From positions 124,001 to 188,000 of the IMG/VR virus record IMGVR_UViG_3300035703_000010: DNA of 64,000 bases; one strand, given 5' to 3'. The notes under the pieces were generated by a model, which had not been told where the DNA came from, did not search any database, and saw only the letters and a program-made list of their open reading frames with translations. Made by a program: the position numbers and the translations under genes. How positions within the stretch are numbered: position 1 is the stretch's first letter; each line of letters opens with the position of its first letter. Shown here piece after piece: positions 1 through 64,000 of the stretch.

Positions 1-846
1 ACACCAGCCACCGATGGGTCCGCCACTCCTTCGAATGATTCTCCTCAACAATCAAATGCTGGTAAAAATTTACAGGCTTTGGTTACTGTTAATGATGCAA
101 CTAAAAAGTTTATATCTGATCTTTCTAAGACATCAACGCAAGCTTTTGCAGATAACCTTAGAGGTTTAAGTATTCCTTATAACTCTAGTCATGTTGCTCA
201 AGGAATAACATTAGTTGATAATTCCAATAGAAACAATGGAAAAACCTTAGAAACAGTTGCTGATGATGACGTTTCTAATCCTTCATATTATGGAAAAAAT
301 CGTGCTCCTTTTAGAAATACAACAATAAAAGTTTTAGGGGTACAAGAATTTGACTATTTAATTTCTGTAGAATATTTCAATATGAAATTAATGAAAATGG
401 TAGAATCAAGAAATCTCATCACACCTCAGCAACTATCTGTATTAGTGAACAGTTCTATAGGCGTAAAAAATGCCTTAAATGAAAGGTTAAATACCCAACC
501 TCAAAACGTTGCCATTTCTGGATATAATAGCATCGTATCATTTATGCAAGAGAACACGAACGCAATTGTTCGTTCTTTTGAATCCGCAGGAGGAAAAGGA
601 CTTGCCGGTGTTATCGAGTCTATGAATTTTGATTGGTACAGCCAAACAACATGGGAGATAGCCCCTGGATCAACTGCTCCAAAAATGTGTAAGGTAACGG
701 TTAACTTCTCACCGATACATGATATCACACCAGGTATTGATCACATGGGTTATAATCGTGCACCGGTATATTCAGTTGGTAATGCCATGAATTCCACAAC
801 TCCGAATCAAGTTTCTGCGAACACGGTAGAGAAATCATCTAAGTAA
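1..846 (+). CDS. Partial (5'-truncated) virion protein, probably baseplate or tail-tube-initiator-like
   Basis: Frame +1 is open from base 1 to the TAA at 846. The C-terminus GLAGVIESMNFDW...APKMCKVTVNFSPIHD resembles tube-fold baseplate proteins of large myoviruses, and it lies next to a LysM-like wedge gene. Confidence 0.5.
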   Translation, partial: TPATDGSATPSNDSPQQSNAGKNLQALVTVNDATKKFISDLSKTSTQAFADNLRGLSIPYNSSHVAQGITLVDNSNRNNGKTLETVADDDVSNPSYYGKNRAPFRNTTIKVLGVQEFDYLISVEYFNMKLMKMVESRNLITPQQLSVLVNSSIGVKNALNERLNTQPQNVAISGYNSIVSFMQENTNAIVRSFESAGGKGLAGVIESMNFDWYSQTTWEIAPGSTAPKMCKVTVNFSPIHDITPGIDHMGYNRAPVYSVGNAMNSTTPNQVSANTVEKSSK

Positions 847-866
847 AGTAATTACTTACAATAAAA

Positions 867-1166
867 ATGGCAATTTTCAGTCGATATAAAAACGATCCTT
901 CATTAGGCTTTGGGTTTCAATATGGAACATCAACTTCGATATCTGCTGTAAGAAGCGCAATCAATGAAGGATTCATACCCATCGTAAAGACGATAGTTTT
1001 GACTGAAAATCAAAGGCTTGATCAACTTGCTGCGATATATTACAAAGATGCAAGATTTTGGTGGGTTTTGGCCGCAGGTTCAGACATAGGATGGGGATTA
1101 CAAGTTCCTCCTGGAACGATAATAAACATACCTGACATCAACGCCGTCGCCGCAATCGTGACTTGA
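867..1166 (+). CDS. LysM-like baseplate wedge / tail protein X-like protein
   Basis: Motif RLDQLAAIYYKDARFWWVLAA...PGTIINIP is typical of gp53/tail-X LysM-fold proteins. Confidence 0.65.
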   Translation: MAIFSRYKNDPSLGFGFQYGTSTSISAVRSAINEGFIPIVKTIVLTENQRLDQLAAIYYKDARFWWVLAAGSDIGWGLQVPPGTIINIPDINAVAAIVT

Positions 1167-1186
1167 AAAGGTTGTATAATTGAGCT

Positions 1187-4100
1187 ATGTCAAAAAGCTT
1201 TACAGATAGATTTAGCGCTAACTCTAACTATCAAGACGTGTATGCCGATTTTTCTTTTCCACAAGAACAAGACAAAGGATTAAGAGATCTTATAAGCATT
1301 CTGTTTCCTACATCTGCAGCTGGATTTTTAGATGCAAAACAAATTTGGGAAAAATTTAAAAATTTAGGATCGACATCGCCTTCATCAGGACAAACTATTG
1401 ATAATAAAAAGCTTGTATCATCTCTTTTAAGGATGTATCATTATCCTGGAAAGTTAGAAACTAATGGCATACCGCAACAAATAAAAGAATTTTATGCTGA
1501 AGATAACGCTGCAAGACCTTCTGCATATAATGCGTATTCTGAAGAACAGAAAAAAAGTAAAAGCGGATTTGCTGTTGTGGATGGAGATGTTTTAGAACAG
1601 CTATTTAAAATACAGCTGGCTGAAGAGAAATTTCAGTTTAATAGCGTTAATGAAGTTTTGCCCTCGGCGCTGTCTATGATTTTAGTCGATACACCATTGA
1701 TTGATTTGAAATTAAGAAACTGTGATATTGTTTCAACATTTCTTAATTACACACCCGGTATATTTGCTTCTCAGTTAGTACCTTATCTTGAAGCAACTTT
1801 CTCTTTTGAAAGAACAAAAACTGGACAAAGAGATTCGGCAGGAAGAGAAGTTGTAAAATCGAACAAAGTTATGTCTCCATTAACGTTTTTGTTGGGGCAA
1901 GAAGATGCATCTGCGGGTGACAAAGGGGGTTTAACAACTGCAACTTCTCTCATTTATGATTCATATGCAGCGACGAAAACGAAGAAATTTTATTCAACTG
2001 TAAACTTAAGTGAAGATTTTAAAAGGCAATATGCTGAAATTTGGCTCAAATCTGGAGATCAAAATCAGAGACAACAACAAGCAGATGCTTTGTTCCGCGG
2101 CAAGGTAACTTTGACTGATGAATATGCTCAGTCTGGTGAATATACTCAAGTTACAACGACAGGAATGGAAATGTTTACGATGCCACAAACATTAGTGAAC
2201 ATGGAATATGATCAAACAAAAAGGTATGAATCAGTACGTAATTCTACCATGCCTTTTGGTGCGATACAGACTTTCGTTGTTAACGTAACCTCAGCAGGAT
2301 TCGGTGTTTTCTCATATAAGACCGCGAATTTAACTTTAAAAGTATTCGATCGTTCAAGATTAAATGAAATTGCTGATTTTTTAAATCCATCATTGTATAG
2401 TCGAGCAACTATATGGATGACTTATGGGTGGCGTGCACCAGGTCAACCTCAAAGTGCGTCTGCTCGTGATAACAACGGATTTCACACAATGATTAATGAA
2501 AGTATGCTCAAGAAAGAAGCATATAGCATCATAAATACTTCTATTTCCATAGCAGATGATGGTTCATGCACGGTGACATTGAGCTTATGCATGAAATTTT
2601 CTAATGAGCTTTCTGTTGTTTCGTCGACCAGTGCAACTGCTGCGTATGATGTGGTGCAAGATCAGATTAACGACAAGCTAAGAAACATAAAAGATATTGC
2701 AGAACGTCTGGGACTAGGAGGCTCTGGCGCAGCAGACGTAAGAGGAAGCGTTCTTATACAAACTGCGTTAAATGGAAAATTGCCAGAATTAGATGCATCT
2801 GCATTACAAAAAGAGTTTAGTTCATTGGAAACTGCACTAAAAAATGATGCAGGCAACAATCCTGATTTAAAACAATTTCAGTCGTTAATAAAAGAGCTTT
2901 ATTCAGTTGCCGCAGGAGCTGGATCGAATAAATCTTCAGGAGCCGCTGCATTGGAAGGATCAGCAATAAGATCTGCGAATGAAAGGTTCGCGTCCTTAAA
3001 AAAACCAGAGAGTAGAAAATTAGACGTCTGGTCAGTTCCAAACAAAGATGGAAAATTTTCTCAAAATGAAAACATAGATCATCCATTTTATAAGTACTTA
3101 TATAAAGATTTAAACAAAGAAGCTGACACAGGATACGGAAGCTTCGGTGATGTTTCTTTTGCAAGATTATTCGCTACGTATTTTGCATCTGCGATGAAAT
3201 CGCTTGACGGGCTTGGAATCGCAGCTGTTGATGAATATCAAGTTATTTTTTATAGTTTTAACAACTATGCAGGTCCTGTCGCAGCAACGAATATTGGGGA
3301 GTTTCCGATAGATGTATCGACGCTAGAAAAAGCATATGCAGAAGAAGTTACCAAGAAGCGAGGAGAAAACTTTACTCTTTTAAATTTTTTAGAGATCGTT
3401 AGAAATTCACAATTTGGTAACGTTAGGCACAAGGCATTCGGATTTTCTTCATTATATGATGCTGAAGGAAAACTCTTGAAAGACAAAGATGCTGAATTTT
3501 TAAGAAAAAGAATATACAATAACAATTTGGGGGCTGCATTTACGATGCCTGCAGTAGATTTCTACGTTGAATCTTCTACGACTGCAGAAGGAATAAGTCA
3601 AAGAGATCTGTTATCAACCTATGATACAGGGTCCAGGTTGTCGTCAGCTAGCATAAATGGAGCGAAGCAAAACGGATTAAAAAAAATCGTTCGAATACAC
3701 ATTTATGATAAATCTTCGATTCCTCACGATGATGCTTACATGATTCTTCAAGGTCCTGAAGGATTCGTGAGATTAAAAAATGATTGGAGAAATAGAGTAA
3801 AAAATGCTAGCGATAACTTACGAAAACAGTTAGGAAAAGCTCCTGAAGTAGAAGTTACAACAAGTAGGGAAAATACCCAAATTAAATTGAAAGATCCCGA
3901 TGAACAATCAAAAGCCGACAAGGCACGAGCATCTAATGATGCTAGAGAAGCAGCAGCAAGAAAGATAGATGATGAATATCAAAAAGAAATTGAAGCATCA
4001 AAAAAAATCAAAAAGGAGAAACGTCAACAAGAAGCGCGCGAAGCTGCAGAAAGAAACCGAACAAAAAAATTGAGTAAGCTTGCTGCCCCGGTTAATGTTG

Positions 4101-4693
4101 AAGATAATGCCTACGTTGAAACAGTCGAATTACAAAATTTACAAATAAAAAACCAGTTAGGCATACCAAAATTCGAAAACCTGAAAAGGATAATAGCAGA
4201 ATCTGTTCCTACAATAACCGTCGGATCAAACGGAACATTGATAAAAACCATAAATTATTCCTCTGAACAAGATGCAGCACTGGCAACGATATTCATCATT
4301 CGTTCAAGAACAGAAGGCAAAGATCCAAATGCCGCGAACACTTCTGCACAAGGCGATCTTCCCATGAGAGTAACCCCTGGTCAATTGTCAATGACGACAA
4401 TGGGATGTCCGTTGTTAGAGTACATGCAACAATATTTCATAGATTTAGGAACCGGAACGACGATTGACAATCTTTATAACATAACTGGATTGACTCATAA
4501 TTTTGCTCCTGGAGTATTCACTTCAGATATTAAGTTCACATTTGCCGATGCATATGGAAAGTTCGAAGGCGCGCAAAACGTTGCTACCAAGGTCAACACA
4601 ATTGTTCGAAAGCTTGTTAATCAAATTGATGACGAAAAATCCGTTGCTGCCAAAAACGGAGGCCCAAAGAAAAAAAAGAAGCAGGCCCCGTAA
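1187..4693 (+). CDS. Large virion protein, probably baseplate hub (gp27/gpD-like)
   Basis: 1168 aa. Follows the LysM wedge gene. The C-terminus GCPLLEYMQQYFIDLGTGTTIDNLYNITGLTHNFAPGVFTS resembles hub-protein ends. Confidence 0.5.
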   Translation: MSKSFTDRFSANSNYQDVYADFSFPQEQDKGLRDLISILFPTSAAGFLDAKQIWEKFKNLGSTSPSSGQTIDNKKLVSSLLRMYHYPGKLETNGIPQQIKEFYAEDNAARPSAYNAYSEEQKKSKSGFAVVDGDVLEQLFKIQLAEEKFQFNSVNEVLPSALSMILVDTPLIDLKLRNCDIVSTFLNYTPGIFASQLVPYLEATFSFERTKTGQRDSAGREVVKSNKVMSPLTFLLGQEDASAGDKGGLTTATSLIYDSYAATKTKKFYSTVNLSEDFKRQYAEIWLKSGDQNQRQQQADALFRGKVTLTDEYAQSGEYTQVTTTGMEMFTMPQTLVNMEYDQTKRYESVRNSTMPFGAIQTFVVNVTSAGFGVFSYKTANLTLKVFDRSRLNEIADFLNPSLYSRATIWMTYGWRAPGQPQSASARDNNGFHTMINESMLKKEAYSIINTSISIADDGSCTVTLSLCMKFSNELSVVSSTSATAAYDVVQDQINDKLRNIKDIAERLGLGGSGAADVRGSVLIQTALNGKLPELDASALQKEFSSLETALKNDAGNNPDLKQFQSLIKELYSVAAGAGSNKSSGAAALEGSAIRSANERFASLKKPESRKLDVWSVPNKDGKFSQNENIDHPFYKYLYKDLNKEADTGYGSFGDVSFARLFATYFASAMKSLDGLGIAAVDEYQVIFYSFNNYAGPVAATNIGEFPIDVSTLEKAYAEEVTKKRGENFTLLNFLEIVRNSQFGNVRHKAFGFSSLYDAEGKLLKDKDAEFLRKRIYNNNLGAAFTMPAVDFYVESSTTAEGISQRDLLSTYDTGSRLSSASINGAKQNGLKKIVRIHIYDKSSIPHDDAYMILQGPEGFVRLKNDWRNRVKNASDNLRKQLGKAPEVEVTTSRENTQIKLKDPDEQSKADKARASNDAREAAARKIDDEYQKEIEASKKIKKEKRQQEAREAAERNRTKKLSKLAAPVNVEDNAYVETVELQNLQIKNQLGIPKFENLKRIIAESVPTITVGSNGTLIKTINYSSEQDAALATIFIIRSRTEGKDPNAANTSAQGDLPMRVTPGQLSMTTMGCPLLEYMQQYFIDLGTGTTIDNLYNITGLTHNFAPGVFTSDIKFTFADAYGKFEGAQNVATKVNTIVRKLVNQIDDEKSVAAKNGGPKKKKKQAP

Positions 4694-4708
4694 CAATAGA
4701 AATAACGA

Positions 4709-4737
4709 TTGTAAAGATTCGTTATTCATGTTATGTT
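4709..4737 (+). promoter_or_regulatory. Putative sigma70-like promoter
   Basis: TTGTAA (4709-4714), 17 nt spacer, TATGTT (4732-4737), ending 6 nt before the ATG at 4744. Confidence 0.35.
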
Positions 4738-4743
4738 TGTACC

Positions 4744-5934
4744 ATGGATGTCGTTATAGGATCATCATTACTTGGATCTAAAAAGAGTTTGTTGACTTCT
4801 GATGAAGGATTCACGTGGATCGATAAAGAAAAAAACGATACGTGGTTCTTGTCAGGCGAGTTGAAGCAAAGTTTTGGGTTTTGTCTTGACACGGTCTTCA
4901 AATTAGAAAGCTTGCCTCCTGTTCCATCTGTTCATGAAAAATATAAGAAATCGATGTCATTATTGATGAAAGGTTCTCCTCCGTGGTCGATGATTCTTCC
5001 AAAGGATGAATACAGGCATTTCTTTAATGACGTTATGTCGTATGTAAAGACACATGAAAACGTTTCGAAAGATTATTATAAGAATTCCTGGGTACCTGGA
5101 AATGCTGTTTTAAATTTGATTAAGCCTGCCAAAACAGACGCTAATAAGATTAATGACATCATTCAAGCTTCTGCGGTAAACTCTCAAGTTGTAGAATCTT
5201 TTCGCCCAAGGTCAGGAGGGTATGCATCACCTATCGTTTATGATCGATTTGGAACTGTTACAGGTCGTCTTGTTGCATCTTCTGGACCAAACATTCTATT
5301 GTTAAAAAAAGATTACCGACAGATACTAAAGCCATCTCATCCTGATGGCAGGATAGTATCACTTGATTTTTCGTCTTTGGAAGCTAGAATTTTGTTGTAT
5401 GAATCAGGAAAAGATTGTTTAGAATTTGATCTATACGAGATGTTATCCAAAAGGTTTGGAGGTCTTCCAAGACAGATGGTGAAAGCTGCCGTATTGTCTG
5501 TGTTATACGGATCTTCAAAATCTTCTGTTGCTCTTCATTTAGGGGTATCAGAAGACAAGATAGCAAAGCTGATTCTTCAGATTGAAGAATACATCGATAC
5601 TCGTTCTCTTTTGAAGAGGCTAAAAAAAGAGCATAAAGAAACAGGGTACATCAAAAACAAATTTGGTAGAAAAATTCCTGTTGACCGTACACAGGACAAC
5701 ATATTCATCAATTACTATGCTCAAAGCACAGGAGTTGATGTTTCTTTGATGGGATTTTCAAAGATCATGGAAACTCTAGGGACGAATGGCGTAAGGCCAA
5801 TCTTCGTCCTTCATGATGCATTATTATTAGATGTCCATCCAGACAGACTACAAGATGTTTCAGACGTTCGTAATGTAAATGTCCTTGGATATGATCAGGC
5901 ATTTCCAGTAAAATTCGAAGAAATTTCAAGATAA
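4744..5934 (+). CDS. Short family A DNA polymerase-like protein (polymerase domain only)
   Basis: Motif A DFSSLEARIL, motif B RQMVKAAVLSVLYG, motif C VLHDAL, and TVTGRL. Only 396 aa. Confidence 0.75.
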   Translation: MDVVIGSSLLGSKKSLLTSDEGFTWIDKEKNDTWFLSGELKQSFGFCLDTVFKLESLPPVPSVHEKYKKSMSLLMKGSPPWSMILPKDEYRHFFNDVMSYVKTHENVSKDYYKNSWVPGNAVLNLIKPAKTDANKINDIIQASAVNSQVVESFRPRSGGYASPIVYDRFGTVTGRLVASSGPNILLLKKDYRQILKPSHPDGRIVSLDFSSLEARILLYESGKDCLEFDLYEMLSKRFGGLPRQMVKAAVLSVLYGSSKSSVALHLGVSEDKIAKLILQIEEYIDTRSLLKRLKKEHKETGYIKNKFGRKIPVDRTQDNIFINYYAQSTGVDVSLMGFSKIMETLGTNGVRPIFVLHDALLLDVHPDRLQDVSDVRNVNVLGYDQAFPVKFEEISR

Positions 5935-5938
5935 AAAC

Positions 5939-5967
5939 TTGTACAGAAATAAAAAAAGAATTACGAT
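5939..5967 (+). promoter_or_regulatory. Putative sigma70-like promoter
   Basis: TTGTAC (5939-5944), 17 nt spacer, TACGAT (5962-5967), upstream of the ATG at 5976. Confidence 0.4.
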
Positions 5968-5975
5968 TCCTCATT

Positions 5976-6593
5976 ATGTCATTAACACCTGAAGAAATTG
6001 CTGCAAATTTTGATAAGTTTCGTTCTCTTTGCGAGAAGCTAGGCGACCGTTCAACTGTTGCATTAGAAATGGTAGACAAACTAGGCGAACAACTAGCTTT
6101 ATGTCCAGCTTCAAGTAGAAAAGAATTTCATGCAGCTTATCCAGGAGGCCTTGTAGAACATTCTCTTCGTGTGTTGTCAAATGCAATGAAGCTTGTCAAG
6201 ACTTATGGATGGGATGTTTCAAAAGAATCATTGATCATTAGCTGCCTGTTTCATGATATTGGTAAGGTAGGTCTTGCAAATGATGACGGAACAGTCACCG
6301 ATTATTATGTTCCTCAGGATTCAGAATGGCACCGCGAGAAACTTGGAGAGTTCTATAAGCACAACAAAGACATGCAGTATATGTCAACTCCTCAACGAAG
6401 CGTTAACATGTGTCAAGCATTCGGTCTCAAGTTGAAAACCGATGAGTATCTTTCAATTTTATTGAATGATGGTTTTGTTCTTGATGAAAACAAACCTTAC
6501 TGTTTGAAGACAAGTCCATTGGTTTTTGCAGTGATGACAGCTGACTATATTTCTACGATGCAAGAAAAAGTCGGCGGTCCCTGGACTCCTTGA
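5976..6593 (+). CDS. HD-domain phosphohydrolase (YhaM-like HD domain)
   Basis: GGLVEHSLRV...LFHDIGKVG...D pattern. Confidence 0.75.
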   Translation: MSLTPEEIAANFDKFRSLCEKLGDRSTVALEMVDKLGEQLALCPASSRKEFHAAYPGGLVEHSLRVLSNAMKLVKTYGWDVSKESLIISCLFHDIGKVGLANDDGTVTDYYVPQDSEWHREKLGEFYKHNKDMQYMSTPQRSVNMCQAFGLKLKTDEYLSILLNDGFVLDENKPYCLKTSPLVFAVMTADYISTMQEKVGGPWTP

Positions 6594-6607
6594 GCATACT
6601 TAATTTC

Positions 6608-6883
6608 ATGAAAGAACAACTTCGTCATTACATCAGGATCATTCTTGATGAAATCATTTCTGAAAATCCTCGTGTAGCATCGCAGCTTGTTGCTGAACCT
6701 CGAAATAAAAGTGCTAAACCTGCTCATGACGAAGAAGATCTTGAAAAAGAAATTGAAGAATTCAGCGGAGTAGGATCTATTCAAGGATTTGCATTGCCTT
6801 TGGGCATGAGTCCTGATATGCCTATTGCTGGTTCAAAGAAGCGAAAAAAGAGTTCAAAGCGTAAAAAGCCAAGTTGGACGTGA
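6608..6883 (+). CDS. Small hypothetical protein with N-terminal 'LRHYIRIILDE' helix and basic tail
   Basis: ATG at 6608 preceded by ATACTTA. Contains IEEFSGVGSIQGFALPLG and a Lys/Arg-rich C-terminus. Confidence 0.55.
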   Translation: MKEQLRHYIRIILDEIISENPRVASQLVAEPRNKSAKPAHDEEDLEKEIEEFSGVGSIQGFALPLGMSPDMPIAGSKKRKKSSKRKKPSWT

Positions 6884-7001
6884 ATAAAAGCGTTGAACAC
6901 AATTAAAAGTTAGTAGTAGGGTAGAACTCACCTGCATGGAGCAGGGAGAAAAAATATTCCTGCTACAAATAGGAATAGGAAACGGAAAAGGAAAAAATAT
7001 T

Positions 7002-7838
7002 ATGGCAATTGATCTAGAAGCAATTAAGCGTCGTGTGGCTGAGCTTTCAGGTGTGAAGAAGACATCATCTGTCCAACTATGGAAGCCAAGTCTTGGTGAA
7101 CACAAGATTCGATGTCTTCCATGGAAGAATTCACCTGATGGGCAACCTTTTGCTGAGAGGTGGTTCTATTATATCGGCGATAATGCAGGTATTCTTGCAC
7201 CACATCAGTTTGGAAAACCAGATCCAATTAACGATCTTATCAAGAAGCTTTACGGCAGTGGAAAGCCAGATGATCGCGTTCTAGCTAAGAAGCTTGCTCC
7301 AAAGATGCGGTGCTATGCACCAGTCATCGTTCGTGGAGAAGAGGATAAGGGCGTTCAAGTTTGGGCATTTGGAAAGCTTGTTTATCAACGAATGCTTGGG
7401 TTCTTTCTTGATGAGGAGGTTGGTGACATCCTCTCGCCTACTGAAGGTTTTGACTTGAAGGTATCGATTACGAAGCAACCAGGTAAGCAGTTTAATGATA
7501 CAACTGTTGATCCAGCTCGTAGGCCAACTAAGCTTCACGAAGATTCAAAGCAGATGGAAACATGGCTAAATTCAATTCCAAACATTGATGATATGTATCG
7601 TCTAAAGTCGACCCAAGAGATTGAGACTGTCCTTAACAACTGGCTGAATGGCGGGTCTGCTGCAGATGCAACACCAGAAATGTCTAGAGGGATTGTTACT
7701 TCTGATGCTCTTGATGATCTTGTTGCAGAAGTAAAGTCATCTGATTCTAAGCCAGCAGTAAAGAAATCCAAGAAGGATGAAGACACAAAAAAGCAATCGC
7801 TTGATGATGCATTTGCTGACTTGATGAACGACGAGTGA
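7002..7838 (+). CDS. Single-stranded DNA-binding protein, T4 gp32-like
   Basis: Likely start MAIDLEAIKRRV. Core LWKP...IRCLP...FAERWFYY, KGVQVWAFGK, GFDLKV; acidic tail LDDAFADLMNDE; lies just upstream of recA. Confidence 0.8.
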   Translation: MAIDLEAIKRRVAELSGVKKTSSVQLWKPSLGEHKIRCLPWKNSPDGQPFAERWFYYIGDNAGILAPHQFGKPDPINDLIKKLYGSGKPDDRVLAKKLAPKMRCYAPVIVRGEEDKGVQVWAFGKLVYQRMLGFFLDEEVGDILSPTEGFDLKVSITKQPGKQFNDTTVDPARRPTKLHEDSKQMETWLNSIPNIDDMYRLKSTQEIETVLNNWLNGGSAADATPEMSRGIVTSDALDDLVAEVKSSDSKPAVKKSKKDEDTKKQSLDDAFADLMNDE

Positions 7839-7856
7839 TAGATAACTGATCATATA

Positions 7857-7889
7857 AAACGCCGGAGATCAAATAGGTTTCCGGCGTTT
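7857..7889 (+). terminator. GC-rich hairpin between ssb and recA (terminator or processing stem)
   Basis: Perfect 10-bp inverted repeat AAACGCCGGA ... TCCGGCGTTT; only a short T run follows. Confidence 0.5.
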
Positions 7890-7927
7890 GTACTATTCAA
7901 GCACTTTAGGAGATAATAACAAGACAT

Positions 7928-9115
7928 ATGGCTAAAAACAAAGAAGAGAAGACGTCATCGAAAAACAATGAAGTTGATTTTGCCGCAGAATTAATTCGCG
8001 ATATCAACAAAGAATTTGGTACTCGAATCGCCTATAATCTCGCCGAGATGGATGCACCGACTATCGTAAAACGTTGGATCGATACTGGATCAATTCAATT
8101 GAATTACGCAATTAAGAACGCATTTGGAGGTGGATACCCCGAAGGCCGAATCATCGAAATCTCTGGGTTGCCGTCATCAGGCAAGTCTCATTTAGCCTAT
8201 CATGCTGCATCTGTCGTTCAAAAGATGGGCGGGTTAGTCGTATATATCGATACTGAAAACTCTGTACCTGTCCAAAAATTGTCAGACATGGGAATCGACG
8301 TTCGTAAACGTTTTGTTTACTGCGATTCTCACTGTACAGAGGAAGTCTTCTCTATCATCGAGTCGACGATTCTTAAAGCGAAGCAGATCATTGAAAAGAA
8401 TGTTCCCATCTTAGTCATTTGGGATTCAGTTGCTGCGACGTCTCCAAAAGCCGAGCTTGATGGAGAGTATGATCAAAATTCGATTGGTCTACAAGCCCGA
8501 GCGATTTCAAAAGGTATGAGAAAGATCACTGGAGTCATTGGGCAGAATAACGTCACTCTATTGTGCCTTAATCAGCTTCGCGATAATATCGGCGTGATGC
8601 ATGGTGATCCCGCTGTAACTCCAGGTGGTAAGGCGATTCCCTTCCATTCTTCTGTTCGTATTCGACTTGGTAGTGGAAATCAAGTCAAAGACAAGAACGG
8701 AAACCCAATTGGCATTCATACGACTGTAACAATTAAGAAAAATAAAGTTGCTGCTCCATTCAGAAAGATGGAGTTTGACATCATCTTTGGTAAGGGAATC
8801 GTCGAAGATGAATACCTTTTTGATGAATGTAGATCACACTGCAAAGAAAATGGTCCTGTTAAACGCAAGGGACATGCTATCAATATTTCAGGCGAAGGTG
8901 CATGGAAGGAATTGAGCGTTGTAGATGAAAAAACAGGCGAAGTCGTATTAGAAAAGAAATTTTATAAATCTGACTTTGGATCTTTGATGAGAGATGAAGT
9001 TCATGGTCCTTTCATCATGGAAGTAGTTGATTGTGCTCTTACGTTGACGACAGGTCCTGCAGCTGAATCAGATAGTGATGATAACGTTACAGATGATGGA
9101 GGTTCAGATGAGTGA
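7928..9115 (+). CDS. recA: RecA/UvsX recombinase
   Basis: Walker A GLPSSGKS, IDTENS, Walker B VIWDSVAA, NQLR, TPGGKAIPFHSSVRI, KNKVAAPF. Confidence 0.95.
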   Translation: MAKNKEEKTSSKNNEVDFAAELIRDINKEFGTRIAYNLAEMDAPTIVKRWIDTGSIQLNYAIKNAFGGGYPEGRIIEISGLPSSGKSHLAYHAASVVQKMGGLVVYIDTENSVPVQKLSDMGIDVRKRFVYCDSHCTEEVFSIIESTILKAKQIIEKNVPILVIWDSVAATSPKAELDGEYDQNSIGLQARAISKGMRKITGVIGQNNVTLLCLNQLRDNIGVMHGDPAVTPGGKAIPFHSSVRIRLGSGNQVKDKNGNPIGIHTTVTIKKNKVAAPFRKMEFDIIFGKGIVEDEYLFDECRSHCKENGPVKRKGHAINISGEGAWKELSVVDEKTGEVVLEKKFYKSDFGSLMRDEVHGPFIMEVVDCALTLTTGPAAESDSDDNVTDDGGSDE

Positions 9116-9557
9116 ACGAATCACAAATCCAATTTGGGTCAAAGTTTTAACAGATGATGATTCCCAAATACCAGCTTATCAAACACCAGGTTCTGCTGCT
9201 TGTGATTTAAAGTCAACAGATGATGTTGTCATCCCACCAGGATCTAGGTTTGTGGTTGGAACTGGCATCAAATTAGAGATTCCTAGCGGATTTGGAGCAA
9301 TGGTTTGTTCTAGATCAGGATTAGCTGCAAAGAACGGTATTCAAGTATTGAATGCTCCTGGTATCATTGACACCGACTATAGAGGAGAGATAAAGGTAAT
9401 TCTGCACAACTCAGGTCAGTCAGAGTTTATTGTTAAAAAAGGCGATAGGATTGCACAACTTTTATTTTTTCCCATTTTTCAAGCCATCTTTCAAAAGGCA
9501 AAGTCAGTAACTGAAACCGTCAGAGGCGAAGGCGGATTTGGTAGCACAGGAGTTTGA
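9108..9557 (+). CDS. dut: Trimeric dUTPase
   Basis: GSAACDL, SRSGLA, GIIDTDYRGEI, GDRIAQL, RGEGGFGSTG. Likely ATG at 9108. Confidence 0.95.
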   Translation: MSERITNPIWVKVLTDDDSQIPAYQTPGSAACDLKSTDDVVIPPGSRFVVGTGIKLEIPSGFGAMVCSRSGLAAKNGIQVLNAPGIIDTDYRGEIKVILHNSGQSEFIVKKGDRIAQLLFFPIFQAIFQKAKSVTETVRGEGGFGSTGV

Positions 9558-10513
9558 TCTTGAACATTGAACATCCGATCTTAATAGTTGATGCTCAAAA
9601 CTTATTTTTAAGAAGTTGGGCTGCATATCCAACTATGAATAAAAATGGAGAACCGATGGGCGGATGCATCGGTTTTCTAAAATCTCTTCAACGTATTTGT
9701 CGTGAAATTCAGCCTTCCCAAGTGTTTGTTGCTTGGGAAGGTGGCGGTTCACAACGAAGAAGAAACTTATATTCTGAATATAAGTTAGGACGAAGACCTG
9801 AAAAATTGAACAGGTTTTATGGCGACGATATACCGGATTCAGAAGAAAACAGAAAGCATCAACTGATAAGCCTATTAGGGATGTTAAAGTTTACTCCTGT
9901 TTGTCAGATCTATGTTTCAGATTGTGAAGGTGATGATGTCATAGCTCACCTTTGTAAAGGTCCGTTTAGGAATGATAAAAAAGTAATTGTCTCTTCAGAT
10001 AAAGACATGTATCAATTGTTAGATGACAAAACAGACATATACAGTCTTCATAAGAAAAAGATAGTTACTGCTGATAATATCTTTGAAGATTACAGGATAA
10101 AGACGCACAATTTTGCAATAGCAAAAGCAATTTGTGGAGATTCTGGTGATAATGTTCCTGGCGTAAAAGGTGTTGGATTTAAAAAGGTTGCATCTAAAAT
10201 TCCAATTCTTGCTGGAGATCAAGAGCTTATTTTGCAGGAAGTTTTTGACTTTTGTCAATCAAGAATTGATGAGTCTATTATTTATCGTCGCATCATGGAA
10301 AACGTTGACGACGTAAAACGAAACTGGAAATTAGTTCATTTAGACGGTGGAATGTTATCAGCAGATCAAGTTTCTAAAGTGCAATATGTTATCGATACAT
10401 TTGTTCCTAAGGTTGATAGGATGGGATTGATTAGAGCATTAGTCAAAGAAGGAATTGAAGACTTTGACATCGAAGGCTTTTTTTACGATCTGAATCCATT
10501 AGTTAAACGCTGA
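9554..10513 (+). CDS. 5'-3' exonuclease / T4 RNase H-like flap nuclease
   Basis: LIVDAQNLF, EGDDVIA, SSDKDMYQL, GDSGDNVPGVKGVG (FEN/PIN fold with H3TH motif). Confidence 0.9.
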   Translation: MILNIEHPILIVDAQNLFLRSWAAYPTMNKNGEPMGGCIGFLKSLQRICREIQPSQVFVAWEGGGSQRRRNLYSEYKLGRRPEKLNRFYGDDIPDSEENRKHQLISLLGMLKFTPVCQIYVSDCEGDDVIAHLCKGPFRNDKKVIVSSDKDMYQLLDDKTDIYSLHKKKIVTADNIFEDYRIKTHNFAIAKAICGDSGDNVPGVKGVGFKKVASKIPILAGDQELILQEVFDFCQSRIDESIIYRRIMENVDDVKRNWKLVHLDGGMLSADQVSKVQYVIDTFVPKVDRMGLIRALVKEGIEDFDIEGFFYDLNPLVKR

Positions 10514-10524
10514 TTAACATTTTT

Positions 10525-11946
10525 ATGACTACACAAAATACAACTCCTACGTTCGGTACTTACGGCAAGTCTTTTCAAGAAAAGATCATGCAAGCTTTGT
10601 TAACCGATTGGAAGTTTGCAGAACAAATGACTGAAGTTTTCAATTCTTCATATTTTGAATTGAAATATCTTCAATTCCTCGCAGACAGGTATTTCTCATA
10701 CTCTAAGAAATACAAGGTTTTTCCGACTCTACAACTTCTTGCTACAATTATCAAAGAAGATCTTAAGGTAGGAACAGATGTTATTCTTCGCGATCAAATC
10801 ATTGACTATCTTCAACGAATGAAGAGCAATCCTGACGCAGGAGATCTACAATTCGTTCGTGAAAAATCTTTGGACTTTTGCCGCAAGCAAGCGTTGAAGG
10901 CAGCTTTAGAAAATGCTGTCGATCAAATGCAAGCAGATAAATACGAGTCGATTGTAGAATCTATCAAAAAAGCTGTCCAGGTAGGAACGGCTCCTTCTGT
11001 CGGTCATGACTTTTTTAATGAACTAGATGCTAGATTTACTCGTCTAAAAAGAGATACTATCCCGACTGGTATTCCTGAGTTAGATAAAAAAGAAATTTTG
11101 CATGGTGGTTCTGGAAAAGGTGAACTTCTTTGCGTAGTAGGTGGTTCTGGTTCTGGTAAATCACACTTTTTGACTATGATTGGTGCAAATGCATTGCGTC
11201 ATGGAAAGAATGTTCTTCATTATACCTTTGAGCTATCTGAAACTGCTGTCGGTATTCGTTATGATTCAAATCTATGTGATATTGATTCCAATGAAGTAAT
11301 GGATCGCAAAGAAGAAGTCAAGAAATTCTATGATGACAACAAGGGATTAGGAAGGTTATTCATCAAGGAGTATCCTACGAACACTGCGTCGATCTTCACG
11401 ATTCGATCCCACGTCGAAAGGTTGGATCTTAAGGGGTTTAAACCTGATATCATCGTCATAGATTATGCAGATATCATGAGATCGACGCGTCAGTTCGATT
11501 CTTTACGACATGAACTTAAGCTTGTCTATGAAGAGCTTAGAGGGCTAGCAATGGAATATGGCGTTCCTATTTGGACTGCATCACAATCCAACAAGGAAGG
11601 AGCAAATGCTGAAGTTATCGACATGACAAACATGTCTGAGGCCTATGGTAAGGCGATGATTTGTGACTTCATCATTTCAGTTTCTCGCCGGTCTCATGAA
11701 AAGGCTACAGGATGGGGTCGACTTTTCGTTGCAAAGAACCGTGCTGGTCGAGACGGTCTTGTTTTTCCTGCAAAGATTAATACCGCAAGAAGCCAATTTG
11801 AAATTGTTGGTGCAGCAGACGTTCCAGAAGCAGCTACTGTATCAGATGATGAAGCTCAAAAAAGAGCACTTCGAGCAAAATGGCAAGAATTAAAGAAAGA
11901 ATTTTCGACTCAAAAGCCGAACAACTTAGAAGCTAACGTTATATAA
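10525..11946 (+). CDS. dnaB: Replicative helicase, DnaB/gp41 family
   Basis: Walker A GGSGSGKS, Walker B IVIDYAD, WTASQSN, VAKNRAG. Confidence 0.9.
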   Translation: MTTQNTTPTFGTYGKSFQEKIMQALLTDWKFAEQMTEVFNSSYFELKYLQFLADRYFSYSKKYKVFPTLQLLATIIKEDLKVGTDVILRDQIIDYLQRMKSNPDAGDLQFVREKSLDFCRKQALKAALENAVDQMQADKYESIVESIKKAVQVGTAPSVGHDFFNELDARFTRLKRDTIPTGIPELDKKEILHGGSGKGELLCVVGGSGSGKSHFLTMIGANALRHGKNVLHYTFELSETAVGIRYDSNLCDIDSNEVMDRKEEVKKFYDDNKGLGRLFIKEYPTNTASIFTIRSHVERLDLKGFKPDIIVIDYADIMRSTRQFDSLRHELKLVYEELRGLAMEYGVPIWTASQSNKEGANAEVIDMTNMSEAYGKAMICDFIISVSRRSHEKATGWGRLFVAKNRAGRDGLVFPAKINTARSQFEIVGAADVPEAATVSDDEAQKRALRAKWQELKKEFSTQKPNNLEANVI

Positions 11947-11974
11947 TTAAATTTCCCTAAACAGAGAACAACAA

Positions 11975-14554
11975 ATGACACACACACGAGATGAAGCATT
12001 TAAGGCATCGTTGGAATATTTCAATGGAGACGAATTGGCTGCATCAGTCTTCGTCGATAAGTACGCTCTAAGAACTCCAAAGGGTGAGTTATTAGAACTT
12101 ACTCCATCTGATATGCATCGTCGCATTGCTAAGGAGTTTGCTAGAATCGAGGCAAAGTATCCTAATCCACTCTCTGAGAAGGAAATTTTTTGTCTGTTGG
12201 CAGACGTCGAACACCTCGACATTGCACAAAGAGACAGGATGTCTATTGAAGAGCTTGCAAAGGAATCTAGAGGTTTAGGTCCAATCGTTCCCCAAGGTTC
12301 TCCTATGTCTGCAATTGGTAATGATTTCCAATACCAATCATTATCAAACTGCTTCGTCATTCAGTCACCCTACGATTCCTACGCAGGTATTCTTAAGGCC
12401 GACCAAGAACAAGCTCAGATCATGAAGCGTCGTGGTGGTGTTGGTTTCGATATCTCTACGATTCGTCCAAAGGGTATCGTAACAGCCAACGCAGCTCGTA
12501 CCACCGATGGTATCGGCGTCTTCATGGAGAGGTTCTCCAATACCTGCCGTGAGGTTGCTCAAGGTGGTCGTCGTGGTGCCTTGATGTTGACCATTGATGT
12601 TCATCATCCAGAGATTCGAACCTTCATCAACATCAAGCGAGACCTTAAGAAGGTTACCGGTGCTAACATCTCCATCCGTCTTACTGACGAGTTTATGCAG
12701 GCAGTGAAGGATGGCACACAAGTTCAACTTCGTTTCCCAGTAGAGAAGGATGCAAAGCACTCAATCGAACAAATGGTTGATGCCAAGCAACTTTGGCACG
12801 AGATCATCGAGGCAGCTTGGGCTTCTGCAGAGCCAGGTTTGCTCTTCTGGGATACCGTCAAGAAGAGAACTCCAACTGAGGCATACACTTCTTGTGGCTA
12901 TGGTTCGACTTCTACAAATCCATGCGGAGAGATCGTTCTTTCTCCATACGATTCTTGCAGATTGCTTCTCGTCAATCTCTATAAGTTTGTCAAAAATCCA
13001 TTCACTTCAGCCGCAGCTTTTGACAACGAAAGATTCAAGGACGTCGCTGTCAAGGCCCAAAGACTCATGGACGATTTGATCGACCTGGAGATCGAGGCGG
13101 TAGACAAGATTATCGCCAAGATCCAAAATGATCCAGAACCTGAAGAAGTCAAACAAGCCGAGCTCGATCTTTGGAACAAGATTAAGAAGGCAGCTCTTGG
13201 TGGAAGAAGGACTGGTTTAGGTATCACGGCCCTTGGCGATACTCTAGCGGCGATGGGATTCGTCTACGGCTCAAAGATTTCTATCCAGATGACAGAGTCT
13301 CTCTATAAGGCGCTGGCTCTATCTGCCTATCGTTCGACGGTAACGATGGCAGCAGAGCGTGGTGCATTCCCTGTCTTTTCTCACAAGCTTGAGGAGAAGC
13401 ATCCGTTCATCCAACAAATTCTCGAGTCAGACCCCGACCTCGTAAAGGATTATAAGAAGCATGGTCGCCGAAACATCGCTCTAACGACGACTGCGCCAGC
13501 TGGTTCTGTTTCTGTTCTTACGCAAACGACAAGTGGTATCGAACCGGCGTTCATGCTCTTCTACAAGCGCCGCAAGAAGGTCAACTGTGATGATCCAAAC
13601 ACCAGAGTCGACTTCGTCGATCCGCTCGGCGACAAGTGGCAAGAGTTCATGGTCTACCACCACGCTTTCAAGAAGTGGATGGAGGTCAATCATAAGACCG
13701 AGGAGCACGTCGCAGAGTCTCCATATCATGGCGGTACAGCCAATGAGATCGACTGGGTTGCCAAGGTGGATCTACAAGCGGCAGCGCAGAAGTGGATCTG
13801 CCATTCTATTTCTAACACCACTAACATTCCAAACTCAACTTCTGTCGACGTTGTTAAGGACATCTACATGAAGGGTTGGGAGACTGGATGTAAGGGCGTC
13901 ACTATCTATCGTGATGGTTGTCGAACCGGCGTCCTTGTGGCCGAGACGAAGAAGGAAGAGAGAAAGGTCGATGCTTCTGACCAACCGGAAACAATGGTAG
14001 AAAGCCACGCGCCAAAACGACCAAAAGAACTAACATGTGATATTCATAGAATTAACGTGAGGTCAGGAAATGACAACGAGTCATATCTTGTGTTGGTCGG
14101 TAAGCTAGCTGGTAAGCCTTATGAGATTTTCTGCGGATTGTCTCAACACGTCGAAGTTCCAAAGAAGGCTAAGACCGGAGTTCTTATTAAGAATGGCAAG
14201 AAAGACGGCGTAGCAACTTATAATCTCCAGATTCCAATTGGAGACGATGACCATCTTCTCTTCAAGGACGTTGTTGAGTTGTTCGCAAATCCCAACCATG
14301 GTGCCATGACAAGGACATTATCGCTAGCACTTCGACATGGTGTACCAGTTCAATACGTCGTTGAACAATTACAAAAGGATAAGCACAGTGGTCTACAGTC
14401 TTTCTCTAAGGCTGTTTCTAGAGTCCTAAAGACTTACATTCCTGATGGAACCAAGTCTCAATCAGACAAGACTTGTTCTTCTTGCGGAGTTGAAGGTTTG
14501 ATTTACAAAGAAGGATGCGTTACCTGTGCGTCGTGTGGCTGGAGCAAATGTTGA
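11975..14554 (+). CDS. nrdJ: Class II (adenosylcobalamin-dependent) ribonucleotide reductase
   Basis: SLSNCF, GGVGFD, TNPCGE, RRTGLG, TTAPAGS, WETGCKGVTIYRDG, and a C-terminal CxxC...CxxC redox tail. No NrdB gene nearby. Confidence 0.92.
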   Translation: MTHTRDEAFKASLEYFNGDELAASVFVDKYALRTPKGELLELTPSDMHRRIAKEFARIEAKYPNPLSEKEIFCLLADVEHLDIAQRDRMSIEELAKESRGLGPIVPQGSPMSAIGNDFQYQSLSNCFVIQSPYDSYAGILKADQEQAQIMKRRGGVGFDISTIRPKGIVTANAARTTDGIGVFMERFSNTCREVAQGGRRGALMLTIDVHHPEIRTFINIKRDLKKVTGANISIRLTDEFMQAVKDGTQVQLRFPVEKDAKHSIEQMVDAKQLWHEIIEAAWASAEPGLLFWDTVKKRTPTEAYTSCGYGSTSTNPCGEIVLSPYDSCRLLLVNLYKFVKNPFTSAAAFDNERFKDVAVKAQRLMDDLIDLEIEAVDKIIAKIQNDPEPEEVKQAELDLWNKIKKAALGGRRTGLGITALGDTLAAMGFVYGSKISIQMTESLYKALALSAYRSTVTMAAERGAFPVFSHKLEEKHPFIQQILESDPDLVKDYKKHGRRNIALTTTAPAGSVSVLTQTTSGIEPAFMLFYKRRKKVNCDDPNTRVDFVDPLGDKWQEFMVYHHAFKKWMEVNHKTEEHVAESPYHGGTANEIDWVAKVDLQAAAQKWICHSISNTTNIPNSTSVDVVKDIYMKGWETGCKGVTIYRDGCRTGVLVAETKKEERKVDASDQPETMVESHAPKRPKELTCDIHRINVRSGNDNESYLVLVGKLAGKPYEIFCGLSQHVEVPKKAKTGVLIKNGKKDGVATYNLQIPIGDDDHLLFKDVVELFANPNHGAMTRTLSLALRHGVPVQYVVEQLQKDKHSGLQSFSKAVSRVLKTYIPDGTKSQSDKTCSSCGVEGLIYKEGCVTCASCGWSKC

Positions 14555-14570
14555 GTAATATTTAGTTTTT

Positions 14571-14900
14571 ATGAAAATAAAAATTGCTGATCTGCGAAAA
14601 CTAATTCGTGAGAATTATGCTAGGGAAATTCCTCAATATGCAGTTGAGCAAGCATATTCTTCTTCAATAAAATTAAAAAGTCCAAAAAGAATTGCAGATA
14701 GATGCAAAGAAGAATTAGAGCATTATTTTAAGATGCATATTAATTCTACTTCATCAGGTCCTGCAGATATGAGAAAGAAGATTTTAAAAATGCATAATGT
14801 TTTTGAAACTATGAAAGAAGAAATTATAGATTCAAAAAACATTAAAGATGAATTAAAAGACATTATCGATCAAACAGTAAGACGATTCTTATTCATTTAA
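14571..14900 (+). CDS. Hypothetical protein with N-terminal 'MKIKIADLRKLIREN' helix
   Basis: ORF with ATATTTA at 14558; member of the shared N-terminal-motif family. Confidence 0.6.
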   Translation: MKIKIADLRKLIRENYAREIPQYAVEQAYSSSIKLKSPKRIADRCKEELEHYFKMHINSTSSGPADMRKKILKMHNVFETMKEEIIDSKNIKDELKDIIDQTVRRFLFI

Positions 14901-14925
14901 TTTTTACAATTTATAATATTCAACC

Positions 14926-15585
14926 ATGCCATCGCAACCAAACAAAGTAGAATTAATTGGTTTTTATGGGTCAGATGAATCGCATGCACTTTCAGCATGG
15001 ACTTCAACATCAAGAGACCTGACTGAAGACAAAAAAGACAGAATTCCAAAGTTGCTTAAAATGTTAGCAGAAAATGGACATGAAACTCCCTTTGAAAAGA
15101 GTTCACTCCACTTTCTAGTAACGACAGATATCGCTTCTCATATTCATCTACTTAAGCATCGAATTGGTGTTTCTATCAACGCTGAATCAGCACGTTACAA
15201 GGAACTTAAGGAAGACAAATACTACGTTCCAGTCGATTGGGATCTTGAAGAGCGCGAAGCTTACATTGAGCATCTAGAGTCAAGCTTGCAAAAGTATCAT
15301 TCAACTCTGGAAAGACTTGTCCAAAAAGGAATGAGTCGTAAACGTGCTAAGGAATCAGCTAGGCTCTATCTTCCGTATGGAAATCAGATCACTGCAGATG
15401 TAATGTTCAATTTTCGCAGTTTCGTTCATTTCATTAGGTTACGATATTCAGAACATGCTCAATTAGAGATTAAAGACATTGCAAAGCAAATGTTGGAATT
15501 GGTTCAAGAGACTGAATCATTTTCAGCAACAATGGATGCATTCGGATTAACTGTCGATGGGAAAGTTAGAGGTCCATTTACATGA
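14926..15585 (+). CDS. thyX: Flavin-dependent thymidylate synthase
   Basis: GHETPFE, KHRIGVSINAESARY (RHR..S...S.RY variant), ARLYLP, NFRSF, HAQLEI. Confidence 0.9.
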   Translation: MPSQPNKVELIGFYGSDESHALSAWTSTSRDLTEDKKDRIPKLLKMLAENGHETPFEKSSLHFLVTTDIASHIHLLKHRIGVSINAESARYKELKEDKYYVPVDWDLEEREAYIEHLESSLQKYHSTLERLVQKGMSRKRAKESARLYLPYGNQITADVMFNFRSFVHFIRLRYSEHAQLEIKDIAKQMLELVQETESFSATMDAFGLTVDGKVRGPFT

Positions 15586-16178
15586 GCAAAATTATTGTCA
15601 TAGAAGGGCCTGATCGTTGCGGAAAAGCAACACAAGCAAAGCTTTTAAGAGAACGTTTAGCTAGTTTTGGAATAATGTCAACGATAGTTGAAGTTCCAGT
15701 AAGGTCTGCTGTAACGTATAGGATCATTTACTGGATGCTACAAAACGGCCTGGCCAAAAAATTTCCAAAATTATTCCAGGTATTACAGTTCTTAAATAGA
15801 AAGATTTTTCAATTATTAGACCTGCCTGGTCTAGAGAAGCAATATGACGCTATCATTTTTGATAGATGGAGTTTATCGACAATTGTTTATGGTGGTGCTT
15901 CAGGAGTGTCGCAAGATTTTACTGTTAAACTTTCAAAACATCTTAGACAACCAGATCATACGTTTATTTTATTAGGTATGTCTTTTCCTCATGAAGCAGA
16001 AGATGTTTACGAGGCTGATAAAAACTTGCAAGAAGACGTAAGAATTCGATATTCTTTATGGGCTGCTAATCATCCAAATGATACGACAATGATTAACTGT
16101 CAACAAAATAAGAAGAAAATATCAGTTCAAATTTATGAAGTTTTGAAATCAAAAAAGATCATTGACAGCTATAGATGA
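15582..16178 (+). CDS. tmk: Thymidylate kinase
   Basis: IEGPDRCGKATQ P-loop and IIFDRWSLS. Confidence 0.85.
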   Translation: MSKIIVIEGPDRCGKATQAKLLRERLASFGIMSTIVEVPVRSAVTYRIIYWMLQNGLAKKFPKLFQVLQFLNRKIFQLLDLPGLEKQYDAIIFDRWSLSTIVYGGASGVSQDFTVKLSKHLRQPDHTFILLGMSFPHEAEDVYEADKNLQEDVRIRYSLWAANHPNDTTMINCQQNKKKISVQIYEVLKSKKIIDSYR

Positions 16179-16223
16179 TTGATACAAAGTATAAAATTAG
16201 TTGTAAAAGCATAAAGAGGTATT

Positions 16224-16487
16224 ATGAGCTATAAGATTTCAGATTCAGTTGCAATGCGTTTTATTCAAATTTTTCAAGAAGCAGTTCTTCTTGGTGTAGA
16301 TGGTGCGGATCTCATGAGGCAAGTTCGTTTAACTGTAGATTCTACTGATGAAGATACTTTAACTCTTTGTCCTGAATATGAACGAATGGTTGAGTCTCAA
16401 CATAAGAAGTATTTAGAGGATGCAGAGAAGCTTAAGACACAAACTGATGCAACACAAGATTTCCCAAAATTAATTTTTGAGAATTGA
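16224..16487 (+). CDS. Hypothetical protein
   Basis: 87-aa ORF with RBS AGAGG; co-directional in the operon. Confidence 0.6.
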   Translation: MSYKISDSVAMRFIQIFQEAVLLGVDGADLMRQVRLTVDSTDEDTLTLCPEYERMVESQHKKYLEDAEKLKTQTDATQDFPKLIFEN

Positions 16488-16488
16488 T

Positions 16489-16569
16489 ATGACGTTTTCT
16501 TTGGCGTCAGTAGCTGTTATTTTTTCCCTAATAGTTGTTTTTAAATTTTTTATCTCTGAGGATGATTGA
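16489..16569 (+). CDS. Possible 26-aa single-TM peptide (not in ORF track)
   Basis: MTFSLASVAVIFSLIVVFKFFISEDD*. Fills the gap exactly, and its TGA overlaps the next ATG (TGATG). Confidence 0.35.
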   Translation: MTFSLASVAVIFSLIVVFKFFISEDD

Positions 16570-16934
16570 TGGATAAGCTTCAAGAAATGTGGAATCAACA
16601 AGAAAAATTTATGGAATTGCTTCAATCACGAAGAGGATTTCCTGAATTTCCACTTGACATGAAATCAAAAACCGGTCAAAAGTTCCTCAAAGGAATTACT
16701 CATGAATGTATGCATGAGTTATTTGAAGCTAATCTTCTTTTGAAAAACTCAAAAGACCATAGAGCTACTGACGTAAAAGAATTTAATCGTGAAGATTACA
16801 TTGAAGAACTTGTCGATGCTCTTCACTACTTTTTTGAAATTGCAATTTGTAGTGGTGTTACTATGGATGAACTTCATGAAGCATACATGAAGAAAGGTAG
16901 AATTAACATCAATAGAATTGAAAATGGATATTAA
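16569..16934 (+). CDS. All-alpha (dimeric dUTPase / T4 gp56 dCTPase-like) dNTP pyrophosphatase
   Basis: HELFEA...EELVDALHYF...NINRIENGY pattern of the all-alpha NTP-PPase superfamily. Confidence 0.7.
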   Translation: MDKLQEMWNQQEKFMELLQSRRGFPEFPLDMKSKTGQKFLKGITHECMHELFEANLLLKNSKDHRATDVKEFNREDYIEELVDALHYFFEIAICSGVTMDELHEAYMKKGRININRIENGY

Positions 16935-17032
16935 AAAGTTCGTCGCACCCCTTTTCAACTTTAATAAGGTGATTATCATCTTTTTGTAACGATGAAAATT
17001 AAATTTTCATCAATTTCTAAAGGAGAAATAAA

Positions 17033-17395
17033 ATGTTGACTAGGTATTATGGTACCGCTCGTACACCCATGTTTGATTTGTTCGATCCATTTAAGGTTTT
17101 TGATGATTTTGAAGCCTCTAAACATCGTTCAAGATTAGACACGATTGACGAAGAAGGCATTAAAATCGAACTTCCCGGAGTTAAATCAACTGATGTTGAT
17201 GTATCCGTTGAAGGTAGAACATTGAAAGTTTCAGGCAAGTCTAGACATGGAAAAGAATTTAGCTATTCTTATAGTTTAAAATCTGTTGTTGATGATTCTG
17301 GAATTGTTGCAAAACTTGAAGATGGTCTTTTAACGATTACATTACCTAAAAAGCAAGAAAGCTCTGTAAGAAAGATTCCGGTTTCGTCTACTTAA
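17033..17395 (+). CDS. Small heat-shock protein, Hsp20 family
   Basis: IELPGVKSTDVDVSVEGRTLKVSG and AKLEDGLLTITLPK. Strong RBS AAGGAG. Confidence 0.9.
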   Translation: MLTRYYGTARTPMFDLFDPFKVFDDFEASKHRSRLDTIDEEGIKIELPGVKSTDVDVSVEGRTLKVSGKSRHGKEFSYSYSLKSVVDDSGIVAKLEDGLLTITLPKKQESSVRKIPVSST

Positions 17396-17418
17396 AGTTG
17401 TATTTGATGGTGCTCAAG

Positions 17419-17448
17419 GCTCAATAATAAACGTTATTGAGCTTTTTT
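17419..17448 (+). terminator. Intrinsic terminator after hsp20
   Basis: Stem GCTCAATAA / TTATTGAGC followed by TTTTTT. Confidence 0.7.
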
Positions 17449-17491
17449 ATTTTCTACGATATAATTACTTACATTAACTTTTGGTGATATC

Positions 17492-17983
17492 ATGAATATA
17501 ACAGAATCTAAGCTTAGAGAAATAATCAAAGAAGAATACCTCCGTTTAACACCAGTTTCTGCTGGCGAATTGATGTCTGAACATAGAGCAATGCACCTCG
17601 CAGAAGAGTTAATTAATGAAGGACTATGGGACAGCATCAAAGCTTTAGCTGCTGGAAGTAAAGCAGCTGTAAAAACAGTGGCCGGTGCAGGAGCTGAAGC
17701 ATTAGGAAGTGCTGCAAATTCAGTTGTTGCTCCGATGATCAAAGCTGGAACTGAAGCAGCACAAGCTATTAAGGCAGTAAAAGATGATGCAGTTAAAGCT
17801 GCCGCTGCTGCTGCAGCAGAGTCTTTAAAGAAGTCTATTCAGGCAAGTTTAAAGACATCGATTGCTGATATGATCAAAAAGCTTGTTGCTTCTGGAAAAG
17901 ATGAAGCGACGGCAAAGAAAGAAGCAGGTCAAGCTATCGGACCAGCGCTAAGCCAGGCAATTGCATCAGCATTAAATCAATGA
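17492..17983 (+). CDS. Ala-rich hypothetical protein with 'MNITESKLREIIKEE' N-terminus (putative head-associated)
   Basis: Shared N-terminal helix, LINEG site, and upstream ATAATTACTTA. Confidence 0.65.
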   Translation: MNITESKLREIIKEEYLRLTPVSAGELMSEHRAMHLAEELINEGLWDSIKALAAGSKAAVKTVAGAGAEALGSAANSVVAPMIKAGTEAAQAIKAVKDDAVKAAAAAAAESLKKSIQASLKTSIADMIKKLVASGKDEATAKKEAGQAIGPALSQAIASALNQ

Positions 17984-18002
17984 TGAATATTTTAAGGAAA
18001 AT

Positions 18003-18578
18003 ATGAAATTAACAAAAGCTTATTTGCAACAAATTATTCGCGAAGAATACGTAAAAGTTTTGTTTGAATCAAACGGTCAAACGATTTCTGATGAAAAAGC
18101 GAGATTGATTGCCGAAAACCTTGAAGAAGGTCTTTTTGGAGATCTTGTTAAAACTTTTAAAGCAGGAAAAGAAGCTTTCGGTTCTGCGCGTAAAGAATCT
18201 TTAGCTTCATCTGCCGCTGCTGCAATGGATTCAATTGCATCAAAACTTGATAAGTCCATGAAAGACCTTTTCTCTTCGACAGCTAGAGAGTTACAATCTA
18301 AAGCTAATCTTAGCATGGAAGATGCAGCAGAAAAAGCACAATCATTAATGACAATTTCTGCATCAAAACTTGTTCCAAGTCTTGAGCCTGTTGCTCAAAA
18401 AATGGAAAGAGATATAGAATTAGATTTCACAGATCCAGATACATACGCATGGCTTCAAACGGGAGAAAGACCTTCTGGCGAGTATCCTGCTGCGAAAAAA
18501 CAGAAAAAAATGATCGGCCGTCCTGTCCCACGGGTTAGAACAGGGTCTGGCCAGATGCGTGGCGCTAGCGGATTCTGA
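18003..18578 (+). CDS. Hypothetical protein with 'MKLTKAYLQQIIREE' N-terminus, paralogue-like to the upstream gene
   Basis: The first ~55 aa align with 17492..17983 (IIxEEY...A..+AE.L.EGL+..+.K). Confidence 0.65.
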   Translation: MKLTKAYLQQIIREEYVKVLFESNGQTISDEKARLIAENLEEGLFGDLVKTFKAGKEAFGSARKESLASSAAAAMDSIASKLDKSMKDLFSSTARELQSKANLSMEDAAEKAQSLMTISASKLVPSLEPVAQKMERDIELDFTDPDTYAWLQTGERPSGEYPAAKKQKKMIGRPVPRVRTGSGQMRGASGF

Positions 18579-18599
18579 TAGGCATTAGATTAATAGTTT

Positions 18600-18637
18600 A
18601 AATCGTGTCATTTATACAAATGACACGATTTTTTTAT
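18600..18637 (+). terminator. Intrinsic terminator
   Basis: Perfect 14-bp inverted repeat AAATCGTGTCATTT-atac-AAATGACACGATTT followed by a T run. Confidence 0.75.
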
Positions 18638-18647
18638 TATTATTTAA

Positions 18648-19085
18648 ATGTCTCCTGACCTTGATAAAGTTCTTTGTGAAAAATACCCAAAGATATTTAA
18701 GAACAGAAACGGTTCTATCATGGAAACATGTATGTCATGGGGATTTGAATGTGAAGATGGATGGTTTGACATCATCGATATTTTATGTCATGAGATTCAG
18801 CATCATGTAGATTGGAAATCAAAGGATCTTTCTGAAGAAGAAAGAGAATCATTCCAGGTCGTCGCTGATCAAGTAAAAGAAAAGTACGGTACACTTAGGT
18901 TTTATTACTACGGTGGAGATGAAGTTATTGAAGGAATGGTATCAATGGCTGAGTCAATGTCACATAGGACTTGTGAACATTGTGGCTGCCCAGGAGATCA
19001 TAGGCCTGGCGGGTACATTAAAACCTTGTGCGATTCTTGCGATGACGAATGGAAAACATCAAGAGGAGTTATTCGGTGCAAATAG
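18648..19085 (+). CDS. Conserved phage hypothetical protein (QVKEKYGTLRFY type)
   Basis: GFECEDGW...QVKEKYGTLRFY...CEHCG...TLCDSC pattern that I recognise from many phage genomes. Confidence 0.7.
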   Translation: MSPDLDKVLCEKYPKIFKNRNGSIMETCMSWGFECEDGWFDIIDILCHEIQHHVDWKSKDLSEEERESFQVVADQVKEKYGTLRFYYYGGDEVIEGMVSMAESMSHRTCEHCGCPGDHRPGGYIKTLCDSCDDEWKTSRGVIRCK

Positions 19086-19909
19086 GATGGGCAACTGACA
19101 TTCACCTAGACATGGCAGGTGATGTTTTAGGAAAAGTAAAAATGTTATCTTCACAATTAAAAAATTGTGAAGCTTTATTGATAACAGGAGATATATCAGT
19201 TTCAGAGATGTTGGTTCCTCATCTTTCTATGCTGGAGACAGTTATAGAAAAACCGATATATTTTGTTTTAGGAAATCATGATTATTATGGATCAAATATA
19301 GGAATCGTTAGAAGAAAAGTTACGAACATGTGTAATTCTTCTTCATTCCTAAGATACATGTCCAGCGTTCCTTTTATTAAAATTGACGAAGGGAAATACA
19401 TTATAGGTCATGATGGGTGGTATGATACGCAAAACGGTAATCCGTACAGTGATACATTGTTAATGAATGACTGGATAAGAATTGGAGATTTTAATTCTTC
19501 TATTCGAGCTTCCTATGATGGAAGAGCAATAAACAAAAATGTAATCGTTGGAATATCAAAACAGCTTGCTCAACAATCCGTAAATCATGTTGCTAACGCA
19601 ATTAAAGCAGTGATAAAAAGCAGCGAGCACATTGTTGTGATGACGCATGTCCCTCCGTTTAAAGAATCATTTAATGCTTCAGAAAAATATTCTGGTATAC
19701 CATCGACTGACATTTTACCATGGTACACTTCAAAAGTCATGGGTGATATGTTGCTGAATGCTGCGAAAACATATCCTCACGTTAAGTTTACAGTATTATC
19801 TGGACATGTCCATAGTCATTATGATGATGATTTGCTCAATAACTTAAATGTGAAAGTTGGAAGAGCAATTTATGGAAATCCGCAGCTAGCAACTTCGATA
19901 TCTGTTTAA
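19076..19909 (+). CDS. Calcineurin-like metallophosphoesterase
   Basis: TDIHLD, TGDIS, GNHDYY, THVPP, SGHVH. GTG at 19076 follows RBS AGAGGAG. Confidence 0.85.
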   Translation: MQIGWATDIHLDMAGDVLGKVKMLSSQLKNCEALLITGDISVSEMLVPHLSMLETVIEKPIYFVLGNHDYYGSNIGIVRRKVTNMCNSSSFLRYMSSVPFIKIDEGKYIIGHDGWYDTQNGNPYSDTLLMNDWIRIGDFNSSIRASYDGRAINKNVIVGISKQLAQQSVNHVANAIKAVIKSSEHIVVMTHVPPFKESFNASEKYSGIPSTDILPWYTSKVMGDMLLNAAKTYPHVKFTVLSGHVHSHYDDDLLNNLNVKVGRAIYGNPQLATSISV

Positions 19910-19925
19910 TTATATAAGGGCGGTT

Positions 19926-20456
19926 ATGAAGAGATCGCTACTACTAAACTCAAACGGCGAACCACTACAGTTCATTAGTGAAGTAAGGGCAATTAAGCTT
20001 GTACTTAGCGGAAGAGCAGATCCGCAAACCGGATCTACTGGTGAACCTTCTTACTGGGATGATGAATACAATACGTGTTCAAGCGCTTTTAAGCTTCCAG
20101 CTGTTTTACGATTGAAGAATTACATTGTTCGCAAAATTGATAGAAAACCTCCACGATTTCAAAAGCGAGTATTGTTTAATAGAGATTCTTGGTGCTGTCA
20201 ATATTGTGGTATAGAATTAAGTTATTCTTCTATTACGGTCGACCATGTATTACCAATTTGTAAGGGAGGCCCAACAACTTGGAATAATTGTGTTGCGGCT
20301 TGCAAGATTTGCAATCGTAAAAAAGGTGGAAAAACATTAGAAGAATCAGGAATGAAATTAAAAAAGAGACCAACAGAACCATCGCCACTTCATTTTTGGG
20401 ATATATCTAAGTCTACTGCATGGCATGATGATTGGTCTATTTTCGTGAATGTTTAA
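19926..20456 (+). CDS. HNH endonuclease (McrA-like)
   Basis: RDSWCCQYCG...TVDHVLP...GG...WNNCVAACKICN. Confidence 0.9.
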   Translation: MKRSLLLNSNGEPLQFISEVRAIKLVLSGRADPQTGSTGEPSYWDDEYNTCSSAFKLPAVLRLKNYIVRKIDRKPPRFQKRVLFNRDSWCCQYCGIELSYSSITVDHVLPICKGGPTTWNNCVAACKICNRKKGGKTLEESGMKLKKRPTEPSPLHFWDISKSTAWHDDWSIFVNV

Positions 20457-20516
20457 TTACTGACATTTACATAAACTGCGATTGAAGTGAATAGTTATGC
20501 TAGGAGTTTTTTACAC

Positions 20517-21569
20517 ATGCGTTTGAAGTTATCTGACTTACAGAAAGTTGTCAAAGAAACGTTGCAAGAAAAAAAGCAATCTGAAGAATTTTGTAATGAG
20601 ATAAAAAAAGCTTTTGGTCCTTCTGTAGTTCTAAAAGATGATTTACAATCTTTAGCAGAAGCAGCAAATGAGCGTTTAGATGTAATCGAATACATGGGAA
20701 GAGAGTCAGTTAACTTCTCAAGAAAAGTCGCATTAGCAATGTCTTCTCATGAATCAGCTGAAGTCAGAAAACTCGCTGCAAGGTTGCTACCTGAAAACGC
20801 TTCTACAATCTTATTATTCGATCCGAAACCAAATGTTCGTTTAGCTGCAGCAAAAAAAGCAAAAGTTGAAGTATTAGAAGAAGCTGTAAAGAAATTTCCG
20901 AAAGACGTAGCATTAAAAGATTTATTTGAAGAAAAGAAAAAAGAAAAAGCATCTGCAATCGAAGCATCTGCTAGCCATAAAGATGAAGATATGCTTAGCG
21001 ATGAATGGTATGAAGGAGTAGCAAGAAAATTAATTCAAGATTATGCAAGAACCCTAGATACAACATGGCAAGGTTCTGCAGTAAAACAATTTTGTTCTTC
21101 AGTTAGAGCAACGACAAGACTCCCAGTAGATCCATCAAAGTTAATGGAAAAAATGTCAGAACTTCTTAAAAATCATGATGAAGCAAGACAAGAGTATTTA
21201 GAAATTAACGAAAGCGTAGAATTTCCAGGTTCTGAGTCTTATGATCCTGTTGACGACATGATGTGTGAAAATCTCTCTTCACAAAAATTTATCGATCGTT
21301 GCAACGAAGTTTTAAACATCAAATATTCTCAACTACCTCCTTCTATAATGAAATTTAAAATTCAAGAAGGATATACGATTAAAAAAATCCCAGTTTCGTG
21401 TACGTTGCCTCACGGCGGAGCTCCCAGACGGATAGATGAAATTGCTTTAGATACGTACGTAAAAAGCTGGAATGATAAGCAACGTTTAAATGGTGAACCA
21501 TTCGAAATTAAGTGGTCTTCTCACCCAGACGCAATAAATAAGATTACATTCAAGGTGGAATTAAAGTGA
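20517..21569 (+). CDS. Hypothetical protein with 'MRLKLSDLQKVVKET' N-terminus and short HEAT-like repeats
   Basis: Likely ATG at 20517, ATAGTTA at 20491, and repeats EVRKLAARLL / NVRLAAAKK. Confidence 0.6.
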   Translation: MRLKLSDLQKVVKETLQEKKQSEEFCNEIKKAFGPSVVLKDDLQSLAEAANERLDVIEYMGRESVNFSRKVALAMSSHESAEVRKLAARLLPENASTILLFDPKPNVRLAAAKKAKVEVLEEAVKKFPKDVALKDLFEEKKKEKASAIEASASHKDEDMLSDEWYEGVARKLIQDYARTLDTTWQGSAVKQFCSSVRATTRLPVDPSKLMEKMSELLKNHDEARQEYLEINESVEFPGSESYDPVDDMMCENLSSQKFIDRCNEVLNIKYSQLPPSIMKFKIQEGYTIKKIPVSCTLPHGGAPRRIDEIALDTYVKSWNDKQRLNGEPFEIKWSSHPDAINKITFKVELK

Positions 21570-22129
21570 TGAAAAAGAAAAAGCTTTCTGAGTCTATGGA
21601 AATGATGCTTACTGTTGAACCAAACTTAATGGTGATGACTGACAATATGATTGCTGAATGGGGCGGAACTCCTTATGCGGCTCTTTCAGTTTTGTTAGTT
21701 CATCTTAAGTACCTTTACTCTCTTCACCAAAATCATCATTGGACAGCAATGGGAGATCCTTACTATGGTGATCATCTTTTATTTCAACGCCTTTACGATG
21801 GAATTTTAAAAGAAGTCGATTCAGTTGCCGAAAAAGCAATTGGCCTTGGATGCACAGGAAATGTTGATCTTCAATTAGTTAATTCTCAAGTTCTTAAGTT
21901 AATCTGCGGACAAGGTTCTGCTAGCATGATTCCTCAATCATCTGATTTAGCTAAAAAATCTTTGATTGCTGAAATGAACTTTATTAAAGTAATTGATCAT
22001 GTTATTTCATCACTAGAAGAGTGTGGTCTTTTAACTTCAGGACTTTCAAATATGCTTGAAGGCATTGCAGACGTTCATGAAGGCCATGTATACTTACTGA
22101 AGCAAAGAATCTCTAAGCCTTTAGTTTGA
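21566..22129 (+). CDS. Dps/ferritin-like protein
   Basis: HQNHHW...DHLLFQRLYD...EVDSVAEKAIG...DVHEGHVYLL ferritin-like four-helix pattern. Confidence 0.65.
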   Translation: MMKKKKLSESMEMMLTVEPNLMVMTDNMIAEWGGTPYAALSVLLVHLKYLYSLHQNHHWTAMGDPYYGDHLLFQRLYDGILKEVDSVAEKAIGLGCTGNVDLQLVNSQVLKLICGQGSASMIPQSSDLAKKSLIAEMNFIKVIDHVISSLEECGLLTSGLSNMLEGIADVHEGHVYLLKQRISKPLV

Positions 22130-22139
22130 GGAATTTATC

Positions 22140-22373
22140 ATGGATCCAATGTTAGCAACAATCATGTACTTCGCAGGAAATTTTATCCCTCAAGGATGGA
22201 TGCCTTGCGACGGTTCTACGTTACAGGCGCAACAAAACGTAGCCTTATTTTCTTTGCTTGGAAACAGATTTGGCGGTGATGGTATCCACACTTTCTGCCT
22301 TCCAAAGATTCCTGATCTAAATGGACTTAAGGCAATAATCTGCGTTGAGGGTATCTATCCTGCAAGACCATAA
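22140..22373 (+). CDS. Stand-alone phage tail-collar domain protein
   Basis: IMYFAGNFIPQGWMPCDG...ALFSLLGNRFGGDG...FCLP matches the tail-collar signature. Confidence 0.85.
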   Translation: MDPMLATIMYFAGNFIPQGWMPCDGSTLQAQQNVALFSLLGNRFGGDGIHTFCLPKIPDLNGLKAIICVEGIYPARP

Positions 22374-22383
22374 GGAAAACAAC

Positions 22384-22644
22384 ATGAAAATTACAGCAAC
22401 TCAACTTCGCAAAATTATCAAAGAAGAAGTAAAAAACGCAACTATCCTTGCAGAAGCTTCATCTGACTCTTACATGAAAGTTCAAGATACAGAAAATGGA
22501 AAGCAATATTCTGTTTTTGTTCAAGAAGGAACGACTCCTTATTCTGTTTCAATTTCTTTCGGAAATTCTTTCTCTATTAATCTAAACGTTGAAGATGCAC
22601 AGGCTCTGTGCGATGCAATCTCTAAAGCGTCAATGGAAATTTGA
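22384..22644 (+). CDS. Hypothetical protein with 'MKITATQLRKIIKEE' N-terminus
   Basis: ATG at 22384 after RBS AAGGA. Confidence 0.65.
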   Translation: MKITATQLRKIIKEEVKNATILAEASSDSYMKVQDTENGKQYSVFVQEGTTPYSVSISFGNSFSINLNVEDAQALCDAISKASMEI

Positions 22645-22667
22645 TACAATTTTATAAAGAGAACAAT

Positions 22668-23204
22668 ATGAAAATCACACCAGCAAAACTTCGTCAAATT
22701 ATCAAAGAAGAACTTTCACGCGCTCTGAAAGAAGATGAATCGTGCCCCAAAGACACAATGAATGAAGCAATGTCAAGAATTACACCTGACGAAGTTGAAG
22801 CTTGGAAGAGCGGAGACTGGGGTTATGTTTCTGGTGATGAACCGCATCATGTGGATACGGGCAGTGAAGATCCTAACCGCTTCCTACATGGTAAGGATGG
22901 TCATGATGATGAAGGTGCAATGGTTAAGTCTCGTCTTCATTCAATGAAAGATATGTCTAAAGACATTTGTGATGTCGTTCAACCTGAGGATCAACTTCCT
23001 GGTTGGGTTCAAGATCATATCTCTGTGGCTCATGAGAACCTTCAACAAGTTCATGGTTACCTTATGGGTAAGCAACATTCAATGGAACATGGCGTGATGG
23101 AATCAAAGAAGAATCTTACAGAAGCTCATAACAGAGTTACTCGTGAAGAGATGGATGCTTGGATGCGTGGCGATTGGGGATTTGTTTCAGAAGAAAATGA
23201 ATGA
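22668..23204 (+). CDS. Hypothetical protein with 'MKITPAKLRQIIKEE' N-terminus and an internal repeat
   Basis: Two copies of EA..R+T.+E++AW..GDWG+VS, plus a central EGAMVKSRL...DQLPGWVQDHI segment. Confidence 0.65.
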   Translation: MKITPAKLRQIIKEELSRALKEDESCPKDTMNEAMSRITPDEVEAWKSGDWGYVSGDEPHHVDTGSEDPNRFLHGKDGHDDEGAMVKSRLHSMKDMSKDICDVVQPEDQLPGWVQDHISVAHENLQQVHGYLMGKQHSMEHGVMESKKNLTEAHNRVTREEMDAWMRGDWGFVSEENE

Positions 23205-23240
23205 TACAAAGATAAGTTAATAGTATATCATTTATTAGAT

Positions 23241-24317
23241 ATGCAAAGAACTTTATGCTTTGATGATGTACTATTAGTCCCTCAATACTCTGAAATTGAA
23301 TCAAGAAAAAATGTTGATTTATCAGTTTCAGGGTTTGACGTTTCTGAAGCACAACTGACTACTTCTCATCCTGTTTTAAAGTGTCCAATTGTTGGATCTC
23401 CGATGGATACAGTTATCAGTCCTGCTGCAGCTGCAATTCTAGAAGACTTTGGAGGCTTTGGAGTTCTTCATCGGTACTGTACGATTCAGGAATCAGTTAA
23501 AATGTTTTTAGAAACTGTCAGCAAATGCCCTGGCAGTCAAACGCCTAATATCATGGTTGCTGTTGGAGCAACTGGCGATTATCTTGAAAGGGCCACTGCA
23601 TTATACGAAGCAGGTTGTCGAGCTTTTTGTATCGATGTAGCGCATGGTCATCATTCTTCTGTAAAGAATGCATTATCAGAAATGCGTTTAAAGTTTGCAA
23701 ATGAAGTTCACATCATGACAGGAAACGTTGCAACCCTTGAAGCGTTTAACGATTTAGCTGATTGGGGGTCAGATTCAATCCGCGTTGGCGTCGGAGGAGG
23801 TTCGATGTGTTCGACAAGAATCAGAACCGGTCATGGCGTTCCGACGTTACAATCTATTATGGATTGTGCAAAATCTGATAGAGATGTTTTTATCGTTGCT
23901 GATGGAGGAATTCGCAATTCTGGCGATGCTGTTAAGGCTCTTGCTGCAGGTGCTGATATGATTATGCTTGGTTCAGTACTAGCAGGTCATGATGAATCTC
24001 CTGGAGAATTGATCGATTCGCACGGATTATCTTATCAAAACAAGCCATTAGGAATTAGCCTATTTAAAAAATTCAGAGGAATGGCGTCAAGAGAAGCTCA
24101 AATTCAATGGAGAGGAAGAGTTTCAGTCGTCGAAGGTGAATCAACAACAATACCTTACAAAGGATCATTATCAAACACAATAACTGATCTATTAGAAGGT
24201 ATTAGATCTGGTCTTTCTTATTCTGGAGCTAGAACCATTAGAGAACTAAGAACCAGCGCTAGATTCATCACAGTGACAGCACAAGGGGTCCGAGAAAACG
24301 GACCCCATGGTAAATGA
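23241..24317 (+). CDS. IMP dehydrogenase / GMP reductase family protein (no CBS domain)
   Basis: FDDVLLVP, PMDTV, IDVAHGH, GVGGGSMCSTR (catalytic Cys), IVADGGIRNSGD, FRGMAS. Confidence 0.9.
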   Translation: MQRTLCFDDVLLVPQYSEIESRKNVDLSVSGFDVSEAQLTTSHPVLKCPIVGSPMDTVISPAAAAILEDFGGFGVLHRYCTIQESVKMFLETVSKCPGSQTPNIMVAVGATGDYLERATALYEAGCRAFCIDVAHGHHSSVKNALSEMRLKFANEVHIMTGNVATLEAFNDLADWGSDSIRVGVGGGSMCSTRIRTGHGVPTLQSIMDCAKSDRDVFIVADGGIRNSGDAVKALAAGADMIMLGSVLAGHDESPGELIDSHGLSYQNKPLGISLFKKFRGMASREAQIQWRGRVSVVEGESTTIPYKGSLSNTITDLLEGIRSGLSYSGARTIRELRTSARFITVTAQGVRENGPHGK

Positions 24318-24329
24318 ATCTAAATTATA

Positions 24330-24833
24330 TCATTTTTCTCGTGGCCATTTCCCTGTAGCTTTATGCATCATCCATGCTGCTGCAGCTGCAGGGTTTTCTG
24401 CCCATCCTGATACTTTCTCCATTTTCTTAGCGAAAGTATCAGCTCCTTTTAATATTTTCTTTGCCGTTTTTTTGCTTGGGCCTTTTTGCTTTTTCTTTTT
24501 TGCTTCAGTCATTGCGCAACCGCATGGTTGTTCGATTTGAGTAGCCATCATTCCACATGCTGGGCAAACTCCGCTCATGTCACAAACACATTGTGAAACG
24601 GGTAATCCACATCCTTCGCAACTCTGCTCTGATGGCATGCATCCGCACTTTCCGGCGACGGACATCATTCCGCATGTTGGACAAATGTCACCCATACTAT
24701 CTTCGTCTAAGTCTCTTGCTCCAATAGCTCCGACAACCTTTATTCCAGGAACATCTCCAATTTTTGTTCCCATCTTAGAGTCAATAGGGTCGCCAAACAT
24801 TTCTAATATTGTTTTTTCTACGTTCTTTTTCAT
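24330..24833 (-). CDS. Cys-rich hypothetical protein with three CxxCG motifs and a basic C-terminus
   Basis: Likely ATG at 24833 with ATATTTA just upstream; CPTCGM, CEGCGL, CPACGM. Confidence 0.6.
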   Translation of the reverse strand: MKKNVEKTILEMFGDPIDSKMGTKIGDVPGIKVVGAIGARDLDEDSMGDICPTCGMMSVAGKCGCMPSEQSCEGCGLPVSQCVCDMSGVCPACGMMATQIEQPCGCAMTEAKKKKQKGPSKKTAKKILKGADTFAKKMEKVSGWAENPAAAAAWMMHKATGKWPREK

Positions 24834-24867
24834 GAAATTAAATATTCTCAATACATAGATTATACAA

Positions 24868-25173
24868 ATGGAATCTGATATTGCTTCTATGAATATCCTT
24901 TTATATTTCACCGCGTTTGTTTTAGGATACATCGTAGGGCGTATAACTGGAAAGCCTGACATCAGCGATCATAGAATCGATGCAAAAGGATCATTTTTTA
25001 AACCTGAAATTAGACAAAGAAAGCAAGTTGAAATTGATGAGAAGAAATTTGTAACATCTGTTTCTACTGATTCTTTAGAACGAAAAGGTAAAGATTTAGG
25101 AACGCAAACTATCGTAGAAGATGATCTTGCAACATCTGCATCAAAATTGGCGATGTTAAAGAAAAACAAGTAG
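24868..25173 (+). CDS. Membrane-anchored hypothetical protein
   Basis: N-terminal hydrophobic ILLYFTAFVLGYIVG; directly upstream of the actin-like gene. Confidence 0.6.
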   Translation: MESDIASMNILLYFTAFVLGYIVGRITGKPDISDHRIDAKGSFFKPEIRQRKQVEIDEKKFVTSVSTDSLERKGKDLGTQTIVEDDLATSASKLAMLKKNK

Positions 25174-25198
25174 TATATAATTCATCTAGGAGACAAAC

Positions 25199-26203
25199 AT
25201 GGCTAAAGGATTAGACGTCGGTACATCATTTATAGTTCTTGCTGAAGAAGGCGCAAAAGGAAAAGTTACATACAAAGATTTCCGCGATGCTTTTTATGTC
25301 ATCAAACCTACAACTCCAATTGCAACAAAGATGATTGAAAAGGGATTAGCAGGAAAAACTTTCGTTAAGGATGCCGATGGTTCTTTCATCATCCTTGGAA
25401 AAGACGCAATTGAGAAGGCAGTCGAGAGAAACGATTCAGCTAAGAGACCGATGTATAAAGGCGTAGTTTCTTCAAAAGAAAAAGATGCAAGAAGAATTTT
25501 GACTTATATCCTTAAAGAAGTATCAGGAACACCAGCAGAACCAGGAGAAAAATTAGTCTTCTGCGTACCAGCTCAACCTGTCGATCAAGAAGATGAGGAT
25601 TTTGACGTCGGATACCATGAAGACGTAATCGTAAAACTTCTTACAGAAGTTGGGTATTCAGCACGTGCAATAAATGAGGCCGAAGCTCTTTGTTATTCTG
25701 AACTAGAAAAGGATGATTATACTGGAGTGGCTCTATCATGGGGCGCGGGAATGGTTAACGTTTGCGTAATGCTCAATGGTGAACCTGTCGTTACTTTCTC
25801 TACAACGAAGTCTGGTGACTGGGTTGATCGCATGGCTGCAGTGGCTACTGGAGAACCTGATTCTATCGTTCAGGCAGAAAAGGAAAATGGAGATTTTACC
25901 GTAGGTCAGCCGAATGACAATCAAGTTCTTGCTGCGGTTGCTTCTTATTATGATCGTCTAATCGATTACACGACGAAGCAATTGGCATCATCCATGGAAG
26001 GACATAAGTCTATTCCAAAGTTCAAGGATCCGCTTCCAGTCGTCGTTGCTGGAGGAACCTCAAAAGCAAAAGGATTCGTCGATCTTTTTGCAAAGAAACT
26101 TAATGAGAATGGTTTTCCGCTTCCTGTCAAAGAAGTTCGTCATGCAGCTGATCCACTTCATGCTGTTGCTCGCGGTTGCCTAATCGCTGCGCAAATTATG
26201 TAA
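25199..26203 (+). CDS. Actin-like ATPase (MreB/MamK/ParM superfamily)
   Basis: Phosphate-1 GLDVGTS, connect-1 INEAEAL, phosphate-2 variant LSWGAGM, adenosine motif VAGGTS, connect-2 AVARGC. Confidence 0.85.
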   Translation: MAKGLDVGTSFIVLAEEGAKGKVTYKDFRDAFYVIKPTTPIATKMIEKGLAGKTFVKDADGSFIILGKDAIEKAVERNDSAKRPMYKGVVSSKEKDARRILTYILKEVSGTPAEPGEKLVFCVPAQPVDQEDEDFDVGYHEDVIVKLLTEVGYSARAINEAEALCYSELEKDDYTGVALSWGAGMVNVCVMLNGEPVVTFSTTKSGDWVDRMAAVATGEPDSIVQAEKENGDFTVGQPNDNQVLAAVASYYDRLIDYTTKQLASSMEGHKSIPKFKDPLPVVVAGGTSKAKGFVDLFAKKLNENGFPLPVKEVRHAADPLHAVARGCLIAAQIM

Positions 26204-26224
26204 GTTTATTGTCGAGTTGTTTGG

Positions 26225-26250
26225 AAAGGGCTCCGTGTGGAGCCCTTTTT
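26225..26250 (+). terminator. Intrinsic terminator after the actin-like gene
   Basis: AAAGGGCTCC-gtgt-GGAGCCCTTT followed by TT. Confidence 0.85.
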
Positions 26251-26268
26251 CATTTTAGAATCTTACTG

Positions 26269-26298
26269 GTGCAAAATATCTTGTCTTTAGGTTACAAT
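26269..26298 (+). promoter_or_regulatory. Putative sigma70-like promoter of dnaE
   Basis: GTGCAA (26269), 18 nt spacer, TACAAT (26293), immediately after the terminator. Confidence 0.35.
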
Positions 26299-26311
26299 AT
26301 GAAAATAGGTA

Positions 26312-29005
26312 ATGACTACAAAAGTTCCTTCACGATTCGTAGGCCTTCACAGCCACTCGGGGTTTAGTACCTTTGATGGACTTGATTATCCGCAAGAACA
26401 CATCGATTACGTTCTAGAGAACGGTATGGATGCCTGGTCGTTGACTGACCATGGTCACATGAACGGATTCTGCCATGCATATCTTCATGCCGAGAAGATG
26501 AAAAAATCAGGTAAGAACTTCAAGTTCATTCCTGGCTGCGAGATGTACGTCCATCCTGATCTAAAACAATGGCAGATCGATCTCGATAAGTCGAGAGAAA
26601 AACCGATCAAGGACGAATCTATCCTCACACCCCTCGCTGCGATCGTTGACGGTAACGATGAAACGACTGACATCGGTACCGATGAAGCCGCATTGACCAT
26701 CGAAAACGAGGAGGAAACAAAATCAGGCAAGTACAACGACCCGATCAAACGTCGGCATCATCTCGTTGTCCTACCGAAAACATCAATTGGCCTACAAAGG
26801 TTATTCCATCTAGTTTCTCGAGGTTATTTGGAGGGCTTCTATAGGTTCCCACGAGTTGATTATGCGATGTTGAAGGAAGCCGCAAAGGGAGGTCATCTCA
26901 TGATTTCAACAGCATGCCTAGGTGGTGTGCTGAGCTATGACGTCTTCTCAAAGGTTCAACGCGTCAAGTTCGATGACCTATCACACAAACTTCTTGATGA
27001 TAGGAGCTTGCTTGAGTCAACCTTGCTTGAGATGGGTAACACATATGACAAATTGGTTAATGCTGTAGGACGAGACAATGTTTGCCTTGAGCTACAATTC
27101 AACAAACTTCCAGCCCAACATCTTGTTAACCGCGCAATTCTTGAATTTGCGAAGAAGAATTCATTGACTGATCGACTCGTTGTAACTTGCGATTCTCATT
27201 ATTCTCGTCCAGACAACTGGAAAGAGCGTGAGATCTACAAGAAGCTAGGATGGCTTAATTACCAAAACTTCGATCCGAACATGCTGCCGAAGTCGAAGGA
27301 CGATCTGAAGTGCGAGTTGTATCCAAAGAACGCACCTCAGGTCTGGGATTCCTACCTGTCCACGTCTGAAGACATGTCATTCTATGATGATGATGTTGTT
27401 CGTGAAGCAATCGAGCGGACTCATGACATCGTCCACAATGAAATCGGCGATATCCATCCTGATAAGGAGATGAAGCTACCATCCTACGTCATCCCTGAAG
27501 GATTCACTGAAGATAAAGCATTGGTCGATGCATGTAAGAAAGGTCTCATTTGGCGAGGGCTCGATGACAAGCCTGAGTACATCGAACGTATCAAGTATGA
27601 GCTATCGATCATCAAAGGTAAGAAGTTCTCACGCTACTTCTTGACGATGAAGGCGATCATGGATTTGGCACGAGAACATATGTTGATCGGGCCAGGTCGC
27701 GGATCTGCTGCAGGTTCTCTCGTTGCTTATGTTCTTGGTGTTACTAACCTTGACCCTATTGAATACGACTTATCATTTGAACGCTTCCTTAACCCATCTC
27801 GACAAGGCGCTCCTGATATCGATTCTGACATTGGAGATCGCGATAAACTAATCGAGCTCATGCGCGAAAACTTTGGTAATAACAATGTTATCCCAATTTC
27901 TAACTACAATACTTTTAAGTTAAAGAGCCTCATTAAAGACATCGCGCGGTTCTACAACATCCCATTTGAAGAAGTCAATGCAGCCTTAGCTCCCGTTGAA
28001 GATGACGTAAAGAAAGAGGTCTTTAAGCCAGGAGTTGATAAGAATCTTTTCGTCTTGACTTATGAAGATGCGATGAAGTATTCAAAGTCGATGCAAGACT
28101 TCGTCGCAGCGCATCCAGAGGTTGCAGAACCTATCGAGATCTTATTCAAACAAAACCGATCTCTCGGCCGACATGCGGGTGGCGTCATCGTGTCGGAGAA
28201 CGTTGCAGAGAGGATGCCTCTTATTCTTGCTCGTGGCGAACCTCAAACCCCATGGGTCGAAGGTATGCACTATAAACACCTAGAAGAGTTCGGCTGGATC
28301 AAATTCGATCTACTAGGTCTTGAAACCCTGCGCATTATCGAACGAGCTATCTACCTGATTCTGCAACGTCGAGAAGGTGTAGCAAATCCAACATTTAAGG
28401 ATGTGAAGGCTTGGTTCGACAAGCATATGGATCCTAAGAATATCGATCTCAATGATCAAAGGGTGTATGAATACGTTTATCATGAGGGACGATTTGCTGG
28501 TGTGTTCCAGTGTACGCAACCTGGTGCTCAACGATTGTTCACTAAGGCAAAGCCTCGCAGCATCATCGACATTGCAACTTTGACATCGATCTATCGTCCT
28601 GGTCCTCTAGCGGCCAATGTCGATAAGATCTATATCGGCGCCAAGAACGAACCTGATAAGATCGATTACCAGCACCCTTTGATCAAGAAGGTGCTTGAGT
28701 CTACATACGGATGTTTACATGGATCAACTGTTATTACAACTGATATTGGAGATATTACGATTGAAAAAATCGTAGAAGATCAGTTAGTCGGAACAAAATT
28801 GCCATCTTTTAACGAAGAATCTTGCGAGATTGAACAAGACGAAATTGTTGCTGCAGTTTGCACTGGCGTTCAAGAGACTCTAACGATTGAACTTGAAGAT
28901 GGAAAAACTATTCGTTTAACATCAGATCATAGAGTGTACACAACTAGAGGCTGGGTCGAGGCTGGAGATTTGACTGCAGAAGACGAAATTTTTGGAATTG
29001 AATAG
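26312..29005 (+). CDS. dnaE: DNA polymerase III alpha, N-terminal part, fused to the N-half of a split intein
   Basis: PHP domain (HSHS, TDHG, GCE, DSHY), GPGRGSAAGS, catalytic PDIDSD, KFDLLGL, RPGP. Ends STYG|CLHGST (IntN from residue 801). Confidence 0.95.
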   Translation: MTTKVPSRFVGLHSHSGFSTFDGLDYPQEHIDYVLENGMDAWSLTDHGHMNGFCHAYLHAEKMKKSGKNFKFIPGCEMYVHPDLKQWQIDLDKSREKPIKDESILTPLAAIVDGNDETTDIGTDEAALTIENEEETKSGKYNDPIKRRHHLVVLPKTSIGLQRLFHLVSRGYLEGFYRFPRVDYAMLKEAAKGGHLMISTACLGGVLSYDVFSKVQRVKFDDLSHKLLDDRSLLESTLLEMGNTYDKLVNAVGRDNVCLELQFNKLPAQHLVNRAILEFAKKNSLTDRLVVTCDSHYSRPDNWKEREIYKKLGWLNYQNFDPNMLPKSKDDLKCELYPKNAPQVWDSYLSTSEDMSFYDDDVVREAIERTHDIVHNEIGDIHPDKEMKLPSYVIPEGFTEDKALVDACKKGLIWRGLDDKPEYIERIKYELSIIKGKKFSRYFLTMKAIMDLAREHMLIGPGRGSAAGSLVAYVLGVTNLDPIEYDLSFERFLNPSRQGAPDIDSDIGDRDKLIELMRENFGNNNVIPISNYNTFKLKSLIKDIARFYNIPFEEVNAALAPVEDDVKKEVFKPGVDKNLFVLTYEDAMKYSKSMQDFVAAHPEVAEPIEILFKQNRSLGRHAGGVIVSENVAERMPLILARGEPQTPWVEGMHYKHLEEFGWIKFDLLGLETLRIIERAIYLILQRREGVANPTFKDVKAWFDKHMDPKNIDLNDQRVYEYVYHEGRFAGVFQCTQPGAQRLFTKAKPRSIIDIATLTSIYRPGPLAANVDKIYIGAKNEPDKIDYQHPLIKKVLESTYGCLHGSTVITTDIGDITIEKIVEDQLVGTKLPSFNEESCEIEQDEIVAAVCTGVQETLTIELEDGKTIRLTSDHRVYTTRGWVEAGDLTAEDEIFGIE
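28712..29005 (+). mobile_element. Split intein N-part (IntN, 97 aa)
   Basis: Starts with Cys1 (CLHGSTVI), has block B IRLTSDHRVYTTRGW, then a TAG stop with no block F/G. Confidence 0.93.
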
Positions 29006-29048
29006 ACATATGGGTATATTTATCTTCCAAGAAAGAGGCTCTTGGAAG

Positions 29049-29954
29049 ATGAGAACTTGTGAATGTTGTGATAAAAAATTTGTTTATACAGGACCAAAAG
29101 GAAAAAATTATCCCGCAAAGACTTGCAGCGCAGAATGTTATAAGATATTAAGATCAAAAAAAATATCTCAATCAAACATCGATAGAAGGATACACGAAAA
29201 AGTAGAAAAGATTTGCGAAATTTGTGGTACGATAATCATAACAAATGATACAGAGAACCAACGCATAACTTGCTCTAAGAAATGTCATTCTAAGAGATTA
29301 TCGAAATTATACGCAGGAAGAAAAATAACTGAAGAGTGGCGACAAAATCAGAATAAGTCAAAGACTAAAGACAAAATTGTAAAGCATGGAGATTTTTCAT
29401 GTGATAAATGTCAAAAACATTTTGATACCAACACTTCGCTTAGATCTCATAGATCATATTGTACTCCTGGAAATGAAGGTCATATTTGTTGCGAAATATG
29501 CAATAAGAGTTTTTCTACGCGAGGGTACAAGATCCATTTTAAGAGTCATGATTTAATATGGAGATCGAAGACTACAAGTTCTCTTCAAAAATCTCTACTA
29601 ACAAGAACGAAATGTCAGACTACCTCTAAATCAGAGTTAGAATTTTTTGAAAAATTAAAGTCTTTGTTGGGTGATGATGTTGTACACAAGTTTAAAATTG
29701 AAGGAATTACTCATGAATATGATTTTTTTGTTCCTTCAAAAAATGTTATCATAGAGTTTGATGGTGATTATTGGCATGGCAATAAGAAGCTATACGAGTT
29801 ATCTTCTAGAATGAAACGTCAATATCAGATTGATAAAGTGTGGAATGAAAAAGCAATAGCTGCTGGGTATAGAATAATAAGAGTTTGGGCATCAGAGTCA
29901 AAAGATTTTAAGTTGGAAAATTATGTTAACACCCTTGAAAATAAAGTCGATTAA
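29049..29954 (+). mobile_element. Free-standing Vsr/DUF559-like homing endonuclease with N-terminal zinc fingers, lying between the intein halves
   Basis: C-terminal SKSELEF...YDFFVPSKNVIIEFDGDYWHG. N-terminal CxxC..CS..C motifs and C2H2-like fingers. ATG at 29049 after RBS AGAGG. Confidence 0.85.
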
Positions 29955-31206
29955 ACGTGACGTACCTGCAAAAGTTTATGATATTCAAACCAAGAAAAAT
30001 CATAACTTCATTGCAAATGGCTTCTTAGTTCATAATTGCATAATTTTTCAAGAGCAAACTATGAAGTTATGTTCTGTCGTTGCTGGGTTCCCGGAGGCTG
30101 AAACTGACACGATTCGTAGAAACATCATGAAGCGTTCTGCGTCTAAAAAGGATGCAGCTGCTGCAGACGCGAAGAAGGCAAAAGAAGACTTCGTCGCCGG
30201 AGCGATGAAGAACGGTGTGCCTGAAAAGGTGGCTGATGAACTATACGAGAAGATTCTCTTCTTCTCTGGCTACGGCTTTAACGCTTCTCACGCAGTGTCT
30301 TACGCAATTGATTCATATTACTGTGCCTGGCTTCTCACCTACTTTGAGGAGGAATGGCTATGCGCTTACCTCGAGTCGATGTCAGGAAATGATGAAAAGC
30401 GTGCTAAGGCATTCTCTGAAGTCAAGGCATTAGGTTACAAGATCGTCAACATCGACATCAACTATGCAACGAAGAGCTGGACGATCCTGGATGGTAAACG
30501 ATTCATGCCTAGCTTCCTTTCATGTAAGGGTGTAGGGGAATCCGCAGTAGAAGAAATCATGGAAAATCGTCCGTATAAATCAGTGGAAGATATGTTATGG
30601 AATGAGGATGGGTCATGGAGGCATTCCAAGTTCAATAAACGTGCCTTGGAGGCCCTCATTGCAATTAAGGCATTTGATTCTCTTGATTGTATCGGTCATG
30701 ATAGGACTTTCACCGGATACAAACACATGAGTGAGATCTTGATCAACAGAAACGGCGATATCAAGAAACATACAAAGAAGAATCCGACTGCAGGAATCGA
30801 AGCATTCCGTGAAGCTTTGATCGATACGAAGAACATGGATGAATGGTCCAGATCAGAATTGGTAGATAACAGCATAAAGTATCTCGGTTCATTCAACGCT
30901 GCGATGCTGATGCCAGAAGAGATCTTACAAAAGCTTGAGAGCAGAGGAGTCAAGTCTGTTGATGATTTATCTGAAAGCGACATCTATTGGTTTATCGTTT
31001 CTGATACAAAGCCTAAGAAAACGAAGACAGGAAAAAACTATTTGTTGTTAACGATTACTGGGCTTGGAGGACAAAACCATAGGTTGTTCTGTTGGGGATG
31101 GAATGGCGAAACAGAAATTCCCAAGTACAGCGTTTGCCTTTCAGAAATCACCGTAGATGGCTACGGTAATAAAACTTTCATGAGTAAGATTAAAGTCCTT
31201 GATTGA
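29923..31206 (+). CDS. dnaE: Split intein C-part (38 aa, 29923-30036) fused to the DnaE C-terminal part
   Basis: MLTPLKIKSIK...VYDIQTKKNHNFIANGFLVHN|CIIFQEQ, then DnaE motifs YGFNASHAVSY and HhH KGVGESAV. Confidence 0.95.
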   Translation: MLTPLKIKSIKRDVPAKVYDIQTKKNHNFIANGFLVHNCIIFQEQTMKLCSVVAGFPEAETDTIRRNIMKRSASKKDAAAADAKKAKEDFVAGAMKNGVPEKVADELYEKILFFSGYGFNASHAVSYAIDSYYCAWLLTYFEEEWLCAYLESMSGNDEKRAKAFSEVKALGYKIVNIDINYATKSWTILDGKRFMPSFLSCKGVGESAVEEIMENRPYKSVEDMLWNEDGSWRHSKFNKRALEALIAIKAFDSLDCIGHDRTFTGYKHMSEILINRNGDIKKHTKKNPTAGIEAFREALIDTKNMDEWSRSELVDNSIKYLGSFNAAMLMPEEILQKLESRGVKSVDDLSESDIYWFIVSDTKPKKTKTGKNYLLLTITGLGGQNHRLFCWGWNGETEIPKYSVCLSEITVDGYGNKTFMSKIKVLD

Positions 31207-31217
31207 AGAGGTATAAT

Positions 31218-31739
31218 ATGGGAATGGTTATTTTATTTGACGGGCCTGACAAGGTCGGTAAAACTGAAATGGTCAAAGAACTTTCTAAAAGGCTAAACGT
31301 TCCTTCGTTTAAGAATGAATCTGAATGGAAAGCTTTTTCTGATGATCCTGATTATTTCGTTAACGCTTTAAGATACGGTGATCCATACTTTTATAATTTT
31401 CTAAAATCTACAGGGACATCAGTCATTCTAGATAGATCATATCCTTCAGAATGGGTGTACTCTAAAGTTTACGGAAGAAAGACTGATCAAGAAGCGTTGA
31501 GGCATATCGACTCTTTGGCTGCATCGTTTGGAGTAAAGATTATTGTTCCATATCGTACTTCTTACGATGGATTGCATGATGATATGCATGACATAGATTC
31601 TGAACAAATGAAAAAGATTTCAGACGTTTATATCGAGTTTATTGAATGGACGAAGTGTAATGTCCTACGTCTGTGTGTAGATTCAGAAGACCTTGATTGG
31701 GAAATGAAAACCATTCTAAAATTTATTGGGAAAAATTGA
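31218..31739 (+). CDS. Second deoxynucleoside-monophosphate kinase (thymidylate-kinase-like)
   Basis: P-loop FDGPDKVGKT and ILDRSYPSEWVY. Confidence 0.8.
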   Translation: MGMVILFDGPDKVGKTEMVKELSKRLNVPSFKNESEWKAFSDDPDYFVNALRYGDPYFYNFLKSTGTSVILDRSYPSEWVYSKVYGRKTDQEALRHIDSLAASFGVKIIVPYRTSYDGLHDDMHDIDSEQMKKISDVYIEFIEWTKCNVLRLCVDSEDLDWEMKTILKFIGKN

Positions 31740-31743
31740 TATT

Positions 31744-32769
31744 ATGAAACTAGGAATCAGTTATTGGGGATTTTGTGAGCCATTTGAAGCATCTAAAGAG
31801 GCAAAGACTCCTGATGGTCATCGTTACGGTCGGCCTATCATGGTAGATGCCTTACTTAATCAAGGGCATGAAGTGTATGCGCTGCAGGAAAGAAGAGAAT
31901 CTACTCCATATCCTGGAATCACATATGACATGGGATTTCCTGATATTGACGTTCTATTTGTAGAATGGCGTTGGAAGACATACAAGAATTCTGGACCAAA
32001 CAAGTTTGAAAAAGATTTGGACAGACAGTTTGAACTATTGACTCATTATCATGGAAAGATTCCTGTCGTTATTTGGGATTGTGATTATAAAGTCACACAC
32101 TTAGATGAAATGATGTGGCCTGAAGCGATTATCGCAGATCCAGCTTTTGAGCCCAGGTATCTTACAAGAAAACGAGAAAGAATAATGTTCTGGACGGATT
32201 GGAAAAAGCTTCTTCCAGCTGTTTCTACATCATTTGAATATGGGTATGTAGGAAATAACTATGAGCGTCCTCAAGCTTTTGAAAAGTATTATTCTTTTCC
32301 GTCGTCGACTCTTCGCAATTATGGAATTCAAACGACAGTTCATGGAAATTGGTTGGAAGTTTCACCAGAAAGAGAATCTCCGAAAGTATTGATTTCTTCT
32401 CACCCTAGTATTTCATTTGCTCAAAGATTGAATTTCTATGAATCGATGAAGAGATTAAACTCATTTATTTGTACGACACATATTACAAAACCAGAATATG
32501 CTCAAAGAGGTTTTGCTTCTCCTAGATATGTTGAGAATATCGTTTCGAACGTGCCAGCTTTGGTTCCAAAAGAATTTTTGAAGTCGAATCTATTAGGGAA
32601 AGACTGGGCAGTTGAAGGTGGAGATTCTGTCATTGAAAAAGTCAAATTAATTTTTTCAATGAATTTAGAAGAAAGAAATTCGTTAATTTTAGAACAGGAA
32701 AATAATTTAAAATCTAGCGGTGTATTTTCAGTAAGTAATGTTGTAGATTTTCTTGAGTCGGTTAAGTGA
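31744..32769 (+). CDS. GT-B glycosyltransferase, T4 beta-glucosyltransferase-like
   Basis: The C-terminal half YGYVGNNYER...TTVHGNW...KPEYAQRGFASPRYVENIVSNVPALVPKEF resembles, from memory, T4 BGT IYGG..R...EFFGN...KNYNDNFITLRVWETMASDAVMLIDEEF. Confidence 0.65.
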   Translation: MKLGISYWGFCEPFEASKEAKTPDGHRYGRPIMVDALLNQGHEVYALQERRESTPYPGITYDMGFPDIDVLFVEWRWKTYKNSGPNKFEKDLDRQFELLTHYHGKIPVVIWDCDYKVTHLDEMMWPEAIIADPAFEPRYLTRKRERIMFWTDWKKLLPAVSTSFEYGYVGNNYERPQAFEKYYSFPSSTLRNYGIQTTVHGNWLEVSPERESPKVLISSHPSISFAQRLNFYESMKRLNSFICTTHITKPEYAQRGFASPRYVENIVSNVPALVPKEFLKSNLLGKDWAVEGGDSVIEKVKLIFSMNLEERNSLILEQENNLKSSGVFSVSNVVDFLESVK

Positions 32770-32776
32770 GGAAAAA

Positions 32777-33772
32777 ATGAAAGTATTAATTACAGGTATT
32801 GCTGGTCTTCTTGGTGCAAACTTTTCTCGTTATTTGCTTGATAAAGGCTATAAAGTAGTTGGAATCGATGATTTAAGCGGCGGGTATGAAGATTCAGTAC
32901 CAAAGGATGCTACTTTTTATAAGCTTGACTTGACCGACCAAAAGAAGGTTGACGAGATTTTTAACGCAGAAAAGCCTGATTACGTTTTTCATTTTGCAGC
33001 ATATGCAGCTGAAGGTCTTAGTCCATTCATAAGAAATTACAATTACACAAATAATGTATTAGCTTCAACCAATGTAATCAACGCTTGCGTAAATCATGAT
33101 GTAAAGAAAATCATCTTTACGTCGTCAATGGCTGTTTATGGAGTAGGAAATCCTCCATTTACCGAAGAGCAACTACCAACGCCTGAAGATCCATATGGTA
33201 TTGCAAAATATGCAGTTGAAATGGATCTGAAGTTGGCTCATGAAATGTTTGGTCTTCGATACAGCATTGTTCGACCGCACAATGTAGTTGGAATCTACCA
33301 GAACATTTGGGATCGTTATCGCAACGTAATTGGAATTTGGATTCGAAAAGCAATGAATGGCGAACCACTTTCGATTTTTGGAGATGGTACACAAGTTCGA
33401 GCATTTTCAGACATTAAGTTTTATTTGGAACCATTTGAAAAATTAATGGATTCTTACGATGGAGAAATCTTCAACATCGGTGCTGACAAACATTACACAA
33501 TTAATGAAGCTGCAGACACAGTAATCGGCGTTGCAAAAGAGCTAGGAATTAACGCAACTAAAGTTCATCTAGAAAAGAGGAATGAAGTTCATACAGCATA
33601 TTGTGATCATACTAAGGCTCATAAGCTCTTGTCTTTTGAGGACAAAACAGATTTGCGAGAAACCGTTATGAAGATGTTTAAGTGGGCCATGGAACAGCCA
33701 AATCGTCCTACAAAGAGCATGAACTATGAAATTGAAAAGAACATGTATTCTTTTTGGAAGAACACAAAATGA
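32777..33772 (+). CDS. NAD-dependent NDP-sugar epimerase/dehydratase
   Basis: ITGIAGLLG, FTSSMAVYG, catalytic YGIAK, GDGTQVRAF. Confidence 0.92.
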   Translation: MKVLITGIAGLLGANFSRYLLDKGYKVVGIDDLSGGYEDSVPKDATFYKLDLTDQKKVDEIFNAEKPDYVFHFAAYAAEGLSPFIRNYNYTNNVLASTNVINACVNHDVKKIIFTSSMAVYGVGNPPFTEEQLPTPEDPYGIAKYAVEMDLKLAHEMFGLRYSIVRPHNVVGIYQNIWDRYRNVIGIWIRKAMNGEPLSIFGDGTQVRAFSDIKFYLEPFEKLMDSYDGEIFNIGADKHYTINEAADTVIGVAKELGINATKVHLEKRNEVHTAYCDHTKAHKLLSFEDKTDLRETVMKMFKWAMEQPNRPTKSMNYEIEKNMYSFWKNTK

Positions 33773-34548
33773 TCACGAATTTATCTTTTCCTGAAAATTT
33801 AAAAGATAGAGAGAAATTTATTTTTGATCAAGTTTTGTTAGGAAACTTTGATGCTTCATGGGTTCCTTTAACCTATGATATTTCTGGTAAAAAAGTTATT
33901 TTGAACGTTATGTCAGACGCGCTAAAAGTTGGAGGAATTAGAGTAAACGTCTCTGCGTTCCTCCAACAACAGCTAGCAGATGTTTTTGATGCTTCTTTGT
34001 TAACTGCGTTAGTTGCAGATTTGATGTACGTTCACGCGTCGAATATCCTAAATCCAGTTCCACAACCGATATCATCAACAGTGTCTTCTATGATATCTCA
34101 TGATGATAAAGTGACTAAACAATTGAAGTCTTATAATGGCGGAATAGTTTCTACAGTGGGAAAACATTGGATTTTAGATAAAAAAATAGATCAGCAACCT
34201 AGTAAAGCTTGCAATTATGGATGGCATTTTACAGGATCTAATTTTCAAGGAATTAATGGATTTCCTTCTACAACATTACAAAAAACGTTAGATGGTAAAC
34301 CAATCAAAGTGATTCAGCCGAATGCTACTGCTCATGATGCAAAGCATTCTGATTATTCACAAATTTGTCAATTGGTTTCTCAACAATGTTGGATTAATGG
34401 AGTAGAACATAGATTTTCTGATCTATTGCAAGATTCTTCATTGTGTAATTTGGTCAACCACAATGGTACATTAAAAAATACTAGACAACCTGGAGTTCAA
34501 AAGATTTCTGGCCAAGTTGTGTTATTTCCAACAACAATTTCACCTTGA
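33769..34548 (+). CDS. Hypothetical protein
   Basis: 259-aa ORF coupled (ATGA overlap) to the epimerase. Conserved-looking VGKHW, NYGWH and HSDYSQ motifs. Confidence 0.6.
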   Translation: MITNLSFPENLKDREKFIFDQVLLGNFDASWVPLTYDISGKKVILNVMSDALKVGGIRVNVSAFLQQQLADVFDASLLTALVADLMYVHASNILNPVPQPISSTVSSMISHDDKVTKQLKSYNGGIVSTVGKHWILDKKIDQQPSKACNYGWHFTGSNFQGINGFPSTTLQKTLDGKPIKVIQPNATAHDAKHSDYSQICQLVSQQCWINGVEHRFSDLLQDSSLCNLVNHNGTLKNTRQPGVQKISGQVVLFPTTISP

Positions 34549-34555
34549 GGATATT

Positions 34556-34753
34556 ATGCCAACTTATGAATATCAATGCGAATCTTGTTCATTTTTTATG
34601 GAAAAAGTTCAATCAATAAAGGATGATCCTCTATCTGATTGTCCTCATTGTAATAAAAACTGCTTAAAACGCTTGATTTCAGTAGGAGGAGGATTTACTT
34701 TAAAGGGTGGAGGTTGGTACAAGGATCTTTATTCTTCTACTCCTTCGAAGTAG
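34556..34753 (+). CDS. FmdB-family zinc-ribbon protein
   Basis: MPTYEYQCESC...CPHC...LKRLIS..GFTLKGGGWY. Confidence 0.9.
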   Translation: MPTYEYQCESCSFFMEKVQSIKDDPLSDCPHCNKNCLKRLISVGGGFTLKGGGWYKDLYSSTPSK

Positions 34754-35456
34754 ATCCCAACTTTTTTACGATGTTTCTGCTTGTTCTAGCAGCAGGATGA
34801 GATGGTTTAATTAAATTATGTTCGTCTTCATCAATTTTTGACTCAAATTTAGGTTTGATTTCTCCTGTCTCACAATTCAATATTATGTTGTATCCACCTT
34901 TTCCAAGCTTTAAAGGCTCAGTTAATGTGGATAGATAATCATATCTTCCTGCATTTATCATTTCTTTGTCAAACCATTGTTCTAGAACGAAATTAGAAAC
35001 GCTGACATTAGTACCATTGACATTAATTTCATATGAATTGCTTTCAACAGGATCACATAATTCAACAGCTACAAATGTTTCGTCTCCTCTATGCGACCAT
35101 AAATTGATATAAGGATTATAAAAAGTTTCAAGTATTTCATGAGAAAGAACTACGGAGACGGATTTTGATCCAGATAATACCGTTCCTCCATTGTCTAAAA
35201 CAGGATTAACAAAAACTCTACCCCAAACTTTTCCATCTGGGTCTTGTGTGTGGTATCCTAATGCGCTAGCATGATCTGAATCATCCATTATCACCATTGG
35301 AAATCCATCGTTGCCTTCTATTTTTATTTCCCATGGTAGTCTTCCTAAAATAGGACATGCATGATCTCTAAGTTGAATTCTGCACGCCTCGACCATAAGT
35401 TCGACATCTTGAGGAGATATTCTGTTTGATTTGTTTATGACGTTGAAAGTTTTCAT
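34737..35456 (-). CDS. Putative zinc metallopeptidase-like protein
   Basis: ALGYH...SHEILE...ELCDPVE metal-binding pattern. Confidence 0.55.
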   Translation of the reverse strand: MKTFNVINKSNRISPQDVELMVEACRIQLRDHACPILGRLPWEIKIEGNDGFPMVIMDDSDHASALGYHTQDPDGKVWGRVFVNPVLDNGGTVLSGSKSVSVVLSHEILETFYNPYINLWSHRGDETFVAVELCDPVESNSYEINVNGTNVSVSNFVLEQWFDKEMINAGRYDYLSTLTEPLKLGKGGYNIILNCETGEIKPKFESKIDEDEHNLIKPSHPAARTSRNIVKKLGSTSKE

Positions 35457-35514
35457 AGATATTCATAATTAACAATGAACTTTTAAAATAAAAAAGCGTA
35501 ATATAGGAAATGTT

Positions 35515-36483
35515 ATGAAAACCAAGAAAGCACTATTAACAGGCGCAGCTGGATTTATTGGAAGCAACTTGGCAAAAGAACTTTTGTCTAAAGGCGTAGA
35601 CTTAGATGTTGTTGATGATCTTTCAAGCGGTCATGTAGAGTTTTTACCTCAGCAGCTTCAAGAAACGTTAATAAAAGAGGATTTTTCATCACAAAATGTT
35701 TTAGATTTGATTAAAAACAAAAAATATGATGCTGTTTTTCACATTGCAGCAATTCCTCGAGTCAGCTATTCTGTAGATTTTCCAGTACAAACAAATGACA
35801 ATAACGTATCTAAGACCCTGTCATTAATTGATGCTTGTAGAGGTAATGTAGGAAGATTTGTTTTTGCTTCTTCATCATCAGTGTACGGCGATACGAATAT
35901 TTTACCAACTCCTGTTACATGTGAAAAAAATCCTAAATCTCCATATGCATTACAAAAATCTATCATAGAAGATTATTTGAAAATTTATTACAATTTGTAT
36001 GGATTGGACTCTGCTTGCTTAAGGTTTTTTAACGTATTCGGTCCTCATCAGCTTGGAAATTCTCCGTATTCTACTGCTTTAGGGGCTTGGTTGACTGCAA
36101 TCCATTCTGGAAATCAAATGCGATCTGATGGAGACGGATCACAATCCAGAGATTTATGTTATGTTGATAACGTTGTTGACGTTTGTATAAGAGCAGCAGA
36201 GTCCCAACAAGAATTAAAAGCCGTTAAATTAAACGTAGCTTGCGGAGTAAGAACTACGAATAAAGAAATTCTTTCTTACCTTTTATCCAAATATCCAAAT
36301 GCAAAATATTATGATGCACCATGGAGACCAGGTGACGTAATGCATACATTAGCTGATATTTCTATGACAAAGGAAGTTTTAGGTTATGAGCCTTTAGTCC
36401 TTCCTTGGGAAGGGATTGATAAAACCATTAAATGGTATGATGAAAATTGGGATATGATTAAAACTCTAGGTCTTTCAAAATGA
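35515..36483 (+). CDS. Second NAD-dependent NDP-sugar epimerase (GalE/WbpP-like)
   Basis: TGAAGFIGS, FASSSSVYG, YALQK, LRFFNVFGP, GDGSQSRD. Confidence 0.92.
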   Translation: MKTKKALLTGAAGFIGSNLAKELLSKGVDLDVVDDLSSGHVEFLPQQLQETLIKEDFSSQNVLDLIKNKKYDAVFHIAAIPRVSYSVDFPVQTNDNNVSKTLSLIDACRGNVGRFVFASSSSVYGDTNILPTPVTCEKNPKSPYALQKSIIEDYLKIYYNLYGLDSACLRFFNVFGPHQLGNSPYSTALGAWLTAIHSGNQMRSDGDGSQSRDLCYVDNVVDVCIRAAESQQELKAVKLNVACGVRTTNKEILSYLLSKYPNAKYYDAPWRPGDVMHTLADISMTKEVLGYEPLVLPWEGIDKTIKWYDENWDMIKTLGLSK

Positions 36484-37481
36484 AAGTTTACGAGAATTTC
36501 ACTGAAGCTTACGTCGACATTGTCAAAGATGTCTATACAGAGCCTGAATTCATTTCGTCTCCTCGCGGAATGAAGATCAAGGAGATCTTGGGATACCAAT
36601 TCAAGATCCTTAATCCTCGAAACAGAATTCCTTATGTTCCTGGAAGAGAGCTGTCGATCCACTACATGATCGCAGAGCTTCTTTGGTATTTGAGCGGAAA
36701 TGATTCAACGGATTGGATCTCGAACTATTCTGCTTTCTGGTCAAAGATCTCAGATGACGGCAAGACGGCCAACAGCGCTTATGGCGCTCGTATTTTCAAG
36801 CCTCATGATAGAATCGCAGCTAAGGTAAAACAGGACTGGACCCAATGGAATTATGTCGTAAATGAACTAAAGTCCGACCCTGATTCTCGCCGTGCCGTTG
36901 TTCATATCAGGTCTCCGCAGGATTCCATTCTTGCTAGCCTTGATGTGCCGTGTACTTTATCTCTTCAATTCTTTTTGAGGAATGACAAGGTTCACATGGT
37001 AACATCCATGAGATCATCCGATGTTATCCTTGGTTTAGCTTATGATGTTCCAGCATTTACTATCTTCCAAGAACTTTTGGCTCTTCAACTTACTCTAGAG
37101 CTAGGTCGTCCTATTGGTCTTGGGACATACACTCATTTAAGCGCTTCTCTTCATTTGTACGAGAGGCATTTTAAAATGGCAGAAAAAATACTTGAGGAAG
37201 ATAAGAAGCAGGATTATAGAAATGTTTTAGAGATGCCTCCTATGCCTTCTATGCCTCCGCTTGATGATCTGATGGTAGCGGAACGTGAGATTAAAAAGTG
37301 TATGACGGTTCCTGTTCTTTCAAGGGCGATTAATAACATCAACTTGAAAAGTGATTATTGGAACGATTGGTGTAGAGTTTTAGCATCTCATAAAGCTATT
37401 AAACTAAACGATGAACAAGCTTGTAACGAATTACTTTCTAATACAAAATTTGAAGGATACAGGTATTTCATAAAATCATGA
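36480..37481 (+). CDS. Thymidylate-synthase-fold enzyme, probably dCMP hydroxymethylase (T4 gp42-like)
   Basis: AELLWYLSG, AYGARI, DPDSRRAV, catalytic PC158T, MRSSD. Residue 189 is Asp where ThyA has the dUMP-specifying Asn. Confidence 0.8.
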   Translation: MKVYENFTEAYVDIVKDVYTEPEFISSPRGMKIKEILGYQFKILNPRNRIPYVPGRELSIHYMIAELLWYLSGNDSTDWISNYSAFWSKISDDGKTANSAYGARIFKPHDRIAAKVKQDWTQWNYVVNELKSDPDSRRAVVHIRSPQDSILASLDVPCTLSLQFFLRNDKVHMVTSMRSSDVILGLAYDVPAFTIFQELLALQLTLELGRPIGLGTYTHLSASLHLYERHFKMAEKILEEDKKQDYRNVLEMPPMPSMPPLDDLMVAEREIKKCMTVPVLSRAINNINLKSDYWNDWCRVLASHKAIKLNDEQACNELLSNTKFEGYRYFIKS

Positions 37482-38056
37482 CTACGACATTTACTGTATT
37501 TTGTGGACCCATGTTTTCTGCTAAGACCACATCTTTGTTGTCTGTTTTAGACAGGTTTAAATATCAAGGTAAGAAGATTGCAGTTTTTAAACCCATGCTA
37601 GATGATCGATACAGTGTAGATAACATATCAACTCATGGAGGATGGAAAATTCCTGCAACTTGCGTAAAATTAGGAACCGATATTCTTGAGCATCTTGCAA
37701 ATATGGATGAAAATCCTAATGTAATTGCAGTAGATGAAGCTTTTATGATTCCTGGAGTTGCCGATGTTCTTATTTGGTTGTATCGAAGCGGTTATTCTAT
37801 CGTTGTTTCCAGTTTAGACTTGTCAGCAACTGGAAAGTCATTTAATGAAATCGAAAAAATGCTTCCTTGGGCAACTAAGGTCGAAAAACTAAGCGCAGTT
37901 TGTACAGTATGTAATAAAGATGCTTTTTACACATATAAAAAGCAAACAGGCGGAGATGAGATTGAAGTAGGAGGCGTTGAATTGTATGAGCCTAGATGTT
38001 CTAGATGCCATCCTATAATTCTAAATCAAGATAGAAATTATGCCATGAAGGATTGA
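37478..38056 (+). CDS. tdk: Thymidine kinase
   Basis: GPMFSAKT, FKPMLDDRY, IAVDEA, KLSAVCTVC, YEPRCSRC. Confidence 0.9.
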   Translation: MTTTFTVFCGPMFSAKTTSLLSVLDRFKYQGKKIAVFKPMLDDRYSVDNISTHGGWKIPATCVKLGTDILEHLANMDENPNVIAVDEAFMIPGVADVLIWLYRSGYSIVVSSLDLSATGKSFNEIEKMLPWATKVEKLSAVCTVCNKDAFYTYKKQTGGDEIEVGGVELYEPRCSRCHPIILNQDRNYAMKD

Positions 38057-38059
38057 TTT

Positions 38060-38539
38060 ATGTCAAATTCTTTAGAACGTAGTATTCAAAAATTGAGCGT
38101 TTTCATGAAAATGTGCAATGAATTGTCTACGCTGTCATATGATGACAAATATAAAGTTGCTTCTATAATAATAACGAAGGATTATAGAGAAGTTTGTGCT
38201 ATAGGATATAATGGAGGATACAAAGGCGGTCCTAATAAAAGATCATCTTTAGAACAAGGAAAATCAGGGTTTTTGCATGCTGAAGAGAATGCATTGTTCC
38301 ATTTATGCAAACCTTATGAACTTAGAGGTGATCTTTTGATGCTATGCACTCATAAACCATGTTCAATGTGCGCAAGAAGAATTGTCAATAGTGGGATTAA
38401 GAACATTATCTATTATTCTGATTATATTGATGCAGAAGCCGCTTCCGATGATATTTTTAAGGTTACTGGAACTTCTTGTGTTAAATTTGATCAACTTTTG
38501 CAGAATCCAGCTATTATCCTGAATATTCTAGAGTCCTGA
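38060..38539 (+). CDS. dCMP deaminase family protein
   Basis: AIGYNG, HAEENAL, PCSMCA. Confidence 0.88.
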   Translation: MSNSLERSIQKLSVFMKMCNELSTLSYDDKYKVASIIITKDYREVCAIGYNGGYKGGPNKRSSLEQGKSGFLHAEENALFHLCKPYELRGDLLMLCTHKPCSMCARRIVNSGIKNIIYYSDYIDAEAASDDIFKVTGTSCVKFDQLLQNPAIILNILES

Positions 38540-38567
38540 TCGATAATTACTTAGAAGCGGAGTTGTT

Positions 38568-38933
38568 ATGAAGCATAAGCTTACAGAAAATTACATTATC
38601 AATATTATGAGAGAAGAATGGCAAAAAAAAATTAATTCTTTAATCTCAGAATCAAAGAAAGAAAAGCCGCGTGGTCTTCGCATGCAGGTTGATGTTGACG
38701 GCGACGGAAATAAAGAAAACGTTATAGACGTTGGATTACGAGTTCAAAAAAAGAAGCCTGACGATAAAAGGATCAATGTAAAAAGTGATCCTTCCATGGG
38801 TTTAGTATATACGGTTGTTTCAGTAAATGAACGAGATGGTACAATAACGTTAGGACGTCCAGGATCAGGAGACGGAGATAAAACAATAGTTATAACTAAA
38901 CAAGCTTTTGAAAGCGAATACGAAAGAAAGTGA
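38568..38933 (+). CDS. Hypothetical protein with 'KLTENYIINIMREE' N-terminus
   Basis: Preceded by ATAATTACTTA at 38543. Confidence 0.6.
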   Translation: MKHKLTENYIINIMREEWQKKINSLISESKKEKPRGLRMQVDVDGDGNKENVIDVGLRVQKKKPDDKRINVKSDPSMGLVYTVVSVNERDGTITLGRPGSGDGDKTIVITKQAFESEYERK

Positions 38934-38943
38934 TAATAACATC

Positions 38944-39675
38944 ATGAACATTAAATCTTTAGGCGTAGATTTAGATAACATCTTAAAAGATGTTGTGAAA
39001 AATTCTATTAAAACACAAACAAATCAGTTACCAACTATTGAAAAGTTAGATGAAGCTTATGTTGCTGAACCAAAGGTTTTTAAGCAAGTATCAGAATTTT
39101 CTACACAAAAAACTAAAGATTCACATGATGCGTTATACAAAGGTTATGTAGAGTCATTAAACAAAATTTCTGCCGAATTAGATTCAGCCGATCGATCTTC
39201 TGCTGATTCAAAGCATTCTCAATATCGTTCTTTAAAGCTTGATGAAGTTTATAATTTAAATGCAACATGGCTTCATGAACTATATTTTGCAAATGCATTT
39301 GATCCTCATTCTGAAATTACCATGGATTCTTTATCATACATGAGGCTTGAACGCGATTTCGGAACTTTTGAAGATTGGCAAAGAGATTTTATGGCATGTG
39401 CAATGTCAGCCGGTAGCGGATGGGCAGTTTGCGGATATCACATGTTTCTTCAACGATACGTTAATACAGTAATAAGCAATCACAGTGATAATGTAATGTT
39501 GGGACTTTATCCCATTATCGTTGTAGACATGTGGGAACATGCTTATTATCGTGATTATCTAAATGACAAAAAGAGTCATTTAGTTGCAAGAATGAGAGAA
39601 TTTGATTGGGAAGTTATCGAAGAAAGAATTAAAAAAGCAGAACTATTCGCCCAGACGCTAAAGGTGAACCGATGA
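38944..39675 (+). CDS. Fe/Mn superoxide dismutase with an N-terminal extension
   Basis: Four metal ligands present: SH(DALY), LH(ELYF) and DMWEH (D, H); also GSGW. About 40 extra N-terminal residues. Confidence 0.8.
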   Translation: MNIKSLGVDLDNILKDVVKNSIKTQTNQLPTIEKLDEAYVAEPKVFKQVSEFSTQKTKDSHDALYKGYVESLNKISAELDSADRSSADSKHSQYRSLKLDEVYNLNATWLHELYFANAFDPHSEITMDSLSYMRLERDFGTFEDWQRDFMACAMSAGSGWAVCGYHMFLQRYVNTVISNHSDNVMLGLYPIIVVDMWEHAYYRDYLNDKKSHLVARMREFDWEVIEERIKKAELFAQTLKVNR

Positions 39676-40226
39676 CTCGAAAATTAGACGTTTTTAAATT
39701 AAAGAAAATAATTCAGGAACAAGTAAAGCTAGTTCTTGAACAAAAAGAAAAAAAAGAAATTGAAGATTCTTTAGATCAACAAGTTGATGATCTGCTAGCA
39801 TCCTATGAATCTGAATCAAGATCAAAGAAAAATGAAGGTTTAGATTTTAGAATGATGACTCGCAGGTTTTTATCTTCAACAACTCGTACTTTAGTAGAAG
39901 CACAAGATGAAGATAAAAAAGAAGAAGAACCTTCAGAAGAAAAGAAAAAATTAACAATTGAAGATATTGATGTTGAAGAATTTGCTTCAAACGTGGCAAG
40001 AATGATTGAGAATTATGATTCTTTGCTTGAAGTAAGAAATACTCTTGCTAGAAGAGCTGTCAATTTTTTAATTGAAAACTATGAAGAAGACGTCGTTAAT
40101 CAATTCAAAGACGTATTAGAAGAAGTACACGATATTGAAATAGGAAAGTCAAAAGCAGAAATTGAAGATGAGAATTTTCAAGCACCACCAGCTGATCGTG
40201 CCGGAGGTGGTGGAGGTGCCGCTTGA
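39672..40226 (+). CDS. Acidic hypothetical protein with 'KLKKIIQEQ' N-terminus
   Basis: ORF coupled to sod; shared N-terminal helix motif. Confidence 0.6.
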   Translation: MTRKLDVFKLKKIIQEQVKLVLEQKEKKEIEDSLDQQVDDLLASYESESRSKKNEGLDFRMMTRRFLSSTTRTLVEAQDEDKKEEEPSEEKKKLTIEDIDVEEFASNVARMIENYDSLLEVRNTLARRAVNFLIENYEEDVVNQFKDVLEEVHDIEIGKSKAEIEDENFQAPPADRAGGGGGAA

Positions 40227-40525
40227 TTCGTACTGATATTCTTTACGATAAAAAGTGCATTCATGTTAAGTTAACGAAAAATACTCATTTAAAATTAAGA
40301 GAAAAATTATTTCAGTATCAACTTTCAATGCAATCAGTTTTTGATGAATTTGCAAGACTGATAATAGAAGATGATAAAGTTGCAATTAAAGTATTAGAAG
40401 ATCTTTGCTTAAGACGAGCAAAATTAGAACTTGAAAAACCTATAAAAAAGACAACTTCATATAATAGAGATCGCATTAATGAACTAGATCATAATACGTT
40501 GTATAATATGATCAACGATGACTGA
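40223..40525 (+). CDS. Hypothetical protein
   Basis: Overlapping-start ORF in the operon. Confidence 0.55.
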   Translation: MIRTDILYDKKCIHVKLTKNTHLKLREKLFQYQLSMQSVFDEFARLIIEDDKVAIKVLEDLCLRRAKLELEKPIKKTTSYNRDRINELDHNTLYNMINDD

Positions 40526-40817
40526 AGAAAAAAAACAAAAAGAAGATAGACCAAAGATAAAATTATTTGATTATATCTTTGAGTCTTCAATCAAGTCTTC
40601 AAAAACAATACAAGGTATTGTTGCTGAGTTAGTCTTATTGACTGAAGACATACGTTCATTACGCGATACACTATTGGCACTATCAAAGGTCATACAAGTT
40701 CATCAAGGTATCATAGAAGATATTTGCATTGCATTTGAGCATGCTGCGAAGCAAGCTAAAAAAGATGAAATTTTATTACCTACGATTAAAGACGCAAAAA
40801 AGGATAAACTTAACTAA
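40518..40817 (+). CDS. Hypothetical coiled-coil protein
   Basis: ORF in the operon with a heptad-like central helix. Confidence 0.55.
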   Translation: MTEEKKQKEDRPKIKLFDYIFESSIKSSKTIQGIVAELVLLTEDIRSLRDTLLALSKVIQVHQGIIEDICIAFEHAAKQAKKDEILLPTIKDAKKDKLN

Positions 40818-41207
40818 ATGACTTGGAATAAAGTTTTAAAAACTGCAAAAAAATATTGGCAATATGTTGCTTTATTTTTTGTTGGTATTTTTGGATTTAT
40901 AATTTTTAGAAAAAAAGAAGTTGCTTCTGATGATCAAAAATCTTCTAGAGATTCAAAAAACAATCAATTAGACCAAATTGACGTTATAAGAAAAGATGAA
41001 CGAGATCAACAAGATGCAGTTGATAAAACTCTTGAAGATGGATTAAAAGTTGTTGAACAGCAGTATGAGCAACAAAAGAAAGAATTGACGCAAAAGAAAA
41101 AAGAAGAAATAAAGAACGTTTTAGAAATGCACAAAAATGATCCAGTCGGATTAGCAAAAAAACTGTCAGAGGTGACTGGATTTAAAATTATAATGCCAGA
41201 AGAATGA
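40818..41207 (+). CDS. N-terminally membrane-anchored coiled-coil protein (i-spanin-like architecture)
   Basis: TM segment YVALFFVGIFGFIIF followed by a charged coiled coil. Confidence 0.5.
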   Translation: MTWNKVLKTAKKYWQYVALFFVGIFGFIIFRKKEVASDDQKSSRDSKNNQLDQIDVIRKDERDQQDAVDKTLEDGLKVVEQQYEQQKKELTQKKKEEIKNVLEMHKNDPVGLAKKLSEVTGFKIIMPEE

Positions 41208-41779
41208 GATATATGAAAAATAAATTAATTAATTTAGTTGTAGCTTTGTCTATTACGATGTCTTCAGTCTCTAATGCAGATGATTATTCTTTGAGTCCAG
41301 ACCCTGAAGAAGCAATAGACATTAACGTCGTTCCAAAAACAACGACGTTAACATTTCCAGAAATTCCAGAAATTCCAGAATCAGAACCTGATGTTGGTGA
41401 AGCAATTTCTCCAATGAAAAGATGGCAAAGGGCTCCTTTTACGGGCTTATTGCTTTCTCCAAGAGCTATTGCTTCTATCATGTATGATCTTCAAGAAAAA
41501 CAAGATTTAATTGAAATTGAAGTCAATAAAGTAACAAAGAAGCTTAATTTATTGCACAATCACGAAATATCAATTTTAAAGATTAGAAATGAATCAGATT
41601 CAAAAATTGATAAACTAAGAATTGAAGAACAGAAGAAAGAAATTGAAAAGCTTGATCTTCAAATAAAAAAAGAAAGAGAAAGCCGTCCTGATCCACTACT
41701 ATGGGCATCAATCGGAGCAGGGGCAGGAATTGTATTAACAACACTAACGGCTGCAGTTATTGTTTCAGTTGGAAAATAA
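41204..41779 (+). CDS. Secreted/membrane protein with signal peptide and C-terminal TM
   Basis: Signal-like LINLVVALSITMSSVSNA-DD, a coiled coil, then LLWASIGAGAGIVLTTLTAAVIV. Confidence 0.55.
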   Translation: MRYMKNKLINLVVALSITMSSVSNADDYSLSPDPEEAIDINVVPKTTTLTFPEIPEIPESEPDVGEAISPMKRWQRAPFTGLLLSPRAIASIMYDLQEKQDLIEIEVNKVTKKLNLLHNHEISILKIRNESDSKIDKLRIEEQKKEIEKLDLQIKKERESRPDPLLWASIGAGAGIVLTTLTAAVIVSVGK

Positions 41780-41789
41780 ATGAAATAGA

Positions 41790-42110
41790 ATGGTGGAAAA
41801 AATGGTAAAAAAATCGCAAGAAGATAAAAAAGTTCAAGACGCTCAGCAAAAAGAAAATAAAGTTCCTTGGTGGTGGATGAGAAATGATAAGGGACTTCAG
41901 TCTGTTTCAGTTACGTTTTCAGCTGTTTCTTTTATTGTTACCACTTTAATTTACTTAGGATCTGCATTTGAAAAAATAGGTCCAATCACGTTTAGGCCGT
42001 TTGACGTATCTGCAGCAATGACATATTTTATTCCTGTATTATCTTTGTATTTCGGCAGAAGACTTACTGATGCAAAATACAACGTTACGAATAAAAATGA
42101 CGCAGTCTGA
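41790..42110 (+). CDS. Small two-TM membrane protein (holin-like)
   Basis: Two hydrophobic segments and a C-terminal YFGRR; charged N-terminus. Confidence 0.5.
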   Translation: MVEKMVKKSQEDKKVQDAQQKENKVPWWWMRNDKGLQSVSVTFSAVSFIVTTLIYLGSAFEKIGPITFRPFDVSAAMTYFIPVLSLYFGRRLTDAKYNVTNKNDAV

Positions 42111-42131
42111 TAATACTTATCGACATTCGAC

Positions 42132-42989
42132 ATGCATCATATTTTAATAACAGAATCATCTCTACGAGAATTGTTAAAAGAAATAATGGACTCATCTGCT
42201 CCTGTTAATGTAAACCCAGTAGTAGATCCACAGGCAGCAGAAACAAATCCTACAAATCAAAATTTTTCTCCTGACAATAAAATAGAATTAATGTCTGCAT
42301 TAAGAATGTTGGTAAATTCTGTAAATGATGAAGATGCTAACGATGTATACGTCGCAATTAAAGATGCAATAGAAGAAAAGGAAGATGAAATGAAAAAGGC
42401 TAACGTTGAAGAAGCAATTCGTATGACAATTAGAAAGATGCTAACTGAAGTGAACGATGATGATAGTGAAGACGATCTTCCAGGTCTTCCACCAGTAACA
42501 AAAATTCCAGCTGGACAACATGGTTCAGAGTTCATGAAAAGATTTGAGAAGTCAAAAGCAGGATTACAAAAAACGTTTTCATCCATGAGAGATGAAGATT
42601 ATGAACAACCTAGAGCAGATGAGCCTGCAGCTGGTAGAGGAAGAAAAAACGTAATGATGACAGACGTTAGCGGTGCATCATTTAAAGATATAGCAAAAGA
42701 GATGGGTTTTGCAGCTGAGTCAGGGGCAAAACAAGCTGTAGAGAAAGCATTATCAAAAGCAAAATTCGTTATGAAAATGGATTTAATGGATCCAGAACAA
42801 TTAGAAATTATCGTTCTTCAAAGCATGAAAGATTACATTGATGTATTGAAGAATACAGGAGAACTTGACACAGCAGAAGTCAAGATATTAAAAGATAACC
42901 CAGGAATAGTTCGAGAATTAGATGGATTCAGAGAATTTTTGGATAAAGAATTAAGAAAAGTAAGAAAATCCAACGAAGGCGAAGAATGA
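42132..42989 (+). CDS. Hypothetical protein with 'ITESSLRELLKE' N-terminus and an internal HTH-like segment
   Basis: ATACTTA at 42113; internal GASFKDIAKEMGFAAESGAKQAVEKAL. Confidence 0.6.
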   Translation: MHHILITESSLRELLKEIMDSSAPVNVNPVVDPQAAETNPTNQNFSPDNKIELMSALRMLVNSVNDEDANDVYVAIKDAIEEKEDEMKKANVEEAIRMTIRKMLTEVNDDDSEDDLPGLPPVTKIPAGQHGSEFMKRFEKSKAGLQKTFSSMRDEDYEQPRADEPAAGRGRKNVMMTDVSGASFKDIAKEMGFAAESGAKQAVEKALSKAKFVMKMDLMDPEQLEIIVLQSMKDYIDVLKNTGELDTAEVKILKDNPGIVRELDGFREFLDKELRKVRKSNEGEE

Positions 42990-42993
42990 TAAT

Positions 42994-43752
42994 ATGAATG
43001 TTCAAGAAGCCATAGTAGCAGCCGTTCAGTTTGAACCTAAAATACTTAAAGTTCATGAAAACCTTGGTACGGCAGTTCAGCTTGTTCATGAAGCAGCTGC
43101 TAAAGGAGCTTCTGTTATCGTTCTTCCTGAACTTTGTATTAGCGGATACGCTTTAAGAAATTCTTCTGAGGCAATGGAATGTGCTCAAACAAGAGATGGG
43201 TATCAAACTCAAGCCTTTAAAAGAATTGCTGAAAATTATAATTGTCATGTAGTTTTAGGATACGTAGAACTTAGAGACGGTAATCTTTATAATTCTGCTG
43301 GAGTAATAGGTCCTACTGGGTTGGTTTCAAACCATCAAAAACATAATCTTTGGGGTAGTGATTATCTTTGGGCAACCCCATCTGATGCAATCAATCCAGT
43401 AGTGATTACAAGAGCTGGAAGATTAGGCACACTTATTTGCCGCGACGCGATGAACAATTATAGAAATTCTTATAAGTTTTTTAATGAAAACCATCGTTTC
43501 TATAAAAAAGGATCTATAGATACATTAGCACTATTAACCAACTGGAGCGGTGAGTATGGCTATCCAGATAATAACTGGGTTGATTTAGCTGAAGAAACAT
43601 GTTCAAACGTCATCGTTTCTAACAGGGTTGGCAAAGAAAGAGACTTAAGTTTCAAAGGCGGATCATGCATCATCGATAAAAATCGAAAGATTTGGTCTAA
43701 TGGTTCATCATTTACCGAATCAGCAGTCGTCGGTGGAGTCATTCTTTTATGA
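42994..43752 (+). CDS. Carbon-nitrogen hydrolase (nitrilase superfamily)
   Basis: AAVQF, LPEL (E), HQKHNL (K), LICRD (C): complete E-K-C triad. Confidence 0.88.
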   Translation: MNVQEAIVAAVQFEPKILKVHENLGTAVQLVHEAAAKGASVIVLPELCISGYALRNSSEAMECAQTRDGYQTQAFKRIAENYNCHVVLGYVELRDGNLYNSAGVIGPTGLVSNHQKHNLWGSDYLWATPSDAINPVVITRAGRLGTLICRDAMNNYRNSYKFFNENHRFYKKGSIDTLALLTNWSGEYGYPDNNWVDLAEETCSNVIVSNRVGKERDLSFKGGSCIIDKNRKIWSNGSSFTESAVVGGVILL

Positions 43753-44120
43753 AGCTAGTTGATTTAAATAGAGATTTTATAGAAAGAACAGTTAAACCTG
43801 TCGTTTCTGGTCTACCGATTAAGGTCTCAAATCCTGACAAATTAATCATTCCAATAGAAAAATGGAAGATTGATAAAGATAAGAAACTTACAAAAAAGTT
43901 TATCTTTGAATCGTACGAAGACAGAAATAGATTTCTTACTTCGATGTTATCGTACGAATTTCAATTAGGCCATCATGCATCTTTTGAGATGCATGAGCTT
44001 GAAATAAAAATATCTTTGTTGACTAAAGGCGTAGAAAAAATAACTGAACTTGATAAAGAATATGCTAAGTATGCGGACACGGTCCGAAGAGATTTAGTAT
44101 ATAAATTTAAAAATGATTGA
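43749..44120 (+). CDS. Pterin-4-alpha-carbinolamine dehydratase-like protein
   Basis: W...KLTKKFIF...GHHA...ITELDKEYAK. Confidence 0.65.
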   Translation: MKLVDLNRDFIERTVKPVVSGLPIKVSNPDKLIIPIEKWKIDKDKKLTKKFIFESYEDRNRFLTSMLSYEFQLGHHASFEMHELEIKISLLTKGVEKITELDKEYAKYADTVRRDLVYKFKND

Positions 44121-44487
44121 CATAGACGATAAGCTAATGATGAGTGAGGAATTAATAGGCTTAATTCCAGATCTTGAAGAATATCATAAAGAAAATAAGC
44201 CGTTTATTTCTTATAAACTTTTAGGAAATGAATCTGCTTTTAGTTTCTACTTAAATTCAATTTCGGCAGGAAATACATTTTTTATAGAATATTTCTGCGA
44301 CTTGAAATCTTCATTAGAAATTACAAAAAATTATAATGAAATTGTAATAGAAGAATTTAATTTAATTTATAATGAGTTCATTTCTTCATTCGAAGGGCCA
44401 TTTAAGATTTTAAACGTATCGTTAAAACCAAGTAGCCAATCTGATAAGTCATTCTTATTACGTTTAGATTTAATCAAAGACGTGTAA
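44113..44487 (+). CDS. Hypothetical protein
   Basis: ORF in the operon. Confidence 0.5.
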   Translation: MIDIDDKLMMSEELIGLIPDLEEYHKENKPFISYKLLGNESAFSFYLNSISAGNTFFIEYFCDLKSSLEITKNYNEIVIEEFNLIYNEFISSFEGPFKILNVSLKPSSQSDKSFLLRLDLIKDV

Positions 44488-44531
44488 GTTATGTTTTTGT
44501 TTGTTCATCCTATTTATTAAAGGAGCGTATC

Positions 44532-44711
44532 ATGTCACAAGACAACGACAACGAAGATCTTACTTTCACATTTGATAAATTCATGGATGATATCTTGATA
44601 AAAGAATCTGCACAAAAGCCAGTTCTTTTAGAAGAAACTCCATCACGCAAGTACGTAAAGCGTTACATTGAAAAAGCAGCGAATAGAATCAAATACACAA
44701 AGGTGACGTGA
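44532..44711 (+). CDS. Small hypothetical protein, 59 aa (not in ORF track)
   Basis: MSQDNDNEDLTFTFDKFMDDILIKES...; RBS AAGGAG; its stop overlaps the next start. Confidence 0.6.
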   Translation: MSQDNDNEDLTFTFDKFMDDILIKESAQKPVLLEETPSRKYVKRYIEKAANRIKYTKVT

Positions 44712-45205
44712 TGTTGAAACGTGATGTGATTACAACTAAAATAGATTTAAAAGATTTTTTAAGCGGTGTAATTAAAGAATCTCTTCATTCAACGAAAAAA
44801 GTGATCAAAGAAGATGAAGAGAAAGAAGCTTTAAAAACTGGCGATGTGTCCGTAGAAGAAGTCATTGATAAGCTAAATACAATTAGAGCTGGAAAGTCTT
44901 TTAAAAGTGAAGAGATAAAATCTGCGATGGAATCTTATTTAAATGATTTAAATTCTGCAGAGAAAACAGCTTTATTTGCATTTCTAAAAGGAATTTCTCA
45001 AGTTGTTGGTGGCGAGGTTGAAGGAAGCAAAGCCGTAGAACCTCAAGATTCACCAGCAAATGTAAAAATGGAAAAGAAACCGTCTTCACAGAAAGTTACA
45101 GTTAAGCCAGTCGTAATTAAGAAACCAGAAGCGCAACCAGGTTCTGGCGCGAAAGGCAAAGAAGATACGACTCCTCCTGTGCCTATTGCACCCAAGAAAA
45201 AGTAA
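44708..45205 (+). CDS. Hypothetical protein with 'LKDFLSGVIKES' helix and a Pro/Lys-rich tail
   Basis: ORF in the operon. Confidence 0.6.
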   Translation: MMLKRDVITTKIDLKDFLSGVIKESLHSTKKVIKEDEEKEALKTGDVSVEEVIDKLNTIRAGKSFKSEEIKSAMESYLNDLNSAEKTALFAFLKGISQVVGGEVEGSKAVEPQDSPANVKMEKKPSSQKVTVKPVVIKKPEAQPGSGAKGKEDTTPPVPIAPKKK

Positions 45206-45227
45206 AGTCTAATAAACTTGGTGTATA

Positions 45228-45422
45228 TTGTTATACATGAATACCGATAGCACCAAGTTTATTAAACTTCCTAATGGAAACACGTTAGAAGTTTCTATTT
45301 TTCCAGGTTTTTTAGAAAAAGTTAAAGAACATTTTTCTTTGAGTAATGTCGAAGAAGTCAATGATGATCATGTTAGAATGTATATTTATGGTGCATTTAA
45401 AAGCGCATTAGATAAGCAATAG
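45228..45422 (+). CDS. Small hypothetical protein
   Basis: 64-aa ORF filling the gap, with native-looking composition. Confidence 0.55.
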   Translation: MLYMNTDSTKFIKLPNGNTLEVSIFPGFLEKVKEHFSLSNVEEVNDDHVRMYIYGAFKSALDKQ

Positions 45423-45442
45423 CATGAAAGGAATCATTATAC

Positions 45443-45730
45443 ATGACCACTCCGATGTTGCAAGAGCTGATAAAACTTATTATCTTACAAGAATCTCGGA
45501 TTAGAGAAGCTGAAATAACTGGTGATCGCAAGGTTCCATGGGGATCTGAAGATCACGTTTCTGACTTAGAGAATCGCTGCGCAAATGTTGAGTATTGGAG
45601 AAATAAGTACCCAAGAGGTTCTGCAAAAAGAGATCATTACGGTACAGTTCTCAAACACCTAAAAAATGAATTAAAATCTGCAAAGAAAGCTGCGCAACAT
45701 AGACAACTTCACGAAAAAGAAGAGGAATAA
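45443..45730 (+). CDS. Hypothetical protein with 'LQELIKLIILQE' N-terminus
   Basis: ORF in the operon. Confidence 0.55.
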   Translation: MTTPMLQELIKLIILQESRIREAEITGDRKVPWGSEDHVSDLENRCANVEYWRNKYPRGSAKRDHYGTVLKHLKNELKSAKKAAQHRQLHEKEEE

Positions 45731-45733
45731 ATC

Positions 45734-46966
45734 ATGGGTGGTGCCGTTGGGCATTTGCAGCACTTGTATGACGATCGTAATCTCACATTCGATGAGATAC
45801 AAGACATTCTTACTTCTGCCGCTACAGGCAAGCTTGAAAAAGTTTCAGAAAAGTTAGATGGATTAAACCTAGTTTTTTCTTGGGATGTTTCTTCAAATCT
45901 TTTAAAGGTTGCTAGGGCGGGAGGAGACATCAAGCGTGGAGGAATGGATGCAAAAGCATTAGCTTCTAAGTTTGCTGGAAGGGGTAATCTTACAGAGGCT
46001 TTTACTTTTGCATTTCATGTTCTAAATGAATCTCTTGTTGGATTGCCAAAAAAAGTAAAGTTGAAAATTTTTGGACCTCGCTCCAACAGATGGTATTCTG
46101 TTGAGATCATTTATGCAGCCAATCCTAACGTCATCAATTACAATTCTAACAACGTAGTGTTTCACAGATGGCCTGTATTTTCTGTTAGCAAAAGCGGAAA
46201 AGTGCAGATGACCACTGATGACCTTGGTGGCTTTGACCTTTTGACAAAACATATTGATAGAATGCAAAAGTCTATCAGCATGAAGGATTGGAACATTCAA
46301 GGTCCAACTTCTGTCAAACTTAAAAACTTTTCCAACTTAGCTTTTTTAAATAATGTTCTTGTAAAGATTAAAGATGAGTTATCTACGGTGGGATTATCAG
46401 GTAATTCTACGATTAGAGAATATCTAGGAGAAAAGATTAGACGTGATGCGGAACGTCTAAATCTTCAGCCTCACGTCGTTGGTATGTTGATTGAACGATG
46501 TCTTGCAGAACCTGGTTCTCCGACCCTTGTTCAAATTAAAAAAAATGCTAATAAATCAGACCATGATACAATCAACGATTTTGTTCGTAATTCTCTTGAA
46601 AGGATGAAGAGTTACGTGTTGCCAATTGAATTGGCTATCAACGATTTTGCTATTGAGCTTTTAAAAGGCCTTGAGTCAACGTTCGTTAATAACGCTGAAG
46701 AAGAAGTGTTACGACTACGTAATCAAGTTGCAAAAGCGATTTCTACTATCGAATCATCTGGTGATGAAACAGCCATGAGTATTTTAAAAAACCAGATGAA
46801 TAAATTGAAGTCGTTGGAAAATATCACATCACCAGTTGAGGGTGTAGTATTCATCTATAAAGGTAATGCATACAAATTTACAGGAAGTTTTAGTTCAGCG
46901 AATCAGATTTTAGGTCTATTCAAATATGGAAGAAAAGGTTCAGTCTTAAACCCTGAATCAATCTAA
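45734..46966 (+). CDS. RNA/DNA-ligase-like nucleotidyltransferase of large phages
   Basis: N-terminus MGGAVGHLQH, motif I EKLDG, and C-terminal EGVVF...YKFTG (ligase motifs IV/V-like). Confidence 0.6.
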   Translation: MGGAVGHLQHLYDDRNLTFDEIQDILTSAATGKLEKVSEKLDGLNLVFSWDVSSNLLKVARAGGDIKRGGMDAKALASKFAGRGNLTEAFTFAFHVLNESLVGLPKKVKLKIFGPRSNRWYSVEIIYAANPNVINYNSNNVVFHRWPVFSVSKSGKVQMTTDDLGGFDLLTKHIDRMQKSISMKDWNIQGPTSVKLKNFSNLAFLNNVLVKIKDELSTVGLSGNSTIREYLGEKIRRDAERLNLQPHVVGMLIERCLAEPGSPTLVQIKKNANKSDHDTINDFVRNSLERMKSYVLPIELAINDFAIELLKGLESTFVNNAEEEVLRLRNQVAKAISTIESSGDETAMSILKNQMNKLKSLENITSPVEGVVFIYKGNAYKFTGSFSSANQILGLFKYGRKGSVLNPESI

Positions 46967-46970
46967 AATG

Positions 46971-47951
46971 TCATCCCCAGGTTTCTTTCCCTGATCGTCC
47001 TTTAACAGGTACTTTAAACTTTGGTTTGCCTTGCGATATCCTGCTGAATTTTATTTTGTCTTTATACGGGCTTTTAATCATCATAAATCCTTCAGGGGTG
47101 ACTAAAATGATGCCTGTTAAATCAAATACATCTTCTGCTAAAATAGTTTTTTCCCATTGAGACTTTAAAATATCTGGATTTGAAAAAACAGGACTGTTTA
47201 GTATTGATAGAGCTGCAGCTATGCTTGAAACGTCGCCTAGTTTACTTGAAGCTTCATCTTCATCGATGCCTAACAATCTAAGTATTTTCAACATGTTCGT
47301 TGGAGCAACTTTATATGTTTTATCGTTTATTTTGACATTCATCACTTTGCTTTCTGCAATTTTGATTATGCTTGAAGCGGCCATAATGATTTTCATAATG
47401 TCATTGAAACGTGCAGCAGTTATCTCTCCGCTTTGTAACAAATCATAATTGCTTTTACCTGATTTTGTGACGGCGTCTTTCATAAAAGACACAATTTGAT
47501 TGTATTCTGATGACATTCCGTTACTTTTTACAATTTCTTCAATGCCTGGAAAATCTATGAATTCTTGTAATTCATCAAACGCTATTCTTAGAGTCTTATT
47601 TATAGCACCTACAGCTAGATTTCCTTCCGTACCAGGTCTAATTTCGCTGTCTTTATCAGGGGCTTTTACTTCCCATTTTCCGCTGAATGGACCATCTGGG
47701 ATGTCTAAATCATATGATTCTGATTGACCTTGTACTTTTCCGCCTAAAATATCAGCTAGGCGATTTTCACCTGGTCCAACGCCTGTTTCTCCACTCAGCG
47801 GAACATCACTAGGAAAATCAACCCATTTATTTAATTCATCAAATTTAGGAGCATTATTAGGAGACTGTTCAGTTAATTTTTTTTCGAAGATCATCTTAGA
47901 CAGCTCTTCATTTATTATGCTTCGTAATTCTTTAATACGCATCTTCATCAT
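46971..47951 (-). CDS. PD-(D/E)xK nuclease-like protein with 'IKELRSIINEE' N-terminus
   Basis: GVGPGE..L...GG...YDLDI...WEVK; upstream ATAATTA. Confidence 0.55.
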   Translation of the reverse strand: MMKMRIKELRSIINEELSKMIFEKKLTEQSPNNAPKFDELNKWVDFPSDVPLSGETGVGPGENRLADILGGKVQGQSESYDLDIPDGPFSGKWEVKAPDKDSEIRPGTEGNLAVGAINKTLRIAFDELQEFIDFPGIEEIVKSNGMSSEYNQIVSFMKDAVTKSGKSNYDLLQSGEITAARFNDIMKIIMAASSIIKIAESKVMNVKINDKTYKVAPTNMLKILRLLGIDEDEASSKLGDVSSIAAALSILNSPVFSNPDILKSQWEKTILAEDVFDLTGIILVTPEGFMMIKSPYKDKIKFSRISQGKPKFKVPVKGRSGKETWG

Positions 47952-48018
47952 CTTAATTATACTTCTTGCTTGAGTACGACACTGCGTATTTTCGATAAAA
48001 TAGGAATATTTTGACTTC

Positions 48019-48897
48019 CTACTTTACTTCAGGATCGCTACAACATCTAAATCCTTGCTGGTAAAACGTGTGTAATTCTCCATGAGTTCTAATTGAACTT
48101 CTACATTGGGCTTTGGTACCAGACCAATATCCTCCTTTTAATATCGACCGGTATTTGTTTGAAATTGACGTCACAGTCCATTCTTCAACGTTTCCTATCA
48201 TGTCATGAACGTTGAATGGGCTTGCACACTTAGTTCGTGATCCTGAAAGATACCCTTGCCATAAGTGGTTTAACTCTATGCCACTTTTCATCGTTCCCCT
48301 TGGGAACATTAATCTATTATCATAAGCCTTCCATGGTTTGTCGATATTGCAACTTTCAGCATCTCGAATGTATCCATTCGGAAAAGGTAACATTTCTTCA
48401 CCTTCGCATGCAAATGTCCATTCGTCTTCTGAACACAATCTTTTTCCTTTTAATTCGCACAATTCTTTTGATTCTTCCCATGTTGTCATAACCCATGGCG
48501 CTGCACCGTCACGGTTTGGCCATTCGTATGGGTCGATACAAAAATGCATATCTTTTCTAGGAAGATCTTTTTTTATTTTTTCCCATTTTGCTTGATCAAA
48601 TTCAAGACAATATTCTTTTTTTTCTGACCATTTTTTACATGTAGATTTTTGCAAATTTTCTATATTGTCATATGAAAATGGATTGGAATCACGGGTTATT
48701 CCCATTTTTCCTTTAATTTCTATCATATCATTTCCAGGACAATTTTGTGAACCTTCATGAACAATTCCTGGATCTTTTTCAGCAATCCAGTATTTCTTAT
48801 CGATAAACTTCCAATTTATAATGTTTGATTCGATTCGAGGGCAGTTTTCTGTGCATTCTGCAAATAGAAGTTGTGATAGAACAATAACAAAATTCAT
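48019..48897 (-). CDS. Formylglycine-generating-enzyme (FGE-sulfatase/SUMF1) fold protein, exported
   Basis: FCIDPYEWP, RLCSEDEWTFAC, DMIGNVEEW, LKGGYW, GFRCC; hydrophobic N-terminus. Confidence 0.88.
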   Translation of the reverse strand: MNFVIVLSQLLFAECTENCPRIESNIINWKFIDKKYWIAEKDPGIVHEGSQNCPGNDMIEIKGKMGITRDSNPFSYDNIENLQKSTCKKWSEKKEYCLEFDQAKWEKIKKDLPRKDMHFCIDPYEWPNRDGAAPWVMTTWEESKELCELKGKRLCSEDEWTFACEGEEMLPFPNGYIRDAESCNIDKPWKAYDNRLMFPRGTMKSGIELNHLWQGYLSGSRTKCASPFNVHDMIGNVEEWTVTSISNKYRSILKGGYWSGTKAQCRSSIRTHGELHTFYQQGFRCCSDPEVK

Positions 48898-48901
48898 AGC
48901 T

Positions 48902-49159
48902 TTATTTTTTTACGTTATCGACCATACTGTACGGCACCCATCCCATTTCAGAATTACCTGTTAGGATTTTTATCCAAACTTGTGCGCCATGCCCTAGTCG
49001 TGATTCAATAATTATACCAATTTGGCCAGGTTCTAAATTTTCTATTCTAGAAAAAACGTATCCTGGTCCTATTCTCAGGACAACAGGAAATTTTCTTTTA
49101 GGTAAGATTACGATTAAGTCGCCTATGTCAAATTTTTTATCAAAAGATTCATCATTCAC
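48902..49159 (-). CDS. Small SH3/KOW-like protein
   Basis: FDIGDLIV...GIIIE...KILT....GWV. Confidence 0.55.
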   Translation of the reverse strand: MNDESFDKKFDIGDLIVILPKRKFPVVLRIGPGYVFSRIENLEPGQIGIIIESRLGHGAQVWIKILTGNSEMGWVPYSMVDNVKK

Positions 49160-49719
49160 ATTATAATTTCATCTACACAACCCCACTTTAGGGAGTCTTT
49201 AGCACTTAAATACCAGTCTTTCTTTTTGTTGTAGACTTTTTGTAGTTTTTCTTTAGTAATTTTTGTGCTTTCTAATGTCATCTCTTCAATTTTCTTTTGA
49301 AGTCGTTTTGTTTCAATGACATCCTCTTCTATTTCCTTTAGCTTCCCCCAGGCGGCAGAGCTAACTTGATGATACATCATTGTACCATGTTTATGAATAG
49401 AACGATGGTCACCATGGATCGCTATCATAAATCCGCAAGACATAGCGCAACCAGTCACCACGGTGTTAACAGGTGTTCCTTTATCTTTCATAATTGAAAG
49501 AAGTCCAAAGCATTGATAAACAGCCCCACCATATGAATCGATGTGAATTACGATGGGCTTTGGTTCATAAGATATTCCGTATATTGGATAAAACTTTTTT
49601 AGAAATTCGTCATGTTGCCTGATTTCTAAAATGCTTTTTGAAAGTTGATTCATCGAATCTTGATCGACTTGTTGCGCAAGGAAAAGACTGCGTGGAAATG
49701 GTTTTTCTAAATCAGCCAT
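49156..49719 (-). CDS. clpP: ClpP-like serine protease subunit
   Basis: IHIDSYGG, AMSCG (Ser), MYHQ (His), DWYLSAKDSLKWGCVDEI. Confidence 0.85.
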   Translation of the reverse strand: MADLEKPFPRSLFLAQQVDQDSMNQLSKSILEIRQHDEFLKKFYPIYGISYEPKPIVIHIDSYGGAVYQCFGLLSIMKDKGTPVNTVVTGCAMSCGFMIAIHGDHRSIHKHGTMMYHQVSSAAWGKLKEIEEDVIETKRLQKKIEEMTLESTKITKEKLQKVYNKKKDWYLSAKDSLKWGCVDEIIM

Positions 49720-49756
49720 AATAAAATAACGTACTATACTATTTGATAGTTGTATA

Positions 49757-50047
49757 TTACGCTATTAAGCTGCTAAGGTATTTTGCACTAACCCAGCCTA
49801 CTATGTTTCTTTCAGTGCATATCTTTGCGCCGACGGATCCTTTTAAGGGGCTATAAATTTCTAAAAGAACAGCAATTTCATTTTTATTAAATTTGCCAAT
49901 AATTTTAGGCCAAAAATTTTCAAATAATTCTTCATGGCCTTCCCAAGTTTCCCAGATGGCTAATCCATTAGGCTGTCCAAAATCGACTAGAACGACAAGA
50001 TCGCCTGGATTTAATAGATTTTCGTTTATTGAATTAAACTTCTTTAT
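49757..50047 (-). CDS. SH3-like 96-aa ORF lacking an ATG/GTG/TTG start (not in ORF track)
   Basis: Translated by hand: IKKFNSINENLLNPGDLVVL...GWVSAKYLSSLIA*. Similar layout to 48902..49159. Confidence 0.5.
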   Translation of the reverse strand: MKKFNSINENLLNPGDLVVLVDFGQPNGLAIWETWEGHEELFENFWPKIIGKFNKNEIAVLLEIYSPLKGSVGAKICTERNIVGWVSAKYLSSLIA

Positions 50048-50210
50048 ATTCTTCTATTTCCTTATCTTGTTCTAGGTTGTCTAATTCTATGATTAATTTA
50101 ATTAATTCTTGAACTTCTTGAGAACAGTCTTTGCCAATACTTCGCAAGTGTCGAATGAGATCATTTAATTGATTGATCTCTTCGACAAGAGATTCGCGTT
50201 TGCTCGTCAT
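50034..50210 (-). CDS. Small helical hypothetical protein, 58 aa (not in ORF track)
   Basis: MTSKRESLVEEINQLNDLIRHLRSIG...EEYKEV*; RBS-like AGGT upstream. Confidence 0.55.
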   Translation of the reverse strand: MTSKRESLVEEINQLNDLIRHLRSIGKDCSQEVQELIKLIIELDNLEQDKEIEEYKEV

Positions 50211-50416
50211 AACGTTACCTACGCGATTTTAAATATCAAGTAAGTTTGATAAAAACAAAAAATAAAAAAGAGCAAAAAAGTTGCAATGTATAAGATACAT
50301 TATCTTATATGCAGCAATTTGCCCTAGAGATATTAAAAAAAGTTTTAGACTTTTTCTGGAAATTTCTCTTTTTTTCTGGATTTCTTGTTAAGTTTTTTGA
50401 TTTTTTATACCTTTAA

Positions 50417-50668
50417 TCAATCGTCTAAACAAATATTAGAATCAAGTTCATGATACGTTTGATCGCTTTGCAAGATTTCTTGCAGGCTTACTTTTTTAGT
50501 TTCATCTTTAGAAAAGTAGCAAGATCCTTCTTCTAATTCATTAATTTTTTCTTCGAAAAGAGATAATTGATTTTGTGGTTCATCATAAGAAACGTTCTTC
50601 ATTTTAGGAACGTTGGGTAAGATGCAAATTGCGAAAGATGCTACGTATAAAACTTTTAAAATTTGCAT
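50417..50668 (-). CDS. Hypothetical protein with hydrophobic N-terminus
   Basis: Starts 1 nt after the aceA stop. Confidence 0.5.
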   Translation of the reverse strand: MQILKVLYVASFAICILPNVPKMKNVSYDEPQNQLSLFEEKINELEEGSCYFSKDETKKVSLQEILQSDQTYHELDSNICLDD

Positions 50669-50669
50669 A

Positions 50670-51920
50670 TCAACCCTTATTGATAAATTGTTGCATTTCA
50701 GTTGAATGTTCTAACGCTAGAGTTGATGAAGTTCCTCCTGAAATTACTTTTGATACTTCATCAAAGTAACCTGTTCCAACTTCTCTTTGATGCTTTGTTG
50801 CAGTATATCCAAATTCCTCTGAAGCAAATTCAGCTTGTTGCAATTCAGAATAAGCCGCCATACCATGATCGCGATACTTTCTTGCTAACTCAAACATTCC
50901 ATGATTCAATGAATGGAAGCCTGCCAAAGTAACGAATTGGAACTTGTAACCCATAGCGCCAAGTTCTCTCTGAAACTTTGCAATTGTCGTATCATCAAGC
51001 TTCTTCTTCCAGTTGAATGACGGTGAACAATTGTATGCAAGAGGCTTACCTGGGAATTTTGCATGGATGCCTTCTGCAAATGTTTTAGCCTCTTCAAGAT
51101 CTGGTGTTGACGTTTCCATCCAGATCATATCTGCATAAGGCGCGTATGCAAGCCCTCTAGCAATAGAACGCTCCATTCCTGTCCTACATAGGTAATGGAA
51201 TCCTTCTGGAGTTCTCTTTCCAGATTCGATGTAATCGTGATCATATGGATCAACGTCGCTAGTGATAAGATTTGCCGATTCAGCATCTGTTCTAGCAATG
51301 ATAATCGTTGGAACATCCATGACGTCAGCAGCAAGACGAGCTGCAGTTAGTGTGCGAATAAATTGAGATGTTGGGACAAGAACCTTTCCTCCTAAATGAC
51401 CACATTTCTTTTCTGATGCAAGTTGATCTTCCCAATGAACGGCTGCTGCACCTGCTTCAATCATCGCTTTCATTAATTCAAAAGCATTAAGAGGACCTCC
51501 AAAACCAGCTTCTGCATCAGCTACGATAGGAGCCATCCAGTGTTTATCATTATTCGGATTTTCAGCATGATCAATTTGTTCTGCGCGTAACAATGCATTA
51601 TTGATTCTTTTAACGATTGCTGGTACGCTGTTTGCTGGATAAAGACTTTGGTCAGGATATGTGTTTCCAGAAAGATTTGCGTCAGCTGCGACCTGCCACC
51701 CAGATAGATAGATAGCTTCTAGACCTGCTTTAACTTGCTGTACGGCCATAGCTCCAGTCGACGCTCCAAGAGCATTGATATATGGTTTTTCGTTAATTAG
51801 CTTCCATAATCTTTCAGCTCCAAGCCGAGCAATAGTATGTTCTACCTTAGTTTTTCCTCTAAGTTTTTCAACGTCTGCTTGAGTATAAAGTTTTTTAATA
51901 TTCGCAAATCTGTCATCCAT
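50670..51920 (-). CDS. aceA: Isocitrate lyase
   Basis: [67 protein letters not shown]; RBS AGGTGA. Confidence 0.97.
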
Positions 51921-51984
51921 AAGTCACCTATAAAAGAATGTGGGAATAAATCTATCTACTTCATTAAAAGTTTTTACAAGTTTT

Positions 51985-52638
51985 TTAACTTTTTATTAGG
52001 ACTTGACGAACATATTTGCGGATCAATGATTCACCAATAATGTCATTCTTTAATATATCGAATATTTCATTGCCATGTTTTTGAATTGACTTTGGCAAAA
52101 AAGAAATGAATAGTTCTTTATTGTCATTTTCTTCTTCGACATCATCTTCGTCGTCAAATTCATTTTCATCTTCTTCAGCTGCATCTTCTAAGAAATCTCT
52201 CATTTGAGTTCCACTGATGTCAATCGTTTCTTGCCTGCTGATGCCTCTTGGAATAATCTGGCCATTCTTTAATAAATTTGGTGCAGATTCAATTAAGCTT
52301 TTTTCATTATAATTTCTGATGATGTCTTCATCATCAGAATAAATTGTGTACACATCTGTTGATGCTTCAGATTCAGCACGTTCTAATTCATTATAAACTT
52401 TTGCGACAGGAGAAGTACGATCATAATCTGGCGTTACGTTACTAGGTAACGTATCTTGAATATACGTTAACCAAATGTACAGCATCGTATCTCCACTTAT
52501 TCCTATGTCATCTTCTCTTCTATCTGCAGTAGAAACATATAATTTAACTTGATCATTTTCTTTTGCTGCAATTCTAACGAGCATATCATGACCAGCATGG
52601 TATGGTTTTGCAGCCATTGGAACTAAACCTATTTTCAT
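51985..52638 (-). CDS. HIGH-superfamily nucleotidyltransferase (phage cytidylyltransferase-like)
   Basis: KPYHAGH, ISGTQMR; C-terminal IIGESLIRKYVRQVL helix. Confidence 0.75.
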   Translation of the reverse strand: MKIGLVPMAAKPYHAGHDMLVRIAAKENDQVKLYVSTADRREDDIGISGDTMLYIWLTYIQDTLPSNVTPDYDRTSPVAKVYNELERAESEASTDVYTIYSDDEDIIRNYNEKSLIESAPNLLKNGQIIPRGISRQETIDISGTQMRDFLEDAAEEDENEFDDEDDVEEENDNKELFISFLPKSIQKHGNEIFDILKNDIIGESLIRKYVRQVLIKS

Positions 52639-52677
52639 AATCCTATATTTATCCTGAAATAATAATAAGTTTATGTT

Positions 52678-53100
52678 ATGTTAAAAACCGTAATATCATG
52701 CGGAGCAGTTGTTTATAAAAAAGAGGAAGAAAAAACTTACGTTCTTCTTGTAAAACAATCTGGACCGGTTCCTGGGTGGGGAATTCCTAAGGGACATATG
52801 GAACCAGGGGAAACTTACATAAAAACAGCGATTAGAGAAGTAAAAGAAGAGACAGGAGCAGACGTAAAAATTTTGACGAGACTTCCTCACGTCGTTTTAG
52901 AAAAAAGGAACTATAGAAAAATCGTTATTCCTTACTTGGCAATTCAAGCAAAAAATTCAATTCCTCGTTGCGATCATAAAATGAGTGAAGTTGTTGATGT
53001 AAAGTGGTTTGATATCGAAAATCTTCCTCAAATATATTCTTATCAAAAGCCAATCATCGATGCAGCAATGCTTATTTTGGGAGGATACCTCGATGGATAA
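52678..53100 (+). CDS. Nudix hydrolase
   Basis: Nudix box GHMEPGETYIKTAIREVKEETG. Confidence 0.92.
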   Translation: MLKTVISCGAVVYKKEEEKTYVLLVKQSGPVPGWGIPKGHMEPGETYIKTAIREVKEETGADVKILTRLPHVVLEKRNYRKIVIPYLAIQAKNSIPRCDHKMSEVVDVKWFDIENLPQIYSYQKPIIDAAMLILGGYLDG

Positions 53101-53326
53101 AAGAATTTTAGATGAAGCCATTGAAGCTGTGTCTTCATACGTTGGAAAAACAGATAATTGGATTATTATAAAAAAAGAGCTTTTAAAGTCGTTGTCTTCT
53201 CAAGATAGAATGTATTTTTCCACGAGAGACCCTATCACAAAAAAGCAGTCTATGAATGACTTTGAAAAAATTGTGGCAGAAAAATGGTATAAAAAAACAG
53301 GAATACGTCCTATACTTATCGAATGA
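53093..53326 (+). CDS. Small hypothetical protein
   Basis: ATG at 53093 after GGAGG. Confidence 0.55.
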   Translation: MDKRILDEAIEAVSSYVGKTDNWIIIKKELLKSLSSQDRMYFSTRDPITKKQSMNDFEKIVAEKWYKKTGIRPILIE

Positions 53327-53327
53327 A

Positions 53328-54260
53328 ATGAATGTCCAAGAAAAAATTATAAGAGAGTTTATAAGAGAATCTTTGCTTTCTAATGAAATTATTGTTGAAA
53401 GCTCTTTTACTTCTGGCGTGAAATCTGCTGTTTCAGATTTGGGGAAAGTCGTTGCTGGATCTGCTGCAACTATATTAGCTTCAGTGAAACAATTAACAGG
53501 TTTAACGTATCAAGCTATAAAAGAAGTAGGTTCGTTGGGGATATTTAAAGCTGACTACGATAAAGTAAAAAGTCAATATCACCAAAACTTGGCAGAGATA
53601 CAAAAAGAATATGGAGCTGAAATTGATGCAGCTGAAAAAACTTTTTCAAAAGCCTTGTTCCCTTTAACTTCTGCAGCAAAAATAGGATTAGGAGCAACAG
53701 CTACAGCATTTTTCTTTGCAAACCCATTAGCGTTTATTGCCTTAGAAGGCACGGCTACTGGAACATCTAAAAAAATAAAAGGTGAAGTTGTGCCAAAGAT
53801 TAAAGATCTAAAATCTCAGGCACAAAAAGCCATTGATAAGTGGTCTGGTTATGAAGAACAAAGTGAAACTAAAAATAAAGGTAATGACCTTTTAAGACAA
53901 GATTGGGTAAGAGAAGGACAACAAAAGTTTAAACAATCTACAGAGTTGTATTTTAAACAAATAAATGATAAGATTAAAAAAATTTCATCTGCTGCAGATG
54001 TTAAAAGTCTTGGAATTCCTGATAAGATAGTTCAGCAGCTTTCGAAAGATTCAAAAAATCAAGCGGAAATATTAAAAGCTTGTAAAGCTTTAGCATTGAA
54101 TGAAATTCTTAATACTGTAAAAGTCGACAAAGAAAAACAAATAGCTGATGCAAAAAAAGCTAACGTTCCTGAGTCTGCAATAACTGGATCTAAAAGTTTC
54201 ATTAAATTATACGATAAGATCATAGTGACAATTAACGAAAAAATTTCATCATTAAAATGA
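53328..54260 (+). CDS. Hypothetical protein with 'IIREFIRESLL' N-terminus
   Basis: ATG at 53328; ATACTTA at 53312. Confidence 0.6.
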   Translation: MNVQEKIIREFIRESLLSNEIIVESSFTSGVKSAVSDLGKVVAGSAATILASVKQLTGLTYQAIKEVGSLGIFKADYDKVKSQYHQNLAEIQKEYGAEIDAAEKTFSKALFPLTSAAKIGLGATATAFFFANPLAFIALEGTATGTSKKIKGEVVPKIKDLKSQAQKAIDKWSGYEEQSETKNKGNDLLRQDWVREGQQKFKQSTELYFKQINDKIKKISSAADVKSLGIPDKIVQQLSKDSKNQAEILKACKALALNEILNTVKVDKEKQIADAKKANVPESAITGSKSFIKLYDKIIVTINEKISSLK

Positions 54261-54302
54261 AATGTTCTAAACATGTGATCGACATCTTGTATAGTTTACA
54301 TT

Positions 54303-54608
54303 ATGCCGAAACGACAACAAAAAAGTTATAATGTTGATTTGATGCAGCCAGATGAACTAGGTGAAGTCAAAAAACTTGTAAAAGAGTTCGTGTCTAGAAT
54401 TGAAAACGTTGATAATGAAATTGAACTCTTAAAGCAAGATAGAAAAGAAATTATTGAAGAATATTCTACAAAGTTAGACTTAAAAGTACTCCAAGCTGCA
54501 ATGAGGGTTGTTAAGATTAAGCAAGGAGTCGCTCATAAAGATACGTTTGATCTCTTTTTGGAAGTTTTAGACCCAGAATTGGGATCATCATCAGAAGGTG
54601 ATACATGA
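54303..54608 (+). CDS. GapR / T4 DsbA-like DNA-binding protein
   Basis: VKEFVSRIENVDNEIELLKQDRKEIIEE...DLKVLQAAMR pattern. Confidence 0.65.
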   Translation: MPKRQQKSYNVDLMQPDELGEVKKLVKEFVSRIENVDNEIELLKQDRKEIIEEYSTKLDLKVLQAAMRVVKIKQGVAHKDTFDLFLEVLDPELGSSSEGDT

Positions 54609-54988
54609 GTAAATCTCCTAAAAAAACGCAACCTCAGCAGGAAGTCGAATTGAAGCCAAAGAAAAGTTTTTCTTTAAAGCTTTCCAAGCAAGAGCTTGTT
54701 CACTTGCGAGATTTATTTGGTGTGATGCTACCTGCAGACATGAAGTCAACAGTCAGTCAATCTCTTGCTTCTAGCCAGGATAGACAATTGGTCGAATCAA
54801 AGCTCTGGAATAAGGTTATTTCTTTATGTTCTGAGGCTGAAATTCCAATGGGAGAATATGCTCCTGATTTCGTCATAAGCATATCTGCTCCACCTCAACT
54901 TAATGTTTTTGAAATGATTTCTGACGATGAAGCCGTGGCTGCTACAGTAGTTCAACAGATGTTAGAAGAAGATGATTCGGAGGAGTAA
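54605..54988 (+). CDS. Hypothetical protein
   Basis: ORF in the operon. Confidence 0.55.
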   Translation: MSKSPKKTQPQQEVELKPKKSFSLKLSKQELVHLRDLFGVMLPADMKSTVSQSLASSQDRQLVESKLWNKVISLCSEAEIPMGEYAPDFVISISAPPQLNVFEMISDDEAVAATVVQQMLEEDDSEE

Positions 54989-55401
54989 TGAAGTACTCTA
55001 TAGGTCAAGTCTTATATGTTTTGATGAACCGTGAAACAAAAATTTGTCCAGTTCAAGTCGTAGAAGAAATTACTAAAAAGAGTTTAAACGGAGAAACTAC
55101 AAATTACGTTGTTCGTACAGGAGCTAAGGGAGAAACTATTTCTTTGTCTGATTTAGACGGACAAATATTTGATTCGATAGATACATTGAAGCAAACTTTA
55201 CATGAAAAAGTAGTAAAGATGATTGATATTGTAGTAGAAAATTCAGAAAAAAGAGCAAAACAGTGGTTCTTCAATGAAGAGAAAAGTCTTGAAACTAATG
55301 TTGAAGAGATTCAAAACACATCAACGAATACTGATGATGCAATCGTAATTTTGCCTGATGGAACAAAAGCAAAAGTAAAAATACCTCTTTCGGGAACATG
55401 A
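54988..55401 (+). CDS. Hypothetical protein with KOW-like N-terminus
   Basis: YSIGQVLYV...; coupled to the upstream stop. Confidence 0.55.
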   Translation: MKYSIGQVLYVLMNRETKICPVQVVEEITKKSLNGETTNYVVRTGAKGETISLSDLDGQIFDSIDTLKQTLHEKVVKMIDIVVENSEKRAKQWFFNEEKSLETNVEEIQNTSTNTDDAIVILPDGTKAKVKIPLSGT

Positions 55402-55404
55402 TCT

Positions 55405-55671
55405 ATGATAGAGCAAAGAAGTGATGAATACGATAATGTCTATAAGACATTAAATGAAATTAAGAAAAAACTGACGGAGTTATCACTTACTGATTTATCA
55501 AAAATTCATGTAGGCATTGAATGGACATGGATGCCTTATGTAAAAGATCATATAGATTTTTTGATAGAGCAAACAGACGGAATATTACAAAACATTCATG
55601 ATTCTCCGCCTCCTGTAGCTAAAAATATCGATGCTGCAATCGATAACGATAATTTATCGATGAATGAATGA
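55405..55671 (+). CDS. Hypothetical protein
   Basis: ORF in the operon. Confidence 0.5.
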   Translation: MIEQRSDEYDNVYKTLNEIKKKLTELSLTDLSKIHVGIEWTWMPYVKDHIDFLIEQTDGILQNIHDSPPPVAKNIDAAIDNDNLSMNE

Positions 55672-55701
55672 AAAATCCATCACCTATGTGTTATCATATA
55701 G

Positions 55702-56286
55702 GTGATGGACTCGTTAGAAATCAAGCATGATCAAGAAAGCCCTTATTCTCTATGGGCTAGAAACGTTATTGATGAATTTAAAAACCTGACAAATGATGAA
55801 ATTTGTAAGCGAATTCAAGAACGTTCAAACGGATTTGCTGTTCTTATGACACATGTTAATGGAGACTTTAACATTGGAACAGTTCTAAGGTCTGCAAACT
55901 CGCATGGAGTTAAAGACTTTTTCTACTATGGTCGTAAGAAATTTGATCGTAGAGGATGTGTAGGGGTTCATAACTATACTCAAATGCAATTTTTAAGAGA
56001 TCTTGATGAAGTTATCAAGATCAAAAACGACTATTGTTTTGTCGCTTTAGAGAACAATATTGATGGTGTCGTATCATTACCAGATTTTGATTGGAATTTA
56101 AGTAAACCACCTTGCATTATCGTAGGAGAAGAATGCAACGGTATTCCAAAAGAAATTCTTGATCTTTGTGATGCGTTTGTAGAAATTCCTAGTTTTGGAT
56201 CTGTAAGAAGCATGAATGTCGGTTCTGCTTCTTCAATTGCGATGTATGATTATGTAAGTAAAAAACGAAAGATTAAATCTCAGTAG
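55702..56286 (+). CDS. SpoU/TrmH-family (SPOUT) RNA 2'-O-methyltransferase
   Basis: NIGTVLRSA, IVGEECNGI, VEIPSFGSVRSMNVGSA..IAMY. Confidence 0.9.
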   Translation: MMDSLEIKHDQESPYSLWARNVIDEFKNLTNDEICKRIQERSNGFAVLMTHVNGDFNIGTVLRSANSHGVKDFFYYGRKKFDRRGCVGVHNYTQMQFLRDLDEVIKIKNDYCFVALENNIDGVVSLPDFDWNLSKPPCIIVGEECNGIPKEILDLCDAFVEIPSFGSVRSMNVGSASSIAMYDYVSKKRKIKSQ

Positions 56287-56311
56287 TTTAAACGTACTAA
56301 AAAACTGATTT

Positions 56312-57055
56312 TTATTTATCAAGAAATTTTCTTGTTACGCTAGGAAAATTTTTCTCAGCATATAAAATCCATGAATTTCTAATGTCTTCAATTGTTTTGT
56401 CAATCATTTGTTGATCATTTATCCCATGATTGATGAATGATCTTTCAATTTTTTGTAACATTTCATCTATGATCTCATAAAATGATTTTTTTTGTTTCTT
56501 TGACTGTTGTCTTGCTCCGGCAACAAATGCTGGTATTTCAGAAGGATCAGTATAGTATTTTTTCTTTTTTTCTATGTCTTTTTTATCTTGCATCATTTCA
56601 TATCCTGTCTGTATCGAAGAAACAGCTAATTCAGGACCTTGAGATGAATGTTCTAATTCATGTCTGATAGCGTTGTGTAGGTAAGGCTGAATCATTCTTA
56701 GATGAATAGGCATGAGCATTCCAGTAGTTGATTGAACCGTGATTGAAATGTTCAATTCATTTAATTGCCAGTCCCATGATGCTTCTGCTAAAGCTTTATC
56801 GTTCTTAGTATGAAGAACTTTAACGATCATACTTAATGAAATTTTTTCAGAAGTCTGTGGTGCAATATCATTGCTTATTTCTATAAGAAATTTTGCAATT
56901 CTAACAATGAAATTTCCTTCTTTCATTCTTGGAAGATCATTGATTTTTTCAATAGAAGAAGCAAGTTTCTTCATTGCAATTCTACTGATCTTGCTAGCAA
57001 GAGAATCAAGCTTCGACTCTAAAAGTAAACGTCTAATTATCGACTCATAAATCAT
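56312..57055 (-). CDS. Zincin-like (HExxH) protein with 'IIRRLLLE' N-terminus
   Basis: RHELEH plus a downstream YY..PSEIPAF; ATATTTA just upstream of the ATG at 57055. Confidence 0.6.
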   Translation of the reverse strand: MIYESIIRRLLLESKLDSLASKISRIAMKKLASSIEKINDLPRMKEGNFIVRIAKFLIEISNDIAPQTSEKISLSMIVKVLHTKNDKALAEASWDWQLNELNISITVQSTTGMLMPIHLRMIQPYLHNAIRHELEHSSQGPELAVSSIQTGYEMMQDKKDIEKKKKYYTDPSEIPAFVAGARQQSKKQKKSFYEIIDEMLQKIERSFINHGINDQQMIDKTIEDIRNSWILYAEKNFPSVTRKFLDK

Positions 57056-57118
57056 AAAGTAAATATTTGTTGAAATGCTATAATGCAATTTTTATTGTCT
57101 ATGTAATATGATTGTTTA

Positions 57119-57808
57119 ATGAGCAAAACATTACTTTCAAGAATTTCTGCATCTATGTTGAAAGACGGATTGTCTCCAACATTAGAGATGATATCATACG
57201 CATTAGTTTGTGATGAATACGCAGCAGGAGTTGCCGATGAAGATCAATTACAGTTTGCTATGTGCAATTATCTCGATCAATCAGCAAGAAGATCAAGATC
57301 GCTTTCAGAAGTAATCAATAGAGTTAAAGAACCTCCTATTTCAGAGATTTTTACTGAATGCACGATCATGATGGTTGATGCGGTTATCAGATCACCAAAA
57401 TTTATTCATAGATCACTTCACGTTTCATCAGAAAATAATATCAAAATAGGGGATGGGAAATACATCAAACCAGATGTAGCAATTTGGAATGACGATAAGA
57501 TAATTGGAGTGATTGAATGTAAGACTAGTTTAGGAAGAGCTAGGAAAGAATGGAAAAATGATTTTGAACAAAGAGTTGAGATTTTTAAAGGAGTTGGCAT
57601 TAAGCCTGACTCGGTGTTCTTTGTAGTTGCAACAGAAAATTCTTGGCAAGGTTTTCCAGCAGATGATCCAAATACATTAAATTCGTGGTTTTCCTTATGC
57701 CCTAAAGGAACTTGGTTCGGAGGAGGAAAGCAAGGTGAACTTAAACTTTCAGATAAAATGAATCAAGGATGCTTGAAAAAATTAATTCAAAAATTAGAAA
57801 ATCTATGA
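57119..57808 (+). CDS. Restriction-endonuclease-like PD-(D/E)xK protein
   Basis: IKPDVAIW...VIECKTSL. Confidence 0.6.
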   Translation: MSKTLLSRISASMLKDGLSPTLEMISYALVCDEYAAGVADEDQLQFAMCNYLDQSARRSRSLSEVINRVKEPPISEIFTECTIMMVDAVIRSPKFIHRSLHVSSENNIKIGDGKYIKPDVAIWNDDKIIGVIECKTSLGRARKEWKNDFEQRVEIFKGVGIKPDSVFFVVATENSWQGFPADDPNTLNSWFSLCPKGTWFGGGKQGELKLSDKMNQGCLKKLIQKLENL

Positions 57809-58174
57809 TTTTTTGTCTTCAAACGTATCACGTTCATCTGGTCTTTTAGACAATTTTTTATCTGATTCTTGTTCTTTTCTTTCTTCGTCTTGAAACTTAT
57901 CTTGAGCTCTCTGTAGCTTTGAAGACATATTGATATAATCGTACATTCTTCTTATGCTGATTCCAAGGGTTTTTGCAGCTTCTCTTGCATTACCATCAGA
58001 AGCTGCAAGAGCTTTCATTGCATCAGCAATTGCATCTGATCTTTCTATTTTATATTCTGCGCCGAATTTAGTTAGACCACCACCTGGCTTATCATCTTCA
58101 TTTAATAAAGATTCTTTTACAAATTCTCTAATGAGAACCTTTAAATTTGATAGTGTTCTTTTATTGCTCATCAT
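57803..58174 (-). CDS. Fis-type HTH protein with 'LKVLIREFVKESLL' N-terminus
   Basis: ALAASDGNAREAAKTLGISIRRMYDYI matches the Fis/HTH_8 pattern GN..+AA..LGIS...LY. Confidence 0.65.
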   Translation of the reverse strand: MMSNKRTLSNLKVLIREFVKESLLNEDDKPGGGLTKFGAEYKIERSDAIADAMKALAASDGNAREAAKTLGISIRRMYDYINMSSKLQRAQDKFQDEERKEQESDKKLSKRPDERDTFEDKKS

Positions 58175-58233
58175 TTTTATTCATGATAATTATCTATCGA
58201 TAGCCTTTTTTAAACTACTCGATACATATTACC

Positions 58234-61086
58234 GTGACTACGACGCAAATAAAAGGAAGCCAAATTCAAGATGGTTCTATCAAATCAGAAGATGTTGATG
58301 ATTCTCTTGAAAAAGATTTTACCAGAGTTAGAGTAACAACAGGTGATTCGTCACCAGACTTTCTTTCTACGAAGATCATAGCTGGTGATAATATCACGCT
58401 CAACATTGTCGGTTCTTCTGGATCGATTCAATATCTCGCCATATCTGGATCAGCAGGTGGTGGTGGTGGGGGAGGCAGCGGCGACATAACCTCAGTTTCT
58501 GCAGGAACTGGATTGAGCGGTGGTGGGACAAGCGGCGACGTTACTTTAGCGATAAATGATTCTATCGTTGCGACCGTTTCAGGAACAACATTTATAGGAC
58601 GAACAGTTCATTTAAATGGACTGAGCGGATCATTAACAACGCTTGCTGACGGAACTTCTTATCTAATCGCTGGTAATAACGTTGTTATAACATCTGGATC
58701 AGCTGGATCAATCACGATATCTAGCCTTGGAGGTTTCGTCGGTGGGAATGGGACTAATAACAACTTAGTTACCGCTGATGGAAGCGGAGCAATTGTCGCT
58801 GAATCAAACTTAAACTTTAACGGATCTATCCTTGACGTAACAGGAAGTATCATTGCTTCTAATTTAAGCCTGTCAGACAAGGTATTGATTACTTCTGGTT
58901 CGACTAGAACGATATCTCAAGCTTCGAATTTGACATGGGATAGTACAAACAGCTATCTTGGTATCAACGTTCCAACGGCTGCAAGAAACTTACACGTTCC
59001 AGCTGGAATCAGGGTTGGGACTACAAACTATCTTGAATGGGTTCAAGTTAGTTCTGCAGTACAAAGATTTACAGGAGGAGGTTCAACAACAACTTTAGAA
59101 TCCAACGCAGACATTTTGTTGCCTCCTGGGAAAACTTTAGGATTTCAACCAGGATTAGGCCAAACAAAAGATGCAGGATTTATTAGAGCTGGAGCTGGAA
59201 TTATAAACGTTAGCGGTTCTGCTCCCGGTGTAGTTCTAAGATTTAATGATTCCTCTACCCCATTAGCCGCTGGTGATCTTGGGATGAATGTATCTACAGG
59301 CCGCCCATCTGCTTTCATAGGAGGAGCTGTAAGATCCCTGGCTCACACAGATGAAATGGGAAATGTAGTAGGGCCAGCTTCAGCGACTGACAATGCTGTA
59401 GTACGTTTCGATCTTACAACTGGAAAACTAATCCAAGATTCGGTCGTAACAATTGCAGACACGACTGGCAACATTACAACACCAGGAGATCTTGCAGTTA
59501 ATGGCGGAGATATAACAACAACGGCTGCTTCGTTTAATCTTCTGAACGGTGCTAGCACGTTAAACATTGGCACTTCGAACATCGCAAGAACTATTAACGT
59601 TGGAACGCCGTCGTCAGAAGCGCAATCGATTAACATAGGTAGCAACTCTTCTCCAAATTCAATCATTATTGGAAACACGACGACAGCGACGACCACAAGA
59701 ATTCGAGCTGGTGATTTGTACTTAAATGACCTCAGCAGCGGTCTTGTGACTGTAGGAAGCACGACCAGCACTGGAAGTATAACAATCGGTCGTTCTACTG
59801 CAAGCAACTCAATATCGATAGGAGCTTCTGGAAACAACACTTCGAATACACAAACGATCAACATTGGTTCTGGAACTGGAACTTCTGCAATCATGATCGG
59901 ATCGAAGTCAGGGGCTTCTCCTGTCGTTATTCAAGCTGGAACTTCAGGACTATCCATCAGCGGATCAGCAAGGTTTAATCAAGGATTCAGTGGTTCATTG
60001 ACACAGTTAACTGACGGAACCCCATACCTTCTTGCAGGATCTAATATTACATTGTCAACTGGATCAAACGGAGCAGTGACAATATCGTCTACGGCTTCTG
60101 GCGGATCTGGAGCGCCGACAGATGCTTCATATGTAGTTCTTTCCAGCAATGGAACATTAACATCAGAAAGAGTTCTTACTGCTGGATCTGGTATCAGCAT
60201 CACAGATGGAGGTGCAGGAGGTAATGTTACTATCGCCGCTACAGGAGCTGGTGGGGGATCAGGAGGAATAAACTACTTTGATTCAACTGCAGCTGGATCA
60301 ATTTTTACATCAGGATCGACTGCATTTAAAGGCAACGAATTAGTTAGCTCACCGCGAAACAAGGGCTCTGATGTATTTTTCTATGTAAGCGGATCATCTG
60401 CTGATAAAACTTTGTTTGGTGGAGACGTTAGGATAAGTGGATCATTGACGATAGGATCAGGTTCTATAACGCTTACGTCGAATGACATTCAGTTCGGTTC
60501 GTCTGCTAACAGAATACAATTGAATGGTTCTGATCTAACGTTCGTAGATGTTTCAAACCCGAGCGGTAGGACGTTATCAAATATCTCAGATCTTATCTTA
60601 ATTGAAAGTAAATATATTGAAAGTAATACGCAGTCAGTCGTATTTTCTAACCTAGATGGGAACAGAGATAGAAATTATTACTTAGTTGGTAGAAGAATCA
60701 ACGGAGTCAATACGGTAACTTACGAAGTTAGACCGAACCAGTCAAATGCGAATCTTTTCGCGGTTTACCACATAATTGCGACCAACGGTTCGACTGTAAC
60801 ACACGCTGCATCTACTGCTTATGGAGCAAATTTTTACTGGGGTTCTTCTTTATCATCAGGATCTGTCGGAGATATCGAGATGTTTTTTAATGCCGAAAGT
60901 AGTAGGAATAGATTTTTTACATTAAAATCTCGTTATACTTCTGTATCTTCTTTGTATAATAATTTAGAAGTTTTTACTCGATGGACAAGTTCCGATAACT
61001 TTACTTCCCTTGAGATTAGAGGAAGCGCAGCAGATTCCTTTGTTTCAGGTTCTGAGTTCCATCTATATAGACTTAGAAGAGGTTAA
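58234..61086 (+). CDS. Tail fibre / virion appendage protein
   Basis: 950 aa, Gly/Ser/Thr-rich. Repeated SGSLT.L.DGT.YL.AG.N..I motif; globular C-terminal module shared with 61783..63306. Confidence 0.75.
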   Translation: MTTTQIKGSQIQDGSIKSEDVDDSLEKDFTRVRVTTGDSSPDFLSTKIIAGDNITLNIVGSSGSIQYLAISGSAGGGGGGGSGDITSVSAGTGLSGGGTSGDVTLAINDSIVATVSGTTFIGRTVHLNGLSGSLTTLADGTSYLIAGNNVVITSGSAGSITISSLGGFVGGNGTNNNLVTADGSGAIVAESNLNFNGSILDVTGSIIASNLSLSDKVLITSGSTRTISQASNLTWDSTNSYLGINVPTAARNLHVPAGIRVGTTNYLEWVQVSSAVQRFTGGGSTTTLESNADILLPPGKTLGFQPGLGQTKDAGFIRAGAGIINVSGSAPGVVLRFNDSSTPLAAGDLGMNVSTGRPSAFIGGAVRSLAHTDEMGNVVGPASATDNAVVRFDLTTGKLIQDSVVTIADTTGNITTPGDLAVNGGDITTTAASFNLLNGASTLNIGTSNIARTINVGTPSSEAQSINIGSNSSPNSIIIGNTTTATTTRIRAGDLYLNDLSSGLVTVGSTTSTGSITIGRSTASNSISIGASGNNTSNTQTINIGSGTGTSAIMIGSKSGASPVVIQAGTSGLSISGSARFNQGFSGSLTQLTDGTPYLLAGSNITLSTGSNGAVTISSTASGGSGAPTDASYVVLSSNGTLTSERVLTAGSGISITDGGAGGNVTIAATGAGGGSGGINYFDSTAAGSIFTSGSTAFKGNELVSSPRNKGSDVFFYVSGSSADKTLFGGDVRISGSLTIGSGSITLTSNDIQFGSSANRIQLNGSDLTFVDVSNPSGRTLSNISDLILIESKYIESNTQSVVFSNLDGNRDRNYYLVGRRINGVNTVTYEVRPNQSNANLFAVYHIIATNGSTVTHAASTAYGANFYWGSSLSSGSVGDIEMFFNAESSRNRFFTLKSRYTSVSSLYNNLEVFTRWTSSDNFTSLEIRGSAADSFVSGSEFHLYRLRRG

Positions 61087-61089
61087 TCC

Positions 61090-61398
61090 ATGAATCATCC
61101 TTGTAATTGTAATCCACCTGCAGTCGTATCTACTATAGTCGGTGATAGATGCCACATCACTAATGAAAGAGGAGAATGGTGCGCAATAATAAACAAAGAT
61201 GGAGTTTACTTACAAAACCTATTAGTTCCATCATCAGAAGAAATAACCAGAGAACAGGAACATCAACAAAAAATTCTTGCTGAACAATCAATTGCTGAAT
61301 CACGTGAAGCAAGAAAACAAGAGTTAAAAGCTAAATTAGACAGTGGCGAAACTTTAACTCTTCAAGAACTCACAGAATTATTAAAATTAGCATTATAA
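61090..61398 (+). CDS. Small protein downstream of the tail fibre (possible fibre chaperone)
   Basis: Position, plus a coiled-coil C-terminus. Confidence 0.45.
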   Translation: MNHPCNCNPPAVVSTIVGDRCHITNERGEWCAIINKDGVYLQNLLVPSSEEITREQEHQQKILAEQSIAESREARKQELKAKLDSGETLTLQELTELLKLAL

Positions 61399-61410
61399 TT
61401 GGAGAAAACA

Positions 61411-61656
61411 ATGCCTTTAGATATTACGCCAAACACAGTTACATTAGACAAAGTTCGTATTGAACAGTTTACCGTCAGCCCTCAGTTAAACGCCGTTATG
61501 GTTCAATACTCAAAAGGTTATGATGATGCAAATGGACAGTATGTTCCAAAGGAATATACTCATGTTAATTTTACAGACGTATCATTCGATCAAACACTTT
61601 ATGAACAAGTGAAAAATACCTTATACTCTATGTTGAGCTCTCATCTCAATCAATGA
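61411..61656 (+). CDS. Small hypothetical tail-associated protein
   Basis: ATG at 61411 after GGAG. Confidence 0.55.
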   Translation: MPLDITPNTVTLDKVRIEQFTVSPQLNAVMVQYSKGYDDANGQYVPKEYTHVNFTDVSFDQTLYEQVKNTLYSMLSSHLNQ

Positions 61657-61782
61657 TTTTGAAGTAAAATAAAAATAAATTACGAACTTTAAAAAAATCG
61701 CCGCGGAATTTGATAAATATTTAGACGGCGAATTCGCCATCGCACGCCTTTCGCTTGAACATAAAAAGAAAGGGCCTTAAGA

Positions 61783-63306
61783 ATGGCAATCTTATCAATA
61801 AGAAACTTCGGCAATATACAAATATTGAGAGTTGATTCTAATCCAGAGGGTATATCTGCTCCTACAAATTCACTTGCGACAGTATCCACTAGTCGAAACG
61901 TTTACAGAAACGTCGGAGGGACTAGCTGGCAATTATTGAATTCTGTTTCTATATTACCTCCAGTTGTTCCGAAGCCAGGTTCCGGATCTGGTTCAGGTTC
62001 CGGAGGCGCACAAGGTGCTCAAGGAAGAGTTGGGCATCAAGGTCTTCAAGGCCTTCAAGGATATCAAGGAAGCCAAGGTACTATGGGCACACAAGGTGTT
62101 CAAGGTGCACAAGGCGCTTTTGGGTATGGACCTCAAGGAAATAGAGGTCCTCAAGGCCTTCAAGGCGTCCAAGGTGATGATGGTGTCCAAGGACCTCAAG
62201 GTGTTCCAGGATCTCAAGGAGCAACTGGTATTGGAGCTCAAGGATATCAAGGCCGACCTGGAAATAAAGGAGAAGATGCAACTGAACCTGGTCCTCAAGG
62301 TTATCAAGGTCCTCAAGGTAATACAGGACCTGCAGGAACGTCAGGAACTCAAGGCCTTCAAGGAGCTCAAGGCGTTCAAGGAGCTCAAGGAAGAGTAGGC
62401 CCTAACGGGTCTATTGGTCCTCAGGGTCTTCAAGGTGCCCAAGGACGACAAGGATCAGGCGGAATCGGTCAACAAGGTTCACAAGGATATGATGGTGCGC
62501 AAGGTAGATCTGGATCAGCTGGATCTCAAGGTACTCAAGGCGCTCAAGGACATCCTGGATCTGACGAAATTGGAGCTCAAGGTGCTCAAGGAGTTCAAAG
62601 CGTAGTTGCAGGCCCTCGAGGATATGCTGGATTAATTGGCCCACAAGGTGGGATAGGCCCACAAGGCGATACTGGAGCTCAAGGATACGGAATACCAGGT
62701 CCTCAAGGTGACGTTGGTGCTCAAGGGCATCAAGGTAGAATCGGTTCGAATGGGTTATCAGGAAATACTGGAGATTCTAACGGGTCAGCTTTGATTCTAG
62801 TTGAAGCAAAACAAATCAGCACTGGAGTTCAAACAGTAACATTCGAAAATCTAGATGGAGATTCTGATAGAATTTATTTTATTAGAGGAAGAGTGTTAAG
62901 ACCAGCAGGATCTGCAGGAACTACATTTACTTATTCAGTTCGTCCTAATGGATTAACAACTAATTTAGCTTATATAAGCTACGGTGGATATTATAGCACC
63001 GCTGCAGGATCAAACGCTATCTCAACCAGCGCAGGATCTAGTGGGTATTTGATAGGTAGCAGCACTTCTACAACAAGATTTGATCTTCAGATGTGGATTT
63101 CTGCTGAAAAAACGTTGCCTAGACTCTTCGACATCGCTATTAGCAGAAGAGTTTTTGATGGATCAAACCAACAATTTGATGTTTGGAGAAGCGGGGTTCG
63201 TTGGAATGAAACTACAACGAATTTAACATCAATAGAAATTAACTGTGATAGATCTGGCGGTCTTGCTGCTGGAACTGAGCTTTACCTTTATAAATTAGTA
63301 TGCTGA
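61783..63306 (+). CDS. Collagen-like fibre protein
   Basis: Long Gly-X-Y (mostly G-X-Q) tract between an N-terminal anchor domain and a C-terminal globular domain. Confidence 0.88.
   Translation: MAILSIRNFGNIQILRVDSNPEGISAPTNSLATVSTSRNVYRNVGGTSWQLLNSVSILPPVVPKPGSGSGSGSGGAQGAQGRVGHQGLQGLQGYQGSQGTMGTQGVQGAQGAFGYGPQGNRGPQGLQGVQGDDGVQGPQGVPGSQGATGIGAQGYQGRPGNKGEDATEPGPQGYQGPQGNTGPAGTSGTQGLQGAQGVQGAQGRVGPNGSIGPQGLQGAQGRQGSGGIGQQGSQGYDGAQGRSGSAGSQGTQGAQGHPGSDEIGAQGAQGVQSVVAGPRGYAGLIGPQGGIGPQGDTGAQGYGIPGPQGDVGAQGHQGRIGSNGLSGNTGDSNGSALILVEAKQISTGVQTVTFENLDGDSDRIYFIRGRVLRPAGSAGTTFTYSVRPNGLTTNLAYISYGGYYSTAAGSNAISTSAGSSGYLIGSSTSTTRFDLQMWISAEKTLPRLFDIAISRRVFDGSNQQFDVWRSGVRWNETTTNLTSIEINCDRSGGLAAGTELYLYKLVC
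62005..62775 (+). repeat. Gly-X-Gln collagen repeat tract (9-nt periodicity, recurrent CAAGG)
   Basis: Direct reading: GAQGAQGRVGHQGLQGLQGYQGSQG...; coding repeat with a few interruptions. Confidence 0.9.
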
Positions 63307-63321
63307 TGAAAGGAACATGAT

Positions 63322-64000
63322 ATGGCTGTTTTATTAAGAAAAAAATTTGGCATCATAGACTTGTTAAGAGTTGATGCTGTTCCTGATGGAATAACGGCTC
63401 CTGTTAATTCATTGGCAACGTTGTCGACTAATGGAAGCATCTATAAAAACGTAGGAGGGACTTCATGGCAATTAGTGAGTTCTTCAACGTTACTTCTTCC
63501 TTCTAATGATGAAGGTGGACAAGAAGGAGGCGGAGGAGCGGGTTCTCAAGGCGCTCAAGGAGCAAGAGGCGTACAAGGTGCTCAAGGTGCTCAAGGACCA
63601 GTCGGAAATGAAGGTTCAAAAGGAACTTCTGGATTAGGTGGGCCAGGAGGTGATTCTGGTTCCGGAGCGCAAGGTTTACAAGGGCCTCAAGGATTATTAG
63701 GACCACAAGGTCGTCCTGGGATGGTCGGCGCGCAAGGACATCAAGGAGTCCAAGGAGCAAACGGCGATACTACCCAACAAGGGCCGCAAGGAAATCCTGG
63801 AATCAAAGGTGCAGATGGTTCAGATAGCATTGGGTCAATTGGCCCGCAAGGGTTGCCTGGATCGCAAGGACCTCAAGGACAAAGTTATGCTGGTTATGCT
63901 GGACATAGAGGCATGTCAGGAGATACTGGTCCTCAGGGATCTTCTAATAATTCTCCAGGATTAACTGGACATACTGGATCACCAGGGCTTCCTGGAGATG
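63322..64000 (+). CDS. Second collagen-like fibre protein (3'-truncated by the window end)
   Basis: MAVLLRKKFGIIDLLRVDAVPDGITAPVNSLATLST...KNVGGTSWQL is clearly paralogous to the N-terminus at 61783, then G-X-Q repeats. RBS AAGGA. Confidence 0.88.
   Translation, partial: MAVLLRKKFGIIDLLRVDAVPDGITAPVNSLATLSTNGSIYKNVGGTSWQLVSSSTLLLPSNDEGGQEGGGGAGSQGAQGARGVQGAQGAQGPVGNEGSKGTSGLGGPGGDSGSGAQGLQGPQGLLGPQGRPGMVGAQGHQGVQGANGDTTQQGPQGNPGIKGADGSDSIGSIGPQGLPGSQGPQGQSYAGYAGHRGMSGDTGPQGSSNNSPGLTGHTGSPGLPGD

What the first reader, a model, noticed from the sequence alone, without database searches (positions are those of the whole stretch)
50670..51920. Intact isocitrate lyase in a phage genome
A full-length short-type AceA with the KKCGH catalytic loop, good RBS and phage genes on both sides, so not a host contig edge. 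The glyoxylate shunt bypasses the CO2-releasing TCA steps and lets cells build sugars and nucleotides from acetyl-CoA or lipid. For a phage that needs dNTPs and possibly NDP-sugars for DNA glycosylation, this could redirect carbon in starved hosts. Central-carbon AMGs of this kind are better known to me from eukaryotic giant viruses than from phages; I cannot confirm novelty. No malate synthase is in the window.
Basis: partly seen in the sequence, partly recalled or inferred. Interest (0 to 1): 0.7.

Follow-up and report, generated by a model that had tools for sequence, protein, structure and literature searches.

The report
Isocitrate lyase gene in jumbo phage
A large freshwater/subsurface phage really does carry an intact, strongly conserved gene for isocitrate lyase (the first enzyme of the carbon-saving glyoxylate shunt) without the second enzyme, but phage genes of this kind have already been reported, so it is a solid example of a known phenomenon, not a discovery.

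Summary
Window 50670-51920 (-) is a 416-aa ORF that passes NCBIfam's isocitrate lyase equivalog cut-off (740 vs 562 bits). It has the KKCGH loop and every conserved ICL motif, and matches solved bacterial ICLs end to end (667 bits).

It lies in a 204.6-kb IMG/VR virus record with portal, major head protein, three tail-sheath paralogues, DNA polymerase and RNR, so this is a jumbo tailed phage. It is not a chimera: four independent viral contigs keep the ICL in the same syntenic slot, and contigs from three other studies bridge both junctions at about 99% identity.

The gene is ameliorated (GC3 0.26 vs genome median 0.24) and under very strong purifying selection (dN/dS about 0.025, rank 2 of 97 shared genes). 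Its closest relatives form an all-viral/metagenomic clade; the best cellular ICLs are at most 74% identical, so the donor is unresolved. No malate synthase, AceK or ICDH is in this record or its 211-kb relative.

Novelty is low. aceA/aceB were found in ocean viromes (2013), an aceBA operon in a complete viral genome (2017), and 98 ICL genes in huge phages, mostly without malate synthase (2025 preprint).

New here: the lineage also carries a PrkA/YeaG-YeaH-YcgB module, which adjoins aceA-aceB in a relative.

The parts
50670..51920 (-). Isocitrate lyase (aceA-type, 416 aa), the finding itself
   Evidence: ORF. NCBIfam ICL equivalog 740 bits vs cut-off 562. 667 bits to solved ICL 6lrp over residues 3-412. 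All motifs invariant in 14 viral ICLs. dN/dS 0.025.
51924..51929 (-). Shine-Dalgarno-like AGGTGA, 3 nt upstream of the ICL ATG, inside a 64-nt AT-rich intergenic spacer
   Evidence: Read directly from the sequence. No promoter call above chance.
50417..50668 (-). 83-aa ORF with a hydrophobic N-terminus. Its ATG lies 1 nt after the ICL stop (TGAtATG), so it is probably translationally coupled. Function unknown.
   Evidence: No Pfam or PHROG hit. Weak homologues directly after the ICL in L006 (58%) and L010 (35%).
50034..50210 (-). 58-aa ORF conserved between ICL and ClpP in relatives; function unknown
   Evidence: Homologues in L005, L006, L007, L008 and L010 between ICL and ClpP (33-84% identity).
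49156..49719 (-). ClpP-family protease (187 aa), the most constant neighbour of the ICL across related and distant ICL-bearing phages
   Evidence: Pfam CLP_protease 82.8 bits. Adjacent to or near the ICL in L004-L012, L051, L015, L021, L025 and L078.
48902..49159 (-). 85-aa ORF of the same minus-strand cassette; function unknown
   Evidence: Conserved next to ClpP in L006, L010 and L012 (46-49% identity).
48019..48897 (-). FGE-sulfatase (formylglycine-generating enzyme-like) domain protein, 292 aa, same cassette
   Evidence: Pfam PF03781 53 bits. Conserved in L006, L010 and L078.
46971..47951 (-). 326-aa ORF, the last (most downstream) gene of the minus-strand cassette; no family match
   Evidence: Homologue in L006 at 54% identity.
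51985..52638 (-). 217-aa nucleotidyltransferase-like protein (HxGH-type N-terminus; weak NMNAT / citrate-lyase-ligase-like hits) immediately upstream of the ICL
   Evidence: Pfam PF08218 21.8 bits over residues 5-41 and phrog_3462 NMNAT 22.9 bits. Conserved upstream of the ICL in L006 and L010 (52-57% identity).
52678..53100 (+). NUDIX hydrolase (140 aa), divergently transcribed from the cassette
   Evidence: Pfam NUDIX 74 bits. 72-79% identity in L006 and L010.

Best explanation
Window 50670-51920 encodes a catalytically competent, Mg2+-dependent isocitrate lyase that a lineage of jumbo tailed phages from freshwater, groundwater and subsurface habitats has carried for a long time as an auxiliary metabolic gene.

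Shown:
- The protein is an ICL by curated-model score and by every conserved motif.
- The gene sits in a real phage genome, in a conserved minus-strand cassette, in the same slot in independently assembled relatives.
- It has the phage's own codon usage.
- It is among the most strongly constrained genes of the genome.

Inferred:
- During infection the phage-made enzyme cleaves host isocitrate into succinate and glyoxylate. This pulls flux away from isocitrate dehydrogenase at the TCA branch point.
- The lineage has no malate synthase, so the host's own AceB/GlcB is presumed to condense glyoxylate with acetyl-CoA to malate.
- That avoids the two CO2-releasing steps and keeps C2-derived carbon available for oxaloacetate, PEP, and sugar, amino-acid and nucleotide precursors in slow-growing, carbon-poor cells. 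Succinate meanwhile feeds respiration.
- Supplying only the first committed, flux-controlling enzyme fits the usual AMG logic. It also fits this phage's heavy investment in nucleotide metabolism.
For: - Identity: NF011645 740 bits vs cut-off 562 and TIGR01346 563 vs 276. 667 and 636 bits to solved ICLs 6lrp and 7cmx over essentially the whole length. [39 protein letters not shown] and TLAGFH are all invariant in 14 viral ICLs. KKCGH is the motif essential for ICL function, whereas PrpB has KRCGH (PMC12088919, PMC11982470).
- Phage context: portal, major head protein, three sheath paralogues and SbcC. DnaB, RNR, DNA polymerase and tail fibres. RecA, gp32, ThyX, Tmk and IMPDH/GMP reductase.
- Not chimeric: L006, L009, L010 and L012 are collinear over about 20 kb with the ICL in the same slot. 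Contigs from three other studies bridge both junctions at about 99% identity. The region is held in runs from at least 5 studies.
- Long residence and selection: ICL is 91.7% identical between G000 and G001 against a median of 77% (rank 12 of 133). dN/dS is 0.025, rank 2 of 97, with saturated dS like the rest of the genome. GC3 is 0.262 against a genome median of 0.242, while the nearest cellular ICLs are mostly 0.52-0.94.
- All-viral clade: 25 rows with no cellular member; the 14-row subclade has 100% support.
- ICL-only: no PF01274 in G000, G001, G002 or G003. No AceK or ICDH.
- Literature: most ICL-bearing huge phages (76 of 98) lack malate synthase.
Against: - No enzymatic, expression or flux data exist. 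The only RNA evidence is a few 151-nt contigs in one aquaculture metatranscriptome, and DNA carry-over is not excluded.
- The host is unknown, so it is not known whether it has a malate synthase.
- CheckV rates the record about 60% complete, so an aceB on a missing part cannot be strictly excluded. The same holds for the 211-kb relative, rated 65%.
- dS is saturated, so the dN/dS value is approximate.
- ICL has a much weaker affinity for isocitrate than ICDH in model bacteria (own knowledge). Extra ICL alone may therefore shift little flux unless ICDH is also restrained.
Confidence: 0.6

Rival explanations
1. ICL works alone, not as part of a shunt. The phage wants the two products themselves: succinate to feed succinate dehydrogenase and respiration, and glyoxylate as a precursor (for example transaminated to glycine for purine and one-carbon metabolism). 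Malate synthase is therefore dispensable.
For: - No malate synthase anywhere in the window's clade, and 76 of 98 ICL-bearing huge phages lack it.
- The same window carries IMPDH/GMP reductase, ThyX, a ThyA-like enzyme, Tmk and RNR. That is strong investment in nucleotide supply.
Against: - No glyoxylate aminotransferase, glyoxylate reductase or glycine-pathway gene was found among the ORFs scanned, though only part of the genome was scanned against Pfam.
- Free glyoxylate is reactive, and most bacteria with ICL also have AceB/GlcB (own knowledge).
- More distant viral ICLs are paired with malate synthase, which points to the shunt as the ancestral role.
Confidence: 0.2
2. The ICL is one arm of a phage-borne starvation-physiology toolkit and is functionally tied to the phage's own PrkA/YeaG-YeaH(DUF444)-YcgB(SpoVR) module. 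The module would phosphorylate or proteolytically control isocitrate lyase (host or phage copy), giving the phage control of the isocitrate branch point in nutrient-starved cells.
For: - G000 encodes DUF444 (360 bits), SpoVR (382 bits) and PrkA (455+270 bits) at G000 198083-202525.
- PrkA is present only in the window's ICL lineage (G000, G001, L015's record) among 11 ICL-bearing viral records.
- In L015 the order is GS-like, ICL, malate synthase, DUF444, SpoVR, PrkA on one strand. In L202 and L203 the ICL lies about 2 kb upstream of DUF444.
- E. coli YeaG phosphorylates AceA in vitro, and only with malate present (PMC8055822).
Against: - The PrkA trio is on at least 175 viral contigs, and only 3 of 80 sampled loci have an ICL within 10 kb. 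The module is therefore a lineage trait largely independent of ICL.
- In G000 and G001 the two are 25 and 58 kb apart.
- The E. coli YeaG-dependent sites T3 and S398 do not exist in the phage ICL: the N-terminal 15 residues are absent and S398 aligns with K376.
- PrkA's biochemical function is disputed between kinase and ATP-dependent protease (PMC9512850).
Confidence: 0.1
3. The enzyme's main role is 2-methylisocitrate lyase activity: detoxifying propionate-derived intermediates, not running the glyoxylate shunt.
For: Bacterial ICLs can have secondary 2-methylisocitrate lyase activity (P. aeruginosa AceA, PMC11982470).
Against: - It scores 103 and 78 bits on the PrpB equivalogs against cut-offs of 354 and 353, but 740 on the ICL equivalog.
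- It has KKCGH, not the PrpB motif KRCGH.
- No methylcitrate-cycle genes were seen nearby.
Confidence: 0.05
4. Artefact or passenger: the ICL is host DNA mis-joined to a phage contig, or a recently captured gene with no function for the phage.
For: - The record is a linear metagenome-assembled contig rated about 60% complete.
- A close relative was binned into a 'Chlamydiae bacterium' MAG.
Against: - The same slot is occupied in four independent syntenic contigs.
- Junction-bridging contigs come from three other studies.
- Codon usage and GC3 are typical of the phage.
- dS is saturated and dN/dS is 0.025.
- The 'Chlamydiae' contig itself carries the phage cassette and mostly unannotated small ORFs.
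Confidence: 0.02

Closest known systems
Bacterial isocitrate lyase AceA / ICL1 (EC 4.1.3.1; solved structures 6lrp, 7cmx, 3e5b, 1f61, 1igw)
   Same: Same length class (about 410-435 aa) and the same motifs, including the KKCGH catalytic loop. Alignable end to end at 558-667 bits. 64% identical to Salmonella AceA.
   Different: - Encoded by a phage.
- Lacks the 15-25 N-terminal residues of the bacterial enzymes.
- The window's subclade has W163 in HWEDQ where other ICLs have F.
- No aceB or aceK partner genes.
ICL genes of huge phages (Huge Phage Genome Collection preprint, bioRxiv 10.1101/2025.02.27.640493)
   Same: Phages of 200 kb or more from freshwater and subsurface habitats that carry ICL, mostly without malate synthase (98 ICL and 22 MS genes; MS only in marine, soil and plant habitats). 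This window fits that description exactly.
   Different: I could not check whether this very genome is in their table, because the stored supplement is truncated. The preprint reports occurrence only. It gives no selection, synteny, donor phylogeny or PrkA association.
aceBA operon of the marine T4-like environmental viral genome TARA_ERS478052_N000008 (Nishimura et al. 2017, PMC5332604), and aceAB reads in Pacific Ocean viromes (Hurwitz et al. 2013, PMC4053976)
   Same: A virus-encoded glyoxylate-shunt enzyme interpreted as an AMG. Comparable aceB-aceA pairs are seen here in L021, L025, L047, L016 and L015.
   Different: Those viruses carry both enzymes; the window's clade carries ICL only. 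Their ICLs fall in different parts of the tree.
Phage C48C1 (OQ984149.1, Kyanoviridae, 156 kb, complete)
   Same: The only bona fide phage record in the INPHARED set with a full-length ICL (55% identity).
   Different: A different phage family with no shared synteny. The gene is annotated only as hypothetical protein. It sits on a long branch in the tree, and the record has no PrkA.
E. coli YeaG(PrkA)-YeaH-YcgB starvation module and its reported substrate AceA (Sultan et al. 2021, PMC8055822)
   Same: The phage has all three module genes plus an AceA homologue. In relative L015 they form one co-directional cluster with aceB.
   Different: There is no evidence that the phage proteins interact, and the E. 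coli phosphosites are not conserved. The module is far more widespread in this phage group than the ICL.

Membership tests
Isocitrate lyase (AceA; NCBIfam NF011645 / TIGR01346; Pfam PF00463) | Whole-protein score above the curated equivalog cut-off | tested here: met
   NF011645 740.4 bits vs 562. TIGR01346 563.1 vs 275.9. PF00463 336 vs 26.
Isocitrate lyase (AceA) | KKCGH catalytic loop with the active-site cysteine | tested here: met
   K171 K172 C173 G174 H175, invariant in 14 viral ICLs and aligned to KKCGH of solved ICLs. The motif's essentiality is per PMC12088919.
Isocitrate lyase (AceA) | Conserved Mg2+/substrate-binding motifs of the ICL/PEP-mutase barrel ([33 protein letters not shown]) | tested here: met
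   All are present and invariant and identical to 6lrp and 7cmx in the printed alignments. Assigning individual residues to metal or substrate contacts rests on my own knowledge of the M. tuberculosis ICL1 structure; it was not tested here.
Isocitrate lyase (AceA) | Full length, including the C-terminal segment that closes the neighbouring subunit's active site | tested here: met
   The alignment reaches residue 412 of 416 and the last residues of the PDB chains. The STE..QF C-terminal motif is invariant.
Isocitrate lyase (AceA) | Cleaves isocitrate to succinate + glyoxylate | not testable with these tools
   Needs an enzyme assay or complementation of an aceA mutant.
2-Methylisocitrate lyase (PrpB) | Score above the PrpB equivalog cut-off; KRCGH loop | tested here: not met
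   TIGR02317 103.5 vs 354.4. NF008455 77.9 vs 353. The loop is KKCGH, not KRCGH.
Virus-encoded auxiliary metabolic gene (AMG) | Located inside a bona fide viral genome with viral genes on both sides, not at a contig edge | tested here: met
   The ICL is at G000 174670-175920 of 204,651 bp. Hallmark genes; viral genes on both flanks.
Virus-encoded auxiliary metabolic gene (AMG) | Conserved in related viruses and under purifying selection; independent of one assembly | tested here: met
   Synteny, RBH rank, dN/dS 0.025, independent contigs from other studies.
Virus-encoded auxiliary metabolic gene (AMG) | Expressed during infection and changes host metabolism | tested here: inconclusive
   Only a few near-identical 151-nt contigs in one metatranscriptome. 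DNA carry-over is not excluded, and there are no flux data.
Complete viral glyoxylate shunt (aceBA operon type) | Malate synthase encoded next to or with the ICL | tested here: not met
   PF01274 is absent from G000, G001, G002 and G003. It is present next to the ICL in G004, G005, G006, L015 and L021. Caveat: G000 is rated about 60% complete.

The most novel reading that the evidence does not exclude
This phage lineage carries isocitrate lyase together with its own PrkA/YeaG-YeaH-YcgB module. In some relatives (L015, L202, L203) these genes are physically clustered with aceA, and in L015 also with aceB and a glutamine-synthetase-like gene. E. coli YeaG has been reported to phosphorylate AceA in a malate-dependent way. 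The most novel reading not excluded is that the phage brings both the branch-point enzyme and its regulator. That would make a self-contained, phage-encoded controller of the TCA/glyoxylate branch point for infecting starved cells. The phage ICL's missing N-terminal extension, which holds the E. coli T3 phosphosite, might then make it insensitive to the host's own control.
Probability: 0.1. Interest if true: 0.65.

Novelty: new member of a known kind. Interest (0 to 1): 0.3.

Why it matters
Phage-encoded glyoxylate-shunt genes bear on how viruses reprogramme carbon flow in nutrient-poor waters. They affect how much carbon infected cells respire as CO2 and how much they keep as biomass and virions.

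This locus is a clean, well-supported example. The gene is intact, resident in the lineage for a long time, and one of the most constrained genes of the phage. It therefore makes a good candidate for the first biochemical and physiological characterisation of a phage ICL; I found no such characterisation in the searchable literature.

The unsolved question is why most huge phages carry ICL without malate synthase. The association with a PrkA/YeaG starvation module is a new, testable lead on that question. As an observation, however, it extends what three earlier studies already reported.

Tried and rejected
- PHROGs scan of the ICL: no family at all. PHROGs v4 simply lacks it, and this says nothing about function.
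- Megablast of window 40000-60000 against 50,697 phage records: no match. There is no cultured or deposited close relative.
- In the 'phages' tblastn, the Salmonella, Escherichia and Acinetobacter 'phage' hits are bacterial contigs or fragments. I disregarded them as evidence for phage ICL.
- Promoter/terminator scan of 46500-53500: 21 promoter-like sites against 26 expected, and 1 terminator-like site against 4.5 expected. No usable signal, so the cassette's transcription unit is undefined.
- Terminal repeats and tRNAs in G000: none. Completeness could not be settled. G000 and G001 are collinear over about 110 kb but each has about 70-100 kb without a counterpart.
The tree is a quick LG+G4 search with weak basal support (67-85). 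The Bacteriovoracaceae contig L118 is really bacterial, but its placement near the deep viral ICLs is too weak to call it the donor.
- The 'Chlamydiae bacterium' label on P0080 was rejected as a host or donor clue: the contig is a related phage.
- Supplementary Table 10 of the huge-phage preprint: not found in the truncated stored file.
- Glutamine synthetase, AceK and ICDH in G000 and G001: absent.
- Structure prediction and fold search: not run, because a 667-bit full-length match to solved ICLs makes them uninformative.
- Complex prediction for PrkA + ICL: not run. The pair exceeds the size limit uncut, kinase-substrate contacts are transient, and my report does not claim binding.
- Searches were input slips (a reference that was too short; a stop codon inside a reference). 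One search was a server failure that I repeated.
Full report
**1. The observation.** Window 50670..51920 (minus strand) is an uninterrupted 416-codon ORF starting with ATG. An AGGTGA Shine-Dalgarno-like element lies at 51929-51924, 3 nt before the start, in a 64-nt AT-rich spacer. Pfam assigns the protein to the ICL family (336 bits). NCBIfam's isocitrate lyase equivalogs are passed comfortably (NF011645 740.4 bits vs cut-off 562; TIGR01346 563 vs 276). The methylisocitrate lyase equivalogs are far below threshold (103 vs 354; 78 vs 353). Against the PDB it aligns from residue 3 to 412 with solved bacterial ICLs at 667 bits (6lrp) and 636 bits (7cmx), and at 558-611 bits with the other short bacterial ICL chains listed, among them 3e5b, 1f61 and 1igw.

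**2. Is the enzyme intact?** I aligned 14 viral ICLs spanning 57-93% identity to the window protein. The following are all invariant: SGW (73-75), YPDQSLY (88-94), DAEAGFGG (135-142), EDQ (164-166), KKCGH (171-175), ARTDA (209-213), NCSPSFNW (297-304), TLAG(F)H (331-336) and the C-terminal STE..QF. KKCGH is the motif regarded as essential for ICL function, and it distinguishes ICL from PrpB, which has KRCGH (PMC12088919, PMC11982470). Compared with Salmonella AceA (64% identity) and the PDB chains, the phage enzymes lack the first 15-25 residues but keep the C-terminus. The window's subclade has W163 (HWEDQ) where other ICLs have F. I attach no functional meaning to that.

**3. Is it a phage, and is the linkage real?** The window is bases 124001-188000 of a 204,651-bp IMG/VR virus record (G000) that is linear and rated about 60% complete by CheckV.
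- Outside the window, the record encodes a portal protein, a major head protein, three tail-sheath paralogues and an SbcC-like nuclease.
- Inside the window are DnaB, class I RNR, a split DNA polymerase, collagen-like tail fibres, RecA, a gp32-like SSB, a 5'-3' exonuclease, ThyX, thymidylate kinase, a ThyA-like enzyme and IMPDH/GMP reductase.
- My ORF set covers 97% of the record (a rough upper bound, since kept ORFs may overlap) and shows long co-directional gene runs.

Four independently assembled IMG/VR contigs are collinear with the window for about 20 kb: L006 from a 211-kb contig, L009, L010 and L012. They carry the ICL in the same slot at 77-92% identity, while most neighbours are 33-89% identical. 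The 8-kb region is held at 57-81% of sampled 31-mers in freshwater, aquatic and unspecified metagenome runs of three other studies, and at lower shares in several further studies, groundwater and lake water among them; the likely source is a subsurface metagenome. Contigs of three of those studies bridge both ICL junctions at about 99% identity: X2 record 3 (49475-50756), X6 record 29 (49995-50799), X6 record 30 (50770-52023), X5 record 20 (50449-50799) and X5 record 23 (51874-52821). A chimeric assembly is therefore excluded as far as sequence data allow. A close relative labelled 'Chlamydiae bacterium' MAG (P0080) sits on a contig with the same FGE-sulfatase/ClpP cassette and many small unannotated ORFs. 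It is a mis-binned phage contig, not a donor.

**4. Residence time and selection.** G000 and its 211-kb relative G001 share 133 reciprocal best hits with a median identity of 77%. The ICL is 91.7% identical, rank 12, alongside DnaB and the DNA polymerase. Nei-Gojobori dN/dS for the ICL is 0.025 (dN 0.067, dS 2.65), the second lowest of 97 genes (median 0.11). Synonymous sites are saturated, as they are genome-wide (median dS 1.54). The gene has therefore diverged together with the genome and was not recently exchanged; the exact ratio is approximate. ICL GC3 is 0.262 against a genome median of 0.242 (sd 0.067), and its synonymous codon usage is typical (rank 77 of 138). Five of the six cellular ICLs I checked (four of them among the closest found) have GC3 of 0.52-0.94.

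**5. Relatives and donor.** The large protein search returned 119 further sequences at 76-98% identity. All are metagenomic, and several sit on 190-280-kb contigs. IMG/VR holds 54 ICL loci. The best cellular ICLs in one-genome-per-species GTDB are at most 74% identical and come from many phyla, including Acidobacteriota, Myxococcota, Bacillota, Chloroflexota and Actinomycetota. A quick ML tree of 134 sequences gave the following:
- The window's ICL falls in a 25-row clade with no cellular member. It consists of a 14-row subclade (100% support), a sister 10-row subclade (98%) and L015.
- That clade branches outside all sampled cellular groups, with only 83-85% support at its base. The donor is unresolved.
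- Viral ICLs occur in at least three further places: a deep group (L047, L025, L030, with Phage C48C1 and L017 nearby); 19 contigs sister to a betaproteobacterial MAG; and single contigs next to Brevibacillus and Arenimonas that may be bacterial.
- Two GVMAG giant-virus contigs sit on long branches.

Viruses have thus acquired ICL several times.

**6. Malate synthase and other partners.**
- PF01274 is absent from G000 and from the clade members G001, G002 and G003.
- It lies directly beside the ICL in the more distant G004, G005 and G006, in L021 and in L015.
- A 316-kb, 91%-complete record of the betaproteobacteria-like group (G009) is also ICL-only.
- AceK, ICDH and glutamine synthetase are absent from G000 and G001.

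**7. The local cassette.** The ICL lies in a minus-strand island (46971-52638) within a mostly plus-strand region. Its gene order is:
- nucleotidyltransferase-like protein (217 aa; weak NMNAT-type hits)
- ICL
- 83-aa ORF (start 1 nt after the ICL stop)
- 58-aa ORF
- ClpP-family protease
- 85-aa ORF
- FGE-sulfatase-like protein
- 326-aa ORF

A NUDIX hydrolase is transcribed divergently. The cassette is conserved in L006 and L010. In rearranged relatives (L004, L005, L007, L008, L051) the ICL-58aa-ClpP core stays together, and ClpP-like genes are also near the ICL in the distant L015, L021 and L025. Promoter and terminator scans gave nothing above chance.

**8. How it most likely works.**
- Shown: an intact ICL, fixed in and constrained by a jumbo-phage lineage.
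- Inferred (ICL/ICDH branch-point biochemistry from established knowledge of E. coli): phage-made ICL diverts isocitrate to succinate + glyoxylate. The host's malate synthase completes the bypass. This saves two carbons per turn and feeds oxaloacetate, PEP and gluconeogenic and nucleotide precursors in carbon-poor, slowly growing cells, while succinate supports respiration.
- This phage invests heavily in nucleotide metabolism and also has two NDP-sugar epimerase/dehydratases.
- Main rival: the products are wanted for themselves, with no shunt involved. It is favoured by the clade-wide lack of malate synthase and weakened by the aceB pairing in other viral lineages.

**9. A lead beyond the finding.** G000 also encodes a complete DUF444(YeaH)-SpoVR(YcgB)-PrkA(YeaG) module at G000 198083-202525.
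- Among 11 ICL-bearing viral records, PrkA occurs only in the window's ICL lineage.
- In L015 the genes run on one strand in this order: GS-like, ICL, malate synthase, DUF444, SpoVR, PrkA, trypsin-like protease, PP-loop ATPase, ClpP.
- In L202 and L203 (the latter from a 361-kb contig) the ICL lies about 2 kb upstream of DUF444.
- Sultan et al. [quoted passage not shown]

Against a specific link:
- The trio is on at least 175 viral contigs, and only 3 of 80 sampled loci have an ICL within 10 kb.
- The E. coli sites T3 and S398 are not conserved in the phage ICL.
- PrkA has also been described as an ATP-dependent protease (PMC9512850).

I rate a functional ICL-PrkA connection at about 10%.

**10. 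Comparison with what is known, and novelty.**
- aceA and aceB were found in Pacific Ocean viromes (PMC4053976).
- An aceBA operon was described in a complete 179-kb T4-like marine viral genome (PMC5332604).
[quoted passage not shown] Malate synthase appears only in the last three habitats.
- Giant-virus ICL and MS expression has also been reported (PMC9270025).
- GenBank's Phage C48C1 carries an unannotated ICL.

An ICL-only huge phage from freshwater or subsurface is thus exactly a known kind. I found no experimental characterisation of any phage ICL.

**Verdict.** Interest is 0.3, with a modest upside from the PrkA association.

Noticed in passing
window 25199-26203 (+): A 334-aa ORF matches Pfam 'Volactin' (PF25216) at 226 bits, E 1e-66, over its full length, with weak Salactin and MreB hits. 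This is an actin-like protein encoded by the jumbo phage, 94.6% identical in the 211-kb relative and with the lowest dN/dS of all shared genes (0.021). It could be a phage cytoskeletal element.
   Followed up: partly
G000:C1:198083-202525 (outside the window; loci L175, L176, L075): A complete DUF444(YeaH)-SpoVR(YcgB)-PrkA(YeaG) starvation-type module. Homologues at 63-95% identity are on at least 175 IMG/VR contigs with the trio almost always intact. Known phages (Thermus phiYS40/TMA, Ralstonia RsoM2USA, 600-kb huge phages) have only 27-34% identical PrkA.
   Followed up: yes
L015:727-12155 (IMGVR_UViG_3300010883_025179): A single-strand cluster: GS-like, ICL, malate synthase, DUF444, SpoVR, PrkA, trypsin-like protease, PP-loop ATPase, ClpP-like. 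L021 has ClpP, amidase, GS-like, malate synthase, ICL. Carbon- and nitrogen-starvation genes recur together in divergent viral contigs.
   Followed up: partly
window 14926-15585, 36480-37481, 15582-16178, 23241-24317, 11975-14554: Dense nucleotide-metabolism load: ThyX and a separate ThyA-like enzyme (possibly a dNMP hydroxymethylase-type enzyme), thymidylate kinase, IMPDH/GMP reductase and class I RNR. Two NAD-dependent NDP-sugar epimerase/dehydratases lie at 32753-33772 and 35515-36483. This is compatible with modified or glycosylated DNA but was not tested.
   Followed up: no
window 26312-29005 and 29923-31206: The DNA polymerase (phrog_405) is split into two ORFs that match consecutive parts of the profile (39-716 and 714-1029). 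They are separated by a 320-aa ORF (28992-29954) with no family match. That ORF could be an intervening mobile element or an intein/intron-like insertion.
   Followed up: no
G000:C1:102281-111697 (loci L066, L065, L064): Three tandem paralogues of about 1,016-1,039 aa each, all with a C-terminal tail-sheath domain (phrog_23). This is an unusual triplication of a very long sheath protein.
   Followed up: no
G000:C1:192910-194550 (-), locus L180: A GroEL-type chaperonin (Cpn60_TCP1, 227 bits) encoded by the phage. An ATP-dependent DNA ligase (21-947) and a GT2 + methyltransferase fusion (202695-203999) sit at the record's ends.
   Followed up: no
P0080 / L078-L080 (JGI 3300020183, 3300020578, 3300020204): A 79%-identical ICL deposited in NCBI as 'MAG: Chlamydiae bacterium' lies on a 46-kb contig with the phage's FGE-sulfatase/ClpP cassette and many unannotated small ORFs. 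This is probably a phage contig mis-binned into a MAG, and at most a weak host hint.
   Followed up: partly
window 51985-52638 (-) and 52678-53100 (+): A divergent pair directly upstream of the ICL, conserved in relatives: an HxGH-type nucleotidyltransferase-like protein (weak NMNAT-like hits, with an acidic C-terminal region) and a NUDIX hydrolase. It is reminiscent of phage NAD-salvage NMNAT/Nudix pairs, but the scores are weak.
   Followed up: no
L118:1281-2922 (Bacteriovoracaceae MAG JAXLVO010000002.1): The malate synthase upstream of the bacterial ICL is split into two overlapping ORFs (317 and 261 aa), either a frameshift or an assembly error. This low-GC bacterial aceBA is the only cellular sequence near the deep viral ICL groups in the tree, with weak support.
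   Followed up: partly
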